Shown: one piece after another, positions 1-64,000 of the stretch | How positions within the stretch are numbered: position 1 is the first letter of the stretch | Layout: every line of letters starts with the position of its first letter | Source of the DNA: a virus | Lineage: Duplodnaviria > Caudoviricetes | Length of the DNA stretch: 64,000 bases | Strand: one strand, 5' to 3' | Virus record (IMG/VR): IMGVR_UViG_3300021256_002372 | Span: 61,540-125,539 of that record | Translations under genes and position numbers: made by a program | The notes under the pieces: generated by a model | Told to the model about the DNA's origin: nothing | Databases searched by the model: none | The model's input: only the letters and a program-made list of their open reading frames with translations

Positions 1-167
1 TGTCTCCGTACTCTTGCTGTGTGGTCAATGTCTGATTTCCAGAACGCAACAACAGTAGTAAAAACGTATTGCCTCTTAATCGATTCAAAGCCAATCACAC
101 CTTTCAACTAAATAAACAGAATAAACTGCATAAAGCACATTGCAATAAACTCAATCAATGATTTAAT

Positions 168-200
168 AGCTTCAGAGGCGAAACCTCTGAGGCTAATTTT
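168..200. terminator. Stem-loop, probable intrinsic terminator
   Basis: AGCTTCAGAGG-CGAAA-CCTCTGAGGCT followed by an AT/T-rich tail. Confidence 0.55.
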
Positions 201-281
201 ATTACCTCAGCTGTCTCTTTCATTATACCACAGTCTCTGTGAAAAAGCCAGAGGCAAATAAAAAAATTGGAGGAAAATTCT

Positions 282-725
282 ATGAACAGTATTGAGAACA
301 AAACACCTGCCCACCCCACCGTTTACATCTGCAGCCCCCTCCCCCCCGTTTCCACCGATCCTATCTTCCGTGCCAACGAGCTGATCGACAATCTGAAGCT
401 CGCCAAGGACGCGGCTACGTTCGCAACGATCCGCGGCTGTGATCCGATCGCCCCGCACCTCTACTATCCGCAGTTCCTGGATGACAACGATCCGACTGAA
501 CGTCAGCTCGGTATAGAGCTGGGGCTGAAGGCGCTCAGAAGCTGTGACGAGCTGTGGATCGTAAGTAACCGGATCAGCTCCGGCATGAGCGCCGAGATCA
601 AGGAAGCGCAGAAGTGCGGTATCCGCGTGCTGGTGTTCACGAGTGCTGGCTTTAGGGTATATACCGGCAACGGCGACATGACAGACAACTGCCATGTTGA
701 TACCGCTGATGGCGTGATTGACTGA
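282..725 (+). CDS. DUF4406-like / nucleoside deoxyribosyltransferase-like phage protein
   Basis: VYICSP..PIAPHLYYPQFLDD..ERQLG..CDELW..ISSGMSAEI pattern; GGAGG RBS before ATG 282. Confidence 0.7.
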   Translation: MNSIENKTPAHPTVYICSPLPPVSTDPIFRANELIDNLKLAKDAATFATIRGCDPIAPHLYYPQFLDDNDPTERQLGIELGLKALRSCDELWIVSNRISSGMSAEIKEAQKCGIRVLVFTSAGFRVYTGNGDMTDNCHVDTADGVID

Positions 726-786
726 GAACGATACACACTCCTATATAAAGTAAGGACCGGCAGTGGCCGGCGGAAAGGAAATTATT

Positions 787-1536
787 ATGGCAAAGAAGAG
801 AATGGGTGTTTATAATCGCGGAGTAAATGGTATGAAGAAGAACAATGTCGCAGCAAAGTCGATGGACAAGCCGGCCTCGTTCAATGATAAGCTGTCTCTC
901 AAAGAGCTGCTGACGTTGGTCAGCTCCACAAAGGGCGTAGCAATCCCGACCCGCAAAGCACTGAAGGCTACATTTGAGCCGATTGCCGTCTATGTCACCC
1001 GAAACTATCAGGTTTCTATCTATCAGAACGGCTTTGCACTGGCAGAGTCCTGGAAGCGCCATTCGGTATTTCGTGTGGACGCATGCAAGGACTATCACTA
1101 TGACACGGAGCATGAGACACTTGCGAAGCAGAAGAACAGCGCAACCAAGCCGGATATCACGTTTGAGGAATTCCTCGACGAGCCGTGGCCGATACGGATT
1201 TCTCTGACCGCGGGGGACAAGCTGGAGGAGAATAACGATACGGCGGCACGCAGAGCAATTTCTGAGCATCCCGCAATTGCATCTGATGTTCAGCAGTATA
1301 ATCGCTATGTTCACGGTGAATCAGTGGAAAATCAGGTGATTTGGAAGATGAGTACGTTGGAGGCACTGAGTACATTGACAGAACGGCAGCAGGAGGCGAT
1401 GCTTCTTTATTATGTAGAAGGCTATACACAGCAGGAGATCGGCAGAATGCTTGGGATTTCCACAACCGCCGTAAAAAACAGACTTGAAAGCGGACTTCAG
1501 AGAATCCGCAAGCATATCTATGCGATGATGGGCTGA
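787..1536 (+). CDS. Sigma-70 region-4 HTH regulator (paralog 1)
   Basis: C-terminal LTERQQEAMLLYYVEGYTQQEIGRMLGISTTAVKNRL. Confidence 0.8.
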   Translation: MAKKRMGVYNRGVNGMKKNNVAAKSMDKPASFNDKLSLKELLTLVSSTKGVAIPTRKALKATFEPIAVYVTRNYQVSIYQNGFALAESWKRHSVFRVDACKDYHYDTEHETLAKQKNSATKPDITFEEFLDEPWPIRISLTAGDKLEENNDTAARRAISEHPAIASDVQQYNRYVHGESVENQVIWKMSTLEALSTLTERQQEAMLLYYVEGYTQQEIGRMLGISTTAVKNRLESGLQRIRKHIYAMMG

Positions 1537-1780
1537 GATATAGCCTAAATCCATCAAAAGCAAACTAAAAAACATACTGAAGTCAGGGCGCGCACTGGCG
1601 ACAGGTGCTCATATAACAGAACAGAGTTATAAAACCGGGATGGGTCTTGGATTGACCGCCCAATGTACGGGATAACTCTGTCTGCTGAGACATCTGCTGC
1701 CGTGAGCGCCTTTTTGTGGTGCTGTGCGTAGCTGCGTGAGCATCTGCCGCTGGATGTGTTCCTTGCAGAAAGGAACGATT

Positions 1781-2572
1781 ATGGAAAACAAGAATACTTT
1801 TACAGCACAGACTGCTCTCGAAATGCCCGTTGCAACTCCGACTGCGGCTTCGGTGGAACTGCAGCCGATCACGGATAAGACCACACTTGGCGCACTGCTG
1901 AAGATGCTTGATCTTACGCCGGGACAGAGAAAGCCTGATAAGACTCCCACACCGAAGAAACTGCGCACCACAGTTGAGCCTCTTGCGAATATGCATGACT
2001 GCGTACTGTATCGTAACGGTTTCGTCTACTACAACAATGGCTGCAATCACACCGTCCTTTGGCTCCCTTACTGCGTAAGTTTCACCTACCACTTCAATCC
2101 GTTGAAGGATACAGAAAAGGACACTTTGAAAGATAAGGATGAGTTAAAGGATGGGCTGTTGGAAGAGAATCCGTGGGTAACGGCCGCTACATTAATTGCA
2201 GAGCATCGCATTGAGCACCACATGGATAACAACGCCGGTATCGGTCACGCTGACATACCAGATTATGCCGAGGACGAGGATGAGACCAGCATAGATTCTT
2301 ATGTAGCTAAGGATTACCGTTGCATGGAGTTCATGTGGCACGAGGAGCCGATTAACGTAAATCCGCTTGATGCTGTCTGCCGCAAGGAAACCAAGGAAGA
2401 GGTTCTCGCGGCACTGACAGATAAGCAGTTCGAGGTGTTCGTGCTTCATTATCGGGATGGCTATACGCAGAGGGAGATTGCGGAACATCTTCATATTGAT
2501 CAAACGACTGTCAGAGATAGAATTCGTGGTGCAATGAAAAAAATAAAAAATATTTTATCCAATACCCCTTAA
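1781..2572 (+). CDS. Sigma-70 region-4 HTH regulator (paralog 2)
   Basis: C-terminal LTDKQFEVFVLHYRDGYTQREIAEHLHIDQTTVRDRI; AAGGA RBS. Confidence 0.8.
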   Translation: MENKNTFTAQTALEMPVATPTAASVELQPITDKTTLGALLKMLDLTPGQRKPDKTPTPKKLRTTVEPLANMHDCVLYRNGFVYYNNGCNHTVLWLPYCVSFTYHFNPLKDTEKDTLKDKDELKDGLLEENPWVTAATLIAEHRIEHHMDNNAGIGHADIPDYAEDEDETSIDSYVAKDYRCMEFMWHEEPINVNPLDAVCRKETKEEVLAALTDKQFEVFVLHYRDGYTQREIAEHLHIDQTTVRDRIRGAMKKIKNILSNTP

Positions 2573-2602
2573 CGGGTGTCTCCCAGACTATATAGTAGAG
2601 GC
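2563..2602 (+). promoter_or_regulatory. Putative phage-sigma promoter TACCCCT-N19-TATATAGTAGAGGC
   Basis: Same bipartite motif recurs at 18949-18989. Confidence 0.55.
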
Positions 2603-2694
2603 TCATGACAGACCTCCCGGATAAAGCGGCTGCGGACAGGCTACAGCCGCACACCGATTACATGGTCGAAAGACCGCACAGAAAGGAAATGTTT

Positions 2695-3105
2695 ATGGAA
2701 AACGCAAGAAACACAAAGAACCTCCGCAACGCCCGTCGCCTTTCCGCCGAGGACTGCAAGCGTTTGAACGACATGATCGTCGGCGGTGCGTACAAGCGAA
2801 ACAAGCGCAATAAGCTGAACGAGATCGAGGCAGCAATGGACAAGCGTGCCGCAGATATCGCTCTTACTGTCAGCGACATGTTCAAATTCATGGCGATGTC
2901 AGCAGCGATGCTTCCGAACATGGAGCTGGACACCGGCATCATGCGTCTGAAGATTGATGACGGCGGCGTGTTCTTCGAGATCAACGATCCGTACCGTATG
3001 CGCAAGACGATCCGCAAGGACGAGAACCGTGGTGAGGAGCCGGATGAGGCTTTCGATGATGACTGCGATGATGAAGAGGAGGGTCTGCTTTATGACGGAG
3101 ACTAA
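2695..3105 (+). CDS. Hypothetical phage protein with acidic C-terminus
   Basis: ORF with GAAAGGA RBS, overlapping the next gene. Confidence 0.6.
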   Translation: MENARNTKNLRNARRLSAEDCKRLNDMIVGGAYKRNKRNKLNEIEAAMDKRAADIALTVSDMFKFMAMSAAMLPNMELDTGIMRLKIDDGGVFFEINDPYRMRKTIRKDENRGEEPDEAFDDDCDDEEEGLLYDGD

Positions 3106-3541
3106 GAAGACACCGGAACAGCTCCCGGTACAGACACAGAAGCTGATCAGCGGCATCAATCTCATCTTTGCCGGCATCGGTGAGATCCTCAGCGCAATGG
3201 AACCGGATATGGCTAAATCCCTGCAGGCGCTTGCAAGCATGGAAACTGCAAAGGATGCACTGGGCTATGAGGAGCTGCCGACCGGTGAGGACGAGCCTGC
3301 TGCTGAAGCGCCTGCACCGGAACCTGAAAAGAAGAAGGCGGCACCTAAGAAGAAGGCAGCAGACAAGCCTACGGAGCTGACAGTTGATGACCTCATCAAG
3401 GTTGTCACCGGTAAGATCAAGCAGGATCGCGCCAACAAGGAAAAGGTGCTGGGTCTTCTCAAGACTTACGGAGCCGCAAAGATCAGCGATGTTCCGGCGG
3501 ACAAATACGAAGCCTTCCTCACCGACCTGTCGCAGATCTGA
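3092..3541 (+). CDS. Hypothetical phage replication-module protein
   Basis: C-terminal LLKTYGAAKISDVPADKYEAFL typical of the gene preceding DUF2800; GAGGAGG RBS. Confidence 0.7.
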   Translation: MTETKKTPEQLPVQTQKLISGINLIFAGIGEILSAMEPDMAKSLQALASMETAKDALGYEELPTGEDEPAAEAPAPEPEKKKAAPKKKAADKPTELTVDDLIKVVTGKIKQDRANKEKVLGLLKTYGAAKISDVPADKYEAFLTDLSQI

Positions 3542-3550
3542 GGTGACTGA

Positions 3551-4801
3551 ATGCCGGATGTACACGCGCTGTTAAGCGCATCCAGTTCCAAGCAGTGGCT
3601 GCACTGCCCGCCGTCAATCCGCCTGCAACAGAACTTCCCCAATGTAAGCTCCGTCTATGCCGAAGAAGGCACGTTTGCGCACGAGGTCTGTGAATACAAG
3701 GTACGCAAGTATCTGAAGGAACGGGTCAAACGCCCGCAGTCCGAGGAATACGATACTGAGGAGATCGAGCAGATCACCGATGTGTATGCGGAATTTGTCA
3801 TTTCCATTATTGAGGAGATGAAGGCAAACGGCTGTGAACCGCTGGCATTTGTCGAGGAACGTGTGAATTACAGCCACATCGCACCTTCCGGCTTCGGCAC
3901 CGCAGATATGCTCATCATCGGCAAGGATGCTGATGGCAAAGGTCTGCTTCATGTATGTGATTTCAAGACGGGAAAGGGCGTGTTTGTGGATGCAGACCAC
4001 AACAGCCAGATGATGCTCTATGCGCTCGGAGGTTTAGCCGCCTATGGCTTTCTGTATGATATTGAGAACGTCCGCATGAGCATCATCCAGCCCCGTCTGG
4101 ATAATATCTCTACGTTTGAGTGTACCCGTCAGGAGCTGGAGGACTGGGGCGAGAGCATCAAGCCCATTGCAAAGCTGGCATACGAGGGCAAGGGTGTGCA
4201 GCATCCCGGTGACTGGTGCCGGTTCTGCCGTGCGAAGCCCGTCTGCAAGGCTTGTGCCGACGAAGCACTGGCGCTCTGCCGCGAGGATTTTCTCGATCTG
4301 GATGCCGGTGCGCTGGACAGCTCCGCAGAGGAAAGCGATATGACAGCACCCTATGAAGCAGACACGGAGACCGCTGTTTTCAAGCAGCCGGGACTGATAC
4401 CGCTTTCAGAGCTGGCAGAGATCCTGCCGACACTGAACCGCATCAGCTCGTGGATCGAGGCAGTCTTTGCATTCGTCAGCGGTGAAGCCATCAACCACGG
4501 AGTGCCGATTCCCGGCTACAAGGTGGTCGAAGGCCGCAGTAAGCGTATCTTCACAGATACCAAAGCTGTGGTCGATGTTGCCGTACAGAATGGCTACACC
4601 GATCTGTACAAGCAGACGCTCATCACGCTGACCGAATTCGAGAAGATGATGGGCAAAAAGAAATTCAATGAACTGCTCGGTGAGTATGTCGCCAAGCCGC
4701 CCGGAAAGCTGGCACTTGTGCCGGAAAGCGATCCGCGTGAGCCTGTTGATCTCACCGCAGCACCCGATCAGGAATTTGCAGTCCTTCCCGATGAGGACTG
4801 A
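3551..4801 (+). CDS. DUF2800 family PD-(D/E)XK (Cas4-like) nuclease
   Basis: HALLSASSS..WLHCPPS, GTAD, DFKTG, WCRFC..C. Confidence 0.88.
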   Translation: MPDVHALLSASSSKQWLHCPPSIRLQQNFPNVSSVYAEEGTFAHEVCEYKVRKYLKERVKRPQSEEYDTEEIEQITDVYAEFVISIIEEMKANGCEPLAFVEERVNYSHIAPSGFGTADMLIIGKDADGKGLLHVCDFKTGKGVFVDADHNSQMMLYALGGLAAYGFLYDIENVRMSIIQPRLDNISTFECTRQELEDWGESIKPIAKLAYEGKGVQHPGDWCRFCRAKPVCKACADEALALCREDFLDLDAGALDSSAEESDMTAPYEADTETAVFKQPGLIPLSELAEILPTLNRISSWIEAVFAFVSGEAINHGVPIPGYKVVEGRSKRIFTDTKAVVDVAVQNGYTDLYKQTLITLTEFEKMMGKKKFNELLGEYVAKPPGKLALVPESDPREPVDLTAAPDQEFAVLPDED

Positions 4802-4823
4802 CACACAATCAGGAGGTAAATCT

Positions 4824-5408
4824 ATGGCAACCAATAACACAGCACCCGCAACCAAGGTCGTCGTTCCGTGCCGCATCTCGTTTGCGAATATCTGGGAACC
4901 TAAGAGCATCAACGGCAGCGAGGAGAAGTATTCCGTCTCCTGCCTGATCCCGAAGGAGGATAAGGCGACGCTCGCCAAGATCAAGAAGGCGATCGAAGCC
5001 GCAAAGGAGGCGGCGAAGGAGAAGAAGTGGAACGGCAAGATGCCGCCCAATCTCAAGATGCCGATTCATGACGGTGATATCGACCGCCCCGATGACGAGA
5101 ACTACGCCGGTCACTTCTTCTTCAATGCCACTTCCAAGGATGCGCCGCAGATCGTTGACCGCAAGGTACAGCCGATCCTCGATCCGATGGAGTGCGGCAG
5201 CGGTGACTACTGCAATGTATCCGTCAACTTCTTCGGCTTTGCGGCATCCGGCAACAAGGGCATCGCAGCAGGTCTCCAGAATATCCAGCTTGTGCGCCAC
5301 GGTGAGCGTCTCGCCGGTAAGCCTTCCGCTGCATCCGATTTTTCGGAGATCGAGGGCGAGGAGGAGATCGACATCTCCGCAGAGGACGATATGGATTTCC
5401 TGAACTGA
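4824..5408 (+). CDS. DUF2815 family ssDNA-binding protein
   Basis: SFANIWEPKSING..KYSVSCLIPK..GNKGIAAGLQNIQ and acidic tail. Confidence 0.88.
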   Translation: MATNNTAPATKVVVPCRISFANIWEPKSINGSEEKYSVSCLIPKEDKATLAKIKKAIEAAKEAAKEKKWNGKMPPNLKMPIHDGDIDRPDDENYAGHFFFNATSKDAPQIVDRKVQPILDPMECGSGDYCNVSVNFFGFAASGNKGIAAGLQNIQLVRHGERLAGKPSAASDFSEIEGEEEIDISAEDDMDFLN

Positions 5409-5462
5409 GATGCTTTGAGGGAGGCATGTCCTCCCTTTACATATTTGCAAGAAAGGAGGCAG

Positions 5463-7424
5463 ATGGACATGCGCAGAAAGAGGCTTCAGATCGATATCGA
5501 GACCTATTCCGATGTTGATCTGGTGACTTGCGGTGTGTACCGCTATGTGGAGGGTGACTTCCATATTCTGCTGTTTGCCTATGCTTTTGACGATGAGGAT
5601 GTGCAGTGCGTAGACCTTGCCTGTGGCGAACAGCTCCCGCAGGAGGTTGTGGATGCGATCCATGACAGCAGTATCATCAAAGCCGCATGGAATGCGCAAT
5701 TTGAGCGCATCTGCTTATCGAAATACTTTAACACACAGCTCAGTCCCGATGACTGGCAGTGTTCTATGGTCTGGGCGGCATCATTGTCCCTGCCGCTGAA
5801 GCTGAAATATGCTGCTTTGGCATTAAAGACCGGTGAGCAGAAAGATGATGTCGGTGAACGGCTGATCCGTTACTTTTCCATTCCCTGTAAGCCGACCAAA
5901 TCCAACGGCGGCAGGACACGCAACCTCTCGGAACATGCACCGGAGGACTGGAAATTATTCAAATCCTACTGTATTCAGGATGTAAGGACAGAGCGTGATA
6001 TCCGCTACCGGCTGGAGAAGTTCCCGCTGCTTCCGCAGGAATGGAACTACTACCACATGGATCAGCGCATCAATGACAGAGGTGTCCTGATCGACAAGGA
6101 GCTGGTGCAGCAGGCGATCACCTGTGACATGATGCTTTCCGAGGAGATGACGCAGAAGGCGTATGCGCTGACCGGGCTTGAGAATCCGAATTCTGTATCG
6201 CAGCTCAAGGCCTGGCTGGAAGATCGCGGCATCGAGGTCGATTCCCTCGGCAAGAAAGATGTAGCATCGCTCATATCCGATCTGGACAAGCACAGTATAG
6301 ATTCAGATGCGCTGGATATGATGAAGCTCCGCCTGCAAATGGCGAAGTCCTCTGTGAAAAAATACCAAGCGGCGGAACGTTACATCTGTCAGGACGGCAG
6401 GGCGCACGGTTTGTTCCAGTTTTCCGGAGCGAACCGCACGCAGCGATGGGCAGGACGCGGCATTCAATTGCAGAATCTGCCTCAGAACCACATCGCAACG
6501 CTTGATGAAGCTCGTGAGCTTGTAAAGATGGGCTGTTTCGACATGATCGAAACGCTCTACGGAAATACGCCGGATATCCTGTCTCAGCTTATCCGAACGA
6601 TGCTGATTGCAAAGCCCGGACACATCTTTATCATCGCGGACTTTAGTGCGATTGAAGCGCGGGTGCTGGCGTGGCTTGCCGGGGAACAATGGCGGCTCGA
6701 TGCTTTCAAATCCGGACAAGACATCTACTGTGCGTCGGCATCACAGATGTTCGGTGTCCCAGTTGTGAAGCATGGCATCAATGGTGAATTGAGACAAAAA
6801 GGTAAGGTTGCGGAGCTCGCCTGCGGATACGGTGGGGCTGCCGGGGCGCTGATCTCAATGGGTGCATTGGATATGGGACTGAAAGAGGATGAATTACCGG
6901 ATATTATATCATCATGGCGTGAAGCCAATCCGGAGATCGTCAAATTCTGGTACGCGGTGGAGAAAGCCGCCATCGAAACGGTCAAAGATCACACGGAGCG
7001 AACGGTCGGCAGGATCGGATTCCGGTTTGCGGCGAACACCCTCTGGATCGTTCTCCCGTCCGGCCGCAGTCTTGCCTACATCAAGCCCAAGCTCCAACCG
7101 AATCGTTTCGGGCGTATGGCACTGACCTTTGAAGGCTTGGGTGCCAACAACAAGTGGGTGCGGCAGGAGACCTACTCGGGCAAGCTGACCGAGAACATCA
7201 CACAGGCGACTGCCCGCGATCTGCTTGCCGAAGCCATGTGGAGGATGGAGCAGGCAGGACTGGATATTGTCGGACACGTTCATGATGAGGTCATTCTGGA
7301 AGTGCCGGAGGGCAGCATCACCGTGGACGAGGTCTGCGGTATTATGAACCGGAATCCGAAGTGGGCGGACGGCTTGCCTTTGGCATCCGCAGGATATACC
7401 GGACTTTGGTACTACAAATCGTAA
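5463..7424 (+). CDS. Phage family A DNA polymerase (last codons altered by RIT insertion)
   Basis: Exo I DIETYS, motif A DFSAIEARVLAW, motif B RQKGKVAELACGYG, motif C HVHDE. Confidence 0.95.
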   Translation: MDMRRKRLQIDIETYSDVDLVTCGVYRYVEGDFHILLFAYAFDDEDVQCVDLACGEQLPQEVVDAIHDSSIIKAAWNAQFERICLSKYFNTQLSPDDWQCSMVWAASLSLPLKLKYAALALKTGEQKDDVGERLIRYFSIPCKPTKSNGGRTRNLSEHAPEDWKLFKSYCIQDVRTERDIRYRLEKFPLLPQEWNYYHMDQRINDRGVLIDKELVQQAITCDMMLSEEMTQKAYALTGLENPNSVSQLKAWLEDRGIEVDSLGKKDVASLISDLDKHSIDSDALDMMKLRLQMAKSSVKKYQAAERYICQDGRAHGLFQFSGANRTQRWAGRGIQLQNLPQNHIATLDEARELVKMGCFDMIETLYGNTPDILSQLIRTMLIAKPGHIFIIADFSAIEARVLAWLAGEQWRLDAFKSGQDIYCASASQMFGVPVVKHGINGELRQKGKVAELACGYGGAAGALISMGALDMGLKEDELPDIISSWREANPEIVKFWYAVEKAAIETVKDHTERTVGRIGFRFAANTLWIVLPSGRSLAYIKPKLQPNRFGRMALTFEGLGANNKWVRQETYSGKLTENITQATARDLLAEAMWRMEQAGLDIVGHVHDEVILEVPEGSITVDEVCGIMNRNPKWADGLPLASAGYTGLWYYKS

Positions 7425-7437
7425 GTTTACGATTTGT

Positions 7438-7473
7438 AATATTATCGTGTACAAAAAATTATCCTCAGCTTTT
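7438..7473 (+). repeat. RIT terminal inverted repeat (left)
   Basis: AATATTATCGTGTACAAAAAATTATCCTCAGCTTTT. Confidence 0.9.
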
Positions 7474-7546
7474 TCTGAATACGAGCAAATTCACTCGGTT
7501 TCAAAATAAAGTTGAGGATAATTATTTAAGATGAATTGATTAATGG

Positions 7547-8581
7547 TTATCTGAGGCCACAAAGTCTGGCCATTGTTTCCTCGTCATTTATGATAGAAGT
7601 AATCTCTTCCATATCTGCCGATGGAGCGGGCTGAACCCTTTCCATTGCCTCGCGCATTTTGTCTATAGATGGCAGAGCATAGATTCTCGTTGTTTCTATC
7701 TGCTCATGGCCAAGAAATGTTGCTATCATCAGAGGATCCACACCTTCCTGATAAAGATTGGTAGCTCGTTCAGCTCTGAGAAGATGCGGATACACTCGCT
7801 CTGGAAGCCTTCTTCCTTGATCTCGTAATTCATCTGAATACTTTCTGACAATTCGTCTGATTGTTGCTGTGCTGATACGATCCAATTTGCCTTTAATAAC
7901 GGTATAGAAAAGCCATCCTTCAGAATTCTCGGTGGAACATGGATGATACAGACTAATGTATTTCCGTAAATGTGTAGCTGTATTTTTGCTTATTGCTACA
8001 TCGCGCTCCTTACGTCCTTTACCATGTACATGAATGCAGAGAGTTTCAAAATTAATATCATCGAGATGAAGAGTTGTGAGTTCCTGTACTCTAACAGCCG
8101 CATCATAGAGCAAAATTAGAATGGTACGGTCACGAATTCCGAAACGAGTTGCTGGAGGTTGAGCAAGAAGGGCTTCCAGATCCTCTTCAACAAGTAGATT
8201 CTTTTCGCGTTTAGGAACCTTCTGTGATCTTACTTTTGATACATTGAGAGCAACTGATTCCAGCGACACATCATTGTCCGCACAATACTGCACATATGTT
8301 TTAATCGCAGACAGTCTGACATTACATGTCGAAATTCCATTGCCGTTATCTTTAAGATACGCTATAAAGTCAAGAAGGAAATCTTTAGTGCAATCCTTAA
8401 ACTGAAATTTCATGATAGAAATCTTACGGTAATTCACCACATATCTGCGAAATGCGGACAAGGAATCGGTATATGAACGAATCGTCTCTGGGCTTTTCCC
8501 TAACTGCTTATCTAGATAGGTTGTAAAAAAGGAGAGTGTTCTCGAAAAGAAGCAGTCCTTTCCCAATGATTTAGCTTTCAT
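7547..8581 (-). CDS. Tyrosine recombinase (RitC-like)
   Basis: RDR..AAVRVQE, GKGRK, HLLR, LGH, TRIY; GGAGG RBS before ATG 8581. Confidence 0.9.
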   Translation of the reverse strand: MKAKSLGKDCFFSRTLSFFTTYLDKQLGKSPETIRSYTDSLSAFRRYVVNYRKISIMKFQFKDCTKDFLLDFIAYLKDNGNGISTCNVRLSAIKTYVQYCADNDVSLESVALNVSKVRSQKVPKREKNLLVEEDLEALLAQPPATRFGIRDRTILILLYDAAVRVQELTTLHLDDINFETLCIHVHGKGRKERDVAISKNTATHLRKYISLYHPCSTENSEGWLFYTVIKGKLDRISTATIRRIVRKYSDELRDQGRRLPERVYPHLLRAERATNLYQEGVDPLMIATFLGHEQIETTRIYALPSIDKMREAMERVQPAPSADMEEITSIINDEETMARLCGLR

Positions 8582-9548
8582 ACTGCACCTCCGGTATAAT
8601 TCGATTTGAAATTGTGTCTTTCCTGTGTATAGTGTCAAGGGCTTCCTGTGCTTGATGATAGTAGTATAATGATTCATGAATTGAAGCATGCCCTAGAAAC
8701 TTGCTGAGGTACGGGAGCATTTTTTCTGGATCAATTCCTTCCGCAATCCATCCATTGATTCTGTCAACAACAAAAGTATGCCGAAAAGACTTTATCGTAG
8801 GAGGATTGCTCAAATCGGAAAACCGAGTAGCCCGCCACGTTCTCAGAAAATAATCTCTAACCGTAACAGGATCAATACTTTTTCCTGCTTTGGTACCAGG
8901 AAAAAGAAGTGTCTCAGTGGGGCATTCTGATAAGATATATTTTTTGTACTCATCAAGCATTCGCATAATATCATCGGTGACCCAGAGCTTTCTGTCCTTG
9001 TCACCTTTTGAGTGATAAATATGAATTGATGATTCATTAAAATCGATATACTCCCATTTCAACGCTAATGGTTCTGACAGACGCATTCCACAACAATAAT
9101 ATAGCCTGAACAGAACCCTACATTCTTCCTTGAATCGAGAGCCAGTACTATTCTTAGCAGGCTGTAAATTGTCAAGTTTTTCAAAAAAATCTATGCGTTC
9201 ATCGTTTGTGAATATGTGTGGATTCTTTGAAGTGGTTGCTTGTGTCAGTTGAGGAAGATATGCATATTCTCCAAGAGACAGTATATATTTTGACAACTGC
9301 CTGATCACGCTTACTCTAACATATCTTGCATTTAGACCCTCTGTTTCGCGTTGAATTGACCACGCATCAGATATTTCTTTTGTTACTGTTGTCTCAGAAT
9401 AATCGTTCTGAACACAAAAGGTATCAAATTCCTTCAAAACGTCAGAATTCGAGCTGTACGCAAATCCTGATGCACGCTTTTCAGTTATCAGCCCTATTAT
9501 GTGAGGTGCGAGTTTACTTGAATATGCATAATCACGTTGAGGCTTCAC
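8571..9548 (-). CDS. Tyrosine recombinase (RitB-like)
   Basis: GMRLSE, SKGDK, SFRHTF, LPYLSKFLGH, YYY. Confidence 0.9.
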   Translation of the reverse strand: MKPQRDYAYSSKLAPHIIGLITEKRASGFAYSSNSDVLKEFDTFCVQNDYSETTVTKEISDAWSIQRETEGLNARYVRVSVIRQLSKYILSLGEYAYLPQLTQATTSKNPHIFTNDERIDFFEKLDNLQPAKNSTGSRFKEECRVLFRLYYCCGMRLSEPLALKWEYIDFNESSIHIYHSKGDKDRKLWVTDDIMRMLDEYKKYILSECPTETLLFPGTKAGKSIDPVTVRDYFLRTWRATRFSDLSNPPTIKSFRHTFVVDRINGWIAEGIDPEKMLPYLSKFLGHASIHESLYYYHQAQEALDTIHRKDTISNRIIPEVQYES

Positions 9549-11184
9549 TTTTCATCACCGTCCTTTTGATTGGAAGACAACAAAGCTTTTCATTCACAAT
9601 ATCCGTTGCCAGATATCTATTGACACTGCTATAATCTGAATGCCCCAAGGAGTCTTTTATCATGCTTGTATCGCTTCCTGTAGCCAGCAACCTTGAAGCA
9701 AAAGTTCTTCTTAAAATATGGAATTTACTGCATTTTTCATTAGTTGCCCTTCGTAAAGCATCACGACAAATATGTGTACTAACGACATTGTTAAACGGGC
9801 TTTCATGTGAGAGGAAGACGTAGCCATTAGGCACCTTAGGACGTCCTTTAAGAATGTAATTTCGTATACGTGTTCCAACTAACAATGACATTGGCAGAAC
9901 GATAGGGCGGTATGTCTTCTGCTGCGTGATAGATATTTCCATACTTCCCCAATCTATATCGCAGTATTTTAGACTAACAATGTCTATTCCACGGAACCCC
10001 ATATAGAGACCAAGTGATAAAATCGCTGCATCACGTATTTCAAAAGGTGTTGAGGCATTTAAACAGTAACACTCTATCATTTGAATTTCTGATTCCGAAA
10101 GTATTTCTACAATCCTTCTGGAAGCTGCGTTACGTGACGGAAGTGATTTTGAAAAATCACTTTTTGTATAGCCGGCTGCAAATAAGAATCTAAGAAAACT
10201 CTTTACATCATAAAGATAATTGTTTTTTCCATTGCAAGACGCAGCGGCCATTGCGTTGTTGTATCCTTTTACTAAAGTTGGTGTAATTGATTCTATTTCA
10301 TGTACGCCATTCATTTCAATATATCGCATGAAAGATACCGCACCTGAACGATGGACTTCGATTGTTGATCGTGAGAAATTATCCTTTTGTTCTTCGGATA
10401 AATAATGCAGTATGATGCTTTTAAAGTGGTCACTAAGTTTTGCCATATTAGTATCGGATTTGTACTGGTGAGGAAGTTTTCTCACGATGAATACATTTCC
10501 ATGAACTAAGTAGAACAAAAATTTATCCATGCAAGATTTTCTGGCACCAGAAAATCCTTTGAATGCAGGAAACTTCTCCATCATGTTCACCCAATATTTA
10601 GAAACGGATGGCGTAAAATCGATTTTTAATTCAGAGAGCAGTACGTATAGCATCTGTAGGTGAACGATATATTTATCTCTCAGGTTTTTTTCAGCGTTCG
10701 TATTTTTTCCTTTTAGGTGTTCGGTCATTTCCAGTGCTTTTTCCCAATAACTGGTTGGAGATAGCGTTATCTCTGATTTCTTACCTGATAGGTTCTTTAG
10801 TACGTTAAGATCAGAATTATTCAACTCAAATAAAAGAGCACTTGCCTGCACAGGTGCGGTTGATAACAACGGCAGATAACTTGGAATAATTCCTTTTTTG
10901 GCTAACGATTGAAGAAATAGTTTCATAGCCACAATTCCACTGTATATACCATTCTTTTTCCGTTCTTCATCGAGGTATAATGATACAAGATTTCCATTTA
11001 TACTCTTGTCATCATATATTCCATGCTTCATCATGAACAGCATAAAATTAGAAATCTGCTCCAGTTGAATTTTAACGCTTCGTGAGGTGCTACAATTTAG
11101 ACGTTCGGCTTGATACCAAGCAAGAACTGCCTTGAAATCATCAGATAGTGCTTCATCATAATGATTGTTTATTATATTATTCAT
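9532..11184 (-). CDS. Tyrosine recombinase (RitA-like, long N-terminal extension)
   Basis: RDAAI..GFRGID, QQKT, HILRRTFAS, LGH, RYL; AAGGAGG RBS before ATG 11184. Confidence 0.88.
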   Translation of the reverse strand: MNNIINNHYDEALSDDFKAVLAWYQAERLNCSTSRSVKIQLEQISNFMLFMMKHGIYDDKSINGNLVSLYLDEERKKNGIYSGIVAMKLFLQSLAKKGIIPSYLPLLSTAPVQASALLFELNNSDLNVLKNLSGKKSEITLSPTSYWEKALEMTEHLKGKNTNAEKNLRDKYIVHLQMLYVLLSELKIDFTPSVSKYWVNMMEKFPAFKGFSGARKSCMDKFLFYLVHGNVFIVRKLPHQYKSDTNMAKLSDHFKSIILHYLSEEQKDNFSRSTIEVHRSGAVSFMRYIEMNGVHEIESITPTLVKGYNNAMAAASCNGKNNYLYDVKSFLRFLFAAGYTKSDFSKSLPSRNAASRRIVEILSESEIQMIECYCLNASTPFEIRDAAILSLGLYMGFRGIDIVSLKYCDIDWGSMEISITQQKTYRPIVLPMSLLVGTRIRNYILKGRPKVPNGYVFLSHESPFNNVVSTHICRDALRRATNEKCSKFHILRRTFASRLLATGSDTSMIKDSLGHSDYSSVNRYLATDIVNEKLCCLPIKRTVMKSEAST

Positions 11185-11264
11185 GCATATCCTCCTTGAA
11201 TTTGATATTATTATTATCCACATCTTTCATGAGGAGGATATGTCTATTTAGCGTGGCTACGCTT

Positions 11265-11300
11265 AAAAGTTGATGATAATTTTTTGTACACGATAATATT
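11265..11300 (-). repeat. RIT terminal inverted repeat (right)
   Basis: AAAAGTTGATGATAATTTTTTGTACACGATAATATT, the reverse complement of the left repeat with 2 mismatches. Confidence 0.9.
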
Positions 11301-11327
11301 TCAAGGATTAAACAGGAGGAACAGCAT

Positions 11328-12395
11328 ATGAAACAGGGTAGATCATTACCGGAGGTGCTGACGGAGCTGCAGCGGCAGAACGCTGCAAAGCGTGATTATG
11401 TCAGTCCGGCGCAGGCATTCACATTGCGCCCCGATGGTGCAACCTTTGAAATGCAGCATCAGAATACCGGCGCACAGGAGCTGTTCGGAACCACCGACCT
11501 CTTTCACAGACAGATCGGCAGTGTGCTGAATATCCCGGCGAAGTATTATGATCTCATGCGGAAGGAAAAGCCGGAACTTCTGGCGGAGAACGTCAATGCG
11601 TGGTTTGGCAGCCGGGAGCAGTCCTACATGGTACGTTCTATGGATTTCGGCGAAGGCAGAGTTGCACGCGCATTGCTCTCCGACCGCTACCGCCGTATTG
11701 ACAATCTGGAGGTTGCATCGGCCGTCCTGCCGCTTTTCGCCGGTAAGGAGGAGATGGAGGTCGTTAGCTGTGCTGTCACCGAGACAATGCTGGCGATCAA
11801 GATAGTAAATCATCGGCTCGAAGCACAGGTCGTTCCAGGCGATTATGTTCAGGCGGGTGTTGTCATCCGAAATTCTGAGGTAGGTCTCGGCGCTGTCTCT
11901 GTGCAGCCGCTTGTATATCGTTTAGTATGTTCCAACGGAGCTATTGTGAATGACTTTGGTGAGCGCAGGGCGCATGTCGGCAGACAGGTGAAAGCACTGG
12001 AGGACAGCTTCAACGTATACACCGACGCCACTTTGAAAGCGGAGGACGATGTGTTCCTCATGAAGATGAAGGACGCAACCCTTGCCGCTATTGAGGAGGC
12101 GCGGTTTGCACAGATCGTCGGTAAATTGCAGGATGCAACGCAAGCTCGTATCACAGGCCGTGTGCAGGATGTCATCGAGCTGACCGGCAAAGCGTATGAC
12201 CTGAACCAGCCGGAGCAGGACAGCATCCTGAATTATCTCATCAAGGGCGGTGACCTGAGCCTTTATGGTTTATCCAATGCCATCACACGCGCTTCGCAGG
12301 ATGTAGAATCTTACGACAGAGCCACTGCGTTAGAAGGCATCGGATGGCAGGTCGCCACCATGACAAAAAATCAGTGGGAGGAAATCAACGCATGA
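11328..12395 (+). CDS. DUF932-like phage protein
   Basis: ARALLSDRYRRIDN, NSEVGLG, RLVCSNG motifs. Confidence 0.75.
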   Translation: MKQGRSLPEVLTELQRQNAAKRDYVSPAQAFTLRPDGATFEMQHQNTGAQELFGTTDLFHRQIGSVLNIPAKYYDLMRKEKPELLAENVNAWFGSREQSYMVRSMDFGEGRVARALLSDRYRRIDNLEVASAVLPLFAGKEEMEVVSCAVTETMLAIKIVNHRLEAQVVPGDYVQAGVVIRNSEVGLGAVSVQPLVYRLVCSNGAIVNDFGERRAHVGRQVKALEDSFNVYTDATLKAEDDVFLMKMKDATLAAIEEARFAQIVGKLQDATQARITGRVQDVIELTGKAYDLNQPEQDSILNYLIKGGDLSLYGLSNAITRASQDVESYDRATALEGIGWQVATMTKNQWEEINA

Positions 12396-12625
12396 GCAGA
12401 ACCTGGAAAGACAGAAAGGGCTATAAGACGAGACATCATCACCCTTCCTATACAACAAACGATTACCAGAACCGTACACGAGGCGGCTATGAGGATTATG
12501 ACCACAGCGATCAGGAGCTGTATGTCTACGATCAGAACTGCGAAAACTGCCGCTACCGCCATGACTGTCATCACACGCCGTTCCCGTCCGGATGGTGTGA
12601 GTATTGGAAGGACGGCACCAGATGA
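12392..12625 (+). CDS. Small Cys/His-rich hypothetical protein
   Basis: ATGA-coupled to both neighbours; CENCRY..C..WCEYW. Confidence 0.6.
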   Translation: MSRTWKDRKGYKTRHHHPSYTTNDYQNRTRGGYEDYDHSDQELYVYDQNCENCRYRHDCHHTPFPSGWCEYWKDGTR

Positions 12626-13056
12626 GGGAATATGTCGTAGAGAACGAGTTTGTCAAAGCAGTAAAGGCTGCCGGCGGTGTGGCATATAAGCTCACATCGC
12701 AGACAGCCAATGGTCTGCCGGACAGACTCGTTCTCTTTTTCCCGGCAAAGACAGTCTTTGTAGAACTGAAAGCACCGGGGAAAATGATGCGGCCGTTGCA
12801 GAGAAAACGGCGGTATCAGTTGATGAAGCTCGGTTTTCCGGTGATGTGCATTGACCGGGTGCAACAGATCAGACCCTGCATCGATGCAATTCTATCATGG
12901 ACACCCGGCGAACCGTTCCCAGATGGAATCGGTGCAAGAATCCCGGATCTGGAACTTGCAACGCTGCCATCGGATCTTGATGATTTCGGTGAAACACTGG
13001 AGCCGGTTGACCCGGAGGATCTTGCCGGATTCTACGAACTGGAGGATGCAGAATGA
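12622..13056 (+). CDS. VRR-NUC domain nuclease
   Basis: GLPDRLV..FVELKAPG..RPLQ. Confidence 0.9.
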   Translation: MREYVVENEFVKAVKAAGGVAYKLTSQTANGLPDRLVLFFPAKTVFVELKAPGKMMRPLQRKRRYQLMKLGFPVMCIDRVQQIRPCIDAILSWTPGEPFPDGIGARIPDLELATLPSDLDDFGETLEPVDPEDLAGFYELEDAE

Positions 13057-14423
13057 AATACACACCTCATGACTATCAGCAGTTTTGCATCGAATATATC
13101 AAAACGCATAGGATTTCTGCGCTGTTTCTGGACATGGGCTTAGGCAAGACGATCATCACATTGTCTGCTCTCCGTGACCTGCTGTTCGATGAACTTACAG
13201 TATCTAAAGTGCTTGTAATAGCTCCGCTCAGAGTAGCCCGCGACACCTGGCCTGCCGAGGTAAAGAAGTGGGATCATCTCAGCGACATCGAGCTTTCTGT
13301 TATTGTCGGCTCGGTTAAGGAGCGCACCGCAGCGGTAAACCACAATGCCTTCATCTATGTCGTGAACAGAGAAAATGTCAAATGGCTGGTCGAATATTAC
13401 GAGAAGAATGGTCTGCGCTGGGATTATGATATGATCGTGATTGATGAGCTTTCGAGTTTCAAGAACTACCAGTCTCAGCGTTTCAAGTGGCTACGGAAAG
13501 TAAGACCTTTCGTAAAGCGGTGGGTAGGGCTGACCGGCACACCGACCTCCAATGGTCTCATGGACTTATGGGCGGAGATCGGCATCCTCGATGGCGGCGA
13601 ACGGCTCGGACGTTTCATCGGGCGTTTCCGTGAATCCTACTTCAAGCCAAGCAGCATGAATCCGAGTACAGGCGTAGTATTCGCATACACACCGCGTCCT
13701 GGCGCAGAGCAACAGATTTATGATAAAATCTCGGACATTACGATCTCCATGAAAGCCCTTGACTATCTGGATATGCCGGAATGTGTATTCGTCAACCATG
13801 AGGTCGAGATGGATGCTGCCGAGCGAAAGCTATACGATCAGCTCAGACACGATCTTATTATCCCGTTGGAGGACGGTGACATTGATGCTGCGAATGCCGC
13901 ATCTCTTTCCAACAAGCTACTCCAGATGGCGAACGGAGCTGTGTACGATGAAAACAAGGAAGTGCGTCGGATACACGATCACAAGCTGGAAATGCTGGAG
14001 GATCTGATCGAAGCGGCGAACGGACAGCCGGTATTGATTGGATACTGGTTCAAGCATGACCGCGCCCGCATCATCGAACACCTGACCGCTTGTGGATACA
14101 AGCCCCGTGACATCAAGGACAGCTCCGATATCGCTGATTGGAATAACGGTTCTATTCCCGTTGCTCTGATACATCCTGCATCCGCAGGACACGGATTGAA
14201 CATCCAGTCCGGCGGTCACATTCTGATCTGGTTTGGTCTGACTTGGAGTCTGGAACTGTATCAGCAGACGAATGCCCGGTTATGGCGACAGGGTCAGGAA
14301 GCCACCGTCACGATCCACCATATCGTATGTAAAGATACCGTGGATGAGGATGTACTTTCTGCCCTTGCCAATAAGGATGTAACGCAGGAAAAGCTGATAG
14401 CAGCAGTCAAAGCACGGCTGTAA
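13053..14423 (+). CDS. SNF2-family helicase
   Basis: DMGLGKT, IDELS, LTGTP, GHGLNIQ, QTNARLWRQGQ. Confidence 0.93.
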   Translation: MKYTPHDYQQFCIEYIKTHRISALFLDMGLGKTIITLSALRDLLFDELTVSKVLVIAPLRVARDTWPAEVKKWDHLSDIELSVIVGSVKERTAAVNHNAFIYVVNRENVKWLVEYYEKNGLRWDYDMIVIDELSSFKNYQSQRFKWLRKVRPFVKRWVGLTGTPTSNGLMDLWAEIGILDGGERLGRFIGRFRESYFKPSSMNPSTGVVFAYTPRPGAEQQIYDKISDITISMKALDYLDMPECVFVNHEVEMDAAERKLYDQLRHDLIIPLEDGDIDAANAASLSNKLLQMANGAVYDENKEVRRIHDHKLEMLEDLIEAANGQPVLIGYWFKHDRARIIEHLTACGYKPRDIKDSSDIADWNNGSIPVALIHPASAGHGLNIQSGGHILIWFGLTWSLELYQQTNARLWRQGQEATVTIHHIVCKDTVDEDVLSALANKDVTQEKLIAAVKARL

Positions 14424-14560
14424 CGATTATACAGTCTGTAGGTTCCGCTGACATTTGACGACAGCGCGGCGAAGAAATGACGACAAAACGGTTACGTCTA
14501 AAAGTAACATGAAATGCTGCAAAACGGTAACGCCCACATATTTCACAGGAGGTGATCTTA

Positions 14561-15019
14561 TTGGCTCGTAAAAACAATCGAATGCAATCCGAATACCACA
14601 GATCTCTCGGCTTTGATCCGAAGAAGTACACAACTGCGGCACCCGCCACACCTGACCGCACACCGCAGCGGTATGACATCTGGTTTGCAAGTCTCGGCTG
14701 TCAGCCAAATACCAGTGTGCAGGGCGGCACACGCCCGGTCATTATCATTTCCAATGACCTCGGCAACGCCCATGCAGAAACAGTCAACGTTGTCCCGATG
14801 ACCCGACACCTGAAAAAGCCGGAACTGCCCTGTCACACACAGCTTGACCCGGACAGTGTCACGGACAAGCATCAGCCGTTAGACCCGTCTATGGTACTGG
14901 CAGAGCAGCTTACCACCATAAGCAAATATGCGCTGCGGTCTTATGCCGGCCATATTGCGGACGAGAACGCCATGCATCGCATTGAAGCTGCTGTGACCGC
15001 ACAGCTTGGATTGGAGTGA
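14561..15019 (+). CDS. PemK/MazF family endoribonuclease (no adjacent antitoxin ORF)
   Basis: DIWFASLG..SVQGGTRPVIIISND..VVPMT..VLAEQLTTISK; AGGAGG RBS before TTG. Confidence 0.85.
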   Translation: MARKNNRMQSEYHRSLGFDPKKYTTAAPATPDRTPQRYDIWFASLGCQPNTSVQGGTRPVIIISNDLGNAHAETVNVVPMTRHLKKPELPCHTQLDPDSVTDKHQPLDPSMVLAEQLTTISKYALRSYAGHIADENAMHRIEAAVTAQLGLE

Positions 15020-17448
15020 AGAATATGCCCGTTAATTTTGTCAATATCCCGGATGCACTGAAGCGGAATGCTTCTTTCTGCGTCTGGAAACTGGAGAAAC
15101 GCAGCGGTCGTCCTACTAAGGTGCCGTATGACCCGAAAACACGGAATATGGCGCGAACCAACGACCCTTCCACCTTTGCCGACTTCAACACGGCAATGAA
15201 GGCATACGCCATCGGTGGATGGGACGGCATCGGTTACCGTGTGTCCGAGGGAATCGGTGCCATCGACATCGACCACTGCATCCGTGAGGACGGATCTTTG
15301 AACGATGTCGCAGCATCTATCCTCGGAATCTTCCCGTCTGCCTACTTTGAGAAGTCACCCTCCGGCACAGGTCTGCGTGGTTTCTTCAAGCTGTCGCCTG
15401 ATTTCGCCTATGACAAGACTGTCTACTATATCAACAACCGCAAGCATGGTCTTGAGGTGTATCTGCCCGGCGTAACGAACCGTTTCGTGACCGTCACCGG
15501 CGATATGTTTAAGGAAGGAACAGTCGAGCGCAATGACGAAGCGCTCCGTTCCTTGCTGGAAACCTTCATGAAGCGCAGCACCCGTGTATCTTCAAAAACG
15601 GTAGAACCCTGCTCCTACCTCGATGACGATGGCGTTATCGCGCACGCATCGGCATCTGAATCCGGCGACAAGTTCAAAGCACTCTACGCCGGAAACTGGG
15701 AGGAAGGCTATGATTCGCAGTCCGATGCGGATATGGCTTTCGTGTCCATGCTGGCATTCTGGTGCGGCAATGTCGAGGAGCAGATCGACCGCATCTTCCG
15801 TTCGTCTGGTCTGATGCGTGACAAGTGGGATCGTATGACCGGCGACAGCACCTATGGACAGATTACGATCCGCAATGCGGTATCATCCAACGGAGAAATC
15901 TATACGCCGATCATGGGATCATCCGCTGAGGATGATTTTGAGACCATCGAGGAGGAAGCGGAAGTTCTGAACTTCGAGCCGGATCTGAGCCACATTACAC
16001 TCACGCTTGAGGAAATGCAGCCGCACACCAAGCCCCGCTACCAGCGTGACGAGATCGGCATCGGTTACGCTTTCGCCGATTACTATAAGCCCATCGCTCG
16101 TTTCGACCGGGAGCGCGGTATCTGGTATGTCTATGACGGAAAGGTATGGCAGCCCGATGAAAATGCCCTCGCAGTGGCGGAGCTTGCCAAAATCTTAGCT
16201 GACCGTCTGTATACCTTTGCGCTTCAGATCACCGATGAGGACACCAGAAACAGATATATCAAGCGTGTGCAGAAGCTCCAGATGCGGAAGAATCGTCGTA
16301 CCATGATCGAGGATGCCAAGTCTGTCTATCCGGTATCCCACACAGTATTCGACCGCAATACCGATCTGTTCAACTGTCAGAACGGAACGCTGAACCTCAC
16401 CACAGGAGAATTCCGCCCGCACGATCCTGCGGATTTTCTGACCATGATGTCCGGTGTCACTTATGATCCGGCTGCCACCTGTCCGCGATGGGAGCAGTTT
16501 ATTTCTGAGGTGATGTGTAATGACAGCGATCTCGCTCTGTATTTGCAGAAAGCTCTCGGTTACGCTTTGACCGGCGACACCTCTCTCGAATGCCTGTTCA
16601 TTCTCTATGGCGCAACTTCCCGTAACGGTAAGGGTACCACAATGGAAACGTTTCTCAAAATTATGGGTGACTACGGCAAGACCTCCAATCCTGAAATGCT
16701 GTCTACGAAATTCGGCAACGCCAATGCATCCGGACCGTCCGAGGAGATTGCCCGCCTTGCCGGTGTACGTTTCGTCAATATCTCGGAGCCGGAGAAGAAG
16801 ATCACATTCAATGCCGCACTGGTCAAGAGAATGACCGGTAACGACACACTGAATGCCCGTTTCCTGCATGAGAACAGCTTCGATTTCAAGCCGAACTTCA
16901 AAATCTTCATCAACACGAACTACAAGCCCTCCGTCTCGGATATGACGCTATTTTACTCCAACCGTCTGAAGCTGATCCCGTTCAAGCGCCATTTCGAGGA
17001 GCATGAGCAGGATAAGGGCTTGAAGGCGTTTTTTAGCCAGAATGACAGCCAGTCCGCGATCTTCAACTGGTGTTACCAAGGTTATAAGCTGTTCAGGAAA
17101 CAGGGCTTGGAGGATCCGGCTGCCGTGACGGAAGCGACCAGGGAGTATCAGGATGAGTCCGACCGCATCGGGCAGTTTGTAGATGCGTGGCTCGAAGAAG
17201 GTGAAGCCTATGAAGTGCGTACCTCGGCGGTGTATAACATCTATGGACAGTGGTGTGAGAAGTATGGCTATCGCAAGGAAAACAGCACCAATTTCAATAA
17301 TGCTATCCAGCGTTTCTTCCCTATCGTGCGCAAGCGCCCGAATGACGGCAACGGTGCGCAGAAAACTACGATGCTGATTGGCTGTCGTTTTCTGGAGCAT
17401 GAAAAGGGTGAAGATGAGAAGCCGGAGGAGTTCGCAGCTTTGGAGTGA
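15016..17448 (+). CDS. Phage primase-helicase (N-terminal primase domain + P4/D5-type SF3 helicase)
   Basis: IDIDHC, EKSPSGTG, SQSDAD; Walker A GATSRNGKGT. Confidence 0.92.
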   Translation: MKNMPVNFVNIPDALKRNASFCVWKLEKRSGRPTKVPYDPKTRNMARTNDPSTFADFNTAMKAYAIGGWDGIGYRVSEGIGAIDIDHCIREDGSLNDVAASILGIFPSAYFEKSPSGTGLRGFFKLSPDFAYDKTVYYINNRKHGLEVYLPGVTNRFVTVTGDMFKEGTVERNDEALRSLLETFMKRSTRVSSKTVEPCSYLDDDGVIAHASASESGDKFKALYAGNWEEGYDSQSDADMAFVSMLAFWCGNVEEQIDRIFRSSGLMRDKWDRMTGDSTYGQITIRNAVSSNGEIYTPIMGSSAEDDFETIEEEAEVLNFEPDLSHITLTLEEMQPHTKPRYQRDEIGIGYAFADYYKPIARFDRERGIWYVYDGKVWQPDENALAVAELAKILADRLYTFALQITDEDTRNRYIKRVQKLQMRKNRRTMIEDAKSVYPVSHTVFDRNTDLFNCQNGTLNLTTGEFRPHDPADFLTMMSGVTYDPAATCPRWEQFISEVMCNDSDLALYLQKALGYALTGDTSLECLFILYGATSRNGKGTTMETFLKIMGDYGKTSNPEMLSTKFGNANASGPSEEIARLAGVRFVNISEPEKKITFNAALVKRMTGNDTLNARFLHENSFDFKPNFKIFINTNYKPSVSDMTLFYSNRLKLIPFKRHFEEHEQDKGLKAFFSQNDSQSAIFNWCYQGYKLFRKQGLEDPAAVTEATREYQDESDRIGQFVDAWLEEGEAYEVRTSAVYNIYGQWCEKYGYRKENSTNFNNAIQRFFPIVRKRPNDGNGAQKTTMLIGCRFLEHEKGEDEKPEEFAALE

Positions 17449-17499
17449 TGCAATCTTCAGCACTTGTAAGGTGCTAACAAACCAAAATCTCTAATTTTC

Positions 17500-17660
17500 C
17501 TCGATTCTACGTTGTTTCCGCAACTGGGGCAACGTGGGGCAAGTTTTTTTGGTCTTTATTATATATACTTTTCTTTATATATATTACTATATTTACTTGC
17601 CCCTACTTGCCCCAAATATAAATAAATAAAAGAAAAGATAAGAAGAATAGGGATTTTATT
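17500..17660. other. Putative replication origin
   Basis: Two TGGGGCAA direct repeats (17525, 17535) and two inverted CTTGCCCC copies (17596, 17606) around a very AT-rich core, just after the primase. Confidence 0.6.
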
Positions 17661-17793
17661 GAAATCAGGACTTTCGCCTACCGTCTTGCCAGGGATTGTA
17701 AGATACAAACTGTGGAAACCGCCACGGTGTGTCAGTGACAGGCTTGGCAAGGTGAGAGGCATCAACATCAATTTTTATCAGGAGGAAAAGACT

Positions 17794-18912
17794 ATGAACA
17801 GAATCATCACATGTGAGCAGGTATCCGCAGGACATCCGGACAAGATCTGTGACCAGATCGCAGATGCCATCGTGTCCGACTGTCTGAAGCATGACCGAAA
17901 TTCCCGCGTTGCCATCGAGTGCCTCTTCAAGAACCGCAGCCTTGTGATCGCCGGGGAGCTGTCCAGCACCCACAAGCCGGATTACAGGAAGCTGGTGCAG
18001 AGCGTGTTCGACCGCATTAACAACACGGACAGTGACAATCCCTATGCGCCGACCAGTCGCACCGATGCCGGCATGGACTATAAGCTGGACTTCGCTGTTG
18101 ACGATCTCGACATCACAATTCTTGTCGATCACCAGAGTGGTGACATTGCACTCGGCGTAGACAAGGGCGGTGCCGGTGACCAGGGGATGTGCTACGGCTA
18201 TGCCACAAACGAAACACCGGATCTGCTCCCTATTCCGTTTGTGCTGGCGACCAGATTTCTGCGTCTGTTGAAGGCGTATCCCTGCCGTATGCTGAAAGCC
18301 GATGCGAAGGCGCAGGTCAGTTTCGACTACGACACCGGAAAGATCACAACGTTCCTCTGCTCTGTGCAGCACGTCCACGGTGTTGAGGTCGAGGACTTCC
18401 GTGACATCATCGAAAAGCTGATGGTGAGAACGGCAACAGCCTACGGTCTGAACACCGACTTCGTAAAGCTCGTCAATCCGACCGGTCGCTTTGTTATCGG
18501 CAGTTCCTTCGCCGACTGCGGTGTGACCGGACGTAAGCTCGCCTGCGACACCTACGGCGGTATCGGTCACATCGGCGGTGGTGCGCTGTCCGGCAAGGAT
18601 CCCAGTAAGGTTGACCGCAGCGGCGCGTATATGGCCCGCAAGATTGCACGAGATATTGTCAGCGCCGGATATGCTGACAAGGCAGAAGTACAGATCGCAT
18701 ACGCCATAGGTGTGGCAGAGCCTGTGTCTGTGTATGTCGAGACCTTCGGCACCGAGCAGCAGGACAAGGCGTTCATCGATCTGTACGTCCGTGAGAACTA
18801 TGACCTCACGCCGAGAGGCATCATCGAGAACCTCGGTCTGCTGGATGTGGACTACAATACTGTATCCGCTTACGGAAACTTCGGAAAACAGGGCTTTTCG
18901 TGGGAGGAGTAA
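17794..18912 (+). CDS. metK: S-adenosylmethionine synthetase
   Basis: GHPDKICDQIAD, GAGDQG, GVTGRK, GGGALSGKDPSKVDRS. Confidence 0.96.
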   Translation: MNRIITCEQVSAGHPDKICDQIADAIVSDCLKHDRNSRVAIECLFKNRSLVIAGELSSTHKPDYRKLVQSVFDRINNTDSDNPYAPTSRTDAGMDYKLDFAVDDLDITILVDHQSGDIALGVDKGGAGDQGMCYGYATNETPDLLPIPFVLATRFLRLLKAYPCRMLKADAKAQVSFDYDTGKITTFLCSVQHVHGVEVEDFRDIIEKLMVRTATAYGLNTDFVKLVNPTGRFVIGSSFADCGVTGRKLACDTYGGIGHIGGGALSGKDPSKVDRSGAYMARKIARDIVSAGYADKAEVQIAYAIGVAEPVSVYVETFGTEQQDKAFIDLYVRENYDLTPRGIIENLGLLDVDYNTVSAYGNFGKQGFSWEE

Positions 18913-18948
18913 GAGAAACACTATTTTTTATCAAAATTTTTGAAAGCA

Positions 18949-18989
18949 TACCCCTAAAACACCCCCCTGAAACGGTATATAGTAGAGGC
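18949..18989 (+). promoter_or_regulatory. Putative phage-sigma promoter TACCCCT-N20-TATATAGTAGAGGC
   Basis: Second copy of the 2563-2602 motif, upstream of HNH. Confidence 0.55.
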
Positions 18990-19022
18990 CTTTGCACGAG
19001 GCGGTAAACGGAGGTGAAGCCA

Positions 19023-19382
19023 ATGCCCAACAGACCCAACACACCATGCAAGCACCCCGGCTGTGCAGCACTTGTTCCTTACGGAACAAAATACTGTGAG
19101 CAGCATCGTTCCCTCCATCCGGAGGAGACACGCTCCGCAGGCAGTCGAGGCTACGGTCCCGCATGGAACAAAGCCCGTAAGCGTTATCTGGAATCGCACC
19201 CGCTGTGTGTGGAGTGCATGAAGGAAGGACGATATGTCAAGGCGACCGATGTGGATCACATCAAACCGCATCGGGGAGACAACGTGTTGTTCTGGGATCA
19301 GAGCAACTGGCAGAGCCTCTGCCACCGGCATCACAGTGTCAAGACACGAAACGAGGATCATACACCGGAGTACAAGTATTGA
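19023..19382 (+). CDS. Terminase-associated HNH endonuclease
   Basis: PCKHPGC..HPLCVEC..VDHIKPHRGD..NWQSLC..HH. Confidence 0.9.
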   Translation: MPNRPNTPCKHPGCAALVPYGTKYCEQHRSLHPEETRSAGSRGYGPAWNKARKRYLESHPLCVECMKEGRYVKATDVDHIKPHRGDNVLFWDQSNWQSLCHRHHSVKTRNEDHTPEYKY

Positions 19383-19419
19383 GCGAAGCTCACAGCCCCT
19401 TACCCACAGCTCAGACCAG

Positions 19420-19570
19420 CACACACGGGGCGGGCTACCCCAGGGGATGGGGCGCAGGCAGCCCGCCGGGGGCGGGTCAAAATCCTCGCAGGCAAGCCAT
19501 CAGGAGACCGTCGGCCCCTCTCGTGTGAAAATTCGCAAAATTTGCAGCCCCCCGCCCGTTTGGGTCCCTA
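19420..19570. other. Putative cos/packaging region
   Basis: GC-rich GGGGCGGGTCAAAATC...GAGACCG..CCCCTCTCGTGTGAAAATTCGCAAAATT directly after HNH, the usual cos position in HNH/P27-terminase phages. Confidence 0.5.
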
Positions 19571-19842
19571 TCAACGGTAGATTTTATTGCAGCGGTTTTA
19601 CAAAGATATTTCAAAAAACATCGAAATTTCGTTCTTCCCGAATATTACTTGTGTGAAACCTGCTGCTTACATATCGCACGGAGTTTCGTTACATAGCGCT
19701 ATTCAAAACGGCGAATTCAGGCGAAAAAACGCTTAAAAAATGCTATTTTTTATGTTTTTCCGCATATATACCGCAGCGCTTGGCGGAGCCCGTGTGGATA
19801 CCAAAAAGTACGGATCTAAGCAGAAATTGAGGTGACGGTTAC

Positions 19843-20142
19843 TTGACTGATAAGCAAAGAGAAGAAATTCGTCAAATGAGGCTAAATGGTCTCGGCTATA
19901 AAATCATCGCAAAGATGATAGGATCCAAAGAGAAAAATGTTTATGCGTATTGCAAAGCACATGGTCTTGCCGGCTCCGCTGAAATCGTTAAGCTCAACTA
20001 TCCGATTTGGTGTCAGCAGAACAGCCGCTGTCCGGTGTGCGGTACAAAAGTCACACAGCCGCGAACCGGCAGACGGAAGCAATTCTGCTCCGGTCGCTGC
20101 CGTACAAGATATTACCGAATGAAAAAAGACATGGAGGACTGA
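19843..20142 (+). CDS. HTH + zinc-ribbon protein
   Basis: GLGYKIIAKMIG HTH; CPVC..RRKQFCSGRCR. Confidence 0.7.
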   Translation: MTDKQREEIRQMRLNGLGYKIIAKMIGSKEKNVYAYCKAHGLAGSAEIVKLNYPIWCQQNSRCPVCGTKVTQPRTGRRKQFCSGRCRTRYYRMKKDMED

Positions 20143-20144
20143 AA

Positions 20145-20333
20145 ATGCTTGTAACCGTTTTGTGCCTTACTTACATGATGGTCATCATCCTGATCCATGC
20201 GATATGGATCACCTCGATCATCAAGCATGATGGCAAATGCCACTACCACGACTGCGGTCACTGTCCGTATGACGGCTGGTGTCCGATGCAGGAGGAAAAG
20301 CAACATGACACTGACAGAAAACTTCATTCGTAA
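20145..20333 (+). CDS. Small membrane protein with Cys-rich tail
   Basis: GGAGG RBS; hydrophobic N-terminus; CHYHDCGHCPYDGWC. Confidence 0.5.
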   Translation: MLVTVLCLTYMMVIILIHAIWITSIIKHDGKCHYHDCGHCPYDGWCPMQEEKQHDTDRKLHS

Positions 20334-20790
20334 TGCGATACAGCTTGACAGCGGTGCGGAGGTCATGTACGGCAGCGATCAGGTGTATGACACTTATCCT
20401 TGCCGCTTTCCAACTGTAGAGTTTCAGCTTGCGGCAACGGACGCTCTTGTGGAGGTCGCAGATCGTATCCGAATGGAGAACGGATTCCTCCCGATGCATC
20501 CGAGGGACGGGCGCACGGACGATGTTGACAATGACGGCTGGTACGACTTTTATATCGGGATCAGCAAGCTCCCCAGCGATCATAAGGAATGCAAACTTGA
20601 CAGCAGCATCAGCTTCGTGGTCGTCAATTCAGATTCCGATGACAACGAGGATATGTACACAATTGACCTGACTGAAACAGAACAGGCGTATGTGTATGAA
20701 ATACTGAACCGGCAGTGCCGGAAATATCATGGAAAGGACTGTGCCGAGCTTCTGGCAGAGTCCGAAAAGGAGCTGATGGATACAGCATGA
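20305..20790 (+). CDS. Hypothetical protein
   Basis: GGAGG RBS; coupled to nrdD. Confidence 0.6.
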   Translation: MTLTENFIRNAIQLDSGAEVMYGSDQVYDTYPCRFPTVEFQLAATDALVEVADRIRMENGFLPMHPRDGRTDDVDNDGWYDFYIGISKLPSDHKECKLDSSISFVVVNSDSDDNEDMYTIDLTETEQAYVYEILNRQCRKYHGKDCAELLAESEKELMDTA

Positions 20791-22928
20791 GAATTATTAA
20801 GCGGAACGGCGTAGAAGTGCCGTATGACTGCGAAAAGATACGAGCCGCGATCACGGCGGCGAATTCAGAGGTTGACGACCAGATCAGCGATACAGCTATC
20901 GGCTTTATTGTCGGTAATGTAGAAAAACGGTGCGATGCCCTTGCAAGACCTGTCCATGTCGAGGAAGTACAGGACATGGTTCTCGATGAACTGGACAAGG
21001 CCGAAGCGTACAAACTTGCACGGCACTACAGCGAATACAGACTACTGCACGAACAGCAGCGCAGGATGAACACCACAGACGGCAAAATTCTGAGCCTGCT
21101 CGAACGCAACAACGAGGAAGCAAAACAGGAGAATGCCAACAAAAACCCGATCATCAACAGCACCCTCCGTGACTATATGGCAGGCGAAGTCAGCAGAGAC
21201 ATCTGCCGCCGATTCCTGTTTCCAGCAGATGTGATCGCTGCCCATGATGAGGGTATCATCCATGTGCATGATCTGGACTACATTGCAGAGCCGATGCATA
21301 ACTGCTGTCTGGTCAATCTGGCGGATATGCTTCAGAACGGCACGGTGGTTTCCGGCACAATGATCGAAAAGCCGCACAGCTTTTCGACAGCCTGCAATAT
21401 CGCAACGCAGATCATTGCACAGGTCGCATCGAACCAGTACGGCGGGCAGACGATCAGTCTTGCACACCTTGCACCTTTTGTTGATGTCAGCCGTCAGAAG
21501 ATACGAGCTGAAGTATTCGAGGATGTGAACTGCGACTGCGGCGCAAAGTTGTCTGAAGATGAAATCGACCACATCGTTGAAAAGCGTGTACGCCGGGAAG
21601 TCAAGCGCGGCGTACAGACCATTCAGTACCAGATCAATACACTGCTCACCACCAACGGACAGACGCCGTTCGTGACAGTATTCATGTATCTCGATGAGGT
21701 TCCGGAGGGTCAGAACCGTGATGATCTTGCAATGATTATCGAGGAGACACTGCTTCAGCGCATCGAGGGTGTGAAAAATGAAAAGGGTGTCTGGATCACG
21801 CCGGCATTCCCCAAGCTGATCTATGTTCTCGATGAGGACAATATTCACGCAGACAGCAAGTATTACTACCTCACGGAGCTTGCGGCGAAGTGTACGGCAA
21901 AACGCATGGTTCCCGACTATATCTCCTCAAAGGTGATGCGAAAGCTCAAGGGCGATGTGTATGCCTGCATGGGTTGCCGCAGTTTTCTCACTCCTTCGAA
22001 CGATCACAAGTATTACGGGCGCTTCAATCAGGGTGTTGTGACGATCAATCTGGTGGATGTGGCGTGTTCTTCTGGTGGTGATGAGGATAAGTTCTGGCAG
22101 CTTCTGGATGAACGCTGTGACCTCTGCTTCAAGGCACTGATGTGCAGACATGAACGGCTCAAAGGAACGCCGTCCGATGTTGCGCCGATCCTCTGGCAGA
22201 ACGGTGCGCTGGCAAGACTGAAGGACGGCGAGATTATCGACGATCTTCTGTATAACAACTACAGTACCATTTCCCTTGGCTATGCAGGCATCGCAGAGAT
22301 GACCTATCGTATGACAGGCTGTTCGCATACAGAGCCAGACGGAAAAGCATTTGCACTGAAAGTTATGCGATTCCTAAACGACAAGTGCAGCAAATGGAGA
22401 GCCGAGACAAATATCAGCTTCTCACTGTACGGAACGCCGATGGAGACCGTCACCTACAAATTCGCTCAGTGCCTTCAGCGCAGACATGGCATCATTCCTC
22501 ATGTGACGGATAAAAGCTATATCACCAACAGCTATCACGTTCATGTCACCGAGCCGATCGATGCGTTTTCAAAGCTGACCTTTGAAGCGGAGTTTCAGGC
22601 GCTTTCTCCGGGCGGTGCGATCTCCTATGTGGAAGTACCGAATCTGCAGAACAACATCCCAGCGGTACTGGCGCTGATGCGGCATATCTACGAAACAATT
22701 CTGTATGCCGAGCTGAACACCAAGTCTGATTACTGTCAGGCCTGCGGCTATGACGGCGAGATACAGATCACCGAGGAGGACGGCAAGCTGATCTGGGAAT
22801 GCCCGAACTGCGGCAACCGCGATCAGCGCACACTGAATGTCTGCCGCCGCACCTGCGGTTACCTCGGAACGCAGTTCTGGAATCAGGGGCGCACCGCTGA
22901 GATCAAAGACCGGGTGATGCACCTGTGA
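20787..22928 (+). CDS. nrdD: Anaerobic (class III) ribonucleoside-triphosphate reductase
   Basis: ATP-cone IIKRNG, HNCC, MGCRSFL, CQAC..CPNC, glycyl radical RRTCGYL. Confidence 0.96.
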   Translation: MRIIKRNGVEVPYDCEKIRAAITAANSEVDDQISDTAIGFIVGNVEKRCDALARPVHVEEVQDMVLDELDKAEAYKLARHYSEYRLLHEQQRRMNTTDGKILSLLERNNEEAKQENANKNPIINSTLRDYMAGEVSRDICRRFLFPADVIAAHDEGIIHVHDLDYIAEPMHNCCLVNLADMLQNGTVVSGTMIEKPHSFSTACNIATQIIAQVASNQYGGQTISLAHLAPFVDVSRQKIRAEVFEDVNCDCGAKLSEDEIDHIVEKRVRREVKRGVQTIQYQINTLLTTNGQTPFVTVFMYLDEVPEGQNRDDLAMIIEETLLQRIEGVKNEKGVWITPAFPKLIYVLDEDNIHADSKYYYLTELAAKCTAKRMVPDYISSKVMRKLKGDVYACMGCRSFLTPSNDHKYYGRFNQGVVTINLVDVACSSGGDEDKFWQLLDERCDLCFKALMCRHERLKGTPSDVAPILWQNGALARLKDGEIIDDLLYNNYSTISLGYAGIAEMTYRMTGCSHTEPDGKAFALKVMRFLNDKCSKWRAETNISFSLYGTPMETVTYKFAQCLQRRHGIIPHVTDKSYITNSYHVHVTEPIDAFSKLTFEAEFQALSPGGAISYVEVPNLQNNIPAVLALMRHIYETILYAELNTKSDYCQACGYDGEIQITEEDGKLIWECPNCGNRDQRTLNVCRRTCGYLGTQFWNQGRTAEIKDRVMHL

Positions 22929-23446
22929 ATTACTGTGGTCTAAATAAAAACGATATTGCCAACGGCGAAGGTGTCCGTGTATCGCTGTTCGTCAGCGGAT
23001 GCCGGAATCACTGCAAGGGCTGCCACAACCCTGAGGCATGGGACTTCAGCTACGGGAAACCCTTTACAGCCGAAACCGAAAAAGAGATTATCGATGCCCT
23101 GCGTCCTTCTTGGATACAGGGTATTTCCATACTTGGCGGTGAACCCTGCGAGGAGGAAAACGAGCGTGTGCTGTTGCCGCTACTGAAGAAGATATGGTGG
23201 GAGATGCCGGAAAAAGATATCTGGCTCTATTCCGGATACACCTACGAGATGCTGCGTGGTGAGGAGATACTCCACTATGTCGATGTGCTTGTGGACGGTC
23301 CGTTCCTGTTGGAACAGAAGGACATCTCCCTTCCGTTCCGGGGCAGCCGAAATCAGCGCATCCTCCGTCTGCGAGGCGGTGAGGCGGTCGGGTACCCCGC
23401 CCTCAGTCGAGGGGGCGGAGCTTCCGGGCGTACACCTTCTCGATGA
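22925..23446 (+). CDS. nrdG: Anaerobic RNR activase (radical SAM)
   Basis: SLFVSGCRNHCKGCHN, LGGEP, VLVDGPF, FRGSRNQR. Confidence 0.95.
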   Translation: MNYCGLNKNDIANGEGVRVSLFVSGCRNHCKGCHNPEAWDFSYGKPFTAETEKEIIDALRPSWIQGISILGGEPCEEENERVLLPLLKKIWWEMPEKDIWLYSGYTYEMLRGEEILHYVDVLVDGPFLLEQKDISLPFRGSRNQRILRLRGGEAVGYPALSRGGGASGRTPSR

Positions 23447-23591
23447 ACTGCCGCTGGCGGTCGCTTTCCAGCTCGTAGACCACCCGGTGGTGGTTCCGGT
23501 CGATCTGCTCAAGCAGGATGACATGGTCGCGCATGGCGGTCTTGAACTGTGCGCCCTTCTGGTAGTTGTTGATGATAACCTCGTACTTCAT
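23403..23591 (-). CDS. 62-aa hypothetical protein of an inverted orphan cassette
   Basis: Preceded on the minus strand by the array promoter module and ACGGAGGA RBS. Confidence 0.7.
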   Translation of the reverse strand: MKYEVIINNYQKGAQFKTAMRDHVILLEQIDRNHHRVVYELESDRQRQFIEKVYARKLRPLD

Positions 23592-23730
23592 ATCTGTATC
23601 CTCCGTGTTCTGTATTCAGTGGGGTTTCCCCCGTTCCGTTGTATCCATATTACCACGTTATCGGGGTAATAGCAAGCGGCTAAATGTACAGAACATCGGG
23701 CGCAGATAAAGCACATTCTTTGTGCAGATC
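23592..23730 (-). promoter_or_regulatory. Inverted copy of the array promoter module
   Basis: Minus strand reads TTCTGTACATTTAGCCGC-TTGCTA-N17-TAATAT-GGATACAACGG..ACGGAGGA. Confidence 0.85.
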
Positions 23731-23750
23731 ATGACAGGGAAAGGAGCCAT

Positions 23751-24086
23751 ATGAACAAGAAAACCAAGAAAAGCAAACCTCGCATTGTCCTGAAAAATGC
23801 GGTGCGGTGTGATAAGTGCGGATGTGCCTTTGTACCGGAGTCGAAAACGCAACGCGAGGGCGAGATCGAGTACAGCTACTTCAACTGCGACTACTGCGGC
23901 AAAGCATATCTTGTTTCCGTGACGGATGCAGACCTTCGCAAGGATATTCGCAGATACAGAACACTTGCAGAAAAGCACAAGATCAAGCCACTGAATGAGC
24001 AGTCGCTCCGCGAGTTGGCTTTGCTGAAGGAGCAGAACTTAAAACGAGCCGCAAAGCTGCGGCAGATATATATTCTGGAGGGATGA
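23751..24086 (+). CDS. Zinc-ribbon hypothetical protein
   Basis: CDKC..CDYC; AAGGAG RBS. Confidence 0.6.
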   Translation: MNKKTKKSKPRIVLKNAVRCDKCGCAFVPESKTQREGEIEYSYFNCDYCGKAYLVSVTDADLRKDIRRYRTLAEKHKIKPLNEQSLRELALLKEQNLKRAAKLRQIYILEG

Positions 24087-24087
24087 G

Positions 24088-25359
24088 ATGAAAACAGCAG
24101 AACTTCGTGTGATCCCTGTCACGGAGCTGAAGCCTGCGGCATACAACCCGCGCAAAAAACTGAAGCCCGGCGACAAGGAATACGAAAAGATCAAAAACAG
24201 CATCGAGGAATTCGGCTTTGCCGATCCGCTGGTTGTCAACGCTGACATGACCATCATCGGCGGACACCAGCGACTGACCGTAGCAATGGCACTCGGCTAC
24301 ACCGAGGTACCCTGTGCGGTGGTGGACATCGACAAGGTTCGTGAAAAGGCACTGAACATTGCGCTCAACAAGATCACGGGTGCATGGGACGAGAGCCTTC
24401 TGGCTGAACTGTTGCAGGACATTCAGGACAGCGATTTCGACCTCGGTAAGACCGGCTTTGACCCGCCGGAGATCGAGCAGCTTTTCAATCAGGTACACGA
24501 TAAGCAGGTCAAAGAGGACAGCTTCGATGTGGAGGAGGAACTGAAAAAGCCGACCTTCTCCCAGCCGGGAGATATCTGGATCCTCGGCAGGCATCGTGTG
24601 ATCTGCGGCGACAGCACAGTCGCTGACACATACACAAAGCTGATGGAAGGACAGAAAGCAAACCTCGTCCTGACGGACCCGCCTTACAATGTGGACGTTG
24701 AGGAGACCGCCGGCAAGATCATGAACGACAACATGAGCGACAGCGATTTCTACAACTTCCTGCTCGCCGCCTATAAATGTATGTATGACAGTCTTGCCGA
24801 TGACGGCAGCATCTATGTGTGGCACGCCGATACGGAAGGACTGAACTTCCGAAAGGCATTCAAAGATGCAGGATTCCAGCTTTCCGGCTGCTGTATCTGG
24901 AAGAAGAATTCGTTGGTGCTTGGGCGCAGTCCCTATCAGTGGATCCATGAGCCGTGCCTGTTCGGATGGAAGCAGAAGGGCAAGCACCAGTGGTATGCAG
25001 ACCGCAAGCAGACGACTGTCTGGGAATATGACAAGCCGAAAAGCAGCCCCGACCATCCGACCACAAAGCCGATCCCGCTGATGGCATATCCGATCAAGAA
25101 CAGTACCATGACCAACGGCATTGTGCTAGATCCGTTCCTCGGCTCCGGCTCTACGCTGATTGCCTGCTGCGAAACAGACCGTGTCTGCCGCGGCATCGAG
25201 CTTGATCCGAAATTCGTGGATGTCATCGTGAAGCGATACCTCGCATGGTGCCGGGATAAGCAGACCGCAGAGGTTGCCTATGTTATCCGTGACGGACAGA
25301 AGCTGTCATACGAGGAAGCGGTCGCAGCGATGCCGCAGGACGGTGATGCTGTTGAGTGA
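24088..25359 (+). CDS. ParB-N domain + N6/N4 DNA methyltransferase
   Basis: YNPRK..IIGGHQR; DPPY; HPTTKP; LDPFLGSGST. Confidence 0.93.
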   Translation: MKTAELRVIPVTELKPAAYNPRKKLKPGDKEYEKIKNSIEEFGFADPLVVNADMTIIGGHQRLTVAMALGYTEVPCAVVDIDKVREKALNIALNKITGAWDESLLAELLQDIQDSDFDLGKTGFDPPEIEQLFNQVHDKQVKEDSFDVEEELKKPTFSQPGDIWILGRHRVICGDSTVADTYTKLMEGQKANLVLTDPPYNVDVEETAGKIMNDNMSDSDFYNFLLAAYKCMYDSLADDGSIYVWHADTEGLNFRKAFKDAGFQLSGCCIWKKNSLVLGRSPYQWIHEPCLFGWKQKGKHQWYADRKQTTVWEYDKPKSSPDHPTTKPIPLMAYPIKNSTMTNGIVLDPFLGSGSTLIACCETDRVCRGIELDPKFVDVIVKRYLAWCRDKQTAEVAYVIRDGQKLSYEEAVAAMPQDGDAVE

Positions 25360-26119
25360 AGTAAAATGCGTTCTCATACACGATAATTTCCAGAACTACA
25401 AAGGCTATAGCATTCCGAGGGCGCAGCTCGTCATAGCAGACATTCCGTACAACATCGGTAGCGACTTTTATGCCAGTCGCCCGGACTGGTATGTGAATGG
25501 TGACAATCAGAACGGCGAAAGCAGCAAAGCGCACAAGGCGGCATTCCACACCGACTACTCGTTCAATATTGCTGAGTATTTCGCATTCTGCAACCGGCTG
25601 CTCAAAAAGGAGCCGTCCAAAGGTGGAAAGGACGCTCCCTGCATGATCGTATTCTGTGCGTTTCAGCAGATACCGGAGGTCATCCGGCAGGCAGAGAAAT
25701 ACGGCTTCAAGCACTACCAGTTTTTGTGCTTTATGAAGAACTACAGTCCGCAGGTGCTGAAGGCAAACATGAGGATCGTGGGTGCTACCGAATATGCGCT
25801 GGTGCTGTATCGGGGCAAGCTGCCGAAGTTCCGCAATACCGATGTGGACGGCAAGCGGCACATGATCTTCGACCATTTCGAATGGGTGCGGGACGGCAAA
25901 GATATCCCGAAGATACATCCAAGCCAGAAGCCGGTGAATCTGCTGAAGCGCCTGATCGGAATATTTACCGATGAGGGTGATGTGGTCATCGACCCTTGCG
26001 CCGGTTCCGGCTCAACACTCCGTGCGGCACGGGAGCTTGGCAGACACAGCTACGGCTTTGAAGTCAGTAGAGATTTTTATATCAAAGCCCGTGAGCAGAT
26101 GCTCGGAGGTGCGGAATGA
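25346..26119 (+). CDS. N6/N4 DNA methyltransferase (DIPY variant)
   Basis: ADIPYN; HPSQKP; IDPCAGSGST. Confidence 0.88.
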   Translation: MLLSEVKCVLIHDNFQNYKGYSIPRAQLVIADIPYNIGSDFYASRPDWYVNGDNQNGESSKAHKAAFHTDYSFNIAEYFAFCNRLLKKEPSKGGKDAPCMIVFCAFQQIPEVIRQAEKYGFKHYQFLCFMKNYSPQVLKANMRIVGATEYALVLYRGKLPKFRNTDVDGKRHMIFDHFEWVRDGKDIPKIHPSQKPVNLLKRLIGIFTDEGDVVIDPCAGSGSTLRAARELGRHSYGFEVSRDFYIKAREQMLGGAE

Positions 26120-26322
26120 CGAAACAGGAATGTGCCATCGTGACAGCATACACAGGGTTCGCAATGCTGAAAGGCAGCGACCTGAAATATCTGTACAATT
26201 ATCTCTCCGGTTTCATCGGCAGACCGGTGTATTCACACGAAATACCTGCGGTCGCTGAAAGCTACAAGGAACAAATACGAGAAGATTTCCTTGCCCTGTG
26301 CAGGAACGCTGCTGATGACTGA
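26116..26322 (+). CDS. Small hypothetical protein
   Basis: Overlaps both neighbours; GGAGG RBS. Confidence 0.6.
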   Translation: MTKQECAIVTAYTGFAMLKGSDLKYLYNYLSGFIGRPVYSHEIPAVAESYKEQIREDFLALCRNAADD

Positions 26323-26950
26323 TCTTGTAAAAAGCATTGGCTATGATCAGGGAGAGATCATCCGGAATATTCTGAAGCTCCATGTGCCGGAGGGAAAGAT
26401 CGACTGTGATCCGACCTTCAGCACAGGGGCTTTTTACAACGGTACAGGCATTGCGCTCCCTGAGTACCGCTTTGATATTTCTCCGCAGCGGAGCGATGTG
26501 ATACAGGCGGATGCACGGCATCTTCCGCTTATCGACAGCAGTATTTCGTGCATGATGCTCGATCCGCCGTTTCTGGCGACCAAAGGAAAATCGCTGAACA
26601 GCACTGACGGCAACATCATCAACAGGCGTTTCGGTGTATATCCCGATGAAAAGAGCCTGCACCGCTGCTACTCAGATATGCTCGCCGAGGCATACAGAGT
26701 TCTGAAACCGGACGGCATCCTGATCTTCAAATGTCAGGACAAAGTCAGCAGCGGCAAGCAGTATATGAGCCATGTGTATATCATGAACGAGGCTGTGCGG
26801 ATAGGCTTTTACCCGAAAGACCTGTTTATCCTGCTTGCCAAAAGCCGTCTGGTAGCTGATTGGCAGAAAAGAAATCAACGGAACAGCCGTAGATATCACA
26901 GTTATTTCTGGGTGTTTCAAAAAAATAACAGGCGCATCGAGTACGCCTGA
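26315..26950 (+). CDS. DNA adenine methyltransferase-like protein
   Basis: DCDPTFSTG, LDPPF, EAYRVLKPDG, KCQD. Confidence 0.8.
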   Translation: MTDLVKSIGYDQGEIIRNILKLHVPEGKIDCDPTFSTGAFYNGTGIALPEYRFDISPQRSDVIQADARHLPLIDSSISCMMLDPPFLATKGKSLNSTDGNIINRRFGVYPDEKSLHRCYSDMLAEAYRVLKPDGILIFKCQDKVSSGKQYMSHVYIMNEAVRIGFYPKDLFILLAKSRLVADWQKRNQRNSRRYHSYFWVFQKNNRRIEYA

Positions 26951-26963
26951 GATCGGAGGTAAA

Positions 26964-29123
26964 ATGGAACAGAGAAAACTGACCCTCGGCAGTCTGTTTG
27001 ACGGCTCCGGGGGCTTTCCGCTTGGCGGCATCCTCGCAGGGATCGAGCCGAAGTGGAGCAGTGAAATTGAACCGTTCCCGGTGCTTGTTACACACAAACG
27101 GCTTCCAGGCGTGAAGCATTACGGTGATGTATCCAAACTCAGCGGCGCAGAGCTGCCGCCTGTGGATATCATCACATTCGGCAGTCCGTGTCAGGACCTG
27201 TCGATCGCCGGCAAGCGTGCCGGAATCCATGACGGTGACCGGTCAAACCTGTTCTTTCAGGCGATCCGTATCATCAAAGAAATGAGGGATGCAACAAATG
27301 GACGATACCCGCGATACTGCGTCTGGGAGAATGTTCCCGGCGCTTTCTCCTCCCACGGAGGAGACGATTTCAAAGCTGTCCTCGAAGCAGTTATCGGAAT
27401 TAAAGAAGAAGGGATCGAGGTGCCTTCGCCTGAGAATCACCGATGGCCAAAGTCGGACATATATCTGGGAAACGGATGGAGCGTGGCTTACCGAGTTTTC
27501 GACGCTCAATACTGGGGTGTGCCCCAGCGAAGGGCAAGAATCTACCTTGTCGCAGATCTTGCTGGCGGAAGTGCCGGAGAAGTATTATTTAAGTCCGAAG
27601 GCATGTCTGGGTATACTCCGCAGGGCTTCCGTGCGTGGCAAGGAACTGCCGGAGGTGCTGAAGAAGGCGCTGGAGAGACAGGCGGGCGGTCTGACACTGG
27701 AGGTGGAACCCTCTGCGTAAACTGTCAGGGTACTTCCGGTGTCGGTATCACAGAGGAAATGGCACTCGCACTGGTCGCACAGGATCACGGCAATCATCCG
27801 GCGGTTCTTCATGCTGTCGGCATTGACGGCTACAACGCAGCGGTCACCGATGACACAGCGGCAACGCTCGGTGTGAACTGCGGGATGTCTACCGGAAGAA
27901 ACGGTGTCCTGCAGGCGGCAGGCTTTTCAACGGAACACAGCGCAAAGGCACGAAGCATCGGCTACGAGGAAGAGGTATCTCCCACACTGAGAGCCGGTGT
28001 CGTTCCGGCAGCACTCTCCGTGGAGAATCATCCGACAGACGGAAGAATCCGTATCCGTGAAGATGACACCTGCCAGACACTTTGCAGCAGAGCCGGGACA
28101 GGCGGCAATAATGTACCGCTTGTGGCAGAACCGATAACGCTGAAGATTCGCTGCGGTAAGCCAGGAGGCGGCAAAGGGGCGCAGGTCACTCGTGACAAAT
28201 CGTCTACACTATCTACCAACAACGACCAGACGCTCTTTCAGCCGGAGGTCAGGGCTTTCGGTGTATGCAGCAAGCATTCCAATGCGATGATGTCGGACAA
28301 CCCGCACAGCGGCTTTTACGAAGCGACAACAAGCAGAACGCTCGATCAGAGCGGCGGAAATTCCGTGACCTCGAATCAGGGCGGCATCTGCGTGGTAGCA
28401 CCTGCGCCGGAAACATTCGATGTACGTTTCACATCGGACGGCACAAAAAATGCCAGAGGGCATTGTTATCCGACCGAGATCTCCCGCTGTCTTGATACGA
28501 GTGAAGCAAACCCGGACAGCAATCACGGCGGCATTGCCGTTGTCGAGCCGGAAACCTATTCTCTGCAAGGCTCGATGATCGGTCGTGCTGACCAGAACGG
28601 TCCGCAGGGTGACGGCATTAACGAGGGCGTTTGCTTTACGCTGAATGCCACCGATCATCATGCGGTCGCTGCGCCGGAGCCTGACCATTATTCCACAAGC
28701 AAGAATTCCCATCATACCGTGGCGGCACATGAACAGGCAAACACGCTGGTCGCATCCGACTGGAAGGATCCGCCGCTCGTGAACGACCTTCCGAATGACG
28801 AGCCGGTGTATATCGTCCGCCGCCTGACTCCGGTGGAGTGCGCCCGCTTACAGGGATTCCCGGACTGGTGGTGCGCCGACCTTGCGATCCCCGATCCGAC
28901 CGATGCGGAGATCGCTTTCTGGGCTGAGGTATGGGAGACTTGGCGGCAGGTCACCAATCCCAAGGGCAAGCCGAAAACGGAAAAGCAGATCTGCAAATGG
29001 CTGTCTGATCCGTACACCGACTCCGCAGAGTACAAGCTGTGGGGCAACGGCGTGGCGCTTCCTTGCACTTATTTTGTGCTTTCCGGCATCGCATGGGCGG
29101 CGCAGAGAGATACACAAAAGTGA
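26964..29123 (+). CDS. DNA cytosine-C5 methyltransferase with expanded variable region
   Basis: FDGSGG, GSPCQD, WENVPG, QRRARIY, RRLTPVECARLQGFPD, WGNGV. Confidence 0.93.
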   Translation: MEQRKLTLGSLFDGSGGFPLGGILAGIEPKWSSEIEPFPVLVTHKRLPGVKHYGDVSKLSGAELPPVDIITFGSPCQDLSIAGKRAGIHDGDRSNLFFQAIRIIKEMRDATNGRYPRYCVWENVPGAFSSHGGDDFKAVLEAVIGIKEEGIEVPSPENHRWPKSDIYLGNGWSVAYRVFDAQYWGVPQRRARIYLVADLAGGSAGEVLFKSEGMSGYTPQGFRAWQGTAGGAEEGAGETGGRSDTGGGTLCVNCQGTSGVGITEEMALALVAQDHGNHPAVLHAVGIDGYNAAVTDDTAATLGVNCGMSTGRNGVLQAAGFSTEHSAKARSIGYEEEVSPTLRAGVVPAALSVENHPTDGRIRIREDDTCQTLCSRAGTGGNNVPLVAEPITLKIRCGKPGGGKGAQVTRDKSSTLSTNNDQTLFQPEVRAFGVCSKHSNAMMSDNPHSGFYEATTSRTLDQSGGNSVTSNQGGICVVAPAPETFDVRFTSDGTKNARGHCYPTEISRCLDTSEANPDSNHGGIAVVEPETYSLQGSMIGRADQNGPQGDGINEGVCFTLNATDHHAVAAPEPDHYSTSKNSHHTVAAHEQANTLVASDWKDPPLVNDLPNDEPVYIVRRLTPVECARLQGFPDWWCADLAIPDPTDAEIAFWAEVWETWRQVTNPKGKPKTEKQICKWLSDPYTDSAEYKLWGNGVALPCTYFVLSGIAWAAQRDTQK

Positions 29124-29385
29124 ACGCATAACGCGCCCGTTCTGAAAGCATCGGAAAATGCCGATTCTGCGCGCGTACTACTCTATTCAGATACACCTTG
29201 CAGCAAATTGTGAACGAAGTGATACTATGTAAACACTTCTTCTGGGGAATATCCGTGATATGCACAAACATCGGCGGATAATTCCCCCGTACATTCTCCG
29301 TTTTACAGTCTTGATTATTTTCCCGACATGGCGTAATATGTGACTACCGCCAGACAAGGCGAGAAACGAAAAGGAGCGTAAACAT

Positions 29386-30381
29386 ATGGAAATCAAGTAC
29401 AATATCGAAAAGAGCCAGCGCAAGGCACTGGCACAGAAGATCGCGGAGATCATCGGAGCTGAAGTCGAGTACCTTGGTGTTCCGAGCTGTGCCTATCAGA
29501 TCGACATCTTCACACTGAGCAAGGACGCAGTTCTCAGCTTCACCGACCGCAGCGACACCGAGATTGTGGAGAAGGTGCTGAACGGACTTGCAGAGGCGGG
29601 CTACACCAGCGAGACGGTAACCCCGCCGGAAGGCACGGAATCCACCCCCGACACTGAAGAGGACTATGTGGAGATCGATGTGACTATCGTCTCGGATACC
29701 GAGGAAGATATGCCGGACAACGATGATACCACCGATGTGAAAACTGATGCCGATGAGCCTGAGACCGAAACAGACGGATTCCCGATTGCAGTAACAGTTG
29801 CTCTTCCGCTGACCGACCATACTGTACAGAGCCTCACGAACCTCATCTGCATGATCCACTCACGAGGCGCACTTCTCAGCAAGTCGACTGGCGGACAGTT
29901 CTTCGCAGACAAGACGCTGGTGGATGAGATCGGCGGGCACGAGTTCCGCAGCATTTTAGAGCTGACTGCCTTCATCAAAGAGTGGGAGGAAACGAACCCT
30001 GAATTGCAGGGCATCCGCTTCGCCGATGACAAACTGATATTCGACGGATTCGGTCAGGCGGCAGATGCCGAGCACGCACAGGCATTCACCAAGCTCGCCG
30101 CAGCCATGAACCACATGGCGCTCACGCAGAAACGGGTACAGGCAAAGGATGTGGATGACAGCAATGAAAAGTACGCAATGCGCGTCTGGCTGGTACGCAT
30201 CGGCTTCGGCGGAGCAGACCACAAAACCGACCGCCACATTCTTCTGGAGCATCTGACCGGTCATTCCGCTTTCCGCAACGATGAGGAAAGGGCGAAGTGG
30301 CTGGAGCGCCAGAAGGCAAAGCGTGAAGCTGCCAAAGCCGAGCAGAACGAGGAGGGCAATGACGATGCAGTTTCCGGATGA
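29386..30381 (+). CDS. Phage 'virulence-associated'-type hypothetical protein with amidoligase-like C-terminus
   Basis: RKALAQKIAE..YLGVPSCAYQI; C-terminal NEKYAMRVWLVRIGF..LTGHSAFR. Confidence 0.75.
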   Translation: MEIKYNIEKSQRKALAQKIAEIIGAEVEYLGVPSCAYQIDIFTLSKDAVLSFTDRSDTEIVEKVLNGLAEAGYTSETVTPPEGTESTPDTEEDYVEIDVTIVSDTEEDMPDNDDTTDVKTDADEPETETDGFPIAVTVALPLTDHTVQSLTNLICMIHSRGALLSKSTGGQFFADKTLVDEIGGHEFRSILELTAFIKEWEETNPELQGIRFADDKLIFDGFGQAADAEHAQAFTKLAAAMNHMALTQKRVQAKDVDDSNEKYAMRVWLVRIGFGGADHKTDRHILLEHLTGHSAFRNDEERAKWLERQKAKREAAKAEQNEEGNDDAVSG

Positions 30382-30607
30382 ACGACAGCTCCAAGACCTG
30401 CGGAAGCGTTATCCCGCAGGCACACGCATCCGCCTGATCCACATGGACGATCCCTATGCGCCGGTTCCGGGCGGAACAGTCGGCGAGGTTCAGTACGTTG
30501 ATGATGCCGGCAACATCCACATGGTCTGGGAGAACGGCAGGACGCTTTCACTGATCGAAGGCGCAGACAGTTTCACCATTATCACCAATGACAAGGAGGC
30601 AGAATAA
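30365..30607 (+). CDS. DUF4314 domain protein
   Basis: YPAGTRIRLIHMDDPY..GTV..VDDAGNIHMVWENG..L. Confidence 0.85.
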   Translation: MQFPDERQLQDLRKRYPAGTRIRLIHMDDPYAPVPGGTVGEVQYVDDAGNIHMVWENGRTLSLIEGADSFTIITNDKEAE

Positions 30608-31023
30608 TGATCTACTTAGCCTACGGCTCAAATCTTCATATCGAACAGATGCAACGGCGATGCCCCACCGCCGAAGTCCTCGGCACGAGCACGCTCCACG
30701 GCTATCGACTGGTATTCAACAGCGTTGCGACAATAGAGCCGGATCCCGAACGCAGCGTCCCCGTCCTGCTCTGGGACATCAAGCCCGCCGACGAGACCCC
30801 GCTCGACCGCTACGAGGGTTATCCGCAACTCTACCGCAGAGAGACCGTTCAGGTCGAACTGGACGGCAAGACCGTCGATGCTATGGTCTACATCATGAAT
30901 CCAAAAGGAATCGCACCGCCCAGCCCTTATTATTACGATGTGATCCGCAAGGGCTATGAAATGAATGGACTGGACATAGCAGTGCTGGAACAGGCTCGGA
31001 TGGACTCCATCACCAAACGCTGA
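30607..31023 (+). CDS. Gamma-glutamylcyclotransferase family protein
   Basis: YLAYGSNL..QMQRRCP..LDRYEGYP. Confidence 0.9.
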   Translation: MIYLAYGSNLHIEQMQRRCPTAEVLGTSTLHGYRLVFNSVATIEPDPERSVPVLLWDIKPADETPLDRYEGYPQLYRRETVQVELDGKTVDAMVYIMNPKGIAPPSPYYYDVIRKGYEMNGLDIAVLEQARMDSITKR

Positions 31024-31257
31024 ACGCGCCACGTTCGCCCGTGTGGGGCTTTATAGGTATCCTCCGACAAGCTACCCCGTTTCAGTTTCCGCCCCACACG
31101 GCGCGTTTTACGGCGAGTCATATAATGAACAAATAACGGCGCAGAATCGCCCGATATGATCTCTACATTTAGCCGCTTGATAACCTCCGCAGGGTATGGT
31201 AATATGTCACACAACGGCAGGCGGATGCCCGCCAAACACCTGAACGGAGGAGATCAC

Positions 31258-31728
31258 ATGAACAAGAAGAGATACTACCTCGCATACGGAAGCAATCTGA
31301 ACCGCAAGCAGATGGAGATGCGCTGCCCCGGCGCAAAGCCCATCGGGACGGCACTGCTCGAAGGCTACGAGCTGCTGTTCAAGGGCAGCAAGACCGGTTT
31401 CTACCTGACCATTGAGCCGAGGGCGGACGGCGTGGTGCCGATCGCGGTCTGGGAGGTCACGGCGGAGCATGAGCGCCAGCTCGACCGCTACGAGGGCTGC
31501 CCCGTGTGCTATTATAAGAAGGAGATCCGGCTGCCGGTGTTCCGCACTGCAAGCGGTCGGACGATCCAGACAAATGGCTTTCTGTACATCATGAATCAGA
31601 TGCGGCGGCTCGGAGAACCGACACCAAGATATTTCTGGACTTGTGTACAGGGCTACCGGTCATTCGGATTCGATCCGGAATTCCTCTACGAAGCCTATGA
31701 ACGCAGTACGAGGCATCTGTACCGATAA
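31258..31728 (+). CDS. Gamma-glutamylcyclotransferase family protein
   Basis: YLAYGSNL..QMEMRCP..LDRYEGCP. Confidence 0.9.
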   Translation: MNKKRYYLAYGSNLNRKQMEMRCPGAKPIGTALLEGYELLFKGSKTGFYLTIEPRADGVVPIAVWEVTAEHERQLDRYEGCPVCYYKKEIRLPVFRTASGRTIQTNGFLYIMNQMRRLGEPTPRYFWTCVQGYRSFGFDPEFLYEAYERSTRHLYR

Positions 31729-32005
31729 GAAAAGCAGCGGCATGGCGGGGATCGCTCCCCGCTGTCCTGACCGCTGATTTTATACCTCACTGGGGGCCTC
31801 CGAAAATGAGAGATTCTATTCCATTGTATCCAAGTTTACCATAAAAATGCAAGGATATCAAGTATGTAAAAGTACCAGAGATACGGCAAAAATACACCGA
31901 AATGATCTGTACATTTAGCCGCTTGATATATCCTCCGAAAGACGGTAATATGTGACACAACGAAAGGCGCACAGCCTTCCGAAAACCGAAACGGAGGATA
32001 CAAAA

Positions 32006-32950
32006 ATGACTGAGAAGACCGCACAGCAGATCGCAAGAATGAAGGAGCAGACCATTGGGGTGGAGGTCGAGATGACCGGCATCACCCGCCGCGCTGCCGC
32101 AAAGCTCGCCGCCGAGTTCTTTGGCACCGACCACTACGAGAACACCGCAGGGCGCAACGGCTACAGCACCTGGAGCGCATGGGACACGCAGGGGCGCGAG
32201 TGGAAGTTTATGAGCGACGGCAGCATCCACGCGCAGAACGGCGAGGCCTGCGAGATGGCGACCCCGATCCTGACCTACGCAGACATCGAGACCTTGCAGG
32301 AGCTGATCCGCCGCCTGCGCAAGGCGGGCGCCAAGAGCGACTACACCCTCGGATGCGGAGTCCATGTTCACATCGGCGCGGCGGGACACACACCGCAGAG
32401 CCTGAGAAACCTTGCGAACATCATGGCGAGCCACGAAACGCTGATCGCCGAAGCGATCAAGGTCGACAGCGGCAGGATGCGCCAGTATTGCAGAACGGTC
32501 GACCCGAATTTCCTTGAGCAGCTCAACCGCAAAAAGCCCACCACGATGGCAAAGCTCGCGGACATCTGGTACACCTCGCAGGGATGCACCTACGGCAGAA
32601 CGCACCACTACAACAACAGCCGCTACCACATGCTGAACCTGCACGCGACCTTCACCAAGGGCACGGTGGAATTCAGACTTTTCCAGTTCGACCCGCCCAT
32701 GAACGGCAAGAAGAACGGGCTCCACGCAGGCAAACTCAAGAGCTACATTCAGCTTTGCCTCGCAATGAGCCAGATGGCAAAGGATGTGCGGAGCGCAAGC
32801 CCCAAGGAACAGCAGAAGGAAAACAAAAAGTTCGCGATGCGGACTTGGCTGATGCGGCTGGGCTTCATTGGCGAGGAGTTCGAGACAGCGCGGCAGGTCC
32901 TCACGGAAAACCTTACCGGCGACAACGCATTCCGCTTCGGCAGACCTTGA
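32006..32950 (+). CDS. Putative amidoligase (COOH-NH2 ligase family)
   Basis: IGVEVEM, SDGSI, CEMATP, CGVHVHIG, RYHMLN, TVEFRLF. Confidence 0.9.
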   Translation: MTEKTAQQIARMKEQTIGVEVEMTGITRRAAAKLAAEFFGTDHYENTAGRNGYSTWSAWDTQGREWKFMSDGSIHAQNGEACEMATPILTYADIETLQELIRRLRKAGAKSDYTLGCGVHVHIGAAGHTPQSLRNLANIMASHETLIAEAIKVDSGRMRQYCRTVDPNFLEQLNRKKPTTMAKLADIWYTSQGCTYGRTHHYNNSRYHMLNLHATFTKGTVEFRLFQFDPPMNGKKNGLHAGKLKSYIQLCLAMSQMAKDVRSASPKEQQKENKKFAMRTWLMRLGFIGEEFETARQVLTENLTGDNAFRFGRP

Positions 32951-33144
32951 CGGGTCTGCCCTGCGGGGCGGATGCAAAACAAAACGGCACGGGCGCGCAC
33001 AAAGCGCCCCACGCCGCGCCGTGTGGGGCGGAAAGGGTATCCTCCAAATCGGTATCCCATCTCAGTCGACCGCGCCACACAACGCGACACGGCGCAAATG
33101 TGGGCAAAGCCCAGATCATCCAAAAAAGAACAGGAGGAATCCAA

Positions 33145-33348
33145 ATGAAAGAACGAGTTTTTGAAAAGCGTACATGCCCCAAGTGCGGATGCACCTACAC
33201 CGAGCGTCCCGCCCTTTCCCGACATGACAACGCAACGCTGATCTGCCCCGACTGCGGCACGAGAGAAGCCCTCGAAAGCATGGGAATCAGCGTCGAGGAG
33301 CAGGACAAGATCCTTGGGATCATCCACGACAAGTACAACGGCGAATAA
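33145..33348 (+). CDS. Small zinc-ribbon protein
   Basis: CPKC..PALSR..ICPDCGTREAL; AGGAGG RBS. Confidence 0.75.
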   Translation: MKERVFEKRTCPKCGCTYTERPALSRHDNATLICPDCGTREALESMGISVEEQDKILGIIHDKYNGE

Positions 33349-33599
33349 GGGGCGCACAGTGGGCGGTGTGGGGCTTCACGGCCCTGCGCCGCTTGTTTGT
33401 TGGGAGAATTCCGGGCGCGACACAGGGCAGATGTGAGCATCCTGTGGGCATTGTGACTATGTACCTGAATATAAGCATAAAACAGCGGTATGTTCTACCT
33501 TGAAAATTGCAGAAAGGCGTGGACTTTTCGGGGGTTTAGAGTTAATATGTGTCATGCCGAAAGGCACGAATCACCTACATTTTCAAGGAGGATACCACC

Positions 33600-34205
33600 A
33601 TGAGATTCCTGAACGAGCATACTCGAATCCTGCACGGCAGACACCCCATTGACATGAACGACCGCACCGGCGAACGCACCGCTGCGGAGCTTGCCCTGCC
33701 CGACAACTTTTCCGACAAGGCGAAGGCCTGCTGGGAATACTACAAGGGTGCGGCATACATTTTCGAGTACAAGGGCCGCTTGGTCATCACCGATGAGAGC
33801 CTTTACCTCACCGACCACGGGGACGGCTCACACAGCGCGCCCTTCGGCGGACCCCGCTGGGTCTGCGATTCATGGGAAGATGTCGAGCGAAACTTGGAGC
33901 AGAACTACGACGAGGTCGCCGATCCGGAACTGAACAGCGGCATCGAGCCGACCGCCGACGAGCGCCACATCATGCGCCTGAACGCAAATGGCGTCATCAT
34001 CAGATACCCTAACGGCAAAAGCGAACCGGTCACCATGAAATTCTACTATGACACGATCAGGTTCCTTGCGGAGGACGGCAATGCGGTTACGACCTACCCC
34101 ATTGAGCTGCCGGGCATCCCCGGTGATTTCACCCTTGCGATCTGGCGGAACGGTCATGCGGACAGCGGCTCGACCGAGCGAATCATGGCGGTCATTGACC
34201 GCTGA
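33600..34205 (+). CDS. Hypothetical cassette protein
   Basis: Own promoter and AAGGAGG RBS. Confidence 0.7.
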   Translation: MRFLNEHTRILHGRHPIDMNDRTGERTAAELALPDNFSDKAKACWEYYKGAAYIFEYKGRLVITDESLYLTDHGDGSHSAPFGGPRWVCDSWEDVERNLEQNYDEVADPELNSGIEPTADERHIMRLNANGVIIRYPNGKSEPVTMKFYYDTIRFLAEDGNAVTTYPIELPGIPGDFTLAIWRNGHADSGSTERIMAVIDR

Positions 34206-34466
34206 CAGCGCACACAGCGGGCGGTGTAGGGCTTCACGGCTCTGCGCCGCTTGTTTGTTGGGCGGATTTCGGGCGCGACACGGCGCATTTGTGAGCCTCC
34301 TGTGGGGCGTTGGTATATGTACCAGTTATAACGGCGAAAATCGGCGATTCTTCTACGATTTATTTTGCACATAGGCGTGGACTTTTCAGGCAAAAGGCGG
34401 TAATATGTGACACAACGGAAGGGCGGACAGCCCACCGGAATTCAAACCAACACGGAGGAAACGAGC

Positions 34467-34937
34467 ATGAACACTACTTATTTTGATGAGATGACCTTCA
34501 ACTGCGCCGCATACGAGCGCGCAAAGAAGGAGCGAGAAGAGCGCAAGGCTCAGATTGCCAAAGTCCACGGCTACAACAGCCCGGAGATGGACGCATGGTA
34601 CGCCGAGGATAAGGCGGCAGGACCTTACCCCTACAGCGCCGGCGAGATGAAAGCCTACTGGGTTTTCAAGTTCCGCCGTGAGAATAATGCTGATGAGTTC
34701 GAGATGAGCGACTACTGCTGGGACAAGGAATTTCACGATTTTGTGGAAACGCTTCGCAAGCTGGGCATTACCGAATTCACAATCACCAACCACAGCACGG
34801 CGCTGATGGAAAACATCTACGGCTTTATCGCCGAAGGCTGTACGATGGAGGGAACGCACACCATTACCAAGAAAGCACGGCGCTGGGCTGCGGAGGACTA
34901 CGAACAAGTGATGGGCATCCGATTCAAGGTGAACTGA
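34467..34937 (+). CDS. Hypothetical cassette protein, family X copy 1
   Basis: EFEM..DFVETLRKLGITEFTIT..STAL..GC..GIRF; own promoter. Confidence 0.75.
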   Translation: MNTTYFDEMTFNCAAYERAKKEREERKAQIAKVHGYNSPEMDAWYAEDKAAGPYPYSAGEMKAYWVFKFRRENNADEFEMSDYCWDKEFHDFVETLRKLGITEFTITNHSTALMENIYGFIAEGCTMEGTHTITKKARRWAAEDYEQVMGIRFKVN

Positions 34938-35003
34938 ACAAAACCGCAAAGGGGCGGGCTTCACCGCCTGCCCCACAAGCGGAGCAGAAAGGAGGTATGT
35001 GGA

Positions 35004-35156
35004 ATGGCAAGAATCGTGATCGTGGTCGAGGGCGGTCTGGTGCAGGAAGTTTTCAGCAGCGAAAAAGACACGGATGTCACCGTGATCGACCTTGATACCG
35101 AAGAGGGACAGGCTGCGGAACCTGAAACGGAAATGCCGGAATTCAAGGTGTGGTAA
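35004..35156 (+). CDS. 50-aa hypothetical protein (not in ORF track)
   Basis: AAAGGAGG RBS; MARIVIVVEGGLVQEVFS..VIDLD..W*. Confidence 0.6.
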   Translation: MARIVIVVEGGLVQEVFSSEKDTDVTVIDLDTEEGQAAEPETEMPEFKVW

Positions 35157-35299
35157 GAAGTACATACTACACAAGATCTCACGCAGATACGCTCGAAATG
35201 ATCTGTACATTCAGCCGCTTGATATCGTGCGGAAACAGAGTTATAATGTCGCTACCGAAGGGAAAACCTCGGAATTACATTCTTTTGGAGGATACGAAA

Positions 35300-35734
35300 A
35301 TGGCAGACTACAACATGAACGGCTGCAAGGTGCGCTTTCGCATCGCAGACTACGCTTCCGACCCGATGGTCATGGCGATCACCGCGACCGCAGAGGATGA
35401 CGAGTTCGATGTGGTGCTTTCGGTCAACATCGGCAGCAGCATCGGCAACGGCACGCTGATCCCTCGCAACTGCGCCTTCATCGACACCAACAACAATCCG
35501 ACCGCAGAGGACTTCCTGCGGAGCATCGGTGCAAAGCAGTACGAACGCTTCGGAGAGCCGGTCTACGGATACAGCGGATTCTGCCGCTACCCGCTTTACG
35601 AATTTTCGGATGACCTTCTTATGGAAATGGATGCGGACGGCTACGAAAAACACTGCAAAAGCTACGGCGGAGCCTTCCTGATGGTACAACGCAGAATGAA
35701 CGCAGAGGTGTTCGGCGCAGACCTTTTTGGATAA
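35300..35734 (+). CDS. Hypothetical cassette protein (DUF4313-like)
   Basis: SVNIG..AFIDTNN..SGFCRYPLYEF. Confidence 0.65.
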   Translation: MADYNMNGCKVRFRIADYASDPMVMAITATAEDDEFDVVLSVNIGSSIGNGTLIPRNCAFIDTNNNPTAEDFLRSIGAKQYERFGEPVYGYSGFCRYPLYEFSDDLLMEMDADGYEKHCKSYGGAFLMVQRRMNAEVFGADLFG

Positions 35735-35922
35735 ATCGCAAGCTGGGTGCAGCCCCTTCGGGGGCTGTTCTCCTGCATGGCTTTATGTACAAGAAACCGC
35801 ACAGATACTCCGAAAATGATCTGTACATTTACCCGCTTGCTATTCGGCACAGGGTATGGTAATATGTGACACAACGGAAGGGCGGACAGCCCGCCGAATA
35901 CAAAACACGGAGGAATACCACC

Positions 35923-36417
35923 ATGAAAACCCTGAAGATTTACAACACCCTGATCGCCCAGATCGCAAGCGACAGCACCTGCATCACCGCTCCGGTCGAG
36001 GACTACGCTTCCGAGCTGTTCGATGCGCTGGAGAAGGACGGCACCGACCTCGCCGAGTACGCTGGCGACTACCACGGTGCGACCTATTACAAGAAGCTCC
36101 GCAAGATCACGATGAGCGCCGAGTGGGTCGGCAGCAAGCTCTACGGGCTTGCCACCTGCGAGGTCGAGGATGACTGGACGGACGACGATACCGCACAGCT
36201 CAAGGAGTACCTCACCGGGCAGTACAGCGACGGCTGGGGCGAGGGTTTCGAGCAGCGCGAGATCGACAGCTACACTGACACCGAGACCTGCGAGGAGTAC
36301 GATGCCGAGGAGGACGAGTACTACGAAAGCGAGTGGGATGTGCGCTGCTTCGTTTACGTTTCCTTCTGGCAGGACAAGAACTTCCGAATCATGACCGAGG
36401 CAGAGCTGAAGGGCTGA
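35923..36417 (+). CDS. Acidic hypothetical cassette protein
   Basis: LKEYLTGQYSDGWGEGFEQREI; own promoter. Confidence 0.75.
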   Translation: MKTLKIYNTLIAQIASDSTCITAPVEDYASELFDALEKDGTDLAEYAGDYHGATYYKKLRKITMSAEWVGSKLYGLATCEVEDDWTDDDTAQLKEYLTGQYSDGWGEGFEQREIDSYTDTETCEEYDAEEDEYYESEWDVRCFVYVSFWQDKNFRIMTEAELKG

Positions 36418-36614
36418 GCAGAAAGGGGCAGGGCTTCGGCTCTGCTCCGATCATTCCACGCTGTGTACATCTGACAATTCATAAGCCTGAAAACGGCGAT
36501 TCTTCTACTTTTTATTTTGCACATAGGCGTGGACTTATCTGCAGGATCATGGTAATATACAACACAACGGCAAGGGCAGAACGCCCGCCGAATATAAAAC
36601 TGGAGGACAAGAAC

Positions 36615-36995
36615 ATGAGCACGAATTCGAGAATCGGCATCCTGCACGACGACGGCACCACGGAGACCATCTACTGCCACTGGGACGGCTACCCGGAGCA
36701 TCAGATGCCGATCCTGACCAAGCACTACGACACCGCCGAGAAGGTCAAGGCGCTGCTTGCACTCGGTGACATCAGCATCCTCGGCGAGCGCCTTGCACCC
36801 AATGCAGACGAGCCGCACAGCTTCGAGAATCCGGCGGAGGGTGTGACGGTCGCCTACCACCGCGACCGCAAGGAGCCGATGAGCCCGGCGGTCACCCACA
36901 AGAGCATCGTTTCCCTGATGCGTGCCGACTGGGGCATCCCTTACTACTACCTCTTCGATGAGCAGAAGGGACACTGGCTGCCGCCGACCGAGTAA
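36615..36995 (+). CDS. Hypothetical cassette protein
   Basis: STNSRIGI..IYCHWDGYP..YHRDR..YYYLF; own promoter. Confidence 0.75.
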   Translation: MSTNSRIGILHDDGTTETIYCHWDGYPEHQMPILTKHYDTAEKVKALLALGDISILGERLAPNADEPHSFENPAEGVTVAYHRDRKEPMSPAVTHKSIVSLMRADWGIPYYYLFDEQKGHWLPPTE

Positions 36996-37277
36996 TAACG
37001 GGGCGGGCTTGCCCCACGTTCGCCCGTGTGCGGTTTTCCTGCGGTGAGCGATGAACTTGCCCATGCGGAAAACCGCCCCACACGGTCGAGGACACAGGCT
37101 CTGTGTGCGTTCTGGTGCCGCCCGTGGGCTTGGTGCTATGTGTACAACAAATAGCGCAGATCCGCCGATTTTGTTCTGTACATTTAGCCGCTTGCTATTT
37201 GGAAAAGATCATGGTAATATGTGACACAACGGAGGGGAAGACAGCCCGCCGAAAACAAAACACGGAGGTAAACCACC

Positions 37278-37643
37278 ATGACCAAGAAGAAGCTGAACGA
37301 GATCAAGACCACCCTGAACTTCCTGCGCAACGGCAGAGCCGCCACCGAGCAGATGACCGATGAGACCTGCCTTGAGGTCTACGGCATTTCCAGAGCGCAG
37401 GCACTCGCAAACATGGACAGCAGCATCGCAAAGTACGAGCGCGAGCTGGAGAGAGCCGAGCATCCGCTGACCGGCATCGACAAGCAGCTCTACGACATTG
37501 CCGCCAAGCACATGGTCATTGTGCAGGAGCGCGGAGACCTGGAAGCCCGCCACTGCGACAGCGAGGACTTCATCGAGGTTCCGGTCTGGGGACTGGAAGC
37601 CGCCCTCAAGGACGCCTACGAGGCAGGACGCAAGAGCAAGTAA
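37278..37643 (+). CDS. Hypothetical cassette protein, family Y copy 1 (DUF6900-like)
   Basis: IAAKHM..LEARHCDSEDFIEVPVWGLEAALKDAYEAG. Confidence 0.75.
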   Translation: MTKKKLNEIKTTLNFLRNGRAATEQMTDETCLEVYGISRAQALANMDSSIAKYERELERAEHPLTGIDKQLYDIAAKHMVIVQERGDLEARHCDSEDFIEVPVWGLEAALKDAYEAGRKSK

Positions 37644-37705
37644 AACCGAACGGCGACCCCTTCCTGAAATACGGAAGGGGCAATGCCGGAAAAGGAGAAA
37701 CCGAA

Positions 37706-37882
37706 ATGGATACATACGCACAGCTCGAGATGCTGACGGCGGTCATTGCCAATCTTTCTGTTACCGGGGTCTGGTCGGAGCGTGATGTGATGGAAACGCT
37801 TCTGGAGGTCTTTGAGCCGAAGGAGCTTGAACAACTCGGCTACGGCGACCGGATCGATGCCTACCTGAAAGAGTTCGGCTGA
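37706..37882 (+). CDS. 58-aa hypothetical protein (not in ORF track)
   Basis: AAAGGAG RBS; MDTYAQLEML..YLKEFG*. Confidence 0.6.
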   Translation: MDTYAQLEMLTAVIANLSVTGVWSERDVMETLLEVFEPKELEQLGYGDRIDAYLKEFG

Positions 37883-38127
37883 TCGCCCACAACGCACCAC
37901 GTTCGCCTGTGTGGGGCTTTTCATGGCGGCAGCGGATAACTTGCCACTGCAGAAAACCGCCCCACACGGCGCGACTGTGCGCGTTCTGTGCGATGTACAA
38001 TTCCGCCTGAAATATCGGCACATGTTTGGTACATTTATTTTGCGAAAAGGCGTGGACTTATTGCGGAAAAAGAGTTAATATGTCAATACCGCCAGACAAG
38101 CGGAATCAAACAAAGGAGCGAATCTAC

Positions 38128-38481
38128 ATGAAAATTCTGGTATGCGAACCCGGCAAGCACCCCTACGTCAAGGACATCGAACACACCCTTGAAAACCTTC
38201 AGGCGGAAGTGGACGGCTACATTCAGGCAATCTACCCCTTCGAGGAACAGGTCGGTGTAATCGTGAACGAGGAAGGGCTGTTCCGCGATGACCTCGCATG
38301 GAACAGAACGGTCGAGAAGTACGGACCGATCAAGGGAACCTTCTTCGTGTGTGGGCTGGGCTTCGAGGATTTCACGGGGCTGACCGATGAGCAGATCGAA
38401 AAGTACAAGGCACTCTTCTGGGAGCCGGAGATCTTCATCCCGACACCGAACGGCATGGTGGTACTTCACATCATCGACTGA
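38128..38481 (+). CDS. DUF3846 domain protein
   Basis: LENLQAEVDGYIQ..IVNEEG..NR..IKGTFFVCG..FTGLT. Confidence 0.8.
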   Translation: MKILVCEPGKHPYVKDIEHTLENLQAEVDGYIQAIYPFEEQVGVIVNEEGLFRDDLAWNRTVEKYGPIKGTFFVCGLGFEDFTGLTDEQIEKYKALFWEPEIFIPTPNGMVVLHIID

Positions 38482-38536
38482 AAAAACGGCGGGGCTGCCC
38501 TTCACCGGGCAGCCGAATGCCGAAAGGAGAAATTAC

Positions 38537-38914
38537 ATGGATATCAGTTACACATTTGAACAGATGGATCGTAACATCTACGAACGCAAAAGCAATGGTC
38601 AGAAGTCGGGCTACAGCCTCGGTGCAAGAAAAGCTCTGTGGAACTACAAGGACAGCAAGCGTCACAACAGCAGCGAATTTGAGGTCACCGACCTTCCGAG
38701 CGAGTCCGACATGGAGGATTTTCTCTCCACGCTACGCATCGCAAAAGTTACAACCTTCGTGGTCACTGCAAAAAGCACCGCACTGATCGAGGCGCTCCAC
38801 CAGATGCGCAGGCTTGGATGCACGGTCTACGGGCTGGATACCATTACCCGCAACGATACGGAATACCACGTCATGGATGACTACGAGGTCGAAGGCATCC
38901 GCATTATGTTGTGA
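38537..38914 (+). CDS. Hypothetical cassette protein, family X copy 2
   Basis: EFEV..DFLSTLRIAKVTTFVVT..STAL..GC..GIRI. Confidence 0.72.
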   Translation: MDISYTFEQMDRNIYERKSNGQKSGYSLGARKALWNYKDSKRHNSSEFEVTDLPSESDMEDFLSTLRIAKVTTFVVTAKSTALIEALHQMRRLGCTVYGLDTITRNDTEYHVMDDYEVEGIRIML

Positions 38915-39122
38915 AATCATAAGGGCAGAGCTACGGTTCTGCCCCACCTCCGCACCGGTTTCCGGTGCTGTTTTTGTCCGTCATAATATGTACAATTCCT
39001 GCGGAAATACGCCGATCTTGTTCTGTACATTTAGCCGCTTGATAGTTTTCCAAAGGTATGGTAATATGTGACACAACGGAAGGGCAAAGCCCACCGGAAT
39101 ACAGAACACGGAGGAATCCACC

Positions 39123-39485
39123 ATGAACTTTTTTGAAACTGAGCTGAAGAAGATGACCGCGAAGGTCGCCGCCCTGAAGAATCCCAAGCTGGTCGGCAGA
39201 GCCTGCATTGCCCGCCTGACTGACACGACGACGGTCAAGGCAACCTTTACAACGCTTGGGGTTTCGGAGCATTACCCTGCGATCCGGATCACGCTCCTGA
39301 ACAGAAGCGAGGGTAAGATTGACGAGATCGTCATTCGCTTTAGCGACCACTGGACAGGCAAGGATGCCATTCACGCATGGACAGACCGCGGAAAAACCGA
39401 TTGGTACGCCTACCACCCAACCGCAGCGGACTACACCAAGATCGCAAAGGCGATCAGCGACTACCTTGAAAACTTCGCCGACTGA
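39123..39485 (+). CDS. Hypothetical cassette protein
   Basis: MNFFETELKK..; own promoter and RBS. Confidence 0.72.
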   Translation: MNFFETELKKMTAKVAALKNPKLVGRACIARLTDTTTVKATFTTLGVSEHYPAIRITLLNRSEGKIDEIVIRFSDHWTGKDAIHAWTDRGKTDWYAYHPTAADYTKIAKAISDYLENFAD

Positions 39486-39537
39486 AAACCGAGCCGCCCT
39501 TCTCCGGAGGGGCGGCATCCCTGAAAGGAGCGCATAC

Positions 39538-39717
39538 ATGGATACCAAAACAGAAAAGGCACTGGAGCAGATCGCAATGGAAGAGAGCCTTGTGCTTGCG
39601 GAGCACGGCGGGCTAGACTTCCGGGGCATCGACAACGACCTCGCTGAGGTCAGCATTATGACGCTCCGCATGATGCTGGCAAGAGCCTACGAGCTGGGCA
39701 GGAACATCAAGCCCTGA
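39538..39717 (+). CDS. Hypothetical cassette protein, family Y copy 2
   Basis: LEQIAME..GLDFRGIDNDLAEVSIMTLRMMLARAYELG. Confidence 0.65.
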   Translation: MDTKTEKALEQIAMEESLVLAEHGGLDFRGIDNDLAEVSIMTLRMMLARAYELGRNIKP

Positions 39718-39953
39718 TTCGCGCCACGTTCGCCCGTGTGGGGGCTTACGGTATTTCTGCGGATCACTTGACCATGCGGATAACCGCCCCACACGGCGCG
39801 TTCTGGCGCGTTTTACGCAGTCCGGCAAAAGCACCAGAACACAGACGCCATATTCGTGCAGTATTCCACTTGAATTTAGCCGCAAAAGACGGTAACATTG
39901 GACTACCGCCGGGGCTGCTGCCCTGCGGAATCTACACATTGGGAGGTCCTGAT

Positions 39954-40328
39954 ATGGACAAAAACTTGATCGAATACTTTGATATTGTCAAGGAATCGTA
40001 CATCGACAAGGATGGGAACGAGATCCCCGGCGCTCTGAATGAAGGTGCAATTCACGCGGTACACTGCTTCGACAACAGCCTGCTGGACGAAGCCGATCGC
40101 TTTGAGGTTGCGGAACTTCCGAGGGCTGATCAGGCGGATGACTTCCTCGACATTATCAAGCATTCGGGCGTAAAGGAGATCGCCGTGACTGCAGAAGAAG
40201 GACTGCTCGCCTTTTTGCAGGCCGCCTACTCGTTCGGCTGCAAGGTCGGCGGTGTATGCAATGTGGTCCGTCACCCCTACAGCAATGTGCCGCCGACGGT
40301 CATGCGCGGTATCCTCGTTCAGTTCTGA
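39954..40328 (+). CDS. Hypothetical cassette protein, family X copy 3
   Basis: RFEV..DDFLDIIKHSGVKEIAVT..GC..GILV. Confidence 0.68.
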   Translation: MDKNLIEYFDIVKESYIDKDGNEIPGALNEGAIHAVHCFDNSLLDEADRFEVAELPRADQADDFLDIIKHSGVKEIAVTAEEGLLAFLQAAYSFGCKVGGVCNVVRHPYSNVPPTVMRGILVQF

Positions 40329-40635
40329 TCCGCAGTTATCACGAGCACAGCCCCTTCCAAGGGGCTGTTCTCAATACGGCCCTCTGGTTTGCGCCACGTT
40401 CGCTTGTGTTGGGGCTTCCGGCATTCTTGCGGATAACTTGCCCGAGCGAAAAGGCGCCACACACGGCGCGTTCTGGCGCGTTTTACGGCAAGGCATATTG
40501 TACACAACAAACCACCAAATATAGCCCGAAATGATCGTGATCACTCACTATTGCTATATGTGCGAAACAGAGTTATACTGTTTACAACGGAACAGGATAC
40601 CGAGCCGAAAATTACGAAAGAACGAGGTAAACACG

Positions 40636-40860
40636 ATGTGGACACAGGGCGTTATCAACTATAACGGGAAGGCTTACCGCTACAGCGTAAAGCACTTCGA
40701 GGAGCCGAGCGTCTTTGGGTACGAGGAGGGCAGAGCCTCGAAGATCTGGATCCAGCGGGACGGCATCGAGGTTTTCAACTTCGACCGGGGCATGGACAGA
40801 GAGCCGGCAGACGCAGATACCAAGGCAGTCCTTCAGATGCTCCTCGACAAGTTCAACTGA
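40636..40860 (+). CDS. Small hypothetical cassette protein
   Basis: VKHFEEPSVFGYEEGRASKIWI..NFDRG. Confidence 0.72.
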   Translation: MWTQGVINYNGKAYRYSVKHFEEPSVFGYEEGRASKIWIQRDGIEVFNFDRGMDREPADADTKAVLQMLLDKFN

Positions 40861-40925
40861 GCAGAACAAACGGCGGGCGGCAGCAAAAAGCCGCCCATCC
40901 GTCCCACAGTAAGGAGGTGAAGCGG

Positions 40926-41189
40926 ATGGGAGCGATCAGTGAGTTATACCGTGGCAGGATCAGCGCACCGACAGACATCAAGGTCAGGGCAGATCAATAC
41001 GCTGAACTGAATGCCCGTGCAGATACGCTGTACTGTCAGATTTCAGATGCGCTGACGGCAGATACGGGGAGTGCGTTGGAGGAACTCATCGACATACACC
41101 GGCAGATGGAATCGATCACCTCGGAGGACAGCTACACGAGGGGCTTTCGTGCCGGCGCAAGACTGATGCTGGATATGCTGGAGCCATAA
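40926..41189 (+). CDS. Small hypothetical protein (DUF6809-like)
   Basis: ISELYRGRI..SYTRGFRAGARLM. Confidence 0.65.
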   Translation: MGAISELYRGRISAPTDIKVRADQYAELNARADTLYCQISDALTADTGSALEELIDIHRQMESITSEDSYTRGFRAGARLMLDMLEP

Positions 41190-41384
41190 ACAAGGTACAT
41201 ACTCCTCAGCCCGCTTCGGCGGGCTTTCCTTATCCCATCGTAAAATGTACACTATCCACCAGATAAAAAAGTACATCTCTGGTAGTATTATTCGTTGACT
41301 TATCGCCGAAAAGACGGTAATATGTACACAACGCAAGGGGCAAAGCCCACAAGCGAAAAACAACGAGATCTGGAGGAAAAGAAC

Positions 41385-41729
41385 ATGATCAGCTACGGAA
41401 TGGCACTGGCAAGAGCAAAGGCAGCAAAGAGCAACTGGAACGAGGAAGAGTACATCACGAAGGCGGTCATCACCTGGGCGGATGCCGACTACGAGAACGA
41501 GCTTGAGATCGAAAACGACGGCTGCAGCGACGAGGAGTTCGAGGCTTGGATCGAGCAGAACGCCGAGGAGCTTGCAAAGAAGGCGGCCGCCGAGCAAGGC
41601 ACGACCTTCGAGGAGCTGGTAGGCATCGACTACGAAACGGACACCTACGACGATGACGAGGCCTTTTACGACGCCTACCTTGACGCCTGCGACGCCGAGG
41701 GAGACTACTACAGGGAGATGGGCTGGTAA
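41385..41729 (+). CDS. Highly acidic hypothetical cassette protein
   Basis: Very Asp/Glu-rich; own promoter and GGAGG RBS. Confidence 0.7.
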   Translation: MISYGMALARAKAAKSNWNEEEYITKAVITWADADYENELEIENDGCSDEEFEAWIEQNAEELAKKAAAEQGTTFEELVGIDYETDTYDDDEAFYDAYLDACDAEGDYYREMGW

Positions 41730-41837
41730 GCAGCCCACCCCATTACATACAGCAGCGGAGCCGAGAGGTTCCGCTTTTGTTTGTCAGAAAAACTGTCTTG
41801 TGGACAGTTTTCGGGCCATGAGAATTTGAAAGGAGTG

Positions 41838-42317
41838 ATGCAGATGGCTCAAAGAGGCAGAAAACCAAAGCCCACAGCGATCAAAGAGCTGGAAGGCAAT
41901 CCGGGCAAGCGTCCGCTGAATGATGCAGAACCGAAGCCTGTAAAGAAAGCACCGCCCTGTCCGAAGTGGCTGGAGCCCGAAGCGAAAAAGGAATGGCGCA
42001 GGCTGTCGAAACAACTTGAAGCGATCGGTGTGCTGACCGAGGTAGATCAGGCGGCATTCGCATCTTATTGTCAGGCATACGCCCGTTGGAAGGAAGCCGA
42101 GGAATTCATGACGCAGCACGGCACGATCGTAAAAACAAAATCCGGCTACTGGCAGCAAGTGCCGCAGGTCAGCATTGCACAGACCTATCTGAAAATCATG
42201 AACAAGATTGCGGAGCAGTTCGGTCTGACCCCGGCGGCAAGAAGCCGTATCACTGCCGGTGCAGATATGAAGGACGCTGCCGTTGACGATATGGATGCAC
42301 TTCTGGGAGGTGGATGA
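41838..42317 (+). CDS. terS: Terminase small subunit, P27 family
   Basis: GRKPKPTAIKELEGNPGKR..FGLTPAARSRI. Confidence 0.93.
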   Translation: MQMAQRGRKPKPTAIKELEGNPGKRPLNDAEPKPVKKAPPCPKWLEPEAKKEWRRLSKQLEAIGVLTEVDQAAFASYCQAYARWKEAEEFMTQHGTIVKTKSGYWQQVPQVSIAQTYLKIMNKIAEQFGLTPAARSRITAGADMKDAAVDDMDALLGGG

Positions 42318-44983
42318 TGGCAAGACCAGCAAAAGCAAGAGAAAGACCCGCGAACTACCCGAAACTCACCGACTATCAGCCCACCCGTTTCATGCTGCCG
42401 GAATCACACTACGATGAGGCAAAGGCGGACAGGGCTGTTCGTTTTATCGAAAACCTCTGCCACACCAAAGGTCGCTGGGCGGGTAAACCGTTCTGGCTCT
42501 TGCCGTGGCAGGAGCAGATCATCCGGGATATATTCGGCATCGTCAAAGAGGATGATACCCGGCAGTTTCGCACGGCATATGTCGAAATACCCAAGAAAAA
42601 TGGAAAGCAGCTTGCATTGGATACACCGATCCCGACACCGCAGGGGTTCACTAATATGGGGGATCTGAAGGTCGGAGATACTGTATTTGATGAAAACGGC
42701 ATCCCGTGTCATGTGGTTGCAAAAAGCCCTGTGGATGATACAGAAAAGGCATACAAGCTGACCTTCAAGGACGGTACTTCGATCATTGCCGGTGAACGGC
42801 ACCTGTGGAACTGTCAGTATATTTACGGCAAGCGTAAGGATGTCCTCTGGACAACCGGCGAGATCTACCGCAGAACATCGGAATACAGACAACGGTTTTC
42901 AGACAGACCTCAGTCAAAGCGGGATTCCCTGATCCGAATCCCTGTGTCCGGTGTCCTTCAGACCGCAAGGGCTGAACTGCCGATTGATCCGTATCTATAC
43001 GGCTACTGGCTCGGAAACGGCAATGCAACCAAGCCGGAGATCACCGCCCGGACGGAAGATGTCGAGGACATTATCTCGTTTATTCCGTATAAGGTACACA
43101 ACCGCTATCCACAGAAATGCGGCGGCAGTGAGATCGTGAAGTACAATGAATTGAAAGCGGTGCTGCTCGGCGGCTTCCGTGAAAAAAAGATTCGGTCAGA
43201 ATATCTGAGGGCATCCGCAGAGCAGCGATGGGCATTGCTGCAAGGTCTGATGGATTCAGATGGCTGTATCGGTGAACGCAAGGGGCAGAGCGTGTATGTC
43301 ACAACGCTGCGAGAGCTGGCACTTTCCGTCAGAGAACTGCTGTGGTCGCTCGGAATCAAAAACGCTGTAAAATGCGAGCCTTCTACACGGCACGGGTGGC
43401 CGACCGGAGAGATTTTGTATATCGTCCGATTTACCACCTTTGAAGATCAGCCGACATCAAGGCTGAAACGCAAATACACACGCACACGGGCGCGGGTAAA
43501 AGAAACTCGCTCCTGTTTTCATTATCTGCTGGATATTCAGCCTGTGGATCATCCCGTGAAAATGCAGTGTATTCAGGTGGACAGTCCGAGTCACCAATAT
43601 CTCGCAGGAACGTCATTTGTGCCTACGCACAATAGCGAGCTTGCGGCGGCGATCGCACTGTATCTCTTGTACGCCGATAACGAGCCGTCCGCCGAAGTCT
43701 ACGGTGCTGCCGCTGACCGACAGCAGGCTTCTATCGTTTTTGACGTTGCAAAACGAATGGTGGAAATGACGCCGGCGCTTCTCAAACGTTCCAAGATCAT
43801 GGCGGCGACAAAGCGTCTGGTAAACTACAGTAATGTCGGCTTTTATCAGGTGCTTTCGGCGGAGGTCGGTACCAAGCACGGTCTGAATGTATCCGGTCTG
43901 GTGCTTGATGAGCTTCACGCGCAGCCGAACCGCAGCCTTGTGGATGTTCTGACAAAAGGCTCCGGTGATGCGAGAACGCAGCCGCTGTACTTTCTGATTA
44001 CGACAGCGGGAACGGATAGAAATTCAATCTGCTACGAATATCACACCAAAGCAAAAGATATTCTGGACGGCAGACGCATCGACCCGTCCTTCTATCCCGT
44101 GATCTACGGACTGAATGATGACGATGACTGGAACGCGGAGGAATCGTGGTACAAGGCAAATCCCTCACTCGGATACACCATCACCATCGACCGTGTGCGG
44201 GATGCCCACCGGGAAGCCCTGACCAATCCTGCGGAAGAAAATGTATTCCGTCAGCTGAGACTTGACCAGTGGGTCGGAAGCGCGGTCGCATGGATTCCGG
44301 AGCATATCTACGACAGAGGAAATCTGCCGATTGATTTGGAATCCTTGCGGGGACGGGAGTGCTATGCGGGACTGGATCTTTCCAGCACATCAGATATCAC
44401 TGCATTTGTTCTGGTGTTTCCGCCTCTGACCGAGGGCGATAAATACATCGTTGTTCCTCACTTCTGGCTGCCGAGAGAAACCCTTGACCTGCGTGTCCGG
44501 CGCGATCATGTGCCATACGATGTTTGGGAACGCATGGGCTTGTTTCATGTGACTGAGGGCAATGTGGTGGATTACAATTTCGTGCGGAAAACGATCAATG
44601 AGCTGCACACGGTGTATAACATCAAGGAGATCGCTGCCGACCGCTGGAATGCGACACAGCTTATCACAGATCTGATCGGAGATGGATTCACAGTCGTGCC
44701 GATGGGCATGGGATTCAAGGATATGTCGCCCCCGATGAAGGAATTGTACAAGCTGCTGCTCGAAGGCAAATTCATCCACGGCGGCAATCCCGTTCTCAGA
44801 TGGATGGCAGGAAATGTGGTCGCTGAAATGGATGCGGCAGAGAATATCAAGCCATCCAAGAAAAAGTCAACAGAAAAAATCGACGGCATTGTCGCATGGA
44901 TCATGGCGCTTGACCGAGTGATACGCCATGAAATGCAGGGCAGTGTCTATGACGAACCCGATCATGACCTGATCGTTTTGTAG
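42314..44983 (+). CDS. terL: Terminase large subunit containing an intein
   Basis: Walker A KKNGK|S split by the intein; LDELH; GLDLSS; KIDG. Confidence 0.95.
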   Translation: MMARPAKARERPANYPKLTDYQPTRFMLPESHYDEAKADRAVRFIENLCHTKGRWAGKPFWLLPWQEQIIRDIFGIVKEDDTRQFRTAYVEIPKKNGKQLALDTPIPTPQGFTNMGDLKVGDTVFDENGIPCHVVAKSPVDDTEKAYKLTFKDGTSIIAGERHLWNCQYIYGKRKDVLWTTGEIYRRTSEYRQRFSDRPQSKRDSLIRIPVSGVLQTARAELPIDPYLYGYWLGNGNATKPEITARTEDVEDIISFIPYKVHNRYPQKCGGSEIVKYNELKAVLLGGFREKKIRSEYLRASAEQRWALLQGLMDSDGCIGERKGQSVYVTTLRELALSVRELLWSLGIKNAVKCEPSTRHGWPTGEILYIVRFTTFEDQPTSRLKRKYTRTRARVKETRSCFHYLLDIQPVDHPVKMQCIQVDSPSHQYLAGTSFVPTHNSELAAAIALYLLYADNEPSAEVYGAAADRQQASIVFDVAKRMVEMTPALLKRSKIMAATKRLVNYSNVGFYQVLSAEVGTKHGLNVSGLVLDELHAQPNRSLVDVLTKGSGDARTQPLYFLITTAGTDRNSICYEYHTKAKDILDGRRIDPSFYPVIYGLNDDDDWNAEESWYKANPSLGYTITIDRVRDAHREALTNPAEENVFRQLRLDQWVGSAVAWIPEHIYDRGNLPIDLESLRGRECYAGLDLSSTSDITAFVLVFPPLTEGDKYIVVPHFWLPRETLDLRVRRDHVPYDVWERMGLFHVTEGNVVDYNFVRKTINELHTVYNIKEIAADRWNATQLITDLIGDGFTVVPMGMGFKDMSPPMKELYKLLLEGKFIHGGNPVLRWMAGNVVAEMDAAENIKPSKKKSTEKIDGIVAWIMALDRVIRHEMQGSVYDEPDHDLIVL
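42608..43633 (+). mobile_element. 342-aa class 3 intein (Gln1) with LAGLIDADG homing endonuclease
   Basis: QLALDTPIPT..HLW..GYWLGNG..LQGLMDSDG..MQCIQV..PTHN|S. Confidence 0.9.
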
Positions 44984-44986
44984 GGG

Positions 44987-46015
44987 GTGATGACTATGAG
45001 ACACCAGATTAGCGACCTGTATCAAATGCAGTCGCTATCACTGGAAAGCAAGATCATCATGACACAGCACCGCATTCGTGGGTGGTACGACCATTACGAT
45101 GGCGATGTGTATGTCAGCTTTTCAGGCGGTAAGGACAGTACGGTACTTCTGGATATTGCGCGGAATACGCCGGGCGTTTATGATGTACCCGCTGTCTTTG
45201 CGGATACCGGACTGGAATTCCCTGAGATCAGGGAGTTTGTTCGCACCTTCGATGATGTGACCATTGTCCGCCCGAAGATGAATTTCCGACAAGTGATCCA
45301 GAAGTACGGCTATCCGGTAGTTTCCAAAGAAGTGAGCCGCCGTGTGCAGTATGCACGGAAAGCTATCGCAGAAGGCAGAGAACAGAATCACGGTGATTAT
45401 CAAAAGCTGTGTGGTCTGGCGCTGGATAAAAACGGCAATAAAAGCCAATACAACTGCGAAAAATGGAAGTTCCTTCTCGATGCGCCGTTCCGATGTTCCT
45501 CGGAATGCTGCAGCGTCATGAAGAAAAATCCCATGAAGCAGTACGAAAAGGAGACCGGCAGAATGCCGATTGTAGCGACGATGGCTTGTGAAAGCCGACT
45601 GCGCAAAGAACACTGGCTGATCCACGGCTGCAACGCCTTTGATGCGAAACGTCCTCGCTCTCAGCCCATGTCCTTCTGGACAGAGCAGGATGTTCTCGAA
45701 TATATCTACACACGAAAGATCCCCTATGCTTCGGTATACGGGGATATTTTTATCGGCGAGGACGGCAAGTACCACACCACGGGCGCACAGCGGACAGGCT
45801 GTATGTTCTGTATGTTCGGCTGTCACCTCGAAAAAGAGCCTAACCGTTTTCAGAAACTTGCCGAGACGCACCCGAAAATTTATGATTACTGCATCGGCGG
45901 CGGTGCGGAGATGGACGGTGTATGGCAGCCGGACAATCACGGTCTTGGACTTGGAAAAGTCCTGGGGTATATCGGGGTGAATTACGAAAAAACGGCCGAT
46001 GCAGAAGGAGGATGA
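44987..46015 (+). CDS. Phosphoadenosine phosphosulfate reductase family protein
   Basis: PP-loop SFSGGKDS, DTGLEFPE, CC, RTGCMFC. Confidence 0.88.
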   Translation: MMTMRHQISDLYQMQSLSLESKIIMTQHRIRGWYDHYDGDVYVSFSGGKDSTVLLDIARNTPGVYDVPAVFADTGLEFPEIREFVRTFDDVTIVRPKMNFRQVIQKYGYPVVSKEVSRRVQYARKAIAEGREQNHGDYQKLCGLALDKNGNKSQYNCEKWKFLLDAPFRCSSECCSVMKKNPMKQYEKETGRMPIVATMACESRLRKEHWLIHGCNAFDAKRPRSQPMSFWTEQDVLEYIYTRKIPYASVYGDIFIGEDGKYHTTGAQRTGCMFCMFGCHLEKEPNRFQKLAETHPKIYDYCIGGGAEMDGVWQPDNHGLGLGKVLGYIGVNYEKTADAEGG

Positions 46016-46019
46016 TACT

Positions 46020-47393
46020 ATGGGCTTTTTGAGCTGGCTCGGCTTCAATAAGCCGAGAGATGCGCCGTCACTGCCGGATATCCGGGACAATGTCCGCGAT
46101 TCCGGTAATCTGTTTGTATTCGGCATGACGCACAGCGGAGAGCGTGTGGATGAACGAACGGCAATGCAGATCGTTACTGTATACGCCTGCGTGAGACTGC
46201 TGTCAAATACTATCGCAGGGCTTCCGCTGCATCTGTACAGATATACAGGTGCCGGTGAGGATAAGGAACGCGCTACCGATCATCCGCTGTACAAGATACT
46301 CTACCGACAGCCGAATCCGGAAATGAGTTCATTTTCATTCTGGGAGGCGCTCATGTGCCACCTTTTATTATGGGGCAATGCCTATGCACAGATCGTCCGG
46401 GACGGCAAGAATGAGATCCTCGGTCTGTATCCGTTGCTACCGGAAAACATGGAGATCGACCGTGACCCGAAAAGCGGCGACTTGTTTTACACCTACCACG
46501 CATACACCGACGAAAAGCCCGGTGAGCATGACAAGGATATCATCTTTCAGCGAGATGAGATACTGCACATCCCCGGTCTGGGATTCAACGGTCTTGTGGG
46601 ATTTTCCCCCATTGCCATGATGAAAAATGCGCTGGGCGCAGCAATGGCGGTGGAACGTTACGGCAGCGCCTTTTTCAAAAACGGAGCGCAGCCTGCCGGT
46701 GTTCTGGAACATCCGGGCGTACTGAAAAATCCGGAAAAGATCCGCGAGAACTGGACGAGAGTGTACGGCGGTTCCCGCAATGCGCACCGAATTGCAGTCC
46801 TCGAAGAAGGTATGCAGTATAAACCAATATCGCTGCCGCCGGAGGATTCGCAGTTCCTGTCTACCCGCGAATTCGATGTGGAGGAAATATGCCGAATGTT
46901 TCAGGTTCCGCCGCATCTGGTGCAGGATCTGAAGCGCAGCACCTTCAATAACATCGAGCATCAGGGTATCGCATTCGTGCAGTATTCGCTCATGCCGTGG
47001 ATCATCCGCATTGAAAAAGGCATCATCAAAGATCTTCTGCTGGAGGAGGAACAGGATGTATATTTCCCGAAATTCAATGTGGACGGCCTGATGCGCGGAG
47101 ATTACCAGAGCAGAATGAACGCTTATGCGATCGGTGTCGGCAACGGCTTTATGTCGCCGAATGATGTGCGCAGGCTTGAAAACATGGATCTCATTCCGCA
47201 CGATCTCGGCGGCGATGATTATTACCTCAACGGTTCGTATAATAAGCTTCAAGATGCGGGCGCAAGCTACGGTCTGGCACAGTCACAGCAGGAACAGTCA
47301 GATGATGAGCCGGATGAAAACGCAAACGATGCTCCGGAAGAAGATACCGACGACAGACTCCTGCGGCAGAAACGCAGGAAATACAGAAAGTGA
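46020..47393 (+). CDS. HK97-family portal protein
   Basis: VYACVRLLS, LLWGNAY, GLVGFSPI, STFNNIEHQ. Confidence 0.95.
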   Translation: MGFLSWLGFNKPRDAPSLPDIRDNVRDSGNLFVFGMTHSGERVDERTAMQIVTVYACVRLLSNTIAGLPLHLYRYTGAGEDKERATDHPLYKILYRQPNPEMSSFSFWEALMCHLLLWGNAYAQIVRDGKNEILGLYPLLPENMEIDRDPKSGDLFYTYHAYTDEKPGEHDKDIIFQRDEILHIPGLGFNGLVGFSPIAMMKNALGAAMAVERYGSAFFKNGAQPAGVLEHPGVLKNPEKIRENWTRVYGGSRNAHRIAVLEEGMQYKPISLPPEDSQFLSTREFDVEEICRMFQVPPHLVQDLKRSTFNNIEHQGIAFVQYSLMPWIIRIEKGIIKDLLLEEEQDVYFPKFNVDGLMRGDYQSRMNAYAIGVGNGFMSPNDVRRLENMDLIPHDLGGDDYYLNGSYNKLQDAGASYGLAQSQQEQSDDEPDENANDAPEEDTDDRLLRQKRRKYRK

Positions 47394-47403
47394 GGAATGT
47401 GAA

Positions 47404-47580
47404 ATGCAGAAATTCTGGAACTGGATTCACGATGACAGCGGCGGCAGGGTGCTGCGGCTGGAGGGACCTATCGACTCGGAGTCTTACTGGGGGACGGAAA
47501 TTACTCCGCAGGACTTCCGTGATGAGCTGTATGCGGAGGACGGAGATATCACACTTTGGCTGAATAGTCCAGGCGGGAAT
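47404..47580 (+). CDS. ClpP-like prohead protease, exon 1
   Basis: KFWNW..LWLNSPGGN; joins in frame to 50083. Confidence 0.88.
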
Positions 47581-50082
47581 GTGCGCTCAGATAGGGCGTT
47601 GTTAAAAGTAGCTTAAGGTACTACGCTGTAAGATAACACAGCAGCCAACCTGCCTAACCGAAAGGCGAAAGCTGATACGGGAACAGAGCACGGCAGGAAA
47701 GCGGTAAGTTGCCTAAAGGCATTCGGGCACGACTGAACCGCAATGGCAAGTGGATATGAGGATAAATCTGGGTCTGGTGAATGTGAGTTTCCAGTGTCCG
47801 TTCCCGGGTGGAGAGAAGAAAGTGCCTGAAACTTCTCGCTTGAAGAACAATAATGTAAGTTACCGATTATTGTGTTATCAGATACTTCAAGCCACGTGCA
47901 AGAGAACTTGTGCTAACGAAACGAAAGCATATCCGACAATCCACAACACCTATTAACAACGCTAACTGAGGATTACCTAAATCGGAAAGACTGAAAAGTC
48001 TATGTGTAATGCCGAAAGGTGATAAATTTCAAGCCGTAAAACGCAAGAAAGATGACACTGAATATCCGACAGGGTAACGGAGTCTCCATAGTAGTCCGAG
48101 GACGGTAACGCCGTCTGCATGGCGAAGGGAGACAGTTTGTGTGTACCAAAATCAAAACTTGATTAGAGAGGAAAGCCTCATATGAATTCAACAATAGAGA
48201 TTTTGGCGAGAATCAACGAAAATTCCCTAAAACATCCCGACGAAGTATTTACACGCCTGTACAGATATTTGCTGCGAGAGGATATTTATTTTATTGCATA
48301 CAAAAATCTGTACGCAAACAGCGGTGCATCGACCAAAGGAATAAACGATGATACAGCAGACGGGTTCAGCGTGGAATATATCCATTCCATAACCGAAAGT
48401 TTGCGGAATGGTACGTATCAGCCAAAACCTACACGCAGAACCTATATTGAAAAATCCAATGGAAAAATGCGCCCGATTAGTATTCCTACTTTTACGGATA
48501 AATTGGTGCAGGAAGTCATGAGAATGATTCTGGAAGCGGTATATGAGCCAATTTTCTTAGATGTTTCACATGGATTCAGACCTAACAGGAGCTGTCATAC
48601 AGCACTGGAACAAATCAAACACGAATTTACAGGAACAAGATGGTTCATTGAGGGTGACATTAAAGGCTGTTTTGACAACATTGACCATGAAACACTTGTC
48701 TCCATTGTGAACCGCAAAATCAAAGACGCACGATTTATCCAACTGCTTTGGAAAATCCTGAAAGCCGGATATTTAGAGGACTGGAGATACAACAAAACAT
48801 TCAGCGGAACGCCGCAAGGCGGTATCATTTCCCCGATTCTTGCTAATATTTACCTGCACGAATTGGATAAGAAAATAATGGAAATCCGCAAGAGATTCTA
48901 TAAACCGCGTGAACGCGCATATACTCCGGAATACTCTAAATTACAGCATGAAATACGCGCCATTAAAACAAAAATCAGCCGTGCAGATGGAGAAGAAAAG
49001 GCAGAGTTGATAAGGGAACTGAAAAAAGTCCGAAAACGACAAAGAAGCACACCTTGTGTCTCACAGACAGATAAACGCCTATCATATGTCCGCTATGCAG
49101 ATGATTTTATCATTGGTGTAGTCGGCAGCCGAGAGGACTGCGAACGAATCAAACAAGAATTGACAGAATATGTTGCAGGAGAACTAAAAATGGAACTGAG
49201 TGCAGAAAAGACGCTCATTACACACAGCAACAACAAAGCGCGGTTTTTAGGCTATGACATTCGAGTGCGCAGAGACAGCAAGGTAAAAAAGACAAAGGCA
49301 GGACGTAAAGTCAGAACCCTGAGCAACAAAGTAGAACGCACAGTTCCCATAAAAGACAAAATTGAAAAATTCCTTTTTTCTCACGGTATTGTCTACCTGA
49401 AAAATGGAAAACTCACGCCATGCCACAGGAACAGACTGCTGCACTTGACAGACCTTGAAATAGTGACCGCATATGGTGCAGAAATCAGAGGCATTTGCAA
49501 TTACTACAATCTTGCCAGCAACTACTTGGATTTGCATTATTTCTGTTACCTTATGGAGTACAGCTGCCTGAAAACACTTGCCGCAAAGCATAGAACGAGT
49601 CTAAAAAAGATTCGGAATAAATATGCCAATGGTAAGAAATGGGGCGTACCCTATGAAACCAAAAAAGAACAGAAAATCGCAGCACTTCCCACACAAGCAG
49701 ACTGCGCAAATGTCAAGAACGGAACGGATACCATCCCGATATTGACAATACAACATCTACACAGTCGTACAAAATTCGAGGACAGGCTTAAAGCAAGAAA
49801 ATGCGAACTTTGTGGCAGTGAGGACAGCGAGCATTTCGAGATTCATCACGTAAACAAAGTGAAAAATCTCAAAGGGAAAACACTCTGGGAACAAATTATG
49901 ATAGCCAAAAGGCGAAAAACACTTGTGGTATGTCGGGAATGCCACAAGAGAATTCACGGGAAACAAAGTTGATTGAACGCAAATGGAGAGCCGGATACTC
50001 CGAGAGGGGTAAGTCCGGTTCGGAGGGGGGCTTGTGTAAACCTACTGTAGCAATACAGCAAGGCGACACTTGCCTACCCTAC
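47581..50082 (+). mobile_element. Group II intron (Ll.LtrB/ML-like) in the Clp protease gene
   Basis: 5' GTGCGC; domain V GAGCCGGATACTCCGAGAGGGGTAAGTCCGGTTC near 49990; 3' CCTAC; removal restores NSPGGN|VFAAAEIY. Confidence 0.93.
48182..49972 (+). CDS. ltrA: Group II intron reverse transcriptase/maturase with HNH endonuclease
   Basis: SHGFRP, EGDIKGCFD, PQGGIISP, YADD, CELC..HHV..C..CH. Confidence 0.95.
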   Translation: MNSTIEILARINENSLKHPDEVFTRLYRYLLREDIYFIAYKNLYANSGASTKGINDDTADGFSVEYIHSITESLRNGTYQPKPTRRTYIEKSNGKMRPISIPTFTDKLVQEVMRMILEAVYEPIFLDVSHGFRPNRSCHTALEQIKHEFTGTRWFIEGDIKGCFDNIDHETLVSIVNRKIKDARFIQLLWKILKAGYLEDWRYNKTFSGTPQGGIISPILANIYLHELDKKIMEIRKRFYKPRERAYTPEYSKLQHEIRAIKTKISRADGEEKAELIRELKKVRKRQRSTPCVSQTDKRLSYVRYADDFIIGVVGSREDCERIKQELTEYVAGELKMELSAEKTLITHSNNKARFLGYDIRVRRDSKVKKTKAGRKVRTLSNKVERTVPIKDKIEKFLFSHGIVYLKNGKLTPCHRNRLLHLTDLEIVTAYGAEIRGICNYYNLASNYLDLHYFCYLMEYSCLKTLAAKHRTSLKKIRNKYANGKKWGVPYETKKEQKIAALPTQADCANVKNGTDTIPILTIQHLHSRTKFEDRLKARKCELCGSEDSEHFEIHHVNKVKNLKGKTLWEQIMIAKRRKTLVVCRECHKRIHGKQS

Positions 50083-50826
50083 GTGTTCGCCGCAGCAGAA
50101 ATCTACACGATGATTCGGGATTATCCGCACAACGTTACTGTCAGAATTGCAAGTATCGCGGCTTCTGCTGCGAGTGTGATCGCAATGGCAGGAAATACCG
50201 TGCAGATGTCTCCGACCGCGCTCCTGTTTGTGCATGACCCGTCCACAATTGCGATGGGAAACGCCAAGGACATGGAAAAAGCAATCGCAACGCTCAATGA
50301 GATCAAGGAAAGCATTATCAACGCATATGCAGCAAAAACGGGGCTTTCCCGAAATAAAATCTCAAAGCTCATGAGCGATGAAACGTGGATCAATGCAAAA
50401 AAGGCGGTCGAGCTGGGCTTTGCGGATGAGATTCTCTTTGACGAAAGGCCGGAACCGGACAAGAAGCAGGATGAGCCTGACGATCCGGACGAGCCTGAGA
50501 AGCCCGATGAGGAAGGCGGTGACGATGAGGGCGATGAAAAGAAAGAGACCGAAAAGAAGCCGTTCAAGCTGGACACCGGCGATGCCCTTTGGGAGTACAG
50601 TACCCGTGTCATGGGACAGACCATTCTGGGAAAGATCACCGCTTCCGCTGAATCCGAGGACACAGAGCCGCCCGCTGACCGCAAGGCAGATGATGCACCG
50701 AAACCTTCCGAGGAAGGGGTAACTGTTACTGTGCCGGATATGCCTGTGATCGGCATGGACGGTAAAACCGCAGACGGCGCAATGCCGTATGAAATTCTGA
50801 AACAGCAGCTTGCTTTTCTTAGATAA
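50083..50826 (+). CDS. ClpP-like prohead protease, exon 2
   Basis: AASAAS, VHDP, ETWINAKKAVELGFAD; acidic C-terminal linker. Confidence 0.88.
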   Translation: MFAAAEIYTMIRDYPHNVTVRIASIAASAASVIAMAGNTVQMSPTALLFVHDPSTIAMGNAKDMEKAIATLNEIKESIINAYAAKTGLSRNKISKLMSDETWINAKKAVELGFADEILFDERPEPDKKQDEPDDPDEPEKPDEEGGDDEGDEKKETEKKPFKLDTGDALWEYSTRVMGQTILGKITASAESEDTEPPADRKADDAPKPSEEGVTVTVPDMPVIGMDGKTADGAMPYEILKQQLAFLR

Positions 50827-50883
50827 GCAGGCTGTATTTTTATGACCGCCGGAGTTTTACCTCCGGAGAATAGGAGAAAAGAT

Positions 50884-52140
50884 ATGAGTAAGATCATGGA
50901 ACTTCGCAGCAAGCGTAATACCCTGTGGGAGCAGACAAAGGCATTCCTCGAAAAGCACCGTGGTGAGAACGGTCTTGTTGAGGCTTCCGCAGTGGAGCAG
51001 TACAACAAAATGGCTGGTGAGGTGCAGGCACTCGGCGCAGAGATCGAGCGTCTTGAGCAGCAGGCAGCACTCGATGCGGCGCTTTCCGCACCGACCAGCA
51101 AGCCTGTCACCAACGCTCCCGGCACAAAGAATACGCCGCCCACCAACCCGACCGCAACCGACGAGTACAAGTCCGCCTTCTGGGATATGATCCGCAACAA
51201 GGGCGATCAGCTTGCAGTCCGCAATGCACTCTCTGTCGGCGAGGACACCGAGGGCGGCTACACTGTGCCGGACGAGTTCGAGCGCCGTCTGATTCAGGCT
51301 CTCGAAGAGAACAACATCTTCCGTCAGATGGCGACCGTCATCAAGACCAACAGCGGTACTCGCAAGATCCCTATCGCCAACGATACGATGGAGGCGCAGT
51401 GGATCGATGAGGGTGAGGAGATCCCGGAGACCGACACTCGTTTTGGTCAGACCACGCTCTCGGCATACAAGCTGGGTACGATGATCAAGATCTCGAACGA
51501 ACTGCTTCACGATTCCGCCTTCGACCTCGCAAGCTATATCGCTGTACGCTTCGGTGTGGCAATGGGCAATGCGGAGGAGCGTGCGTTCTTCACCGGTGAC
51601 GGCGATAAGAAGCCCCTCGGTATCCTCGATGAGACCGGCGGCGCAGAGCTGGGCGTGACTGCGGCATCCCAGACGGCGATCACCTTCGATGAGGTGTTCG
51701 ACCTGTACTACAGCCTCAAGAGCCCCTACCGCAGGAATGCACAGTTCGTCTGCAACGAGACCATCCTGCTTCAGCTCATGAAGCTGAAGGACAAGAACGA
51801 CAACTACCTCTGGAAGCCGTCGCTCGACATCGCAAAGCCGGATACACTGCTCGGCAGACCGATCCGCACCTCTTCTTTTATGCCGGGTATCGCAAAGGGC
51901 GAGCGTGTGCTGCTCTTCGGTGATATGAAGAATTATTGGGTCGCTGACCGTCAGAACCGCACCTTCCGCCGTCTGAACGAGCTGTATGCCCGCACCGATC
52001 AGGTCGGCTTCCTCACCACACAGCGTGTGGACGGTCGTCTCATCCTGCCGGAGTCTGTGAAGGTTCTCAAGATGGCAGGCACCAAGTCCAACACCACGGG
52101 CGGCGGCACGACTGGCGGTAACACCGGCGGCAACGGCTGA
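50884..52140 (+). CDS. HK97-family major capsid protein
   Basis: EGGYTVPDEF, KISNELLHDS, FGD, RVDG. Confidence 0.95.
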   Translation: MSKIMELRSKRNTLWEQTKAFLEKHRGENGLVEASAVEQYNKMAGEVQALGAEIERLEQQAALDAALSAPTSKPVTNAPGTKNTPPTNPTATDEYKSAFWDMIRNKGDQLAVRNALSVGEDTEGGYTVPDEFERRLIQALEENNIFRQMATVIKTNSGTRKIPIANDTMEAQWIDEGEEIPETDTRFGQTTLSAYKLGTMIKISNELLHDSAFDLASYIAVRFGVAMGNAEERAFFTGDGDKKPLGILDETGGAELGVTAASQTAITFDEVFDLYYSLKSPYRRNAQFVCNETILLQLMKLKDKNDNYLWKPSLDIAKPDTLLGRPIRTSSFMPGIAKGERVLLFGDMKNYWVADRQNRTFRRLNELYARTDQVGFLTTQRVDGRLILPESVKVLKMAGTKSNTTGGGTTGGNTGGNG

Positions 52141-52160
52141 TAAGAACGGAGGGCAGATAA

Positions 52161-52439
52161 GTGAATCTGATCTCACTGCCTGAAACAAAAAATTACCTCC
52201 GTGTTGACCACTGTGAGGATGACAAGCTCATCCTCACTCTGATCGATACGGCGCAGCGGCTCGTGATGGATGTGGGGCGCATGAATGAAAAGCAGTTAGC
52301 GGAAAATGAGGAAACCTCCCGGCAGGCTATGCTGTATACTGTTTCTTACCTCTATGAAAACCGCAATACTGCTGATTATCATGCGCTGACGTTGACACTC
52401 AGGGCGCTGTTATTCGCACAGAGGGAGGGCATCGTCTGA
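52161..52439 (+). CDS. Head-tail connector (gp6-like)
   Basis: KNYLRVD..DDKLI..YLYENR. Confidence 0.88.
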   Translation: MNLISLPETKNYLRVDHCEDDKLILTLIDTAQRLVMDVGRMNEKQLAENEETSRQAMLYTVSYLYENRNTADYHALTLTLRALLFAQREGIV

Positions 52440-52804
52440 TGGAGATCGGGAAACTGAATCAGCGGATCGCCATCCTCGAAAATCATGTCAAAAAAGATGC
52501 TATCGGAAATCACAAAGCCCGGTGGGAGGAGGTTTTCTCTCTCTGGGCTTCTGTGACGGTATCCAATACCGTGGGCGGTGCAACTGAGGAGACCAATACC
52601 GGAGTGACCAGAGAGATACAAAAGATCGAGGTCATTATCCGGCAGACTCCGCAGACAAAGCGCATGGCATCGACTGCGTACAAGATCCGTTTTGATGGGA
52701 TCGGCTACGACATCAAGGGCATTGTGCCGAATTATCAGACGCAGGACTATATGAAGCTGATCTGCGAATCACGAAGGGCTGGTGCAAAGGATGACATCTA
52801 TTGA
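52439..52804 (+). CDS. Head-tail adaptor / head closure protein
   Basis: GKLNQRI..DAIGN..W..YDIKGI; synteny. Confidence 0.82.
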   Translation: MEIGKLNQRIAILENHVKKDAIGNHKARWEEVFSLWASVTVSNTVGGATEETNTGVTREIQKIEVIIRQTPQTKRMASTAYKIRFDGIGYDIKGIVPNYQTQDYMKLICESRRAGAKDDIY

Positions 52805-53159
52805 CGATATGGCTGCGGAGATCATGGAGGGCTTGTCGGAGTACGCAGAGCTTGCGGATACAGCAATGAAAAAAGCAGTCCGCAAGACTGCGACTGCCGT
52901 CAAAAACGAGATCTCTGCAAACGCCCCTGTGAAATCCGGACGTTATAAGCGTAGCTGGACGACCAAGAAAACCAAGGAAAACAGCCACACGCTGGAAATG
53001 ACCGTCCACAGCAAAGACCGCTATCAGATCGCACATCTGCTCGAACACGGTCATGCGAAACGAGGTGGTGGTCGTGTAGCAGCTATCCCGCATATTGCAC
53101 CGGCAGAAACGCATGGTGAGGAAATGCTGGAATCCCTCATCGAAAAGGCACTGTCATAA
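52791..53159 (+). CDS. HK97 gp10-family protein
   Basis: APVKSGRY..HLLEHGH..PHIAPA. Confidence 0.85.
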   Translation: MTSIDDMAAEIMEGLSEYAELADTAMKKAVRKTATAVKNEISANAPVKSGRYKRSWTTKKTKENSHTLEMTVHSKDRYQIAHLLEHGHAKRGGGRVAAIPHIAPAETHGEEMLESLIEKALS

Positions 53160-53171
53160 GGAGGGGCATTC

Positions 53172-53489
53172 GTGACCTACGAGGAAATCAATGAAATGAT
53201 GCAGGAGATCGGGCTGCCCTTTGCGTATCATCACTTCGCAGAGGGTGAAAGTCCGGAGCCTCCGTTCACGCTTTTTCTGTCGCCCGGTGAAAATACATTC
53301 GGTGCGGATGACTTGATGTATGTCAGCTTCAAGCGGCTTCACATCGAGCTTTACACCGATGAAAAATCCCCAGATACGGAGGAGCGTGTGGAGGAAGTGC
53401 TGCATCAGCACAATATCTATTACACAAAAACTGAGGTCTGGATAGAGTCCGAAAAGCTCTATGAAGTCCTTTATACAATGGAGGTATGA
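53172..53489 (+). CDS. Tail completion/terminator protein
   Basis: PFAYHHF..IELYTD..WIESEKLYEVLY; synteny. Confidence 0.75.
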   Translation: MTYEEINEMMQEIGLPFAYHHFAEGESPEPPFTLFLSPGENTFGADDLMYVSFKRLHIELYTDEKSPDTEERVEEVLHQHNIYYTKTEVWIESEKLYEVLYTMEV

Positions 53490-53491
53490 AT

Positions 53492-54121
53492 ATGGCTCTG
53501 AAGAAAAACAAGGTCAAGTTCGGTCTGAACAAGGTTCACTGGGCAAAGATCACGGCATGGAGCGATAACGGCGTTCCCACGTTCGCAACGCCTGTGCGCC
53601 TGCCCGGTGCGGTCTCGCTGAGCATCGACGCCAACGGCGAGAACGACAATTTCTACGCTGACAACACCGTTTACTACGTCATCAACAACAACGCCGGCTA
53701 CGAGGGCGATCTGGAGGTGGCGCTCATCACCACCGACTTTGCAACGACGATCCTCGGCGAACAGCTCGACAGCAAGGGCGTCCTGGTGGAGCGCAATGAT
53801 GCGGAGACTTCGCAGTTCGCACTGCTCTTTGAGTTTGACGGCGACAAGAACCACATCCGTCATGTGCTGTACTGCTGCTCGGCAAGTCGTCCTGCGACTG
53901 AGGGTCAGACCACCGAGGAGAGCAAGGAGGTCAAGACCGAAACGCTGTCTCTGAAGGCATCTGCGCTGCCCAGCGGTCTGGTGAAATCCAAGACCTGTGA
54001 GAGCACGGATGAAACCACTTACAACAACTGGTACAACTCCGTGTATATCCCCACGGCGGCGACCACCAACAGCACCGGCACCAAGACCGCAAGCACCACC
54101 AAGGCATCCACCACTGACTGA
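53492..54121 (+). CDS. Major tail protein (phi13-like)
   Basis: NKVKFGL..FYADN..GYEGDLE..FALLFEFDGD. Confidence 0.88.
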   Translation: MALKKNKVKFGLNKVHWAKITAWSDNGVPTFATPVRLPGAVSLSIDANGENDNFYADNTVYYVINNNAGYEGDLEVALITTDFATTILGEQLDSKGVLVERNDAETSQFALLFEFDGDKNHIRHVLYCCSASRPATEGQTTEESKEVKTETLSLKASALPSGLVKSKTCESTDETTYNNWYNSVYIPTAATTNSTGTKTASTTKASTTD

Positions 54122-54137
54122 TTCGGAGGAGAAAAAT

Positions 54138-54518
54138 ATGGCTATCAAGAAGATCATCACCGTTGACGGCATCGAAGTCCCGTTCAAGGCGAGCGCAACG
54201 CTGCCTCGCCTGTACCGTGCCAAGTTCCGCAAGGATATCTTCAAGGACTTCTCTGCACTGAAGACCTCTGTTGACGAGAGCGATGAGGAAAACTCCGGTC
54301 TCGGTATCGAGAGCCTGGAGGTCTTTGAGAATATCGCATGGACAATGGCAAAGCACGCCGATCCGCAGGGCGTTCCGGACAGCCCGGACGAGTGGCTGGA
54401 GCAGTTCAACACCTTCTCGATCTACGAGGTACTGCCGCAGCTCTTTGAACTGTGGGGCGTGAACCTGGAGACGCAGGCAGAGTCAAAAAAAAATCTCGCC
54501 CAGTTGACCGCGAGATGA
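54138..54518 (+). CDS. Tail assembly chaperone G
   Basis: Between major tail and tape measure genes; ends AESKKNL at a slippery A9 run. Confidence 0.82.
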   Translation: MAIKKIITVDGIEVPFKASATLPRLYRAKFRKDIFKDFSALKTSVDESDEENSGLGIESLEVFENIAWTMAKHADPQGVPDSPDEWLEQFNTFSIYEVLPQLFELWGVNLETQAESKKNLAQLTAR

Positions 54519-54679
54519 CAACGCCGCTGTTCCTTCTCCGATGTGTGCAGATCGGGCTGAGTTTATCTGACCTTGATCTGCTCACCATCGGAATGGTCAA
54601 CGAAATGTTCATTGAAAAGGATAATGACGACTATGATTACCCCTATAAAGCAACTCAGGCGCAGATGGATGCCTTTTAA
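54485..54679 (+). CDS. Tail assembly chaperone T segment (-1 frameshift product GT)
   Basis: A9 run at 54485-54493 followed by a -1 frame ORF ..MTTPLFLLRCVQIG..KATQAQMDAF. Confidence 0.75.
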   Translation, partial: KKKSRPVDREMTTPLFLLRCVQIGLSLSDLDLLTIGMVNEMFIEKDNDDYDYPYKATQAQMDAF

Positions 54680-54942
54680 TGCACTCCGTGTGTCACTCTA
54701 TCCTCTACCTCGGCTCTTTTTCCATCGTTAAAACGGTCGAGAGAGCCGACGAGGTAGCCCGTGATGCGGCGTACCCGGTCAAACGGGATATCTGCAAACT
54801 CATATTTCAGGTCTACAAAGTCGCCGTCCGGTGTGATCGTCATTTTATTGATGATCTTATTGGGATATAGTTCTTTTGCACGAGCGATATATGTGTCAAT
54901 TTCCTGCTGAGGGATCTGCTGTCCGATTACTTCTATTTTCAT
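54676..54942 (-). CDS. 88-aa stand-alone NrdD-type glycyl-radical domain protein (moron)
   Basis: RRITGYL..FNDGKRAEVEDRVTH matches the NrdD C-terminus RRTCGYL..WNQGRTAEIKDRVMH. Confidence 0.82.
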   Translation of the reverse strand: MKIEVIGQQIPQQEIDTYIARAKELYPNKIINKMTITPDGDFVDLKYEFADIPFDRVRRITGYLVGSLDRFNDGKRAEVEDRVTHGVH

Positions 54943-55030
54943 TTTATATTCACCTACAAGTTCAGTATTTCATAGTAAAGCCCCTACCGGAACACAGAGG
55001 TGGTTGCATTACCCGGCAGGAGCTATAACT

Positions 55031-55059
55031 ATTATAATGTATATCTTTGAAAAAGTCAA
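55031..55059 (-). promoter_or_regulatory. Sigma-A promoter TTGACT-N17-TATAAT for the glycyl-radical moron
   Basis: Near-consensus boxes on the minus strand. Confidence 0.75.
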
Positions 55060-55083
55060 CTGAAAAATGGGAGGTGATATCGC

Positions 55084-58000
55084 ATGGCAAACAGAATCAA
55101 GGGTATTACCGTTGAGATCGGCGGCGATACCACAAAACTCAGCAAAGCACTTGAGGGTGTCAACAAAAACATCCGAAACACGCAGACACAGCTAAAAGAT
55201 GTAGAAAAGCTGCTGAAGCTCGATCCGACAAATACGGAACTGCTGTCGCAGAAACAGCGATTGCTTGCCGATGCCGTATCATCGACCAGTGACAAGCTCG
55301 AAACGCTGAAAAAAGCAAGCGAACAGGCGGCAAAGACCAAGGACAATTACGATGCTTGGAAGGCGAAATACGATCCGCTGAAGCAGAAGATCACTGAGAC
55401 GGAGACCAAACTCGCTGACCTGAAAGAGCAGGCAAAAACTGCCGATGAGCAGCTTGCAAAGGGCGAGATCTCGCAGGAGAAATATGATGCACTGCAAAGG
55501 GAGATAAAGGAAACGACAGATGAACTGTCCGGACTGAGACAGCAGGCTAAGGATGTGTCTGATGAATTCGGACATCCGATCTCACCGGAGCAGTACGATT
55601 CCCTTCAGCGTGAAATTATCGAAACAGAACAGGAGCTTCAGAACCTACAGCGTGAAGCGGACAACTCCCGCACGGCACTTGTGAAGATCGGTGAAGCCGG
55701 CGAGTCGATGGAAAAGGTCGGTGACAAGATCGCAGGTGTCGGCACCAACCTGACTAAATATGTGACCGCCCCGATTCTCGGATTGGGTACTGCTGCCGTG
55801 AAAACGACGGCGGATTTTGATGCTTCCATGAGCAAGGTCTCCGCTGTGTCCGGTGCGACCGGTGAGGATCTGGAGGAGCTTCGTGCCAAAGCCCGTGAGA
55901 TGGGCAGTCAGACGAAATTCTCCGCATCAGAAGCCGCCGATGCCATGAACTACATGGCGATGGCGGGTTGGAAAACAACGGATATGCTCGACGGTGTTGA
56001 GGGTATCATGAACCTTGCCGCCGCATCTGGCGAGGACTTGGCGACCACATCGGATATCGTCACCGATGCTTTGACGGCACTCGGCATGAGCGCAGAGGAT
56101 TCGGCACATTTCGCAGATATTCTGGCAGCGGCATCGAGTAATGCCAATACCAATGTGTCGCTTATGGGCGAATCGTTCAAGTTTGTTGCACCTGTGGCGG
56201 GTGCGATGGGCGCATCTGCGGAAGACTTGTCTATTGCGCTGGGGCTCATGGCGAACAGCGGTATCAAGGGCTCTCAGGCGGGTAACAGCTTGAAAAATGC
56301 ACTGGTAAACCTTGTCAAGCCGACCGATAAACAAGCTGCGGCGATGGAAAACCTCGGCCTTATCACAACGGAAACGGTCAATGTGATCGACCAGGCAGAA
56401 GTTGACAAGGCAATGGCGAAGGTCGAGAGCAAGACCATCGACGTGCAGAAAGCGCAGATCGCATACAACGATGCTGTGGAGAAATACGGCGCGGAATCCT
56501 CGCAGGCGCAGACCAAAATGCTGAATCTGCAAAAGGTCGAAAATGCCCTGACCGCTGCGCAGGAGGAACTGACCAAAGCGCAGCAAGGCACAATTGAAAC
56601 CGTCAGCACCGGGCAGTCTGCTTTTGTGGATGAGTACGGCAACATGAAATCGCTCGGCGAGATCATGAACATCCTGCGGCAAAACCTCGGCGCGGTCAAT
56701 GTTGACCTTGTGGACAGCGAGGGCAATCTGCGTGAATATGATGACATCATCGCAGAGCTGGAATCGACCGAAGAAGGTCTGACGCAGGCAGAACAGCTCA
56801 AAAATGCGGCGATCATTTTCGGCAAGCAGAACCTCTCCGGCATGATGGCGATCATCAATGCGACCGAGGAGGACTATAACAAACTGACCGATGCAATCTA
56901 CGGCTGCGAAGGTACTGCACAGAATATGGCGGAAACCATGCAGGATAATCTCAGCGGTCAGCTCACCATTTTGAAGTCGCAGCTTCAGGAGCTTGCGATC
57001 AGTTTTGGCGACCTGCTCATGCCGACCATTCGTGCGATCGTCAGCAAGATTCAGGCGTTTGTGGATAAGCTGAATGCGCTGTCTCCGGCAACCAAAGAAA
57101 CCATTCTAAAAATCGCACTGGTAGCGGCGGCGCTCGGACCGCTGCTTGTCGGCATCGGCAAAACGATCTCCACGGTCGGCAAGCTGATGCAGCTCATTTC
57201 CAAAATGCCGCAGATCATTGCAAGCTGTAAAGCCGTATTTGCAAAGCTTGGCGCGGCTATCGGAGGCATATCCGCACCTGTGGTCGCTGTTGTTGCGGTC
57301 ATCGCTGTACTGATCGCCGCTTTCAAGCACCTGTGGGATACAAATGAAGATTTCCGGAACAAGATCACGGCGATCTGGAAGCAGATCAAGGGTGCATTTG
57401 AAAAGCTGACCTCTGGTATCGTGGACAGGCTCAACGGTCTGGGATTTGACTTCAAAAACATCGGTGAAGTCATCCATGCCGTGTGGGAGGGGCTGTGCAA
57501 TTATCTCGCACCTGTCTTTGAAACGACTTTCAAGATCATCGCTGATGTGCTGTCGGCGGCGGTGGATATTATCCTCGGCATTGTCGATGTATTCATCGGC
57601 ATTTTCACCGGCGACTGGGACAAGGCGTGGACAGGAATCAAGGAGCTTTTCTCCGGCATCTGGGATGCTATTGTGGGTATTCTGGACGGCGCACTGAACC
57701 TGCTCTGTAACCTGTTCGGCACGGATCTCGAAACGGTTAAGTCCTTCTGGACGGATGTCTGGACAAACATCAAGGCGTTTTTCGTGAATATCTGGAACAG
57801 CATTACCGGCTTTATTACCGGTGTGCTGAATGGCATCAAGACCTTTTTCACGAACGTCTGGACTACGATCAAGGACTTCTTCGTGGGCATCTGGACGGCG
57901 ATCTACAACAGTGTGGCGGAAAAGATCGAGCTGATCCGGTTCGTCATCACGACCGTTTGGAACGCCATTTATACAACGATCAGCACGGTGCTGAATGCGA

Positions 58001-59964
58001 TCTGGTCGGTCATCACAACTGTATGGCAGACGATCTACGACATCATCTCTCCGCTGCTGGACGCTTTCCGCTACCTGTTCGAGACGATCTTCGAGGCGAT
58101 TCAGATCCTGATCGGCAGGGCGATGGACTGGGTACACGAAAAGATCACGGCGATCTGGAATGCAATTGTGGCTTTCCTGACTCCGATTTTGGAAGGCATT
58201 TGTGACTTCTTCCAGACCATCTGGAATGCGATCAGCACGACCGTTTCTACGGTGCTGGATGCGATCTACAATGTCATTATGACGGTGTGGAACGCTGTAT
58301 CCGGCTTCATTTCGTCTGTGTTGAATGCGATCTGGTCGGTGATCTCCAGCATCTGGGACAGCATCCACCGCCACATTTCCAATACACTGAACGCCATTTA
58401 TGCGGTCGTTTCAAGTGTATGGAATACGGTCAGCGGATTTATTTCCGGTGTGCTGAATACGATCTTCGGCACGGTCTCCTCCGTATGGAACAGCATCAAG
58501 ACCACCATCACAAACGTAATGAACGCTGTTAAGACGGCAGTTTCTAACATCTGGGACAGCGTGAAAAATGCCGTGACGCAGAAGATCACGGCGATCAAGA
58601 ATACCATCGTGGGCGGCTTTAATGCCGCTGTCAGCTTCATCAAAAATCTTGCATCGCAGGCATTCCAGTGGGGCGCAGACATCATTGACGGTATCGTCGG
58701 CGGCATCAAGAACTGTATCGGCAAGGTGTCCGATGCGGTCAGAGGTGTGGCGGATAAGATCCGCTCGTTCCTGCACTTCTCCGTGCCGGACGAGGGGCCG
58801 CTGGCGGATTTCGAGAGCTGGATGCCGGACTTCATGAACGGTCTGGCGGAAGGCATCAACGCCAACGCAAGTGTTGTGACCGATACGCTGACCAATTTCG
58901 CCAACGGTGTGACCGAGACGGTCAAGAACATCATCACCAAGACGCTGGACGGTATTGTGAATATCACTTCTGGCTTTATGGATCAGGTGTTCGCAGTCAT
59001 CAAGACGGTATGGGACGGTGCAAAAAAGACCATTGATACGGTGATGAACCAGATCATAACTGGTGTTACGGGTGGTTGGAAAAATATCGTTTCTACGATT
59101 AAAACGGCACTTGAAAATATCAAAACAGTCATCACCACAACTTGGAAAGCCGCGGCGACTGTCATCGAATCTGCGTTGAACGGTATCAAAAAGATCGTGA
59201 CGGCGGTCTGGGCGGCGCTCAAAACGCTCATCAACACTGGGCAGCTTGACATCAAAAATGTGATCTCGACAACGTGGGGCGCTGCGAAGGACGTTGTGAA
59301 TGATGTGCTGAGTGCGATCAGAACCGTGGTGCAGTCTGTCTGGAACGCAATGCCTGACATTGTGCGAAACCCGATGAATCAGGTAAAGGACGCAGTGCTG
59401 TCTATCTGGGACGACATCCGGGACGGCATCGGCGACCGGCTCGGCGGTGTGCGTGATGCTGTCAACAATGTCATGGGTGCGGTCTATGACGCCGTCATGG
59501 ACAAGGTGAACAATTCTTGGTCGTGGGGACGTGACCTCATCCAGAACCTCGTCAACGGCATCCGCTATCTGTATGCGGACGTGGTGAACGCCGTTGCGGA
59601 CGTGGCGAATGCGATCTGGGAGTACCTGCACTTCTCCGTGCCGGAAAAAGGACCCCTGACCACCGTGAATGAGTGGATGCCGGACTTCATGAAGGGGCTG
59701 GCAGACGGCATTGACCGAAGCCGAAAATATGTCGAAAAGGCTGTTGAAAGCGTGTCAGGCGCAATGCAGCTCTCCATGCAATCAGGTCTTGAAATGAAAC
59801 TGGACGGAATTTCAGGTGCAATGCTGGACGGCGGCGCAGGCGGTACTGTCATCAACAATTATAACAACGATAACAGCCGCACAGTGAATCAGACCAATAA
59901 TAGTCCGAAATCGCTGTCACGGCTGGAAATCTATCGTCAGACGCGCAATGCGCTGAATGTGTGA
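55084..59964 (+). CDS. Tail tape measure protein (TP901-type core)
   Basis: 1626 aa; TKFSASEAADAMNYMAMAGW, GIKGSQAG; 11-residue W/F repeats. Confidence 0.95.
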   Translation: MANRIKGITVEIGGDTTKLSKALEGVNKNIRNTQTQLKDVEKLLKLDPTNTELLSQKQRLLADAVSSTSDKLETLKKASEQAAKTKDNYDAWKAKYDPLKQKITETETKLADLKEQAKTADEQLAKGEISQEKYDALQREIKETTDELSGLRQQAKDVSDEFGHPISPEQYDSLQREIIETEQELQNLQREADNSRTALVKIGEAGESMEKVGDKIAGVGTNLTKYVTAPILGLGTAAVKTTADFDASMSKVSAVSGATGEDLEELRAKAREMGSQTKFSASEAADAMNYMAMAGWKTTDMLDGVEGIMNLAAASGEDLATTSDIVTDALTALGMSAEDSAHFADILAAASSNANTNVSLMGESFKFVAPVAGAMGASAEDLSIALGLMANSGIKGSQAGNSLKNALVNLVKPTDKQAAAMENLGLITTETVNVIDQAEVDKAMAKVESKTIDVQKAQIAYNDAVEKYGAESSQAQTKMLNLQKVENALTAAQEELTKAQQGTIETVSTGQSAFVDEYGNMKSLGEIMNILRQNLGAVNVDLVDSEGNLREYDDIIAELESTEEGLTQAEQLKNAAIIFGKQNLSGMMAIINATEEDYNKLTDAIYGCEGTAQNMAETMQDNLSGQLTILKSQLQELAISFGDLLMPTIRAIVSKIQAFVDKLNALSPATKETILKIALVAAALGPLLVGIGKTISTVGKLMQLISKMPQIIASCKAVFAKLGAAIGGISAPVVAVVAVIAVLIAAFKHLWDTNEDFRNKITAIWKQIKGAFEKLTSGIVDRLNGLGFDFKNIGEVIHAVWEGLCNYLAPVFETTFKIIADVLSAAVDIILGIVDVFIGIFTGDWDKAWTGIKELFSGIWDAIVGILDGALNLLCNLFGTDLETVKSFWTDVWTNIKAFFVNIWNSITGFITGVLNGIKTFFTNVWTTIKDFFVGIWTAIYNSVAEKIELIRFVITTVWNAIYTTISTVLNAIWSVITTVWQTIYDIISPLLDAFRYLFETIFEAIQILIGRAMDWVHEKITAIWNAIVAFLTPILEGICDFFQTIWNAISTTVSTVLDAIYNVIMTVWNAVSGFISSVLNAIWSVISSIWDSIHRHISNTLNAIYAVVSSVWNTVSGFISGVLNTIFGTVSSVWNSIKTTITNVMNAVKTAVSNIWDSVKNAVTQKITAIKNTIVGGFNAAVSFIKNLASQAFQWGADIIDGIVGGIKNCIGKVSDAVRGVADKIRSFLHFSVPDEGPLADFESWMPDFMNGLAEGINANASVVTDTLTNFANGVTETVKNIITKTLDGIVNITSGFMDQVFAVIKTVWDGAKKTIDTVMNQIITGVTGGWKNIVSTIKTALENIKTVITTTWKAAATVIESALNGIKKIVTAVWAALKTLINTGQLDIKNVISTTWGAAKDVVNDVLSAIRTVVQSVWNAMPDIVRNPMNQVKDAVLSIWDDIRDGIGDRLGGVRDAVNNVMGAVYDAVMDKVNNSWSWGRDLIQNLVNGIRYLYADVVNAVADVANAIWEYLHFSVPEKGPLTTVNEWMPDFMKGLADGIDRSRKYVEKAVESVSGAMQLSMQSGLEMKLDGISGAMLDGGAGGTVINNYNNDNSRTVNQTNNSPKSLSRLEIYRQTRNALNV

Positions 59965-59988
59965 CGGGGTGGGCTTTTGCCTGCCCCA
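59965..59988. terminator. Stem-loop between convergent TMP and chrA genes
   Basis: GGGGTGGGC-TTTT-GCCTGCCCC. Confidence 0.55.
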
Positions 59989-59992
59989 ATTA

Positions 59993-60571
59993 TTATATCA
60001 GTCCGAATACTACAATTCCTGTTAATGCTGATATGCCAATCAATCCAATGGGAGAAATTCCGTTTTTCAGGAATTTGAGTTTCAGCTTTTTTGAGCCGAA
60101 ATACAAAACGGCAAGGAAAGCGGTTATCAGTAATGCGGTTATATTCAAAGAATGTTCCTGCTGTGTACGGATGCACTGCTGGATTATCATGAAAACACCA
60201 GTTGCAAGAATGATTCCGATGATACAGGGCTTTATACCACGCAGAGCCGCCTGCACATAAGGATTTTTCAGCAGCTTATTCAGCACAAGCATAATCAACA
60301 GAATGATTATGAATGACGGCAATGCAACTGCTATTGTGGCAATGACAGCACCAAGAATACCTGCCTGTGAATTTCCGACAAAGGTTGCAAGGTTCACCAT
60401 GATCGGACCCGGTGTACTTTCACTGACAGCAATCATATACGCCAGTGAATCATCATTCATCCAGTTATTGGACAGGACTGTGTCTCGTATCAGTGGAATT
60501 GCACCGTATGCTCCGCCGAATGAGAAAAGTCCTACCTTCAAGAATTCGATAAACAGTTTCCAGTATATCAT
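59993..60571 (-). CDS. chrA: Short-chain chromate transporter (ChrA family) subunit
   Basis: FSFGGAYG, ESTPGP, LPSF. Confidence 0.9.
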   Translation of the reverse strand: MIYWKLFIEFLKVGLFSFGGAYGAIPLIRDTVLSNNWMNDDSLAYMIAVSESTPGPIMVNLATFVGNSQAGILGAVIATIAVALPSFIIILLIMLVLNKLLKNPYVQAALRGIKPCIIGIILATGVFMIIQQCIRTQQEHSLNITALLITAFLAVLYFGSKKLKLKFLKNGISPIGLIGISALTGIVVFGLI

Positions 60572-61134
60572 TTACCTGCGCCTCCTTTTTTCTTAATCAT
60601 GAAAACAGAGAGGCTTATCACTGCGGCAGCAAGCATCAGCGCAATTGAGGAAATCTTCAATGCAAATATGTCAATCAGCATCATGCAGATAAAAGCGCAG
60701 CCCATAATGATGCAGGGAAACGGCTTCTTTTTCATTTTCTTGATCATCTTGATTCCGGCATCCAAAATCAGAATACCCACGGCGCATTTGATACCCATAA
60801 AAGCGTGAGATATCCAGCCGATATCGAGATAATTATCCAAGATGGTGGAAATCAGAAGAATGATAATAAAGGACGGGAGAATCATTCCCAGTGTAGCAAT
60901 CACAGCACCAAGCAGTCCTTTTTGCTTATAGCCAACATAGGTGGCACAGTTTAATGCAATCGGTCCGGGTGTTGATTCAGCAATTATGGTAATGTCCATC
61001 ATTTCATCGCTTGTGATCCATTTTTTCTTTTCAACGCAGTTGTCTTCAATGATAGATATCATCGCATAACCGCCGCCGAATGTAAACAGTCCGATTTTTG
61101 AAAATGTCAGAAACAAGTCTAACAGCAGATTCAT
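60568..61134 (-). CDS. chrA: Short-chain chromate transporter (ChrA family) subunit
   Basis: FTFGGGY, ESTPGP, LPSF. Confidence 0.9.
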   Translation of the reverse strand: MNLLLDLFLTFSKIGLFTFGGGYAMISIIEDNCVEKKKWITSDEMMDITIIAESTPGPIALNCATYVGYKQKGLLGAVIATLGMILPSFIIILLISTILDNYLDIGWISHAFMGIKCAVGILILDAGIKMIKKMKKKPFPCIIMGCAFICMMLIDIFALKISSIALMLAAAVISLSVFMIKKKGGAGK

Positions 61135-61168
61135 ATTTTTCGCTCCTTTTGCCTATACCCAATAGAAT

Positions 61169-61197
61169 ATTATACACTATCCGCCATGAAAAAGCAA
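61169..61197 (-). promoter_or_regulatory. Sigma-A promoter TTGCTT-N17-TATAAT for the chrA pair
   Basis: Near-consensus boxes on the minus strand; AAGGAG RBS downstream. Confidence 0.7.
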
Positions 61198-61209
61198 GGA
61201 GGTGCAACT

Positions 61210-62067
61210 ATGTTTTTTCGCCTTATTTTAGAAAACGCAAATGGTGACCGAGTGGATATGACCACGACCGCCAACCAGTATATGACCTCAAAGGTTGAAG
61301 GCTTGAATCCTCCACCCGGCACAATCAGCACCTCCAGCTATGCCGGCATGGACGGAAGCTATCTGAACAATGCCTTCATCGAAAAGCGGAATGTCGTCAT
61401 TTCCTTCGAGATGCGGGGCGTGGGCGTAGAAGCCCGCCGTCATCAGCTTTACAAGGTGGTGAAACCGAGCCGCTATGTCAAGGTCTACTACAAAACGGCG
61501 GGCATTGATGTGTTCACGGAGGGCTACGTCGAGACCTGCGAGGTGAACAATTTTGAAATGCTGACAACGGGGCAGATCTCCATTCTCTGTCCCGATATTT
61601 ACTGGTATTCGACCGAATCGGTCATGGCGTACTATTCGCAGATCACCGGCGCTTTCACGTTCCCGTTCCCGACCGAAAGCAACCCGGAGCCTTTTGTGCT
61701 GGGTAAGTACAACTCCAAAAACATGATGGAGATCATCAATGACGGCGATGAGACCGGATTTACGCTGGAGATAGAGGCGATCGCCGATGCACGTTCTCCT
61801 ACGCTCTACAACGCCGACACGGACGAGTACCTGCAAATTTCCGGTGACATCCTCACCGGCGACATCATCACGGTCACGACCAAAACAGGCAACAAGACCG
61901 TCACGCTCGACCGTGGCGGTGTCAAGACCAACATCATCAATCGGCTGGTGTCCGGCTCGACTTGGCTCACGCTGCGTGAGGGCAAAAACAGATTCTATCT
62001 TCGCGGCACAGGTCTGCAAAATCTGAAAGTGACCATCGTCCACACAAACGCTTATCTGGGGGTGTGA
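61210..62067 (+). CDS. Distal tail protein (Dit)
   Basis: Follows TMP; GLNPP..GMDGS..KRN..CPD.YW..WLTLREGKN. Confidence 0.85.
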   Translation: MFFRLILENANGDRVDMTTTANQYMTSKVEGLNPPPGTISTSSYAGMDGSYLNNAFIEKRNVVISFEMRGVGVEARRHQLYKVVKPSRYVKVYYKTAGIDVFTEGYVETCEVNNFEMLTTGQISILCPDIYWYSTESVMAYYSQITGAFTFPFPTESNPEPFVLGKYNSKNMMEIINDGDETGFTLEIEAIADARSPTLYNADTDEYLQISGDILTGDIITVTTKTGNKTVTLDRGGVKTNIINRLVSGSTWLTLREGKNRFYLRGTGLQNLKVTIVHTNAYLGV

Positions 62068-62068
62068 T

Positions 62069-63178
62069 ATGCAAATTGAAGTTTACAGAATGGACGCTGA
62101 GGCGGACAGCCTGACGATCACCCTCGAAGCAGTGTGTGACAGCTTTTCCTCACTCCTGTGGGATATTGAATATTATCAGTGCGGCAGCTTTGAGGTGTAT
62201 ATCGCAGCCAACCCGGAGAACCTTGCGATTTTTCAGACAGGCAGAATTGTAGGCAGAGATGATGACAGTCAGCATTTCGGCATGATTGAGTCCGTACAAA
62301 TCGAAACCGATGCAGAGAACGGCGACTACCTGACAGTAAGAGGCAGATTTCTCATGTGCCTGTTGGAGCGCCGCATCATTCATCCGACATACAATGTCAC
62401 GGCACAGAAGCCATACAGCGATATCATCCGTGAAGTCGTTACACAAAATACGATGCTATCGGATAACCGCCGCATTCCCGGCTTATTACTCGGCGCAGTA
62501 TCGGGTTCTTGCTGGGAACAGACCACAACGCTGCAAGTATCCTATGAAAACCTGATGGAATGGTTATACACAATCTGCGAGAAGATCGGCGGCACTGCAA
62601 ATATAAGGCTTGTGAAGGATATCGGTGAGACTTATAAAATGGTGCTTGACCTTGCAGAAGGCACAGACCGAAGTCTGTTGCAGGAGGACAACCCACATAT
62701 CATTTTCTCCGACGCTTACAGCAATCTGCTGTCTTTTTCCTACGCTTCGGATACTGCAATCACACGCAATTTCGCCTACATCTACGGTCACGGCGAGGGC
62801 GCAGAACGGAAGAACACCACATATTGTGTGGATGCCGAGCCGACATATCTCGACCGCTACGAGTTGTATGTGGATGCGAAGGATATCTCCGAGGAGGAAC
62901 AGGTCGAGGGTGAGACTGTGCCAATTCCGGAGGAGCAGTATATTGCGCTGCTGAAAACAAGAGGCTCAGAAAAACTGGTCGATCCCAAAACTGCATCAGA
63001 ATCGGAGATCGCCGCCAATTCCACACAGTATGTCTATAACCGTGATTATTATGTCGGTGATTATGTGACAGTCGAGCATAAGCGATTTGGCATGATACAG
63101 CCAAAAGTGCAGCTTATCGGTATGATCGAGGCGTTTGACCAGAACGGGCGCAGCCTGACACCGACATTTAAGGAGTGA
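62069..63178 (+). CDS. Siphovirus Gp37-like baseplate hub (Tal-type)
   Basis: FSSLLW..Y..CGSFE..LERRII..RYELYVDAKD..DYYVGD. Confidence 0.85.
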   Translation: MQIEVYRMDAEADSLTITLEAVCDSFSSLLWDIEYYQCGSFEVYIAANPENLAIFQTGRIVGRDDDSQHFGMIESVQIETDAENGDYLTVRGRFLMCLLERRIIHPTYNVTAQKPYSDIIREVVTQNTMLSDNRRIPGLLLGAVSGSCWEQTTTLQVSYENLMEWLYTICEKIGGTANIRLVKDIGETYKMVLDLAEGTDRSLLQEDNPHIIFSDAYSNLLSFSYASDTAITRNFAYIYGHGEGAERKNTTYCVDAEPTYLDRYELYVDAKDISEEEQVEGETVPIPEEQYIALLKTRGSEKLVDPKTASESEIAANSTQYVYNRDYYVGDYVTVEHKRFGMIQPKVQLIGMIEAFDQNGRSLTPTFKE

Positions 63179-63183
63179 TTTTT

Positions 63184-64000
63184 ATGGCTTTTTCAAGCGG
63201 ATTTTTCAATTCAAAAGGACTCGACCGAACCTACACAGCCGAGGACTTCACAAGCTATCTGTCGAGCATCATCTGTAACGGCATCCTCGACACCTACGGG
63301 CAGATGTTCAAGCTGACGGCGGCAAGCAGCGGTCTGAAAGTAAATCTCGGCACCGGCAAGGCATGGATCAACGGGCATTATTTCATCAACGATGCGAGGT
63401 ATAGCATCGACTTATCTGAGTATATGGACGAATCCCTGCCGAGATATGTGGGCATTGCAATCTATCTGGATACCACAGAATCCGTCCGCAGCGTCACGCT
63501 GAAGCTGTTTCCCGGAACGCCTGCGGAGAGTCCACAGCTTCCCTCTATCCCGCAGGACGCTGACCATGTGCGCCTTCTGATGTATGCCGTGCGCCTGAAT
63601 CCGGGGGCGACCGAGCTGACGGAGCGTGACTGGTACGACTACCGTGAGGACAGGAACGTCTGCGGCTATTGCAGGTGTATCCTCGGCAAATGCAAGGTGA
63701 CGGATATGTTGGCACAGCTTGCGCAGATCACGGCGGAGATTCAGGGCTACAATGACACCGTCGCCGAGCTGACCAACAAGGTCGATACGCTCCAGACGGA
63801 GGTCGATGACATCATCGGCGGCATCGTGGAGATCGGCTCCTGCGGTGAGAACATCCACTATGTTCTGTACGAGAACGGCAAGCTCCTGCTGCACGGCAGC
63901 GGAGAGACATTCGACTACGAGATCGGGCAGTCGCCTTTCTGGGAGAATGAGAATATCAAAAGCCTTGTGGTTTCGGACGGCATTACAAAACTCGGAAACA
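63184..64000 (+). CDS. Baseplate/receptor-binding protein, truncated by the window end, entering BspA-like LRRs
   Basis: MAFSSGFFNS..RTYTAEDF N-terminus; ends GSCGENI..GKLLLHGSG..IKSLVVSDGITKLG. Confidence 0.75.
   Translation, partial: MAFSSGFFNSKGLDRTYTAEDFTSYLSSIICNGILDTYGQMFKLTAASSGLKVNLGTGKAWINGHYFINDARYSIDLSEYMDESLPRYVGIAIYLDTTESVRSVTLKLFPGTPAESPQLPSIPQDADHVRLLMYAVRLNPGATELTERDWYDYREDRNVCGYCRCILGKCKVTDMLAQLAQITAEIQGYNDTVAELTNKVDTLQTEVDDIIGGIVEIGSCGENIHYVLYENGKLLLHGSGETFDYEIGQSPFWENENIKSLVVSDGITKLGN

Follow-up and report, generated by a model that had tools for sequence, protein, structure and literature searches.

Fourteen small-gene units headed by a common promoter-plus-leader module in a rumen Clostridia phage, with footprints of cassette exchange

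Organisation of the array

In a phage of rumen Clostridia, 14 small-gene units occupy a stretch of 12.6 kb, and a repeated module of ~130 bp forms the head of every one of them. All 14 lie on the + strand of the window (the 64,000-nt stretch of DNA analysed, part of a 125.5-kb viral record), spanning 29.3–41.4 kb, with one extra, inverted copy at 23.6 kb. All 14 promoters predicted in the first-pass annotation were found, with the six −35 boxes that it listed and a −35/−10 spacer of exactly 17 bp in 14/14 (the first number of each promoter below is the −35 start). The −10, described there as mostly one sequence, is GGTAATAT in 8/14, and CG/GT-TAATAT, TATAAT, TAACAT or TATACT in the rest. One to three genes per unit, also as first described, were confirmed across the array.

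Module 1 (29266–29385; TTGATT-17-TAATAT, 29311–29339) has an ACTACCGCC-type leader hairpin and an AAGGAG ribosome-binding site, and heads cargo (29386–31023) encoding a 331-aa amidoligase-related protein (PHROG 2443), a DUF4314 protein (30359–30607) and a GGACT/AIG2 cyclotransferase (30607–31023). A long imperfect 3′ hairpin element follows on the same strand (31024–31122; family CCACGTTCGCCCGTGTGGGG...CCCCACACGG), with further copies at 37006–37095, 37887–37990, 39714–39817 and 40384–40487; this element, 90–100 nt long and conserved at its ends but variable in the middle, is found in only 5/14 units. Module 2 (31132–31257; A-type, upstream TACATTTAGCCGC, TTGATA-17-TAATAT, 31177–31205) precedes a second GGACT cyclotransferase (31258–31728), and module 3 (31878–32005; A-type, promoter 31923–31951) precedes cargo (32006–33348) including Amidoligase_2 (32006–32950) and a 67-aa Zn-ribbon protein (33145–33348). 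Modules 4 (33349–33599; terminator-like hairpin plus B-type promoter TGGACT-17-TAATAT, 33520–33548) and 5 (34206–34466; B-type, promoter 34378–34406) are the two copies of a ~200-bp direct repeat, between which lies a 201-aa orphan (33600–34205) present only in this phage; relatives have one repeat copy and lack the gene. Unit 5 cargo (34467–35156) consists of a DUF7698 gene (34467–34937), a hairpin and a 50-aa acidic ORF (35004–35156). Module 6 (35174–35299; A-type, TTGATA-17-TATAAT, 35219–35247) heads a DUF4313 gene (35300–35734), and module 7 (35792–35922; A-type, TTGCTA-17-TAATAT, 35837–35865; TGTACA pair 35786/35822) a 164-aa acidic protein without a family (35923–36417), which has an A-type or B-type upstream half depending on the phage.

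In the second half of the array, module 8 (36485–36614; B-type, promoter 36530–36558) precedes a 126-aa protein of PHROG 1987, function unknown (36615–36995). Module 9 (37147–37277; A-type, promoter 37192–37220; TGTACA pair 37141/37177) heads cargo (37278–37882) with a DUF6900 gene (37278–37643), a hairpin and a 58-aa acidic ORF (37706–37882), and module 10 (38008–38127; B-type, TGGACT-17-TAATAT, 38053–38081; ACCGCC-type leader) heads a DUF3846 gene (38128–38481), a hairpin and a second DUF7698 gene (38537–38914; cargo 38128–38914). Module 11 (38994–39122; A-type, promoter 39039–39067; TGTACA pair 38989/39024) is followed by cargo (39123–39717) encoding a 120-aa protein and, beyond a hairpin, a short DUF6900 protein (39538–39717), and module 12 (39825–39953; TTGAAT-17-TAACAT, 39870–39898) by a 124-aa orphan (39954–40328). 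Module 13 (40506–40635; TTGCTA-17-TATACT, 40551–40579), the weakest copy and below the profile threshold, precedes cargo (40636–41189) made up of DUF7678 (40636–40860), a hairpin and DUF6809 (40926–41189). Module 14 (41250–41384; TTGACT-17-TAATAT, 41295–41323) heads a 114-aa very acidic protein (41385–41729; 29% D+E), after which an intrinsic-terminator-like hairpin with a T run (41754–41785, + strand) closes the array ahead of terS (41838–42317). The inverted 15th module (23403–23720, − strand; TTGCTA-17-TAATAT, 23675–23647) has a 62-aa ORF downstream (23591–23403) that overlaps the 3′ end of nrdG.

Small, acidic proteins make up most of the cargo, with pI <5.7 in 19/22, and most of it is without known function. 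It also includes amidoligase/GGCT and DUF3846 proteins, the latter domain being found within a 590-aa protein annotated as ArdA on a Vescimonas plasmid. Host-takeover or anti-defence roles are probable for these proteins. Three families are present twice (GGACT, DUF7698 and DUF6900), as might be expected had one ancestral promoter-gene unit been duplicated in tandem and its genes then diverged. However, most other cargo is unrelated by sequence and Pfam family, and modules are 60–90% identical to one another while cargo shows no such identity between units, leaving tandem duplication scarcely credible as the origin of the array.

Architecture of the module

Each module consists, in order, of an upstream element ((T)GTACATTTAGCCGC or a B variant), the −35, the 17-bp spacer, a TAATAT-type −10, a leader hairpin, an A-rich spacer and a GGAGG ribosome-binding site. 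Across 513 modules (374 unique) from 160 loci, the G at −14 of the extended −10, TTG, TAATAT, GGAGG and ATG are near-invariant, and the element directly 5′ of the −35 is unusually conserved. The window has 12 matches to TKG-N20-TAATAT versus 0.48 ± 0.67 expected from shuffles, and a profile made from the module copies matched only array sites and the inverted copy in the whole record. A degenerate pattern found at least 117 viral stretches with the 17-bp spacer, versus four when the spacer was lengthened by one base. TGTACA is likewise enriched (28 versus 9 expected), in pairs 35–36 bp apart.

The short leader hairpin noted earlier is real: it begins 13–16 nt past the −10, ~6 nt into the predicted transcript, and folds in 159/159 unique leaders of relatives, with 35 different inner helices. 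The earlier statement that most promoters are followed by GTGACACAACGG was too broad, there being four exact and two one-mismatch copies; leaders are of an ACAACG type in ~9/14 and an ACTACCG(CC) type in 4–5/14. GC-rich hairpins also lie 3′ of genes in the units, and those proposed between genes near 34950, 37655, 38490, 39495 and 40875 fold strongly (z −2.2 to −4.4). A generic terminator scan gave no enrichment (16 versus 14.5 expected).

Distribution of the module

The module is present in at least 160 loci of 40–56% GC. Its occurrence in Oscillospiraceae and Ruminococcus MAGs and in a Ruminococcus phage agrees with the Clostridial host class first proposed. The last of these, NatCom_23091 (PV036433.1, Ca. 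Heliusvirales), likewise has its accessory region between a ParB-methylase and the terminase, with amidoligase, GGCT and DUF3846 (52% identity) cargo and four module copies (E = 1e-16 to 1e-10), but differs in having only these four and in its 43% GC. Its GenBank record has tiny ‘hypothetical protein’ CDSs laid over the modules, and promoters and intergenic repeats go unmentioned in the paper on its lineage (PMC11283538).

Cassette gain, loss and replacement among relatives

In >60 related viral contigs the array lies between a C5 methylase and terS, with 7–14 promoters each, and 63 distinct gene strings were seen in 66 loci. The same flanks enclose 14 promoters in 14.9 kb in this phage versus 7 in 9.6 kb in relative L026. 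Unit 13 cargo adjoins terS in nearly all relatives, and unit 14 cargo occupies at least three different array positions. Some variation is also found within units, away from promoters (gene strings 6 7 24/6 24 and 8/8 5).

Ends of homology blocks are almost all intergenic, clustering at −37 to −57, +14 to +21, +66 to +78, stop codons and the edges of the 3′ element; breakpoints are taken from BLAST block ends, which blur inside repeats. Junctions are located within the repeats, most of them between −10 and start codon. In L044, sequence upstream of one junction is ~99% identical to the module at 34378 and sequence downstream corresponds to the module at 35837 with its cargo, the zone common to both running from −10 to ribosome-binding site. 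One and the same cargo may follow A-type or B-type upstream halves (splits of 7/7, 4/9 and 4/11), unit 8 cargo having an A-type half in seven relatives and a B-type half in seven. In 182/208 cases the upstream half is linked to the gene on its upstream side: with crossovers mainly in the shared −10 to ribosome-binding-site segment, it would tend to stay with the preceding gene. Identity to relatives also changes abruptly at modules, e.g. from 93.8% to 80.4% against L048 at the module at 39039.

The first-pass annotation had proposed a comparison with relatives for variable cassette number and order, with junctions at a fixed point in the repeat. Number and content do vary and junctions do fall in fixed repeat zones, but order is ~98% conserved (minority order in 48/2788 pair observations), so that ‘shuffling’ is mostly presence or absence, and turnover appears, from these comparisons, to proceed by homologous recombination that adds, removes or replaces cassettes, and not by insertion of the integron type.

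Conserved order would also be consistent with repeats kept simply as a regulon, for one regulator and polymerase (e.g. through the TGTACA dyads or the TTTAGCCGC element), with no special role in plasticity and with cassette differences between phages due to ordinary recombination. Module conservation equals or exceeds that of coding DNA (identity at orthologous junctions is 89% in the non-coding module versus 84–85% in flanking genes) and persists across the whole GC range of the lineages, and the enriched, regularly spaced TGTACA pairs point the same way. Regulation alone is nevertheless unlikely to be the full account, given that junctions cluster within the module, not throughout intergenic DNA, that chimeric promoters place A or B halves before one cargo, and that a repeat-flanked orphan cassette exists (unit 4). 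The regulatory and recombinational readings are compatible: regulation can explain module conservation, and the resulting homology makes recombination unavoidable. Ordinary recombination between collinear genomes, without selection on the module, might produce much of the pattern.

Recombination and sigma factor genes

The record encodes three tyrosine recombinases (7547–11223). A true integron-like system, in which this trio supplied the enzyme mobilising cassettes at attC-like long 3′ hairpins, would account for the presence of these elements at the 3′ ends of some cassettes and for homology blocks that begin or stop at their edges. However, the recombinases fall far short of the integron-integrase cut-off (58.8, 44.6 and 40 versus 265 bits), bearing out the earlier remark that no array integrase is visible, and lie 18 kb from the array on the opposite strand in a low-GC island. 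The long element is confined to a minority of units, every cassette has its own promoter, crossovers are at promoter homology and order is conserved rather than history-dependent. Such a system is thus very improbable, and the layout is integron-like in a weak sense only. RecT, YqaJ and serine recombinase were searched for in the phage and not found; beyond the tyrosine recombinases it has just a nuclease (DUF2800) and a ssDNA-binding protein of the Enc34 type.

Two phage ECF-type sigma factors (763–1536 and 1724–2572), both above the sigma70-ECF superfamily cut-off, could in principle read the array promoters. A role of the modules as middle or late promoters for such a factor, not as host sigma-A early promoters, would fit the unusual conservation directly 5′ of the −35 and a weak region-4 relative in the module-carrying NatCom_23091. 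Against this, the −35/17/−10 geometry matches that recognised by primary sigma factors, while the near-invariant G at −14 belongs to an extended −10, which is contacted by sigma region 3, a region that ECF sigmas are without. Usual ECF promoter boxes are GAAC/CGTC-type, from which the array promoters differ, and the terminator shuts the array ahead of the late terS operon. We regard ECF control as quite unlikely; by promoter consensus, dependence on sigma-A is inferred.

Interpretation and relation to known systems

The region is best read, with a probability of about 0.7, as a hyperplastic accessory region of a Heliusvirales-type gut/rumen Clostridia phage, built of self-contained expression cassettes that recombine through their shared module. 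Each module would make its unit an independent and strongly expressed transcript, read through the host's primary sigma factor and probably at an early stage of infection, with the 5′ hairpin stabilising the mRNA and 3′ hairpins providing insulation or processing. Because it recurs 14 times, the module supplies homology for general recombination, which could act between cassettes and between co-infecting relatives, so that whole cassettes would be deleted, inserted or replaced with genes and expression left intact. Comparative footprints indicate that such module-borne exchange has occurred.

The closest parallel is the promoter-early stem-loop (PeSL) cassettes of T4-type myoviruses (Arbiol et al. 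2010, PMC2839356; Comeau et al. 2014, PMC4122927), a likeness already proposed in the first-pass annotation and supported by the cassette differences and junctions among relatives. In both, a primary-sigma promoter is combined with GC stem-loops in a ~100-bp composite whose repeats are concentrated where small ORFan genes form a hyperplastic region. Both also have repeats bounding insertions, deletions and replacements between relatives, crossovers between −10 and start codon (−10 and ATG in PeSL; PMC2839356) and no known dedicated recombinase. Here, however, the phage is of an unrelated HK97-type, Ca. Heliusvirales-like lineage with a Gram-positive Clostridia host, and the units form one contiguous array instead of many scattered regions. 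Conservation takes in part of the transcript, namely 5′ hairpin, A-rich spacer and ribosome-binding site, as well as the TGTACA dyad and TTTAGCCGC upstream; there are two interchangeable upstream halves, and gene order is largely fixed.

The 12.4-kb host-takeover module of Bacillus phage SPO1, whose 26 small early genes are arranged in operons (PMC6873191, citing Stewart et al. 1998), is comparable in its size, in the number of its small, mostly acidic proteins and, also in a Firmicutes phage, in its many separate strong sigma-A-type promoters (predicted here) and strong ribosome-binding sites. SPO1 is a lytic myovirus with its module in the terminal redundancy, and the papers covered by the analysis describe for it no shared ~130-bp module or repeat-mediated cassette exchange. 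Integrons share ordered small unrelated genes, a repeated hairpin-forming sequence between them and variable cassette number; here, there is no IntI or attI, cassettes have their own promoters, and exchange is by homology with no fixed site and with order conserved. Phage morons are likewise autonomous units of promoter, small gene and hairpin, but their flanks are not conserved among them and their arrival is thought to be by illegitimate recombination (PMC2839356), whereas the flanks here are one conserved family. The array would thus extend PeSL-like cassette exchange to a gut phage lineage that is very widespread and unrelated to T4-type phages.

Genome context and lineage

The sequence analysed is the second half (61540-125539) of a 125,539-bp IMG/VR virus record. 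The array region (29124-41780) is placed between a DNA methylase block, with genes for a ParB-N6 methylase (24088-25359), an N6 methylase (25280-26119) and a C5 methylase (26964-29123), and the packaging genes, terS (Terminase_4; 41838-42317) and a terL with a LAGLIDADG insert (42314-44983, + strand). Genes for replication and metabolism elsewhere in the window encode PolA, an SNF2 helicase, a D5 primase, MetK and NrdD/NrdG, as well as a DUF2800 nuclease and an Enc34-type ssDNA-binding protein, and the structural and packaging set consists of HK97-type terS/terL, portal, ClpP protease and HK97-type capsid. Pfam matches were obtained for all seven of the markers listed for Ca. Heliusvirales (PMC11283538). 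The gene content of the phage fits this lineage, and it is provisionally placed there.

Several other features of the window were recorded. TerL is 889 aa long with a LAGLIDADG domain at residues 304-371, and tblastn against Streptococcus phi-m46.1-type phages breaks it into two pieces (72% identity), so that an intein or homing-endonuclease insertion is likely. A PAPS-reductase-domain gene (44987-46015, +) lies between terL and the portal gene; Ruminococcus phage NatCom_23091 likewise has such a gene, adjoining its portal gene. A group II intron-type protein with reverse transcriptase, maturase and HNH domains (48182-49972, +) is encoded between the genes for portal and ClpP protease, where GC is low (41.8%), and a MazF/PemK-type toxin gene (14552-15019, +) is found within the replication module, directly upstream of the D5 primase gene. 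Three tandem tyrosine recombinases (380, 325 and 563 aa; 7547-11223, - strand) occupy a low-GC island (40-42% vs 51.5% for the window), which looks like an inserted mobile element. Two neighbouring ECF-type sigma factors (763-1536 and 1724-2572, +; TIGR02937 scores of 53 and 48.5 bits, cut-off 42.9) probably serve as middle or late regulators. Downstream of the array terminator, and ahead of the ribosome-binding site of terS, a perfect 9-bp inverted repeat (AAAACTGTC-N5-GACAGTTTT; 41789-41811, +) is a candidate for a late-activator site or for one related to packaging.

The promoter-leader module

The first-pass annotation had described 14 units with promoters of exact 17-bp spacing, and this count was borne out. 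The strict pattern T[TG]GNNN-17-TAATAT has 11 matches on the + strand, from 29311 to 41295, and one on the - strand at 23675 (12 observed vs 0.48 ± 0.67 in shuffles); three more + strand copies carry variant -10 boxes (TATAAT at 35219, TAACAT at 39870 and TATACT at 40551), bringing the total to exactly 14 + strand units plus one inverted copy. A profile HMM built from the copies found no matches in the whole record beyond these sites (29.3-41.4 kb and 23.6 kb). The inverted fifteenth module heads a basic 62-aa ORF without a family match (together 23403-23720, - strand), which shares 44 bp with the 3′ end of nrdG.

Direct-repeat analysis revealed that similarity between copies reaches far beyond the hexamers. 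The upstream block comes in two flavours, A (ATGATCTGTACATTTAGCCGC) and B (TTTATTTTGCACATAGGCG), and TGTACA is enriched (28 vs 9 expected), with pairs 35-36 bp apart upstream of A-type promoters, where the element has the layout TGTACA-N30-TGTACATTTAGCCGC. The -10 is followed by a leader, GTGACACAACGG or ACTACCGCC, then by a short hairpin, an A-rich spacer, (AC)GGAGG and ATG. The leader GTGACACAACGG does recur as had been proposed, but not after most promoters, being exact in four copies and present with one mismatch in two. Over 374 unique modules from this phage and its relatives, a G at -14, TTG, TAATAT, GGAGG and ATG are near-invariant, and at orthologous junctions the module is 89% identical, vs 84-85% for the adjoining genes. 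An Rfam scan of 23.0-42.5 kb (E <= 1) identified no known RNA family, with a single sub-threshold sRNA match.

In their -35/-10 geometry and in the G that is nearly always present at -14, the modules look like extended -10 promoters, which suggests that the primary sigma factor of the host reads them. Sigma region 3, the part that contacts the TG of an extended -10, is lacking in ECF sigmas, so the phage's own ECF-type sigma pair is disfavoured as the reader of these promoters.

Leader and gene-end hairpins

All 159 unique leaders fold a hairpin about 6 nt into the predicted transcript, formed by 35 different helices (per-sequence folding and helix tally). Per-sequence folding was used because RNAalifold, applied to a MAFFT alignment of 15 leaders, returned no structure, a null attributable to loops of unequal length misaligned by MAFFT. 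Stabilisers at the 5′ end of mRNAs are known in Bacillus; the leader hairpin resembles these, and by analogy would stabilise the mRNA.

Strong GC hairpins lie 3′ of nearly every gene in the array, including between genes of a unit, as had been noted from the sequence. An imperfect hairpin family of 90-100 nt ends five of the 14 units, ahead of five promoters. A canonical terminator (41754-41785) ends the array ahead of terS. The gene-end hairpins mostly have no U run and may therefore be processing or stabilising sites rather than terminators; they would insulate or process transcripts, with terminator function uncertain.

Cassette contents

Gene calls across the array confirmed one to three genes per unit. 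Pfam and PHROG families among the cargo include an amidoligase-related protein, DUF4314, two GGACT cyclotransferases, Amidoligase_2, a zinc ribbon, two DUF7698, DUF4313, two DUF6900, DUF3846, DUF7678, DUF6809 and PHROG 1987, while several proteins have no family in either collection. Nineteen of 22 cargo proteins have a pI < 5.7. Pairs of amidoligase and GGCT genes are reported from Clostridium prophages (PMC11318856), and on a Vescimonas plasmid a 590-aa protein annotated ArdA, encoded beside conjugative-transposon genes, contains a DUF3846 homologue. A literature search on DUF3846, DUF4313, DUF4314, DUF6900 and DUF7698 returned nothing relevant, and ESM Atlas look-ups of two acidic cargo proteins nothing usable. 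The cargo may plausibly have a host-takeover or anti-defence role.

Distribution of the module among related phages

Neither the whole region (megablast) nor a single module (blastn) matched any of 50,697 phage records, and relatives were found only via exact pattern and profile. The exact 20-mer GGTAATATGTGACACAACGG is present in 57 stretches of viral contigs and in eight stretches of rumen/gut MAG contigs labelled Ruminococcus, Oscillospiraceae or Clostridia, all with same-strand arrays of up to 12 modules between the C5 methylase gene and terS. A degenerate A-type pattern matched at least 117 viral stretches, vs 4 when one base was added to the spacer (18 bp) as a negative control. The profile collection contains 513 modules (374 unique) from 160 loci ranging from 40 to 56% GC.

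Ruminococcus phage NatCom_23091 (PV036433.1; 43% GC; Ca. Heliusvirales) carries four clustered modules between its ParB-methylase gene and terL, amid amidoligase, GGCT and DUF3846 genes. Tiny 'hypothetical protein' CDSs here overlie or abut the promoter-leader modules (PV036433.1 40333-40434, 39213-39347 and 38164-38253, corresponding to 6313-6414, 7400-7534 and 8494-8583 of its extracted locus, L067) and are probably annotation artefacts. Faecalibacterium phage FP_oengus, of another lineage, has DUF3846 but the module was not found in it, indicating that the module tracks lineage, not cargo.

Recombination footprints

The architecture is repeated within this phage, conserved among its relatives and marked by footprints of recombination. 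After clustering of the proteins from all loci, each locus was coded as a string of modules and gene families, which gave 63 different gene strings (66 loci) and 54 different unit compositions. The stretch bounded by the same flanks holds 14 promoters in 14.9 kb in this phage and seven in 9.6 kb in a related viral contig (L026). When relatives were compared with this phage, the ends of homology blocks were nearly all intergenic and clustered, relative to the -35, at -37 to -57, at +14 to +21 (the -10) and at +66 to +78 (ribosome-binding site to ATG), with further clusters at stop codons and at the edges of 3′ elements. Variable cassette number and junctions within the repeat, two of the outcomes sought in a proposed profile scan of relatives, were both found.

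Individual junctions have the same character. A second contig, L044, has at one junction ~99% identity to module 34378 (named, like the others, by its -35 start) through the -10, and from the -10 on is colinear with module 35837 and its cargo; both alignments overlap in a common segment from the -10 to the ribosome-binding site, and L044 is without two cassettes that this phage has. Against a third contig (L048), identity jumps from 93.8% to 80.4% at module 39039. A gene for a 201-aa protein (33600-34205), present only in this phage, is flanked on both sides by ~200-bp direct repeats, of which relatives have a single copy.

Promoters are also chimeric. From phage to phage, the half ahead of a given cargo family can be A-type or B-type (7/7, 4/9, 4/11 and 6/2, A-type/B-type), and the upstream half agrees with the upstream gene in 182/208 cases and with the downstream cargo in 174/208, a slight edge that locates the majority of crossovers downstream of the -35. 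Gene order is mostly fixed (minority order in 48 of 2788 pair observations; the movers are an acidic 114-aa gene, a 164-aa/DUF4313 pair and one further family), and part of the variation falls within units. With order largely fixed and presence and content variable, the array changes mainly by gain, loss and replacement through homologous exchange, not by free permutation. Variable content, junctions in repeats, chimeric promoters and the repeat-flanked orphan together support the earlier proposal of recombinable, PeSL-like (promoter-early stem-loop) cassettes. The support is confined to this core and does not extend to the integron analogy, prophage status, cos-like site or cargo role in that proposal.

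Comparison with integrons, PeSL cassettes and SPO1

An integron-like layout had also been suggested, and long imperfect hairpins reminiscent of attC do occur at five of the 14 units; no fixed-base junction was seen, and crossovers map to promoter homology. No IntI-type integrase adjoins the array: the tyrosine recombinases at 7547-11223, the only ones found in the record, are generic Xer-like proteins scoring 58.8, 44.6 and 40 bits against TIGR02249 (integron integrase), far below the cut-off of 265. Nor are the cassettes promoterless genes served by a common Pc, since every unit has its own promoter-like module. The integron reading was rejected on both counts. RecT, YqaJ and serine recombinase families were searched for in the record and none was found, and no dedicated recombinase for the array was evident there; exchange may use the DUF2800 nuclease and Enc34-type ssDNA-binding protein, or host machinery.

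Functionally, the array of homologously exchanged cassettes comes closest to the PeSL system in T4-type phages, where a sigma-70 promoter with a GC stem-loop (~100 bp) is repeated in hyperplastic regions, with crossovers between -10 and ATG and mini-circles (PMC2839356, PMC4122927). The array shares with these a repeated primary-sigma -35/-10 consensus (14 + 1 copies), conserved GC stem-loops adjoining the promoter (terminator role uncertain, most being without a U run), a clustered position in a hyperplastic region whose genes are small and variable, and indel or replacement junctions in the repeats with crossovers between -10 and ATG. It differs in phage lineage and host phylum, in a module that runs into the leader, and in being single and ordered. 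The phage is also not a T4-type myovirus but has an HK97-type, PolA/DUF2800 background; judged on this background, the array is a PeSL analogue rather than a homologue. The nearest Firmicutes parallel is the SPO1 host-takeover module (PMC6873191), with many strong promoters before small early genes. Cassette exchange through repeats has been described for T4-type phages with Gram-negative hosts and, in one paper, for a cyanophage; on Firmicutes phages, a full-text literature search turned up nothing PeSL-like, and the words promoter, intergenic and variable region are absent from the Heliusvirales paper (PMC11283538).

Implications

A more far-reaching possibility, which we consider tentative and on balance rather unlikely, is that the module is a lineage-wide 'plug' of Heliusvirales-type gut/rumen phages: a conserved promoter-leader adaptor that a dedicated factor of phage or host would recognise via the TGTACA/TTTAGCCGC element or the leader hairpin. 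It would turn on an arsenal of anti-defence genes as infection begins and allow phages 15% apart in GC to swap ready-to-express cassettes. If so, one of the most prevalent human-gut phage orders would possess a counterpart of the integron that works without a recombinase, and the module profile would give direct access to early anti-defence genes of uncultured phages.

As a PeSL analogue, the array suggests that PeSL-type logic has arisen independently in a very widespread lineage of gut/rumen Clostridia phages, with a longer module that extends into the mRNA leader. The 150-column profile shows where probable early accessory genes begin in contigs of uncultured phages and exposes what are probably mis-annotated mini-ORFs in a GenBank genome, and the ~50 small, mostly acidic protein families are candidates for host-takeover or anti-defence screens. 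For studies of how accessory genes turn over in temperate gut phages, and of the amount of homology and the enzymes behind it, the array is a clean natural system.

Follow-up and report, generated by a model that had tools for sequence, protein, structure and literature searches.

A phage copy of a small stand-alone protein family carrying the radical loop of class III ribonucleotide reductase

Introduction

Why does a phage carry, among its tail genes, a separate 88-aa protein that ends like the class III ribonucleotide reductase (RNR) NrdD, and which enzyme would such a protein serve? Glycyl-radical enzymes are destroyed by oxygen at the radical glycine. The autonomous glycyl radical cofactors GrcA/YfiD (E. 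coli) and Y06I (phage T4) are spare parts for O2-cleaved pyruvate formate-lyase (PFL). According to a June 2026 review, spare parts have been identified for no glycyl-radical enzymes but formate lyases, the others being undetermined (PMC13450708), and a 2021 paper treated spare parts for other glycyl-radical enzymes as speculation only (PMC8683613). Our survey of the open-access literature found no split or trans-complemented class III RNR. Here, we analysed a 64,000-nt stretch of viral DNA (the window) in which an initial annotation had pointed to such a gene; the family to which the gene belongs makes the spare-part question directly testable for class III RNR.

Results

A minus-strand gene between tail genes

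The virus record to which the window belongs has 125.5 kb and encodes DNA polymerase, helicase, primase, terminase and three tandem tyrosine recombinases. The 88-aa minus-strand ORF of the initial annotation is intact (Table 1). It sits between tail-chaperone genes and the tape measure gene, and the late operon around it, to which it is opposed, runs in the order major head (50842), major tail (53486), two ORFs in the chaperone position, the 88-aa gene and tape measure. Both chaperone-position ORFs are conserved (PHROGs 709 and 3033), and the tape measure protein has 1626 aa. The same slot between chaperone and tape measure genes is retained in four sister phage contigs (L095-L098). Compared with window positions 54657-55076, three of these (L096-L098) hold an extra ~0.7 kb and ~0.5 kb flanking the small gene in the same gap, which appears to be a cargo hot spot.

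The promoter ascribed to the gene in the initial annotation was also recovered. It is directed away from the tail operon, its region is conserved at ~88% nucleotide identity in L096-L098, and it was the sole site with 11 of 12 consensus matches in positions 54300-55400; shuffled versions of this 1.1 kb average 1.2 such sites, so that the promoter taken alone is within chance expectation. No terminator was found 3' of the gene. The best reading is that the 88-aa gene is a moron, that is, an accessory gene that brings its own promoter into a phage operon, here in a prophage-like element.

Table 1. Positions of the 88-aa gene, its signals and domains, and the nrdDG genes in the window.
Feature	Position	Strand	Basis
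Gene for the 88-aa stand-alone putative glycyl-radical protein	54676..54942	-	ORF list, sequence, Pfam NRDD C-terminal match, homologues, dN/dS
Stop codon of the 88-aa gene	54676-54678	-	
Ribosome-binding site AGGTGA, 7 nt 5' of ATG	54950..54955	-	Direct sequence reading
Putative sigma-70-type promoter TTGACT-N17-TATAAT	55031..55059	-	Consensus scan, 11/12
N-terminal domain, residues 1-49	54796..54942	-	AlphaFold2, hhalign, fold searches, dN/dS
Glycyl-radical loop and C-terminal helix, residues 50-88	54679..54795	-	Invariant residues, profile matches, dN/dS
Predicted radical site G62 of the 88-aa protein	codon 54757-54759	-	
Phage full-length NrdD, different subfamily	20715..22928	+	Pfam ATP-cone + NRDD + Gly_radical; radical Gly at ORF residue 715
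Phage NrdG activase	22925..23446	+	Pfam Fer4_12 / Radical_SAM; TIGR02491 174 bits

An NrdD-type radical loop on a separate domain

Profile searches place the likeness to NrdD at the very end of the protein. Residues 54-85 match positions 533-562 of the 562 positions of Pfam NRDD (29.3 bits, gathering cut-off 26.2, E 4.6e-7). NCBIfam and PHROGs matches are confined to the last ~32 positions of the NrdD models (residues ~54-86), and the NCBIfam NrdD models score 13-40 bits vs cut-offs of 326-764. When the family profile was compared with an NrdD alignment using hhalign, only the last 36 columns aligned (probability 98.2%), and no counterpart of the N-terminal half was found in NrdD. The NrdD-like part is therefore the last ~35 residues only, and the claim of an unrelated N-terminal half was borne out.

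These last residues show the radical-loop pattern of NrdD, R-x-x-G-Y-L ... N-x-G-K-x-x-E ... R-V-x-H. Across a diverse 83-member alignment of the family, R59, T61, G62, Y63, L64, K75, E78 and R82 are invariant, and the nearest solved sequences are radical loops, those of Prevotella copri NrdD (8P23, residues 691-738, E 2.7e-13) and T4 NrdD. The ten-stranded alpha/beta barrel with the catalytic cysteine finger loop is absent. The protein contains zero cysteines, so it has no zinc site and no Cys4 zinc ribbon; the tail-only Pfam match and the missing cysteines agree with the initial description of a protein without catalytic barrel and Zn-binding CxxC pairs.

AlphaFold2, run on the 83-sequence alignment, gave a mean pLDDT of 81.6 and predicted a beta-alpha-beta-beta domain for residues 1-49 (pLDDT ~90) and a helix at 73-81. 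Confidence was lower for the loop around G62, as is expected of a segment that takes on order only within a partner. The predicted N-terminal beta-alpha-beta-beta fold is specific to the 88-aa family; Foldseek returned no match to the domain in the PDB at E<=0.001. The best VIA-align hits (Z 4.8; the ToxR periplasmic domain and ribosome hibernation factors) were rejected as common small alpha/beta arrangements that are uninformative for function.

A widespread family of small proteins

A word-indexed search found 459 homologues of 48-154 aa, nearly all of 87-88 aa with 99% query coverage. Most lie on Ruminococcus and Oscillospiraceae chromosomes, on contigs of up to 894 kb, and their annotation is 'hypothetical' or, wrongly, the full reductase. 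Among 1.84 billion cluster representatives, an exhaustive HMMER search gave 1898 hits; of these, 329 clusters at 50% identity reached E<=1e-10 and are mostly of 85-140 aa. By pattern scans, relatives occur in at least 592 bacterial species and in no fewer than 570 contigs of viruses, and in the Protein Atlas the family is represented by 'hypothetical protein' clusters only, half of them viral. Judged from these homologues, the 88-aa gene is a phage-borne member of an unnamed family of putative stand-alone glycyl-radical proteins that is widespread in bacteria. A search for longer fusions found no NrdD with the N-terminal domain of the family embedded, and its three long hits look like chimeras from gene calling. 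Four longer proteins (P0391, P0127, P0163 and P0228; 200-435 aa) carry the whole small module at the C-terminus, behind unrelated or tape-measure-like sequence; these may be gene-calling run-ons or real fusions.

The loop is of the host type

The window holds a full NrdD and NrdG besides the 88-aa gene. The closest homologues of this phage NrdD have 713-715 aa and cover 97% of the ORF, and its true start is probably ~22 codons downstream of the listed GTG (window 20715-20780). The initial annotation had the C-terminal half of the 88-aa protein mirror the phage NrdD. The two are indeed homologous, with 13 of 29 identities at NrdD 710-736 in BLASTP (E 2e-5), but identity is only 45% with a 2-residue gap, whereas the loop is 72-84% identical to the C-termini of long-form NrdDs of Ruminococcaceae, including 26 of 33 loop positions in R. 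flavefaciens ATCC 19208. The phage NrdD itself is ~27% identical to these ~775-aa long-form enzymes. The loop is thus far closer to long-form NrdD than to the phage NrdD, which makes the module a host-type loop.

The distribution of the family follows the same line. Family members occur in 21 of 82 genomes with long-form NrdD vs 0 of 33 with other NrdD types only (Fisher p = 4e-4, uncorrected for phylogeny or relatedness). In addition, all 31 records of other phages that carry the family gene away from any nrdD are without NrdD and NrdG (20 of the 31 are at least 90% complete by CheckV); phage copies would hence rely on the host NrdG and act on the host NrdD. In these nrdD-less phages the family gene often lies beside the holin/amidase cassette, a classic moron site. 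Against these, the phage of the window is exceptional in that it has an nrdDG pair of its own.

Could the protein instead be a spare part for the phage's own NrdD, activated by the phage NrdG? All three genes are in one genome, and both loops show the RRxxGYL...N.G..AE..DRV.H pattern. This reading is nevertheless improbable, given the gapped match against the much closer host-type loop, the different subfamily of the phage NrdD, the absence of the family from genomes with only other subfamilies, the carrier phages that have neither NrdD nor NrdG, and the position of the gene 32 kb from nrdDG on the opposite strand, so that the nrdD/nrdG adjacency seen among relatives does not extend to the window. 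On sequence grounds the client of the 88-aa protein is likely the host enzyme; the phage NrdD is a possible but less likely one. What stands of the initial interpretation is an intact, conserved stand-alone module linked to NrdD and NrdG in trans, and what is given up is the phage NrdD as the favoured client.

In some genomes the family supplies the only NrdD-type loop found

Class III is the only RNR found in the Ruminococcaceae genomes that we checked. In eight genomes (G004, G005, G019, G030, G041, G051, G057 and G129, several of them MAGs) NrdD ends at most 3 residues from the radical-glycine position, and nrdG follows directly. Two of the eight are cultured isolates, Ruminococcaceae bacterium FB2012 and Ruminococcus sp. 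210702-SL.1.03. The truncated tails read ...ERIKRIRCDC or ...ERMKRISCCK vs ...[FD/FE]RIRRITGYL... in complete enzymes. The sole NrdD-type glycine loop in these genomes is that of a remote, full-length member of the 88-aa family; in G129 the only loop-only match is remote and on another contig. No class I or II RNR was found in any of the eight, an absence that is weaker evidence in the MAGs. A rubrerythrin-linked MAG (G001), in which no RNR was found, was set aside as incomplete.

Since the truncated NrdD is the only RNR of these genomes and the family member supplies the only loop, the reductase must work with the family protein in trans. In some hosts, then, the family protein is the only radical loop for a naturally truncated NrdD and not a spare. 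The window protein aligns over its full length with the members from the eight genomes (53-57% identity), with every invariant residue kept. Where the closest bacterial homologues occur, the genome mostly has a complete long-form NrdD together with one to three family copies, and one genome has a truncated NrdD.

A census of 121 R. flavefaciens-family genomes extended this picture. The truncated form alone was present in 34 of the 115 genomes with NrdD, and all 34 have a separate loop gene; because the genomes are related, these counts are not independent events. In most of the 34 a ~60-aa loop gene lies directly downstream (this short adjacent form occurs in ~27 of 121), whereas in G019, G030, G041, G051 and G057 it is the remote family member described above. 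In G048 the short loop gene is 22 kb from the truncated nrdD. In at least 14 genomes of the census, an 88-aa family member is present elsewhere besides a complete long-form NrdD.

Operon links to nrdD, nrdG and nrdR

Gene order ties the family to the same enzyme. In a Bacillota MAG (L035:2330-5974) a complete nrdD, a gene for a 94-aa stand-alone family protein, nrdG and nrdR form an operon, and the 33-residue radical loop is identical in the complete NrdD and the 94-aa protein, suggesting that the loops in cis and in trans were recently duplicated or evolve in concert. A truncated nrdD, the family gene and nrdG follow one another in phages L117 and L124, with overlapping stop and start codons. 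Adjacency to nrdD or nrdG was found among relatives in L035, L117, L124, L150 and others, and nrdD is immediately upstream of the family gene in 11 of 80 viral loci. A SAM synthetase gene adjoins the family gene in 5 of 80 genome loci (e.g. L052:3518-4702); NrdG, the activase, uses SAM as its co-substrate. Comparative genomics thus supports a functional link of the family to NrdD and NrdG acting in trans.

These associations bear on the reading that the 88-aa protein is a decoy or regulator, which would soak up NrdG or occupy the NrdD barrel without catalysis and so throttle or redirect host dNTP synthesis, or would act as a sacrificial, oxygen-reactive radical sink. A free loop by its nature mimics the substrate of NrdG, placement as a moron under a promoter of its own would fit a factor that manipulates the host, and inhibition in hosts with complete NrdD is compatible with the present data. 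Even so, we consider the decoy reading and its variants together unlikely: the members that supply the only loop for the only RNR in eight genomes must be catalytically productive, the window protein resembles those members over its full length with the invariant residues kept, and the bacterial nrdD-X-nrdG-nrdR operons, in which X is the family gene, argue for cooperation.

Another proposal would make the protein a radical carrier for a different glycyl-radical enzyme, such as PFL, or give its N-terminal domain a function unrelated to RNR. The hosts do encode PFL, and fold searches with Foldseek and VIA-align gave no informative match for the domain. However, the operon links are all to nrdD, nrdG and nrdR. 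The Pfam scan, at E<=10, found no match to PF01228 (Gly_radical) or to GrcA-type models, with NRDD as the sole match, and the NCBIfam matches are to NrdD models only. A role with another enzyme is therefore highly improbable.

Both halves of the protein are under purifying selection

Pairwise comparison of the 88-aa gene with the sister phage contigs gave dN/dS values of 0.09-0.16, including 0.045/0.509. Across the family the median is 0.25, with 0.32 for the N-terminal half and 0.10 for the loop half; the 88-aa family is thus under purifying selection in both halves. The initial annotation had named dN/dS and a search for intact ~90-aa homologues as checks, with homologues that are only decayed nrdD fragments as the contrary outcome. 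The ~0.1-0.25 obtained describes a conserved gene under constraint, and the search returned the 329 clusters described above instead of such fragments. We give almost no weight to the idea that the phage captured an nrdD 3' end of which the gene is a non-functional remnant; this idea would account for the short NrdD-like part and the odd position between tail genes but is contradicted by an intact ORF with ribosome-binding site and promoter, by hundreds of full-length homologues with a conserved N-terminal domain, by low dN/dS in both halves and by a gene position that is conserved in sister phages.

Links to oxygen

In three unrelated Ruminococcus chromosomal neighbourhoods the family gene is located directly upstream of, and on the same strand as, a rubrerythrin gene; the rubrerythrin-linked gene is usually divergent from a Crp/Fnr-type regulator gene and is once behind a flavodoxin gene. 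This adjacency was seen at 9-10 of 80 loci, all from an R. flavefaciens-like clade, and the neighbours vary elsewhere. As a family-wide rule it was ruled out, with one clade and ~9 of 80 loci concerned. In the window, a PerR/Fur-type 7-1-7 box with 12 of 14 matches overlaps the -10 element of the promoter. Boxes with at most 3 mismatches occur in 15% of the upstream regions of the family vs 5% of the background, an excess that AT-rich intergenic DNA explains equally well.

NrdD is naturally truncated at nearly the position where O2 cleaves glycyl-radical enzymes. A protein that complements truncated NrdD should accordingly fit O2-cleaved NrdD as well.

Discussion

We propose that the 88-aa protein is an NrdG-activated radical module that arms host-type NrdD in trans, and we consider this probable. 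Transcription of the gene would start at its own promoter and would not depend on the tail operon. An NrdG activase, that of the host or possibly that of the phage, would then use SAM to abstract a hydrogen from G62, and the radical-bearing loop, held on the beta-alpha-beta-beta domain, would dock into the barrel of a long-form NrdD in place of an NrdD loop that is naturally missing or has been cut by oxygen at the radical glycine. Nucleotide reduction could so resume at a cost of 88 residues vs ~780. Such a moron would help the host to make dNTPs, most plausibly while it is exposed to oxygen or afterwards. For activation by the activase of the client and rescue of the O2-cleaved client, the eight genomes with only a truncated NrdD and a family protein give indirect support.

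On our best reading the protein serves as a spare part beside a complete NrdD and as the regular subunit beside a truncated one. The spare-part role beside a complete NrdD is suggested by the redundancy of the two loops and by the near coincidence of the truncation and O2 cleavage sites. The window gene is best read in the same way as a host-directed auxiliary gene: a host with a complete NrdD would receive a spare, a host with a truncated NrdD more of its regular subunit. More tentatively, and as a serious possibility rather than an expectation, phages of strict gut anaerobes may use such a lysogenic-conversion or auxiliary gene to re-arm the only RNR of their host after oxygen damage by means of a fresh radical-bearing loop.

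The closest functional parallel is with GrcA/YfiD and Y06I. Like these, the 88-aa protein is small and stand-alone, with a non-catalytic N-terminal part together with a glycyl-radical loop at the C-terminus; it is encoded apart from the large enzyme, is linked to oxygen-stress or anaerobic regulators and is also phage-borne. As with GrcA/YfiD, the loop-only protein coexists with a full enzyme, in this phage with its own NrdD and in the at least 14 census genomes. Furthermore, the pre-glycine strand retained by truncated NrdD parallels the overlap between YfiD and cleaved PFL (PMC13450708; PMC8683613). In contrast to GrcA/YfiD (IPR011140), the loop is NrdD-type (RRITGYL) and not PFL-type, without a PF01228 match, the N-terminal part is predicted to be a folded beta-alpha-beta-beta domain and not a disordered tail, and the proposed client is a ribonucleotide reductase, for which the protein is obligatory rather than spare in some genomes.

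With the C-terminal glycyl-radical domain of NrdD (8P23; T4 1H78/1H79) the protein shares homology over the last ~35 residues and the same invariant residues, but unlike NrdD (PF13597 / TIGR02487) it has no barrel, ATP-cone or Cys4 zinc ribbon and bears an unrelated N-terminal domain instead. The division of labour resembles that of the split class II RNR NrdJa/NrdJb of Pseudomonas, in which barrel and C-terminal functional module are on separate polypeptides. Unlike the adjacent ~60-aa loop genes, members of the 88-aa family are longer, have their own N-terminal domain, are usually far from nrdD, often stand beside a complete NrdD in the genome and move on nrdD-less phages. New here are the zinc-free loop protein with its own N-terminal domain, carried by phages without nrdD and nrdG, the genomes in which the 88-aa family gives the only loop for the only RNR, and the specificity for an NrdD subfamily.

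If the proposal is true, this would be the first spare part for a glycyl-radical enzyme other than PFL, and the first known case of a phage gene that provides a host enzyme with a protein-radical cofactor module and nothing else. Natural controls are at hand in genomes with truncated NrdD plus the 88-aa family, complete NrdD plus the family, and complete NrdD only. The annotation of NrdD is also affected: about one-third of the sampled bacterial family has a loop-less NrdD, and the small genes are labelled 'hypothetical' or as full reductases. A further implication is that the oxygen tolerance of DNA synthesis may be a trait moved by phages among gut anaerobes.

Two further features of the window are recorded here. 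Three tandem tyrosine-recombinase genes (380, 325 and 563 aa; window 7547-11223, minus strand) immediately follow a DNA polymerase ORF (5415-7424), whose match to the PHROG polymerase profile is limited to the middle and C-terminal part of the profile; the trio looks like an element of the recombinase-in-trio type in or beside the replication module. The large terminase (window 42314-44983, plus strand; 889 aa) has ~120 unmatched residues between its ATPase and nuclease matches and may contain an insertion between these two parts.
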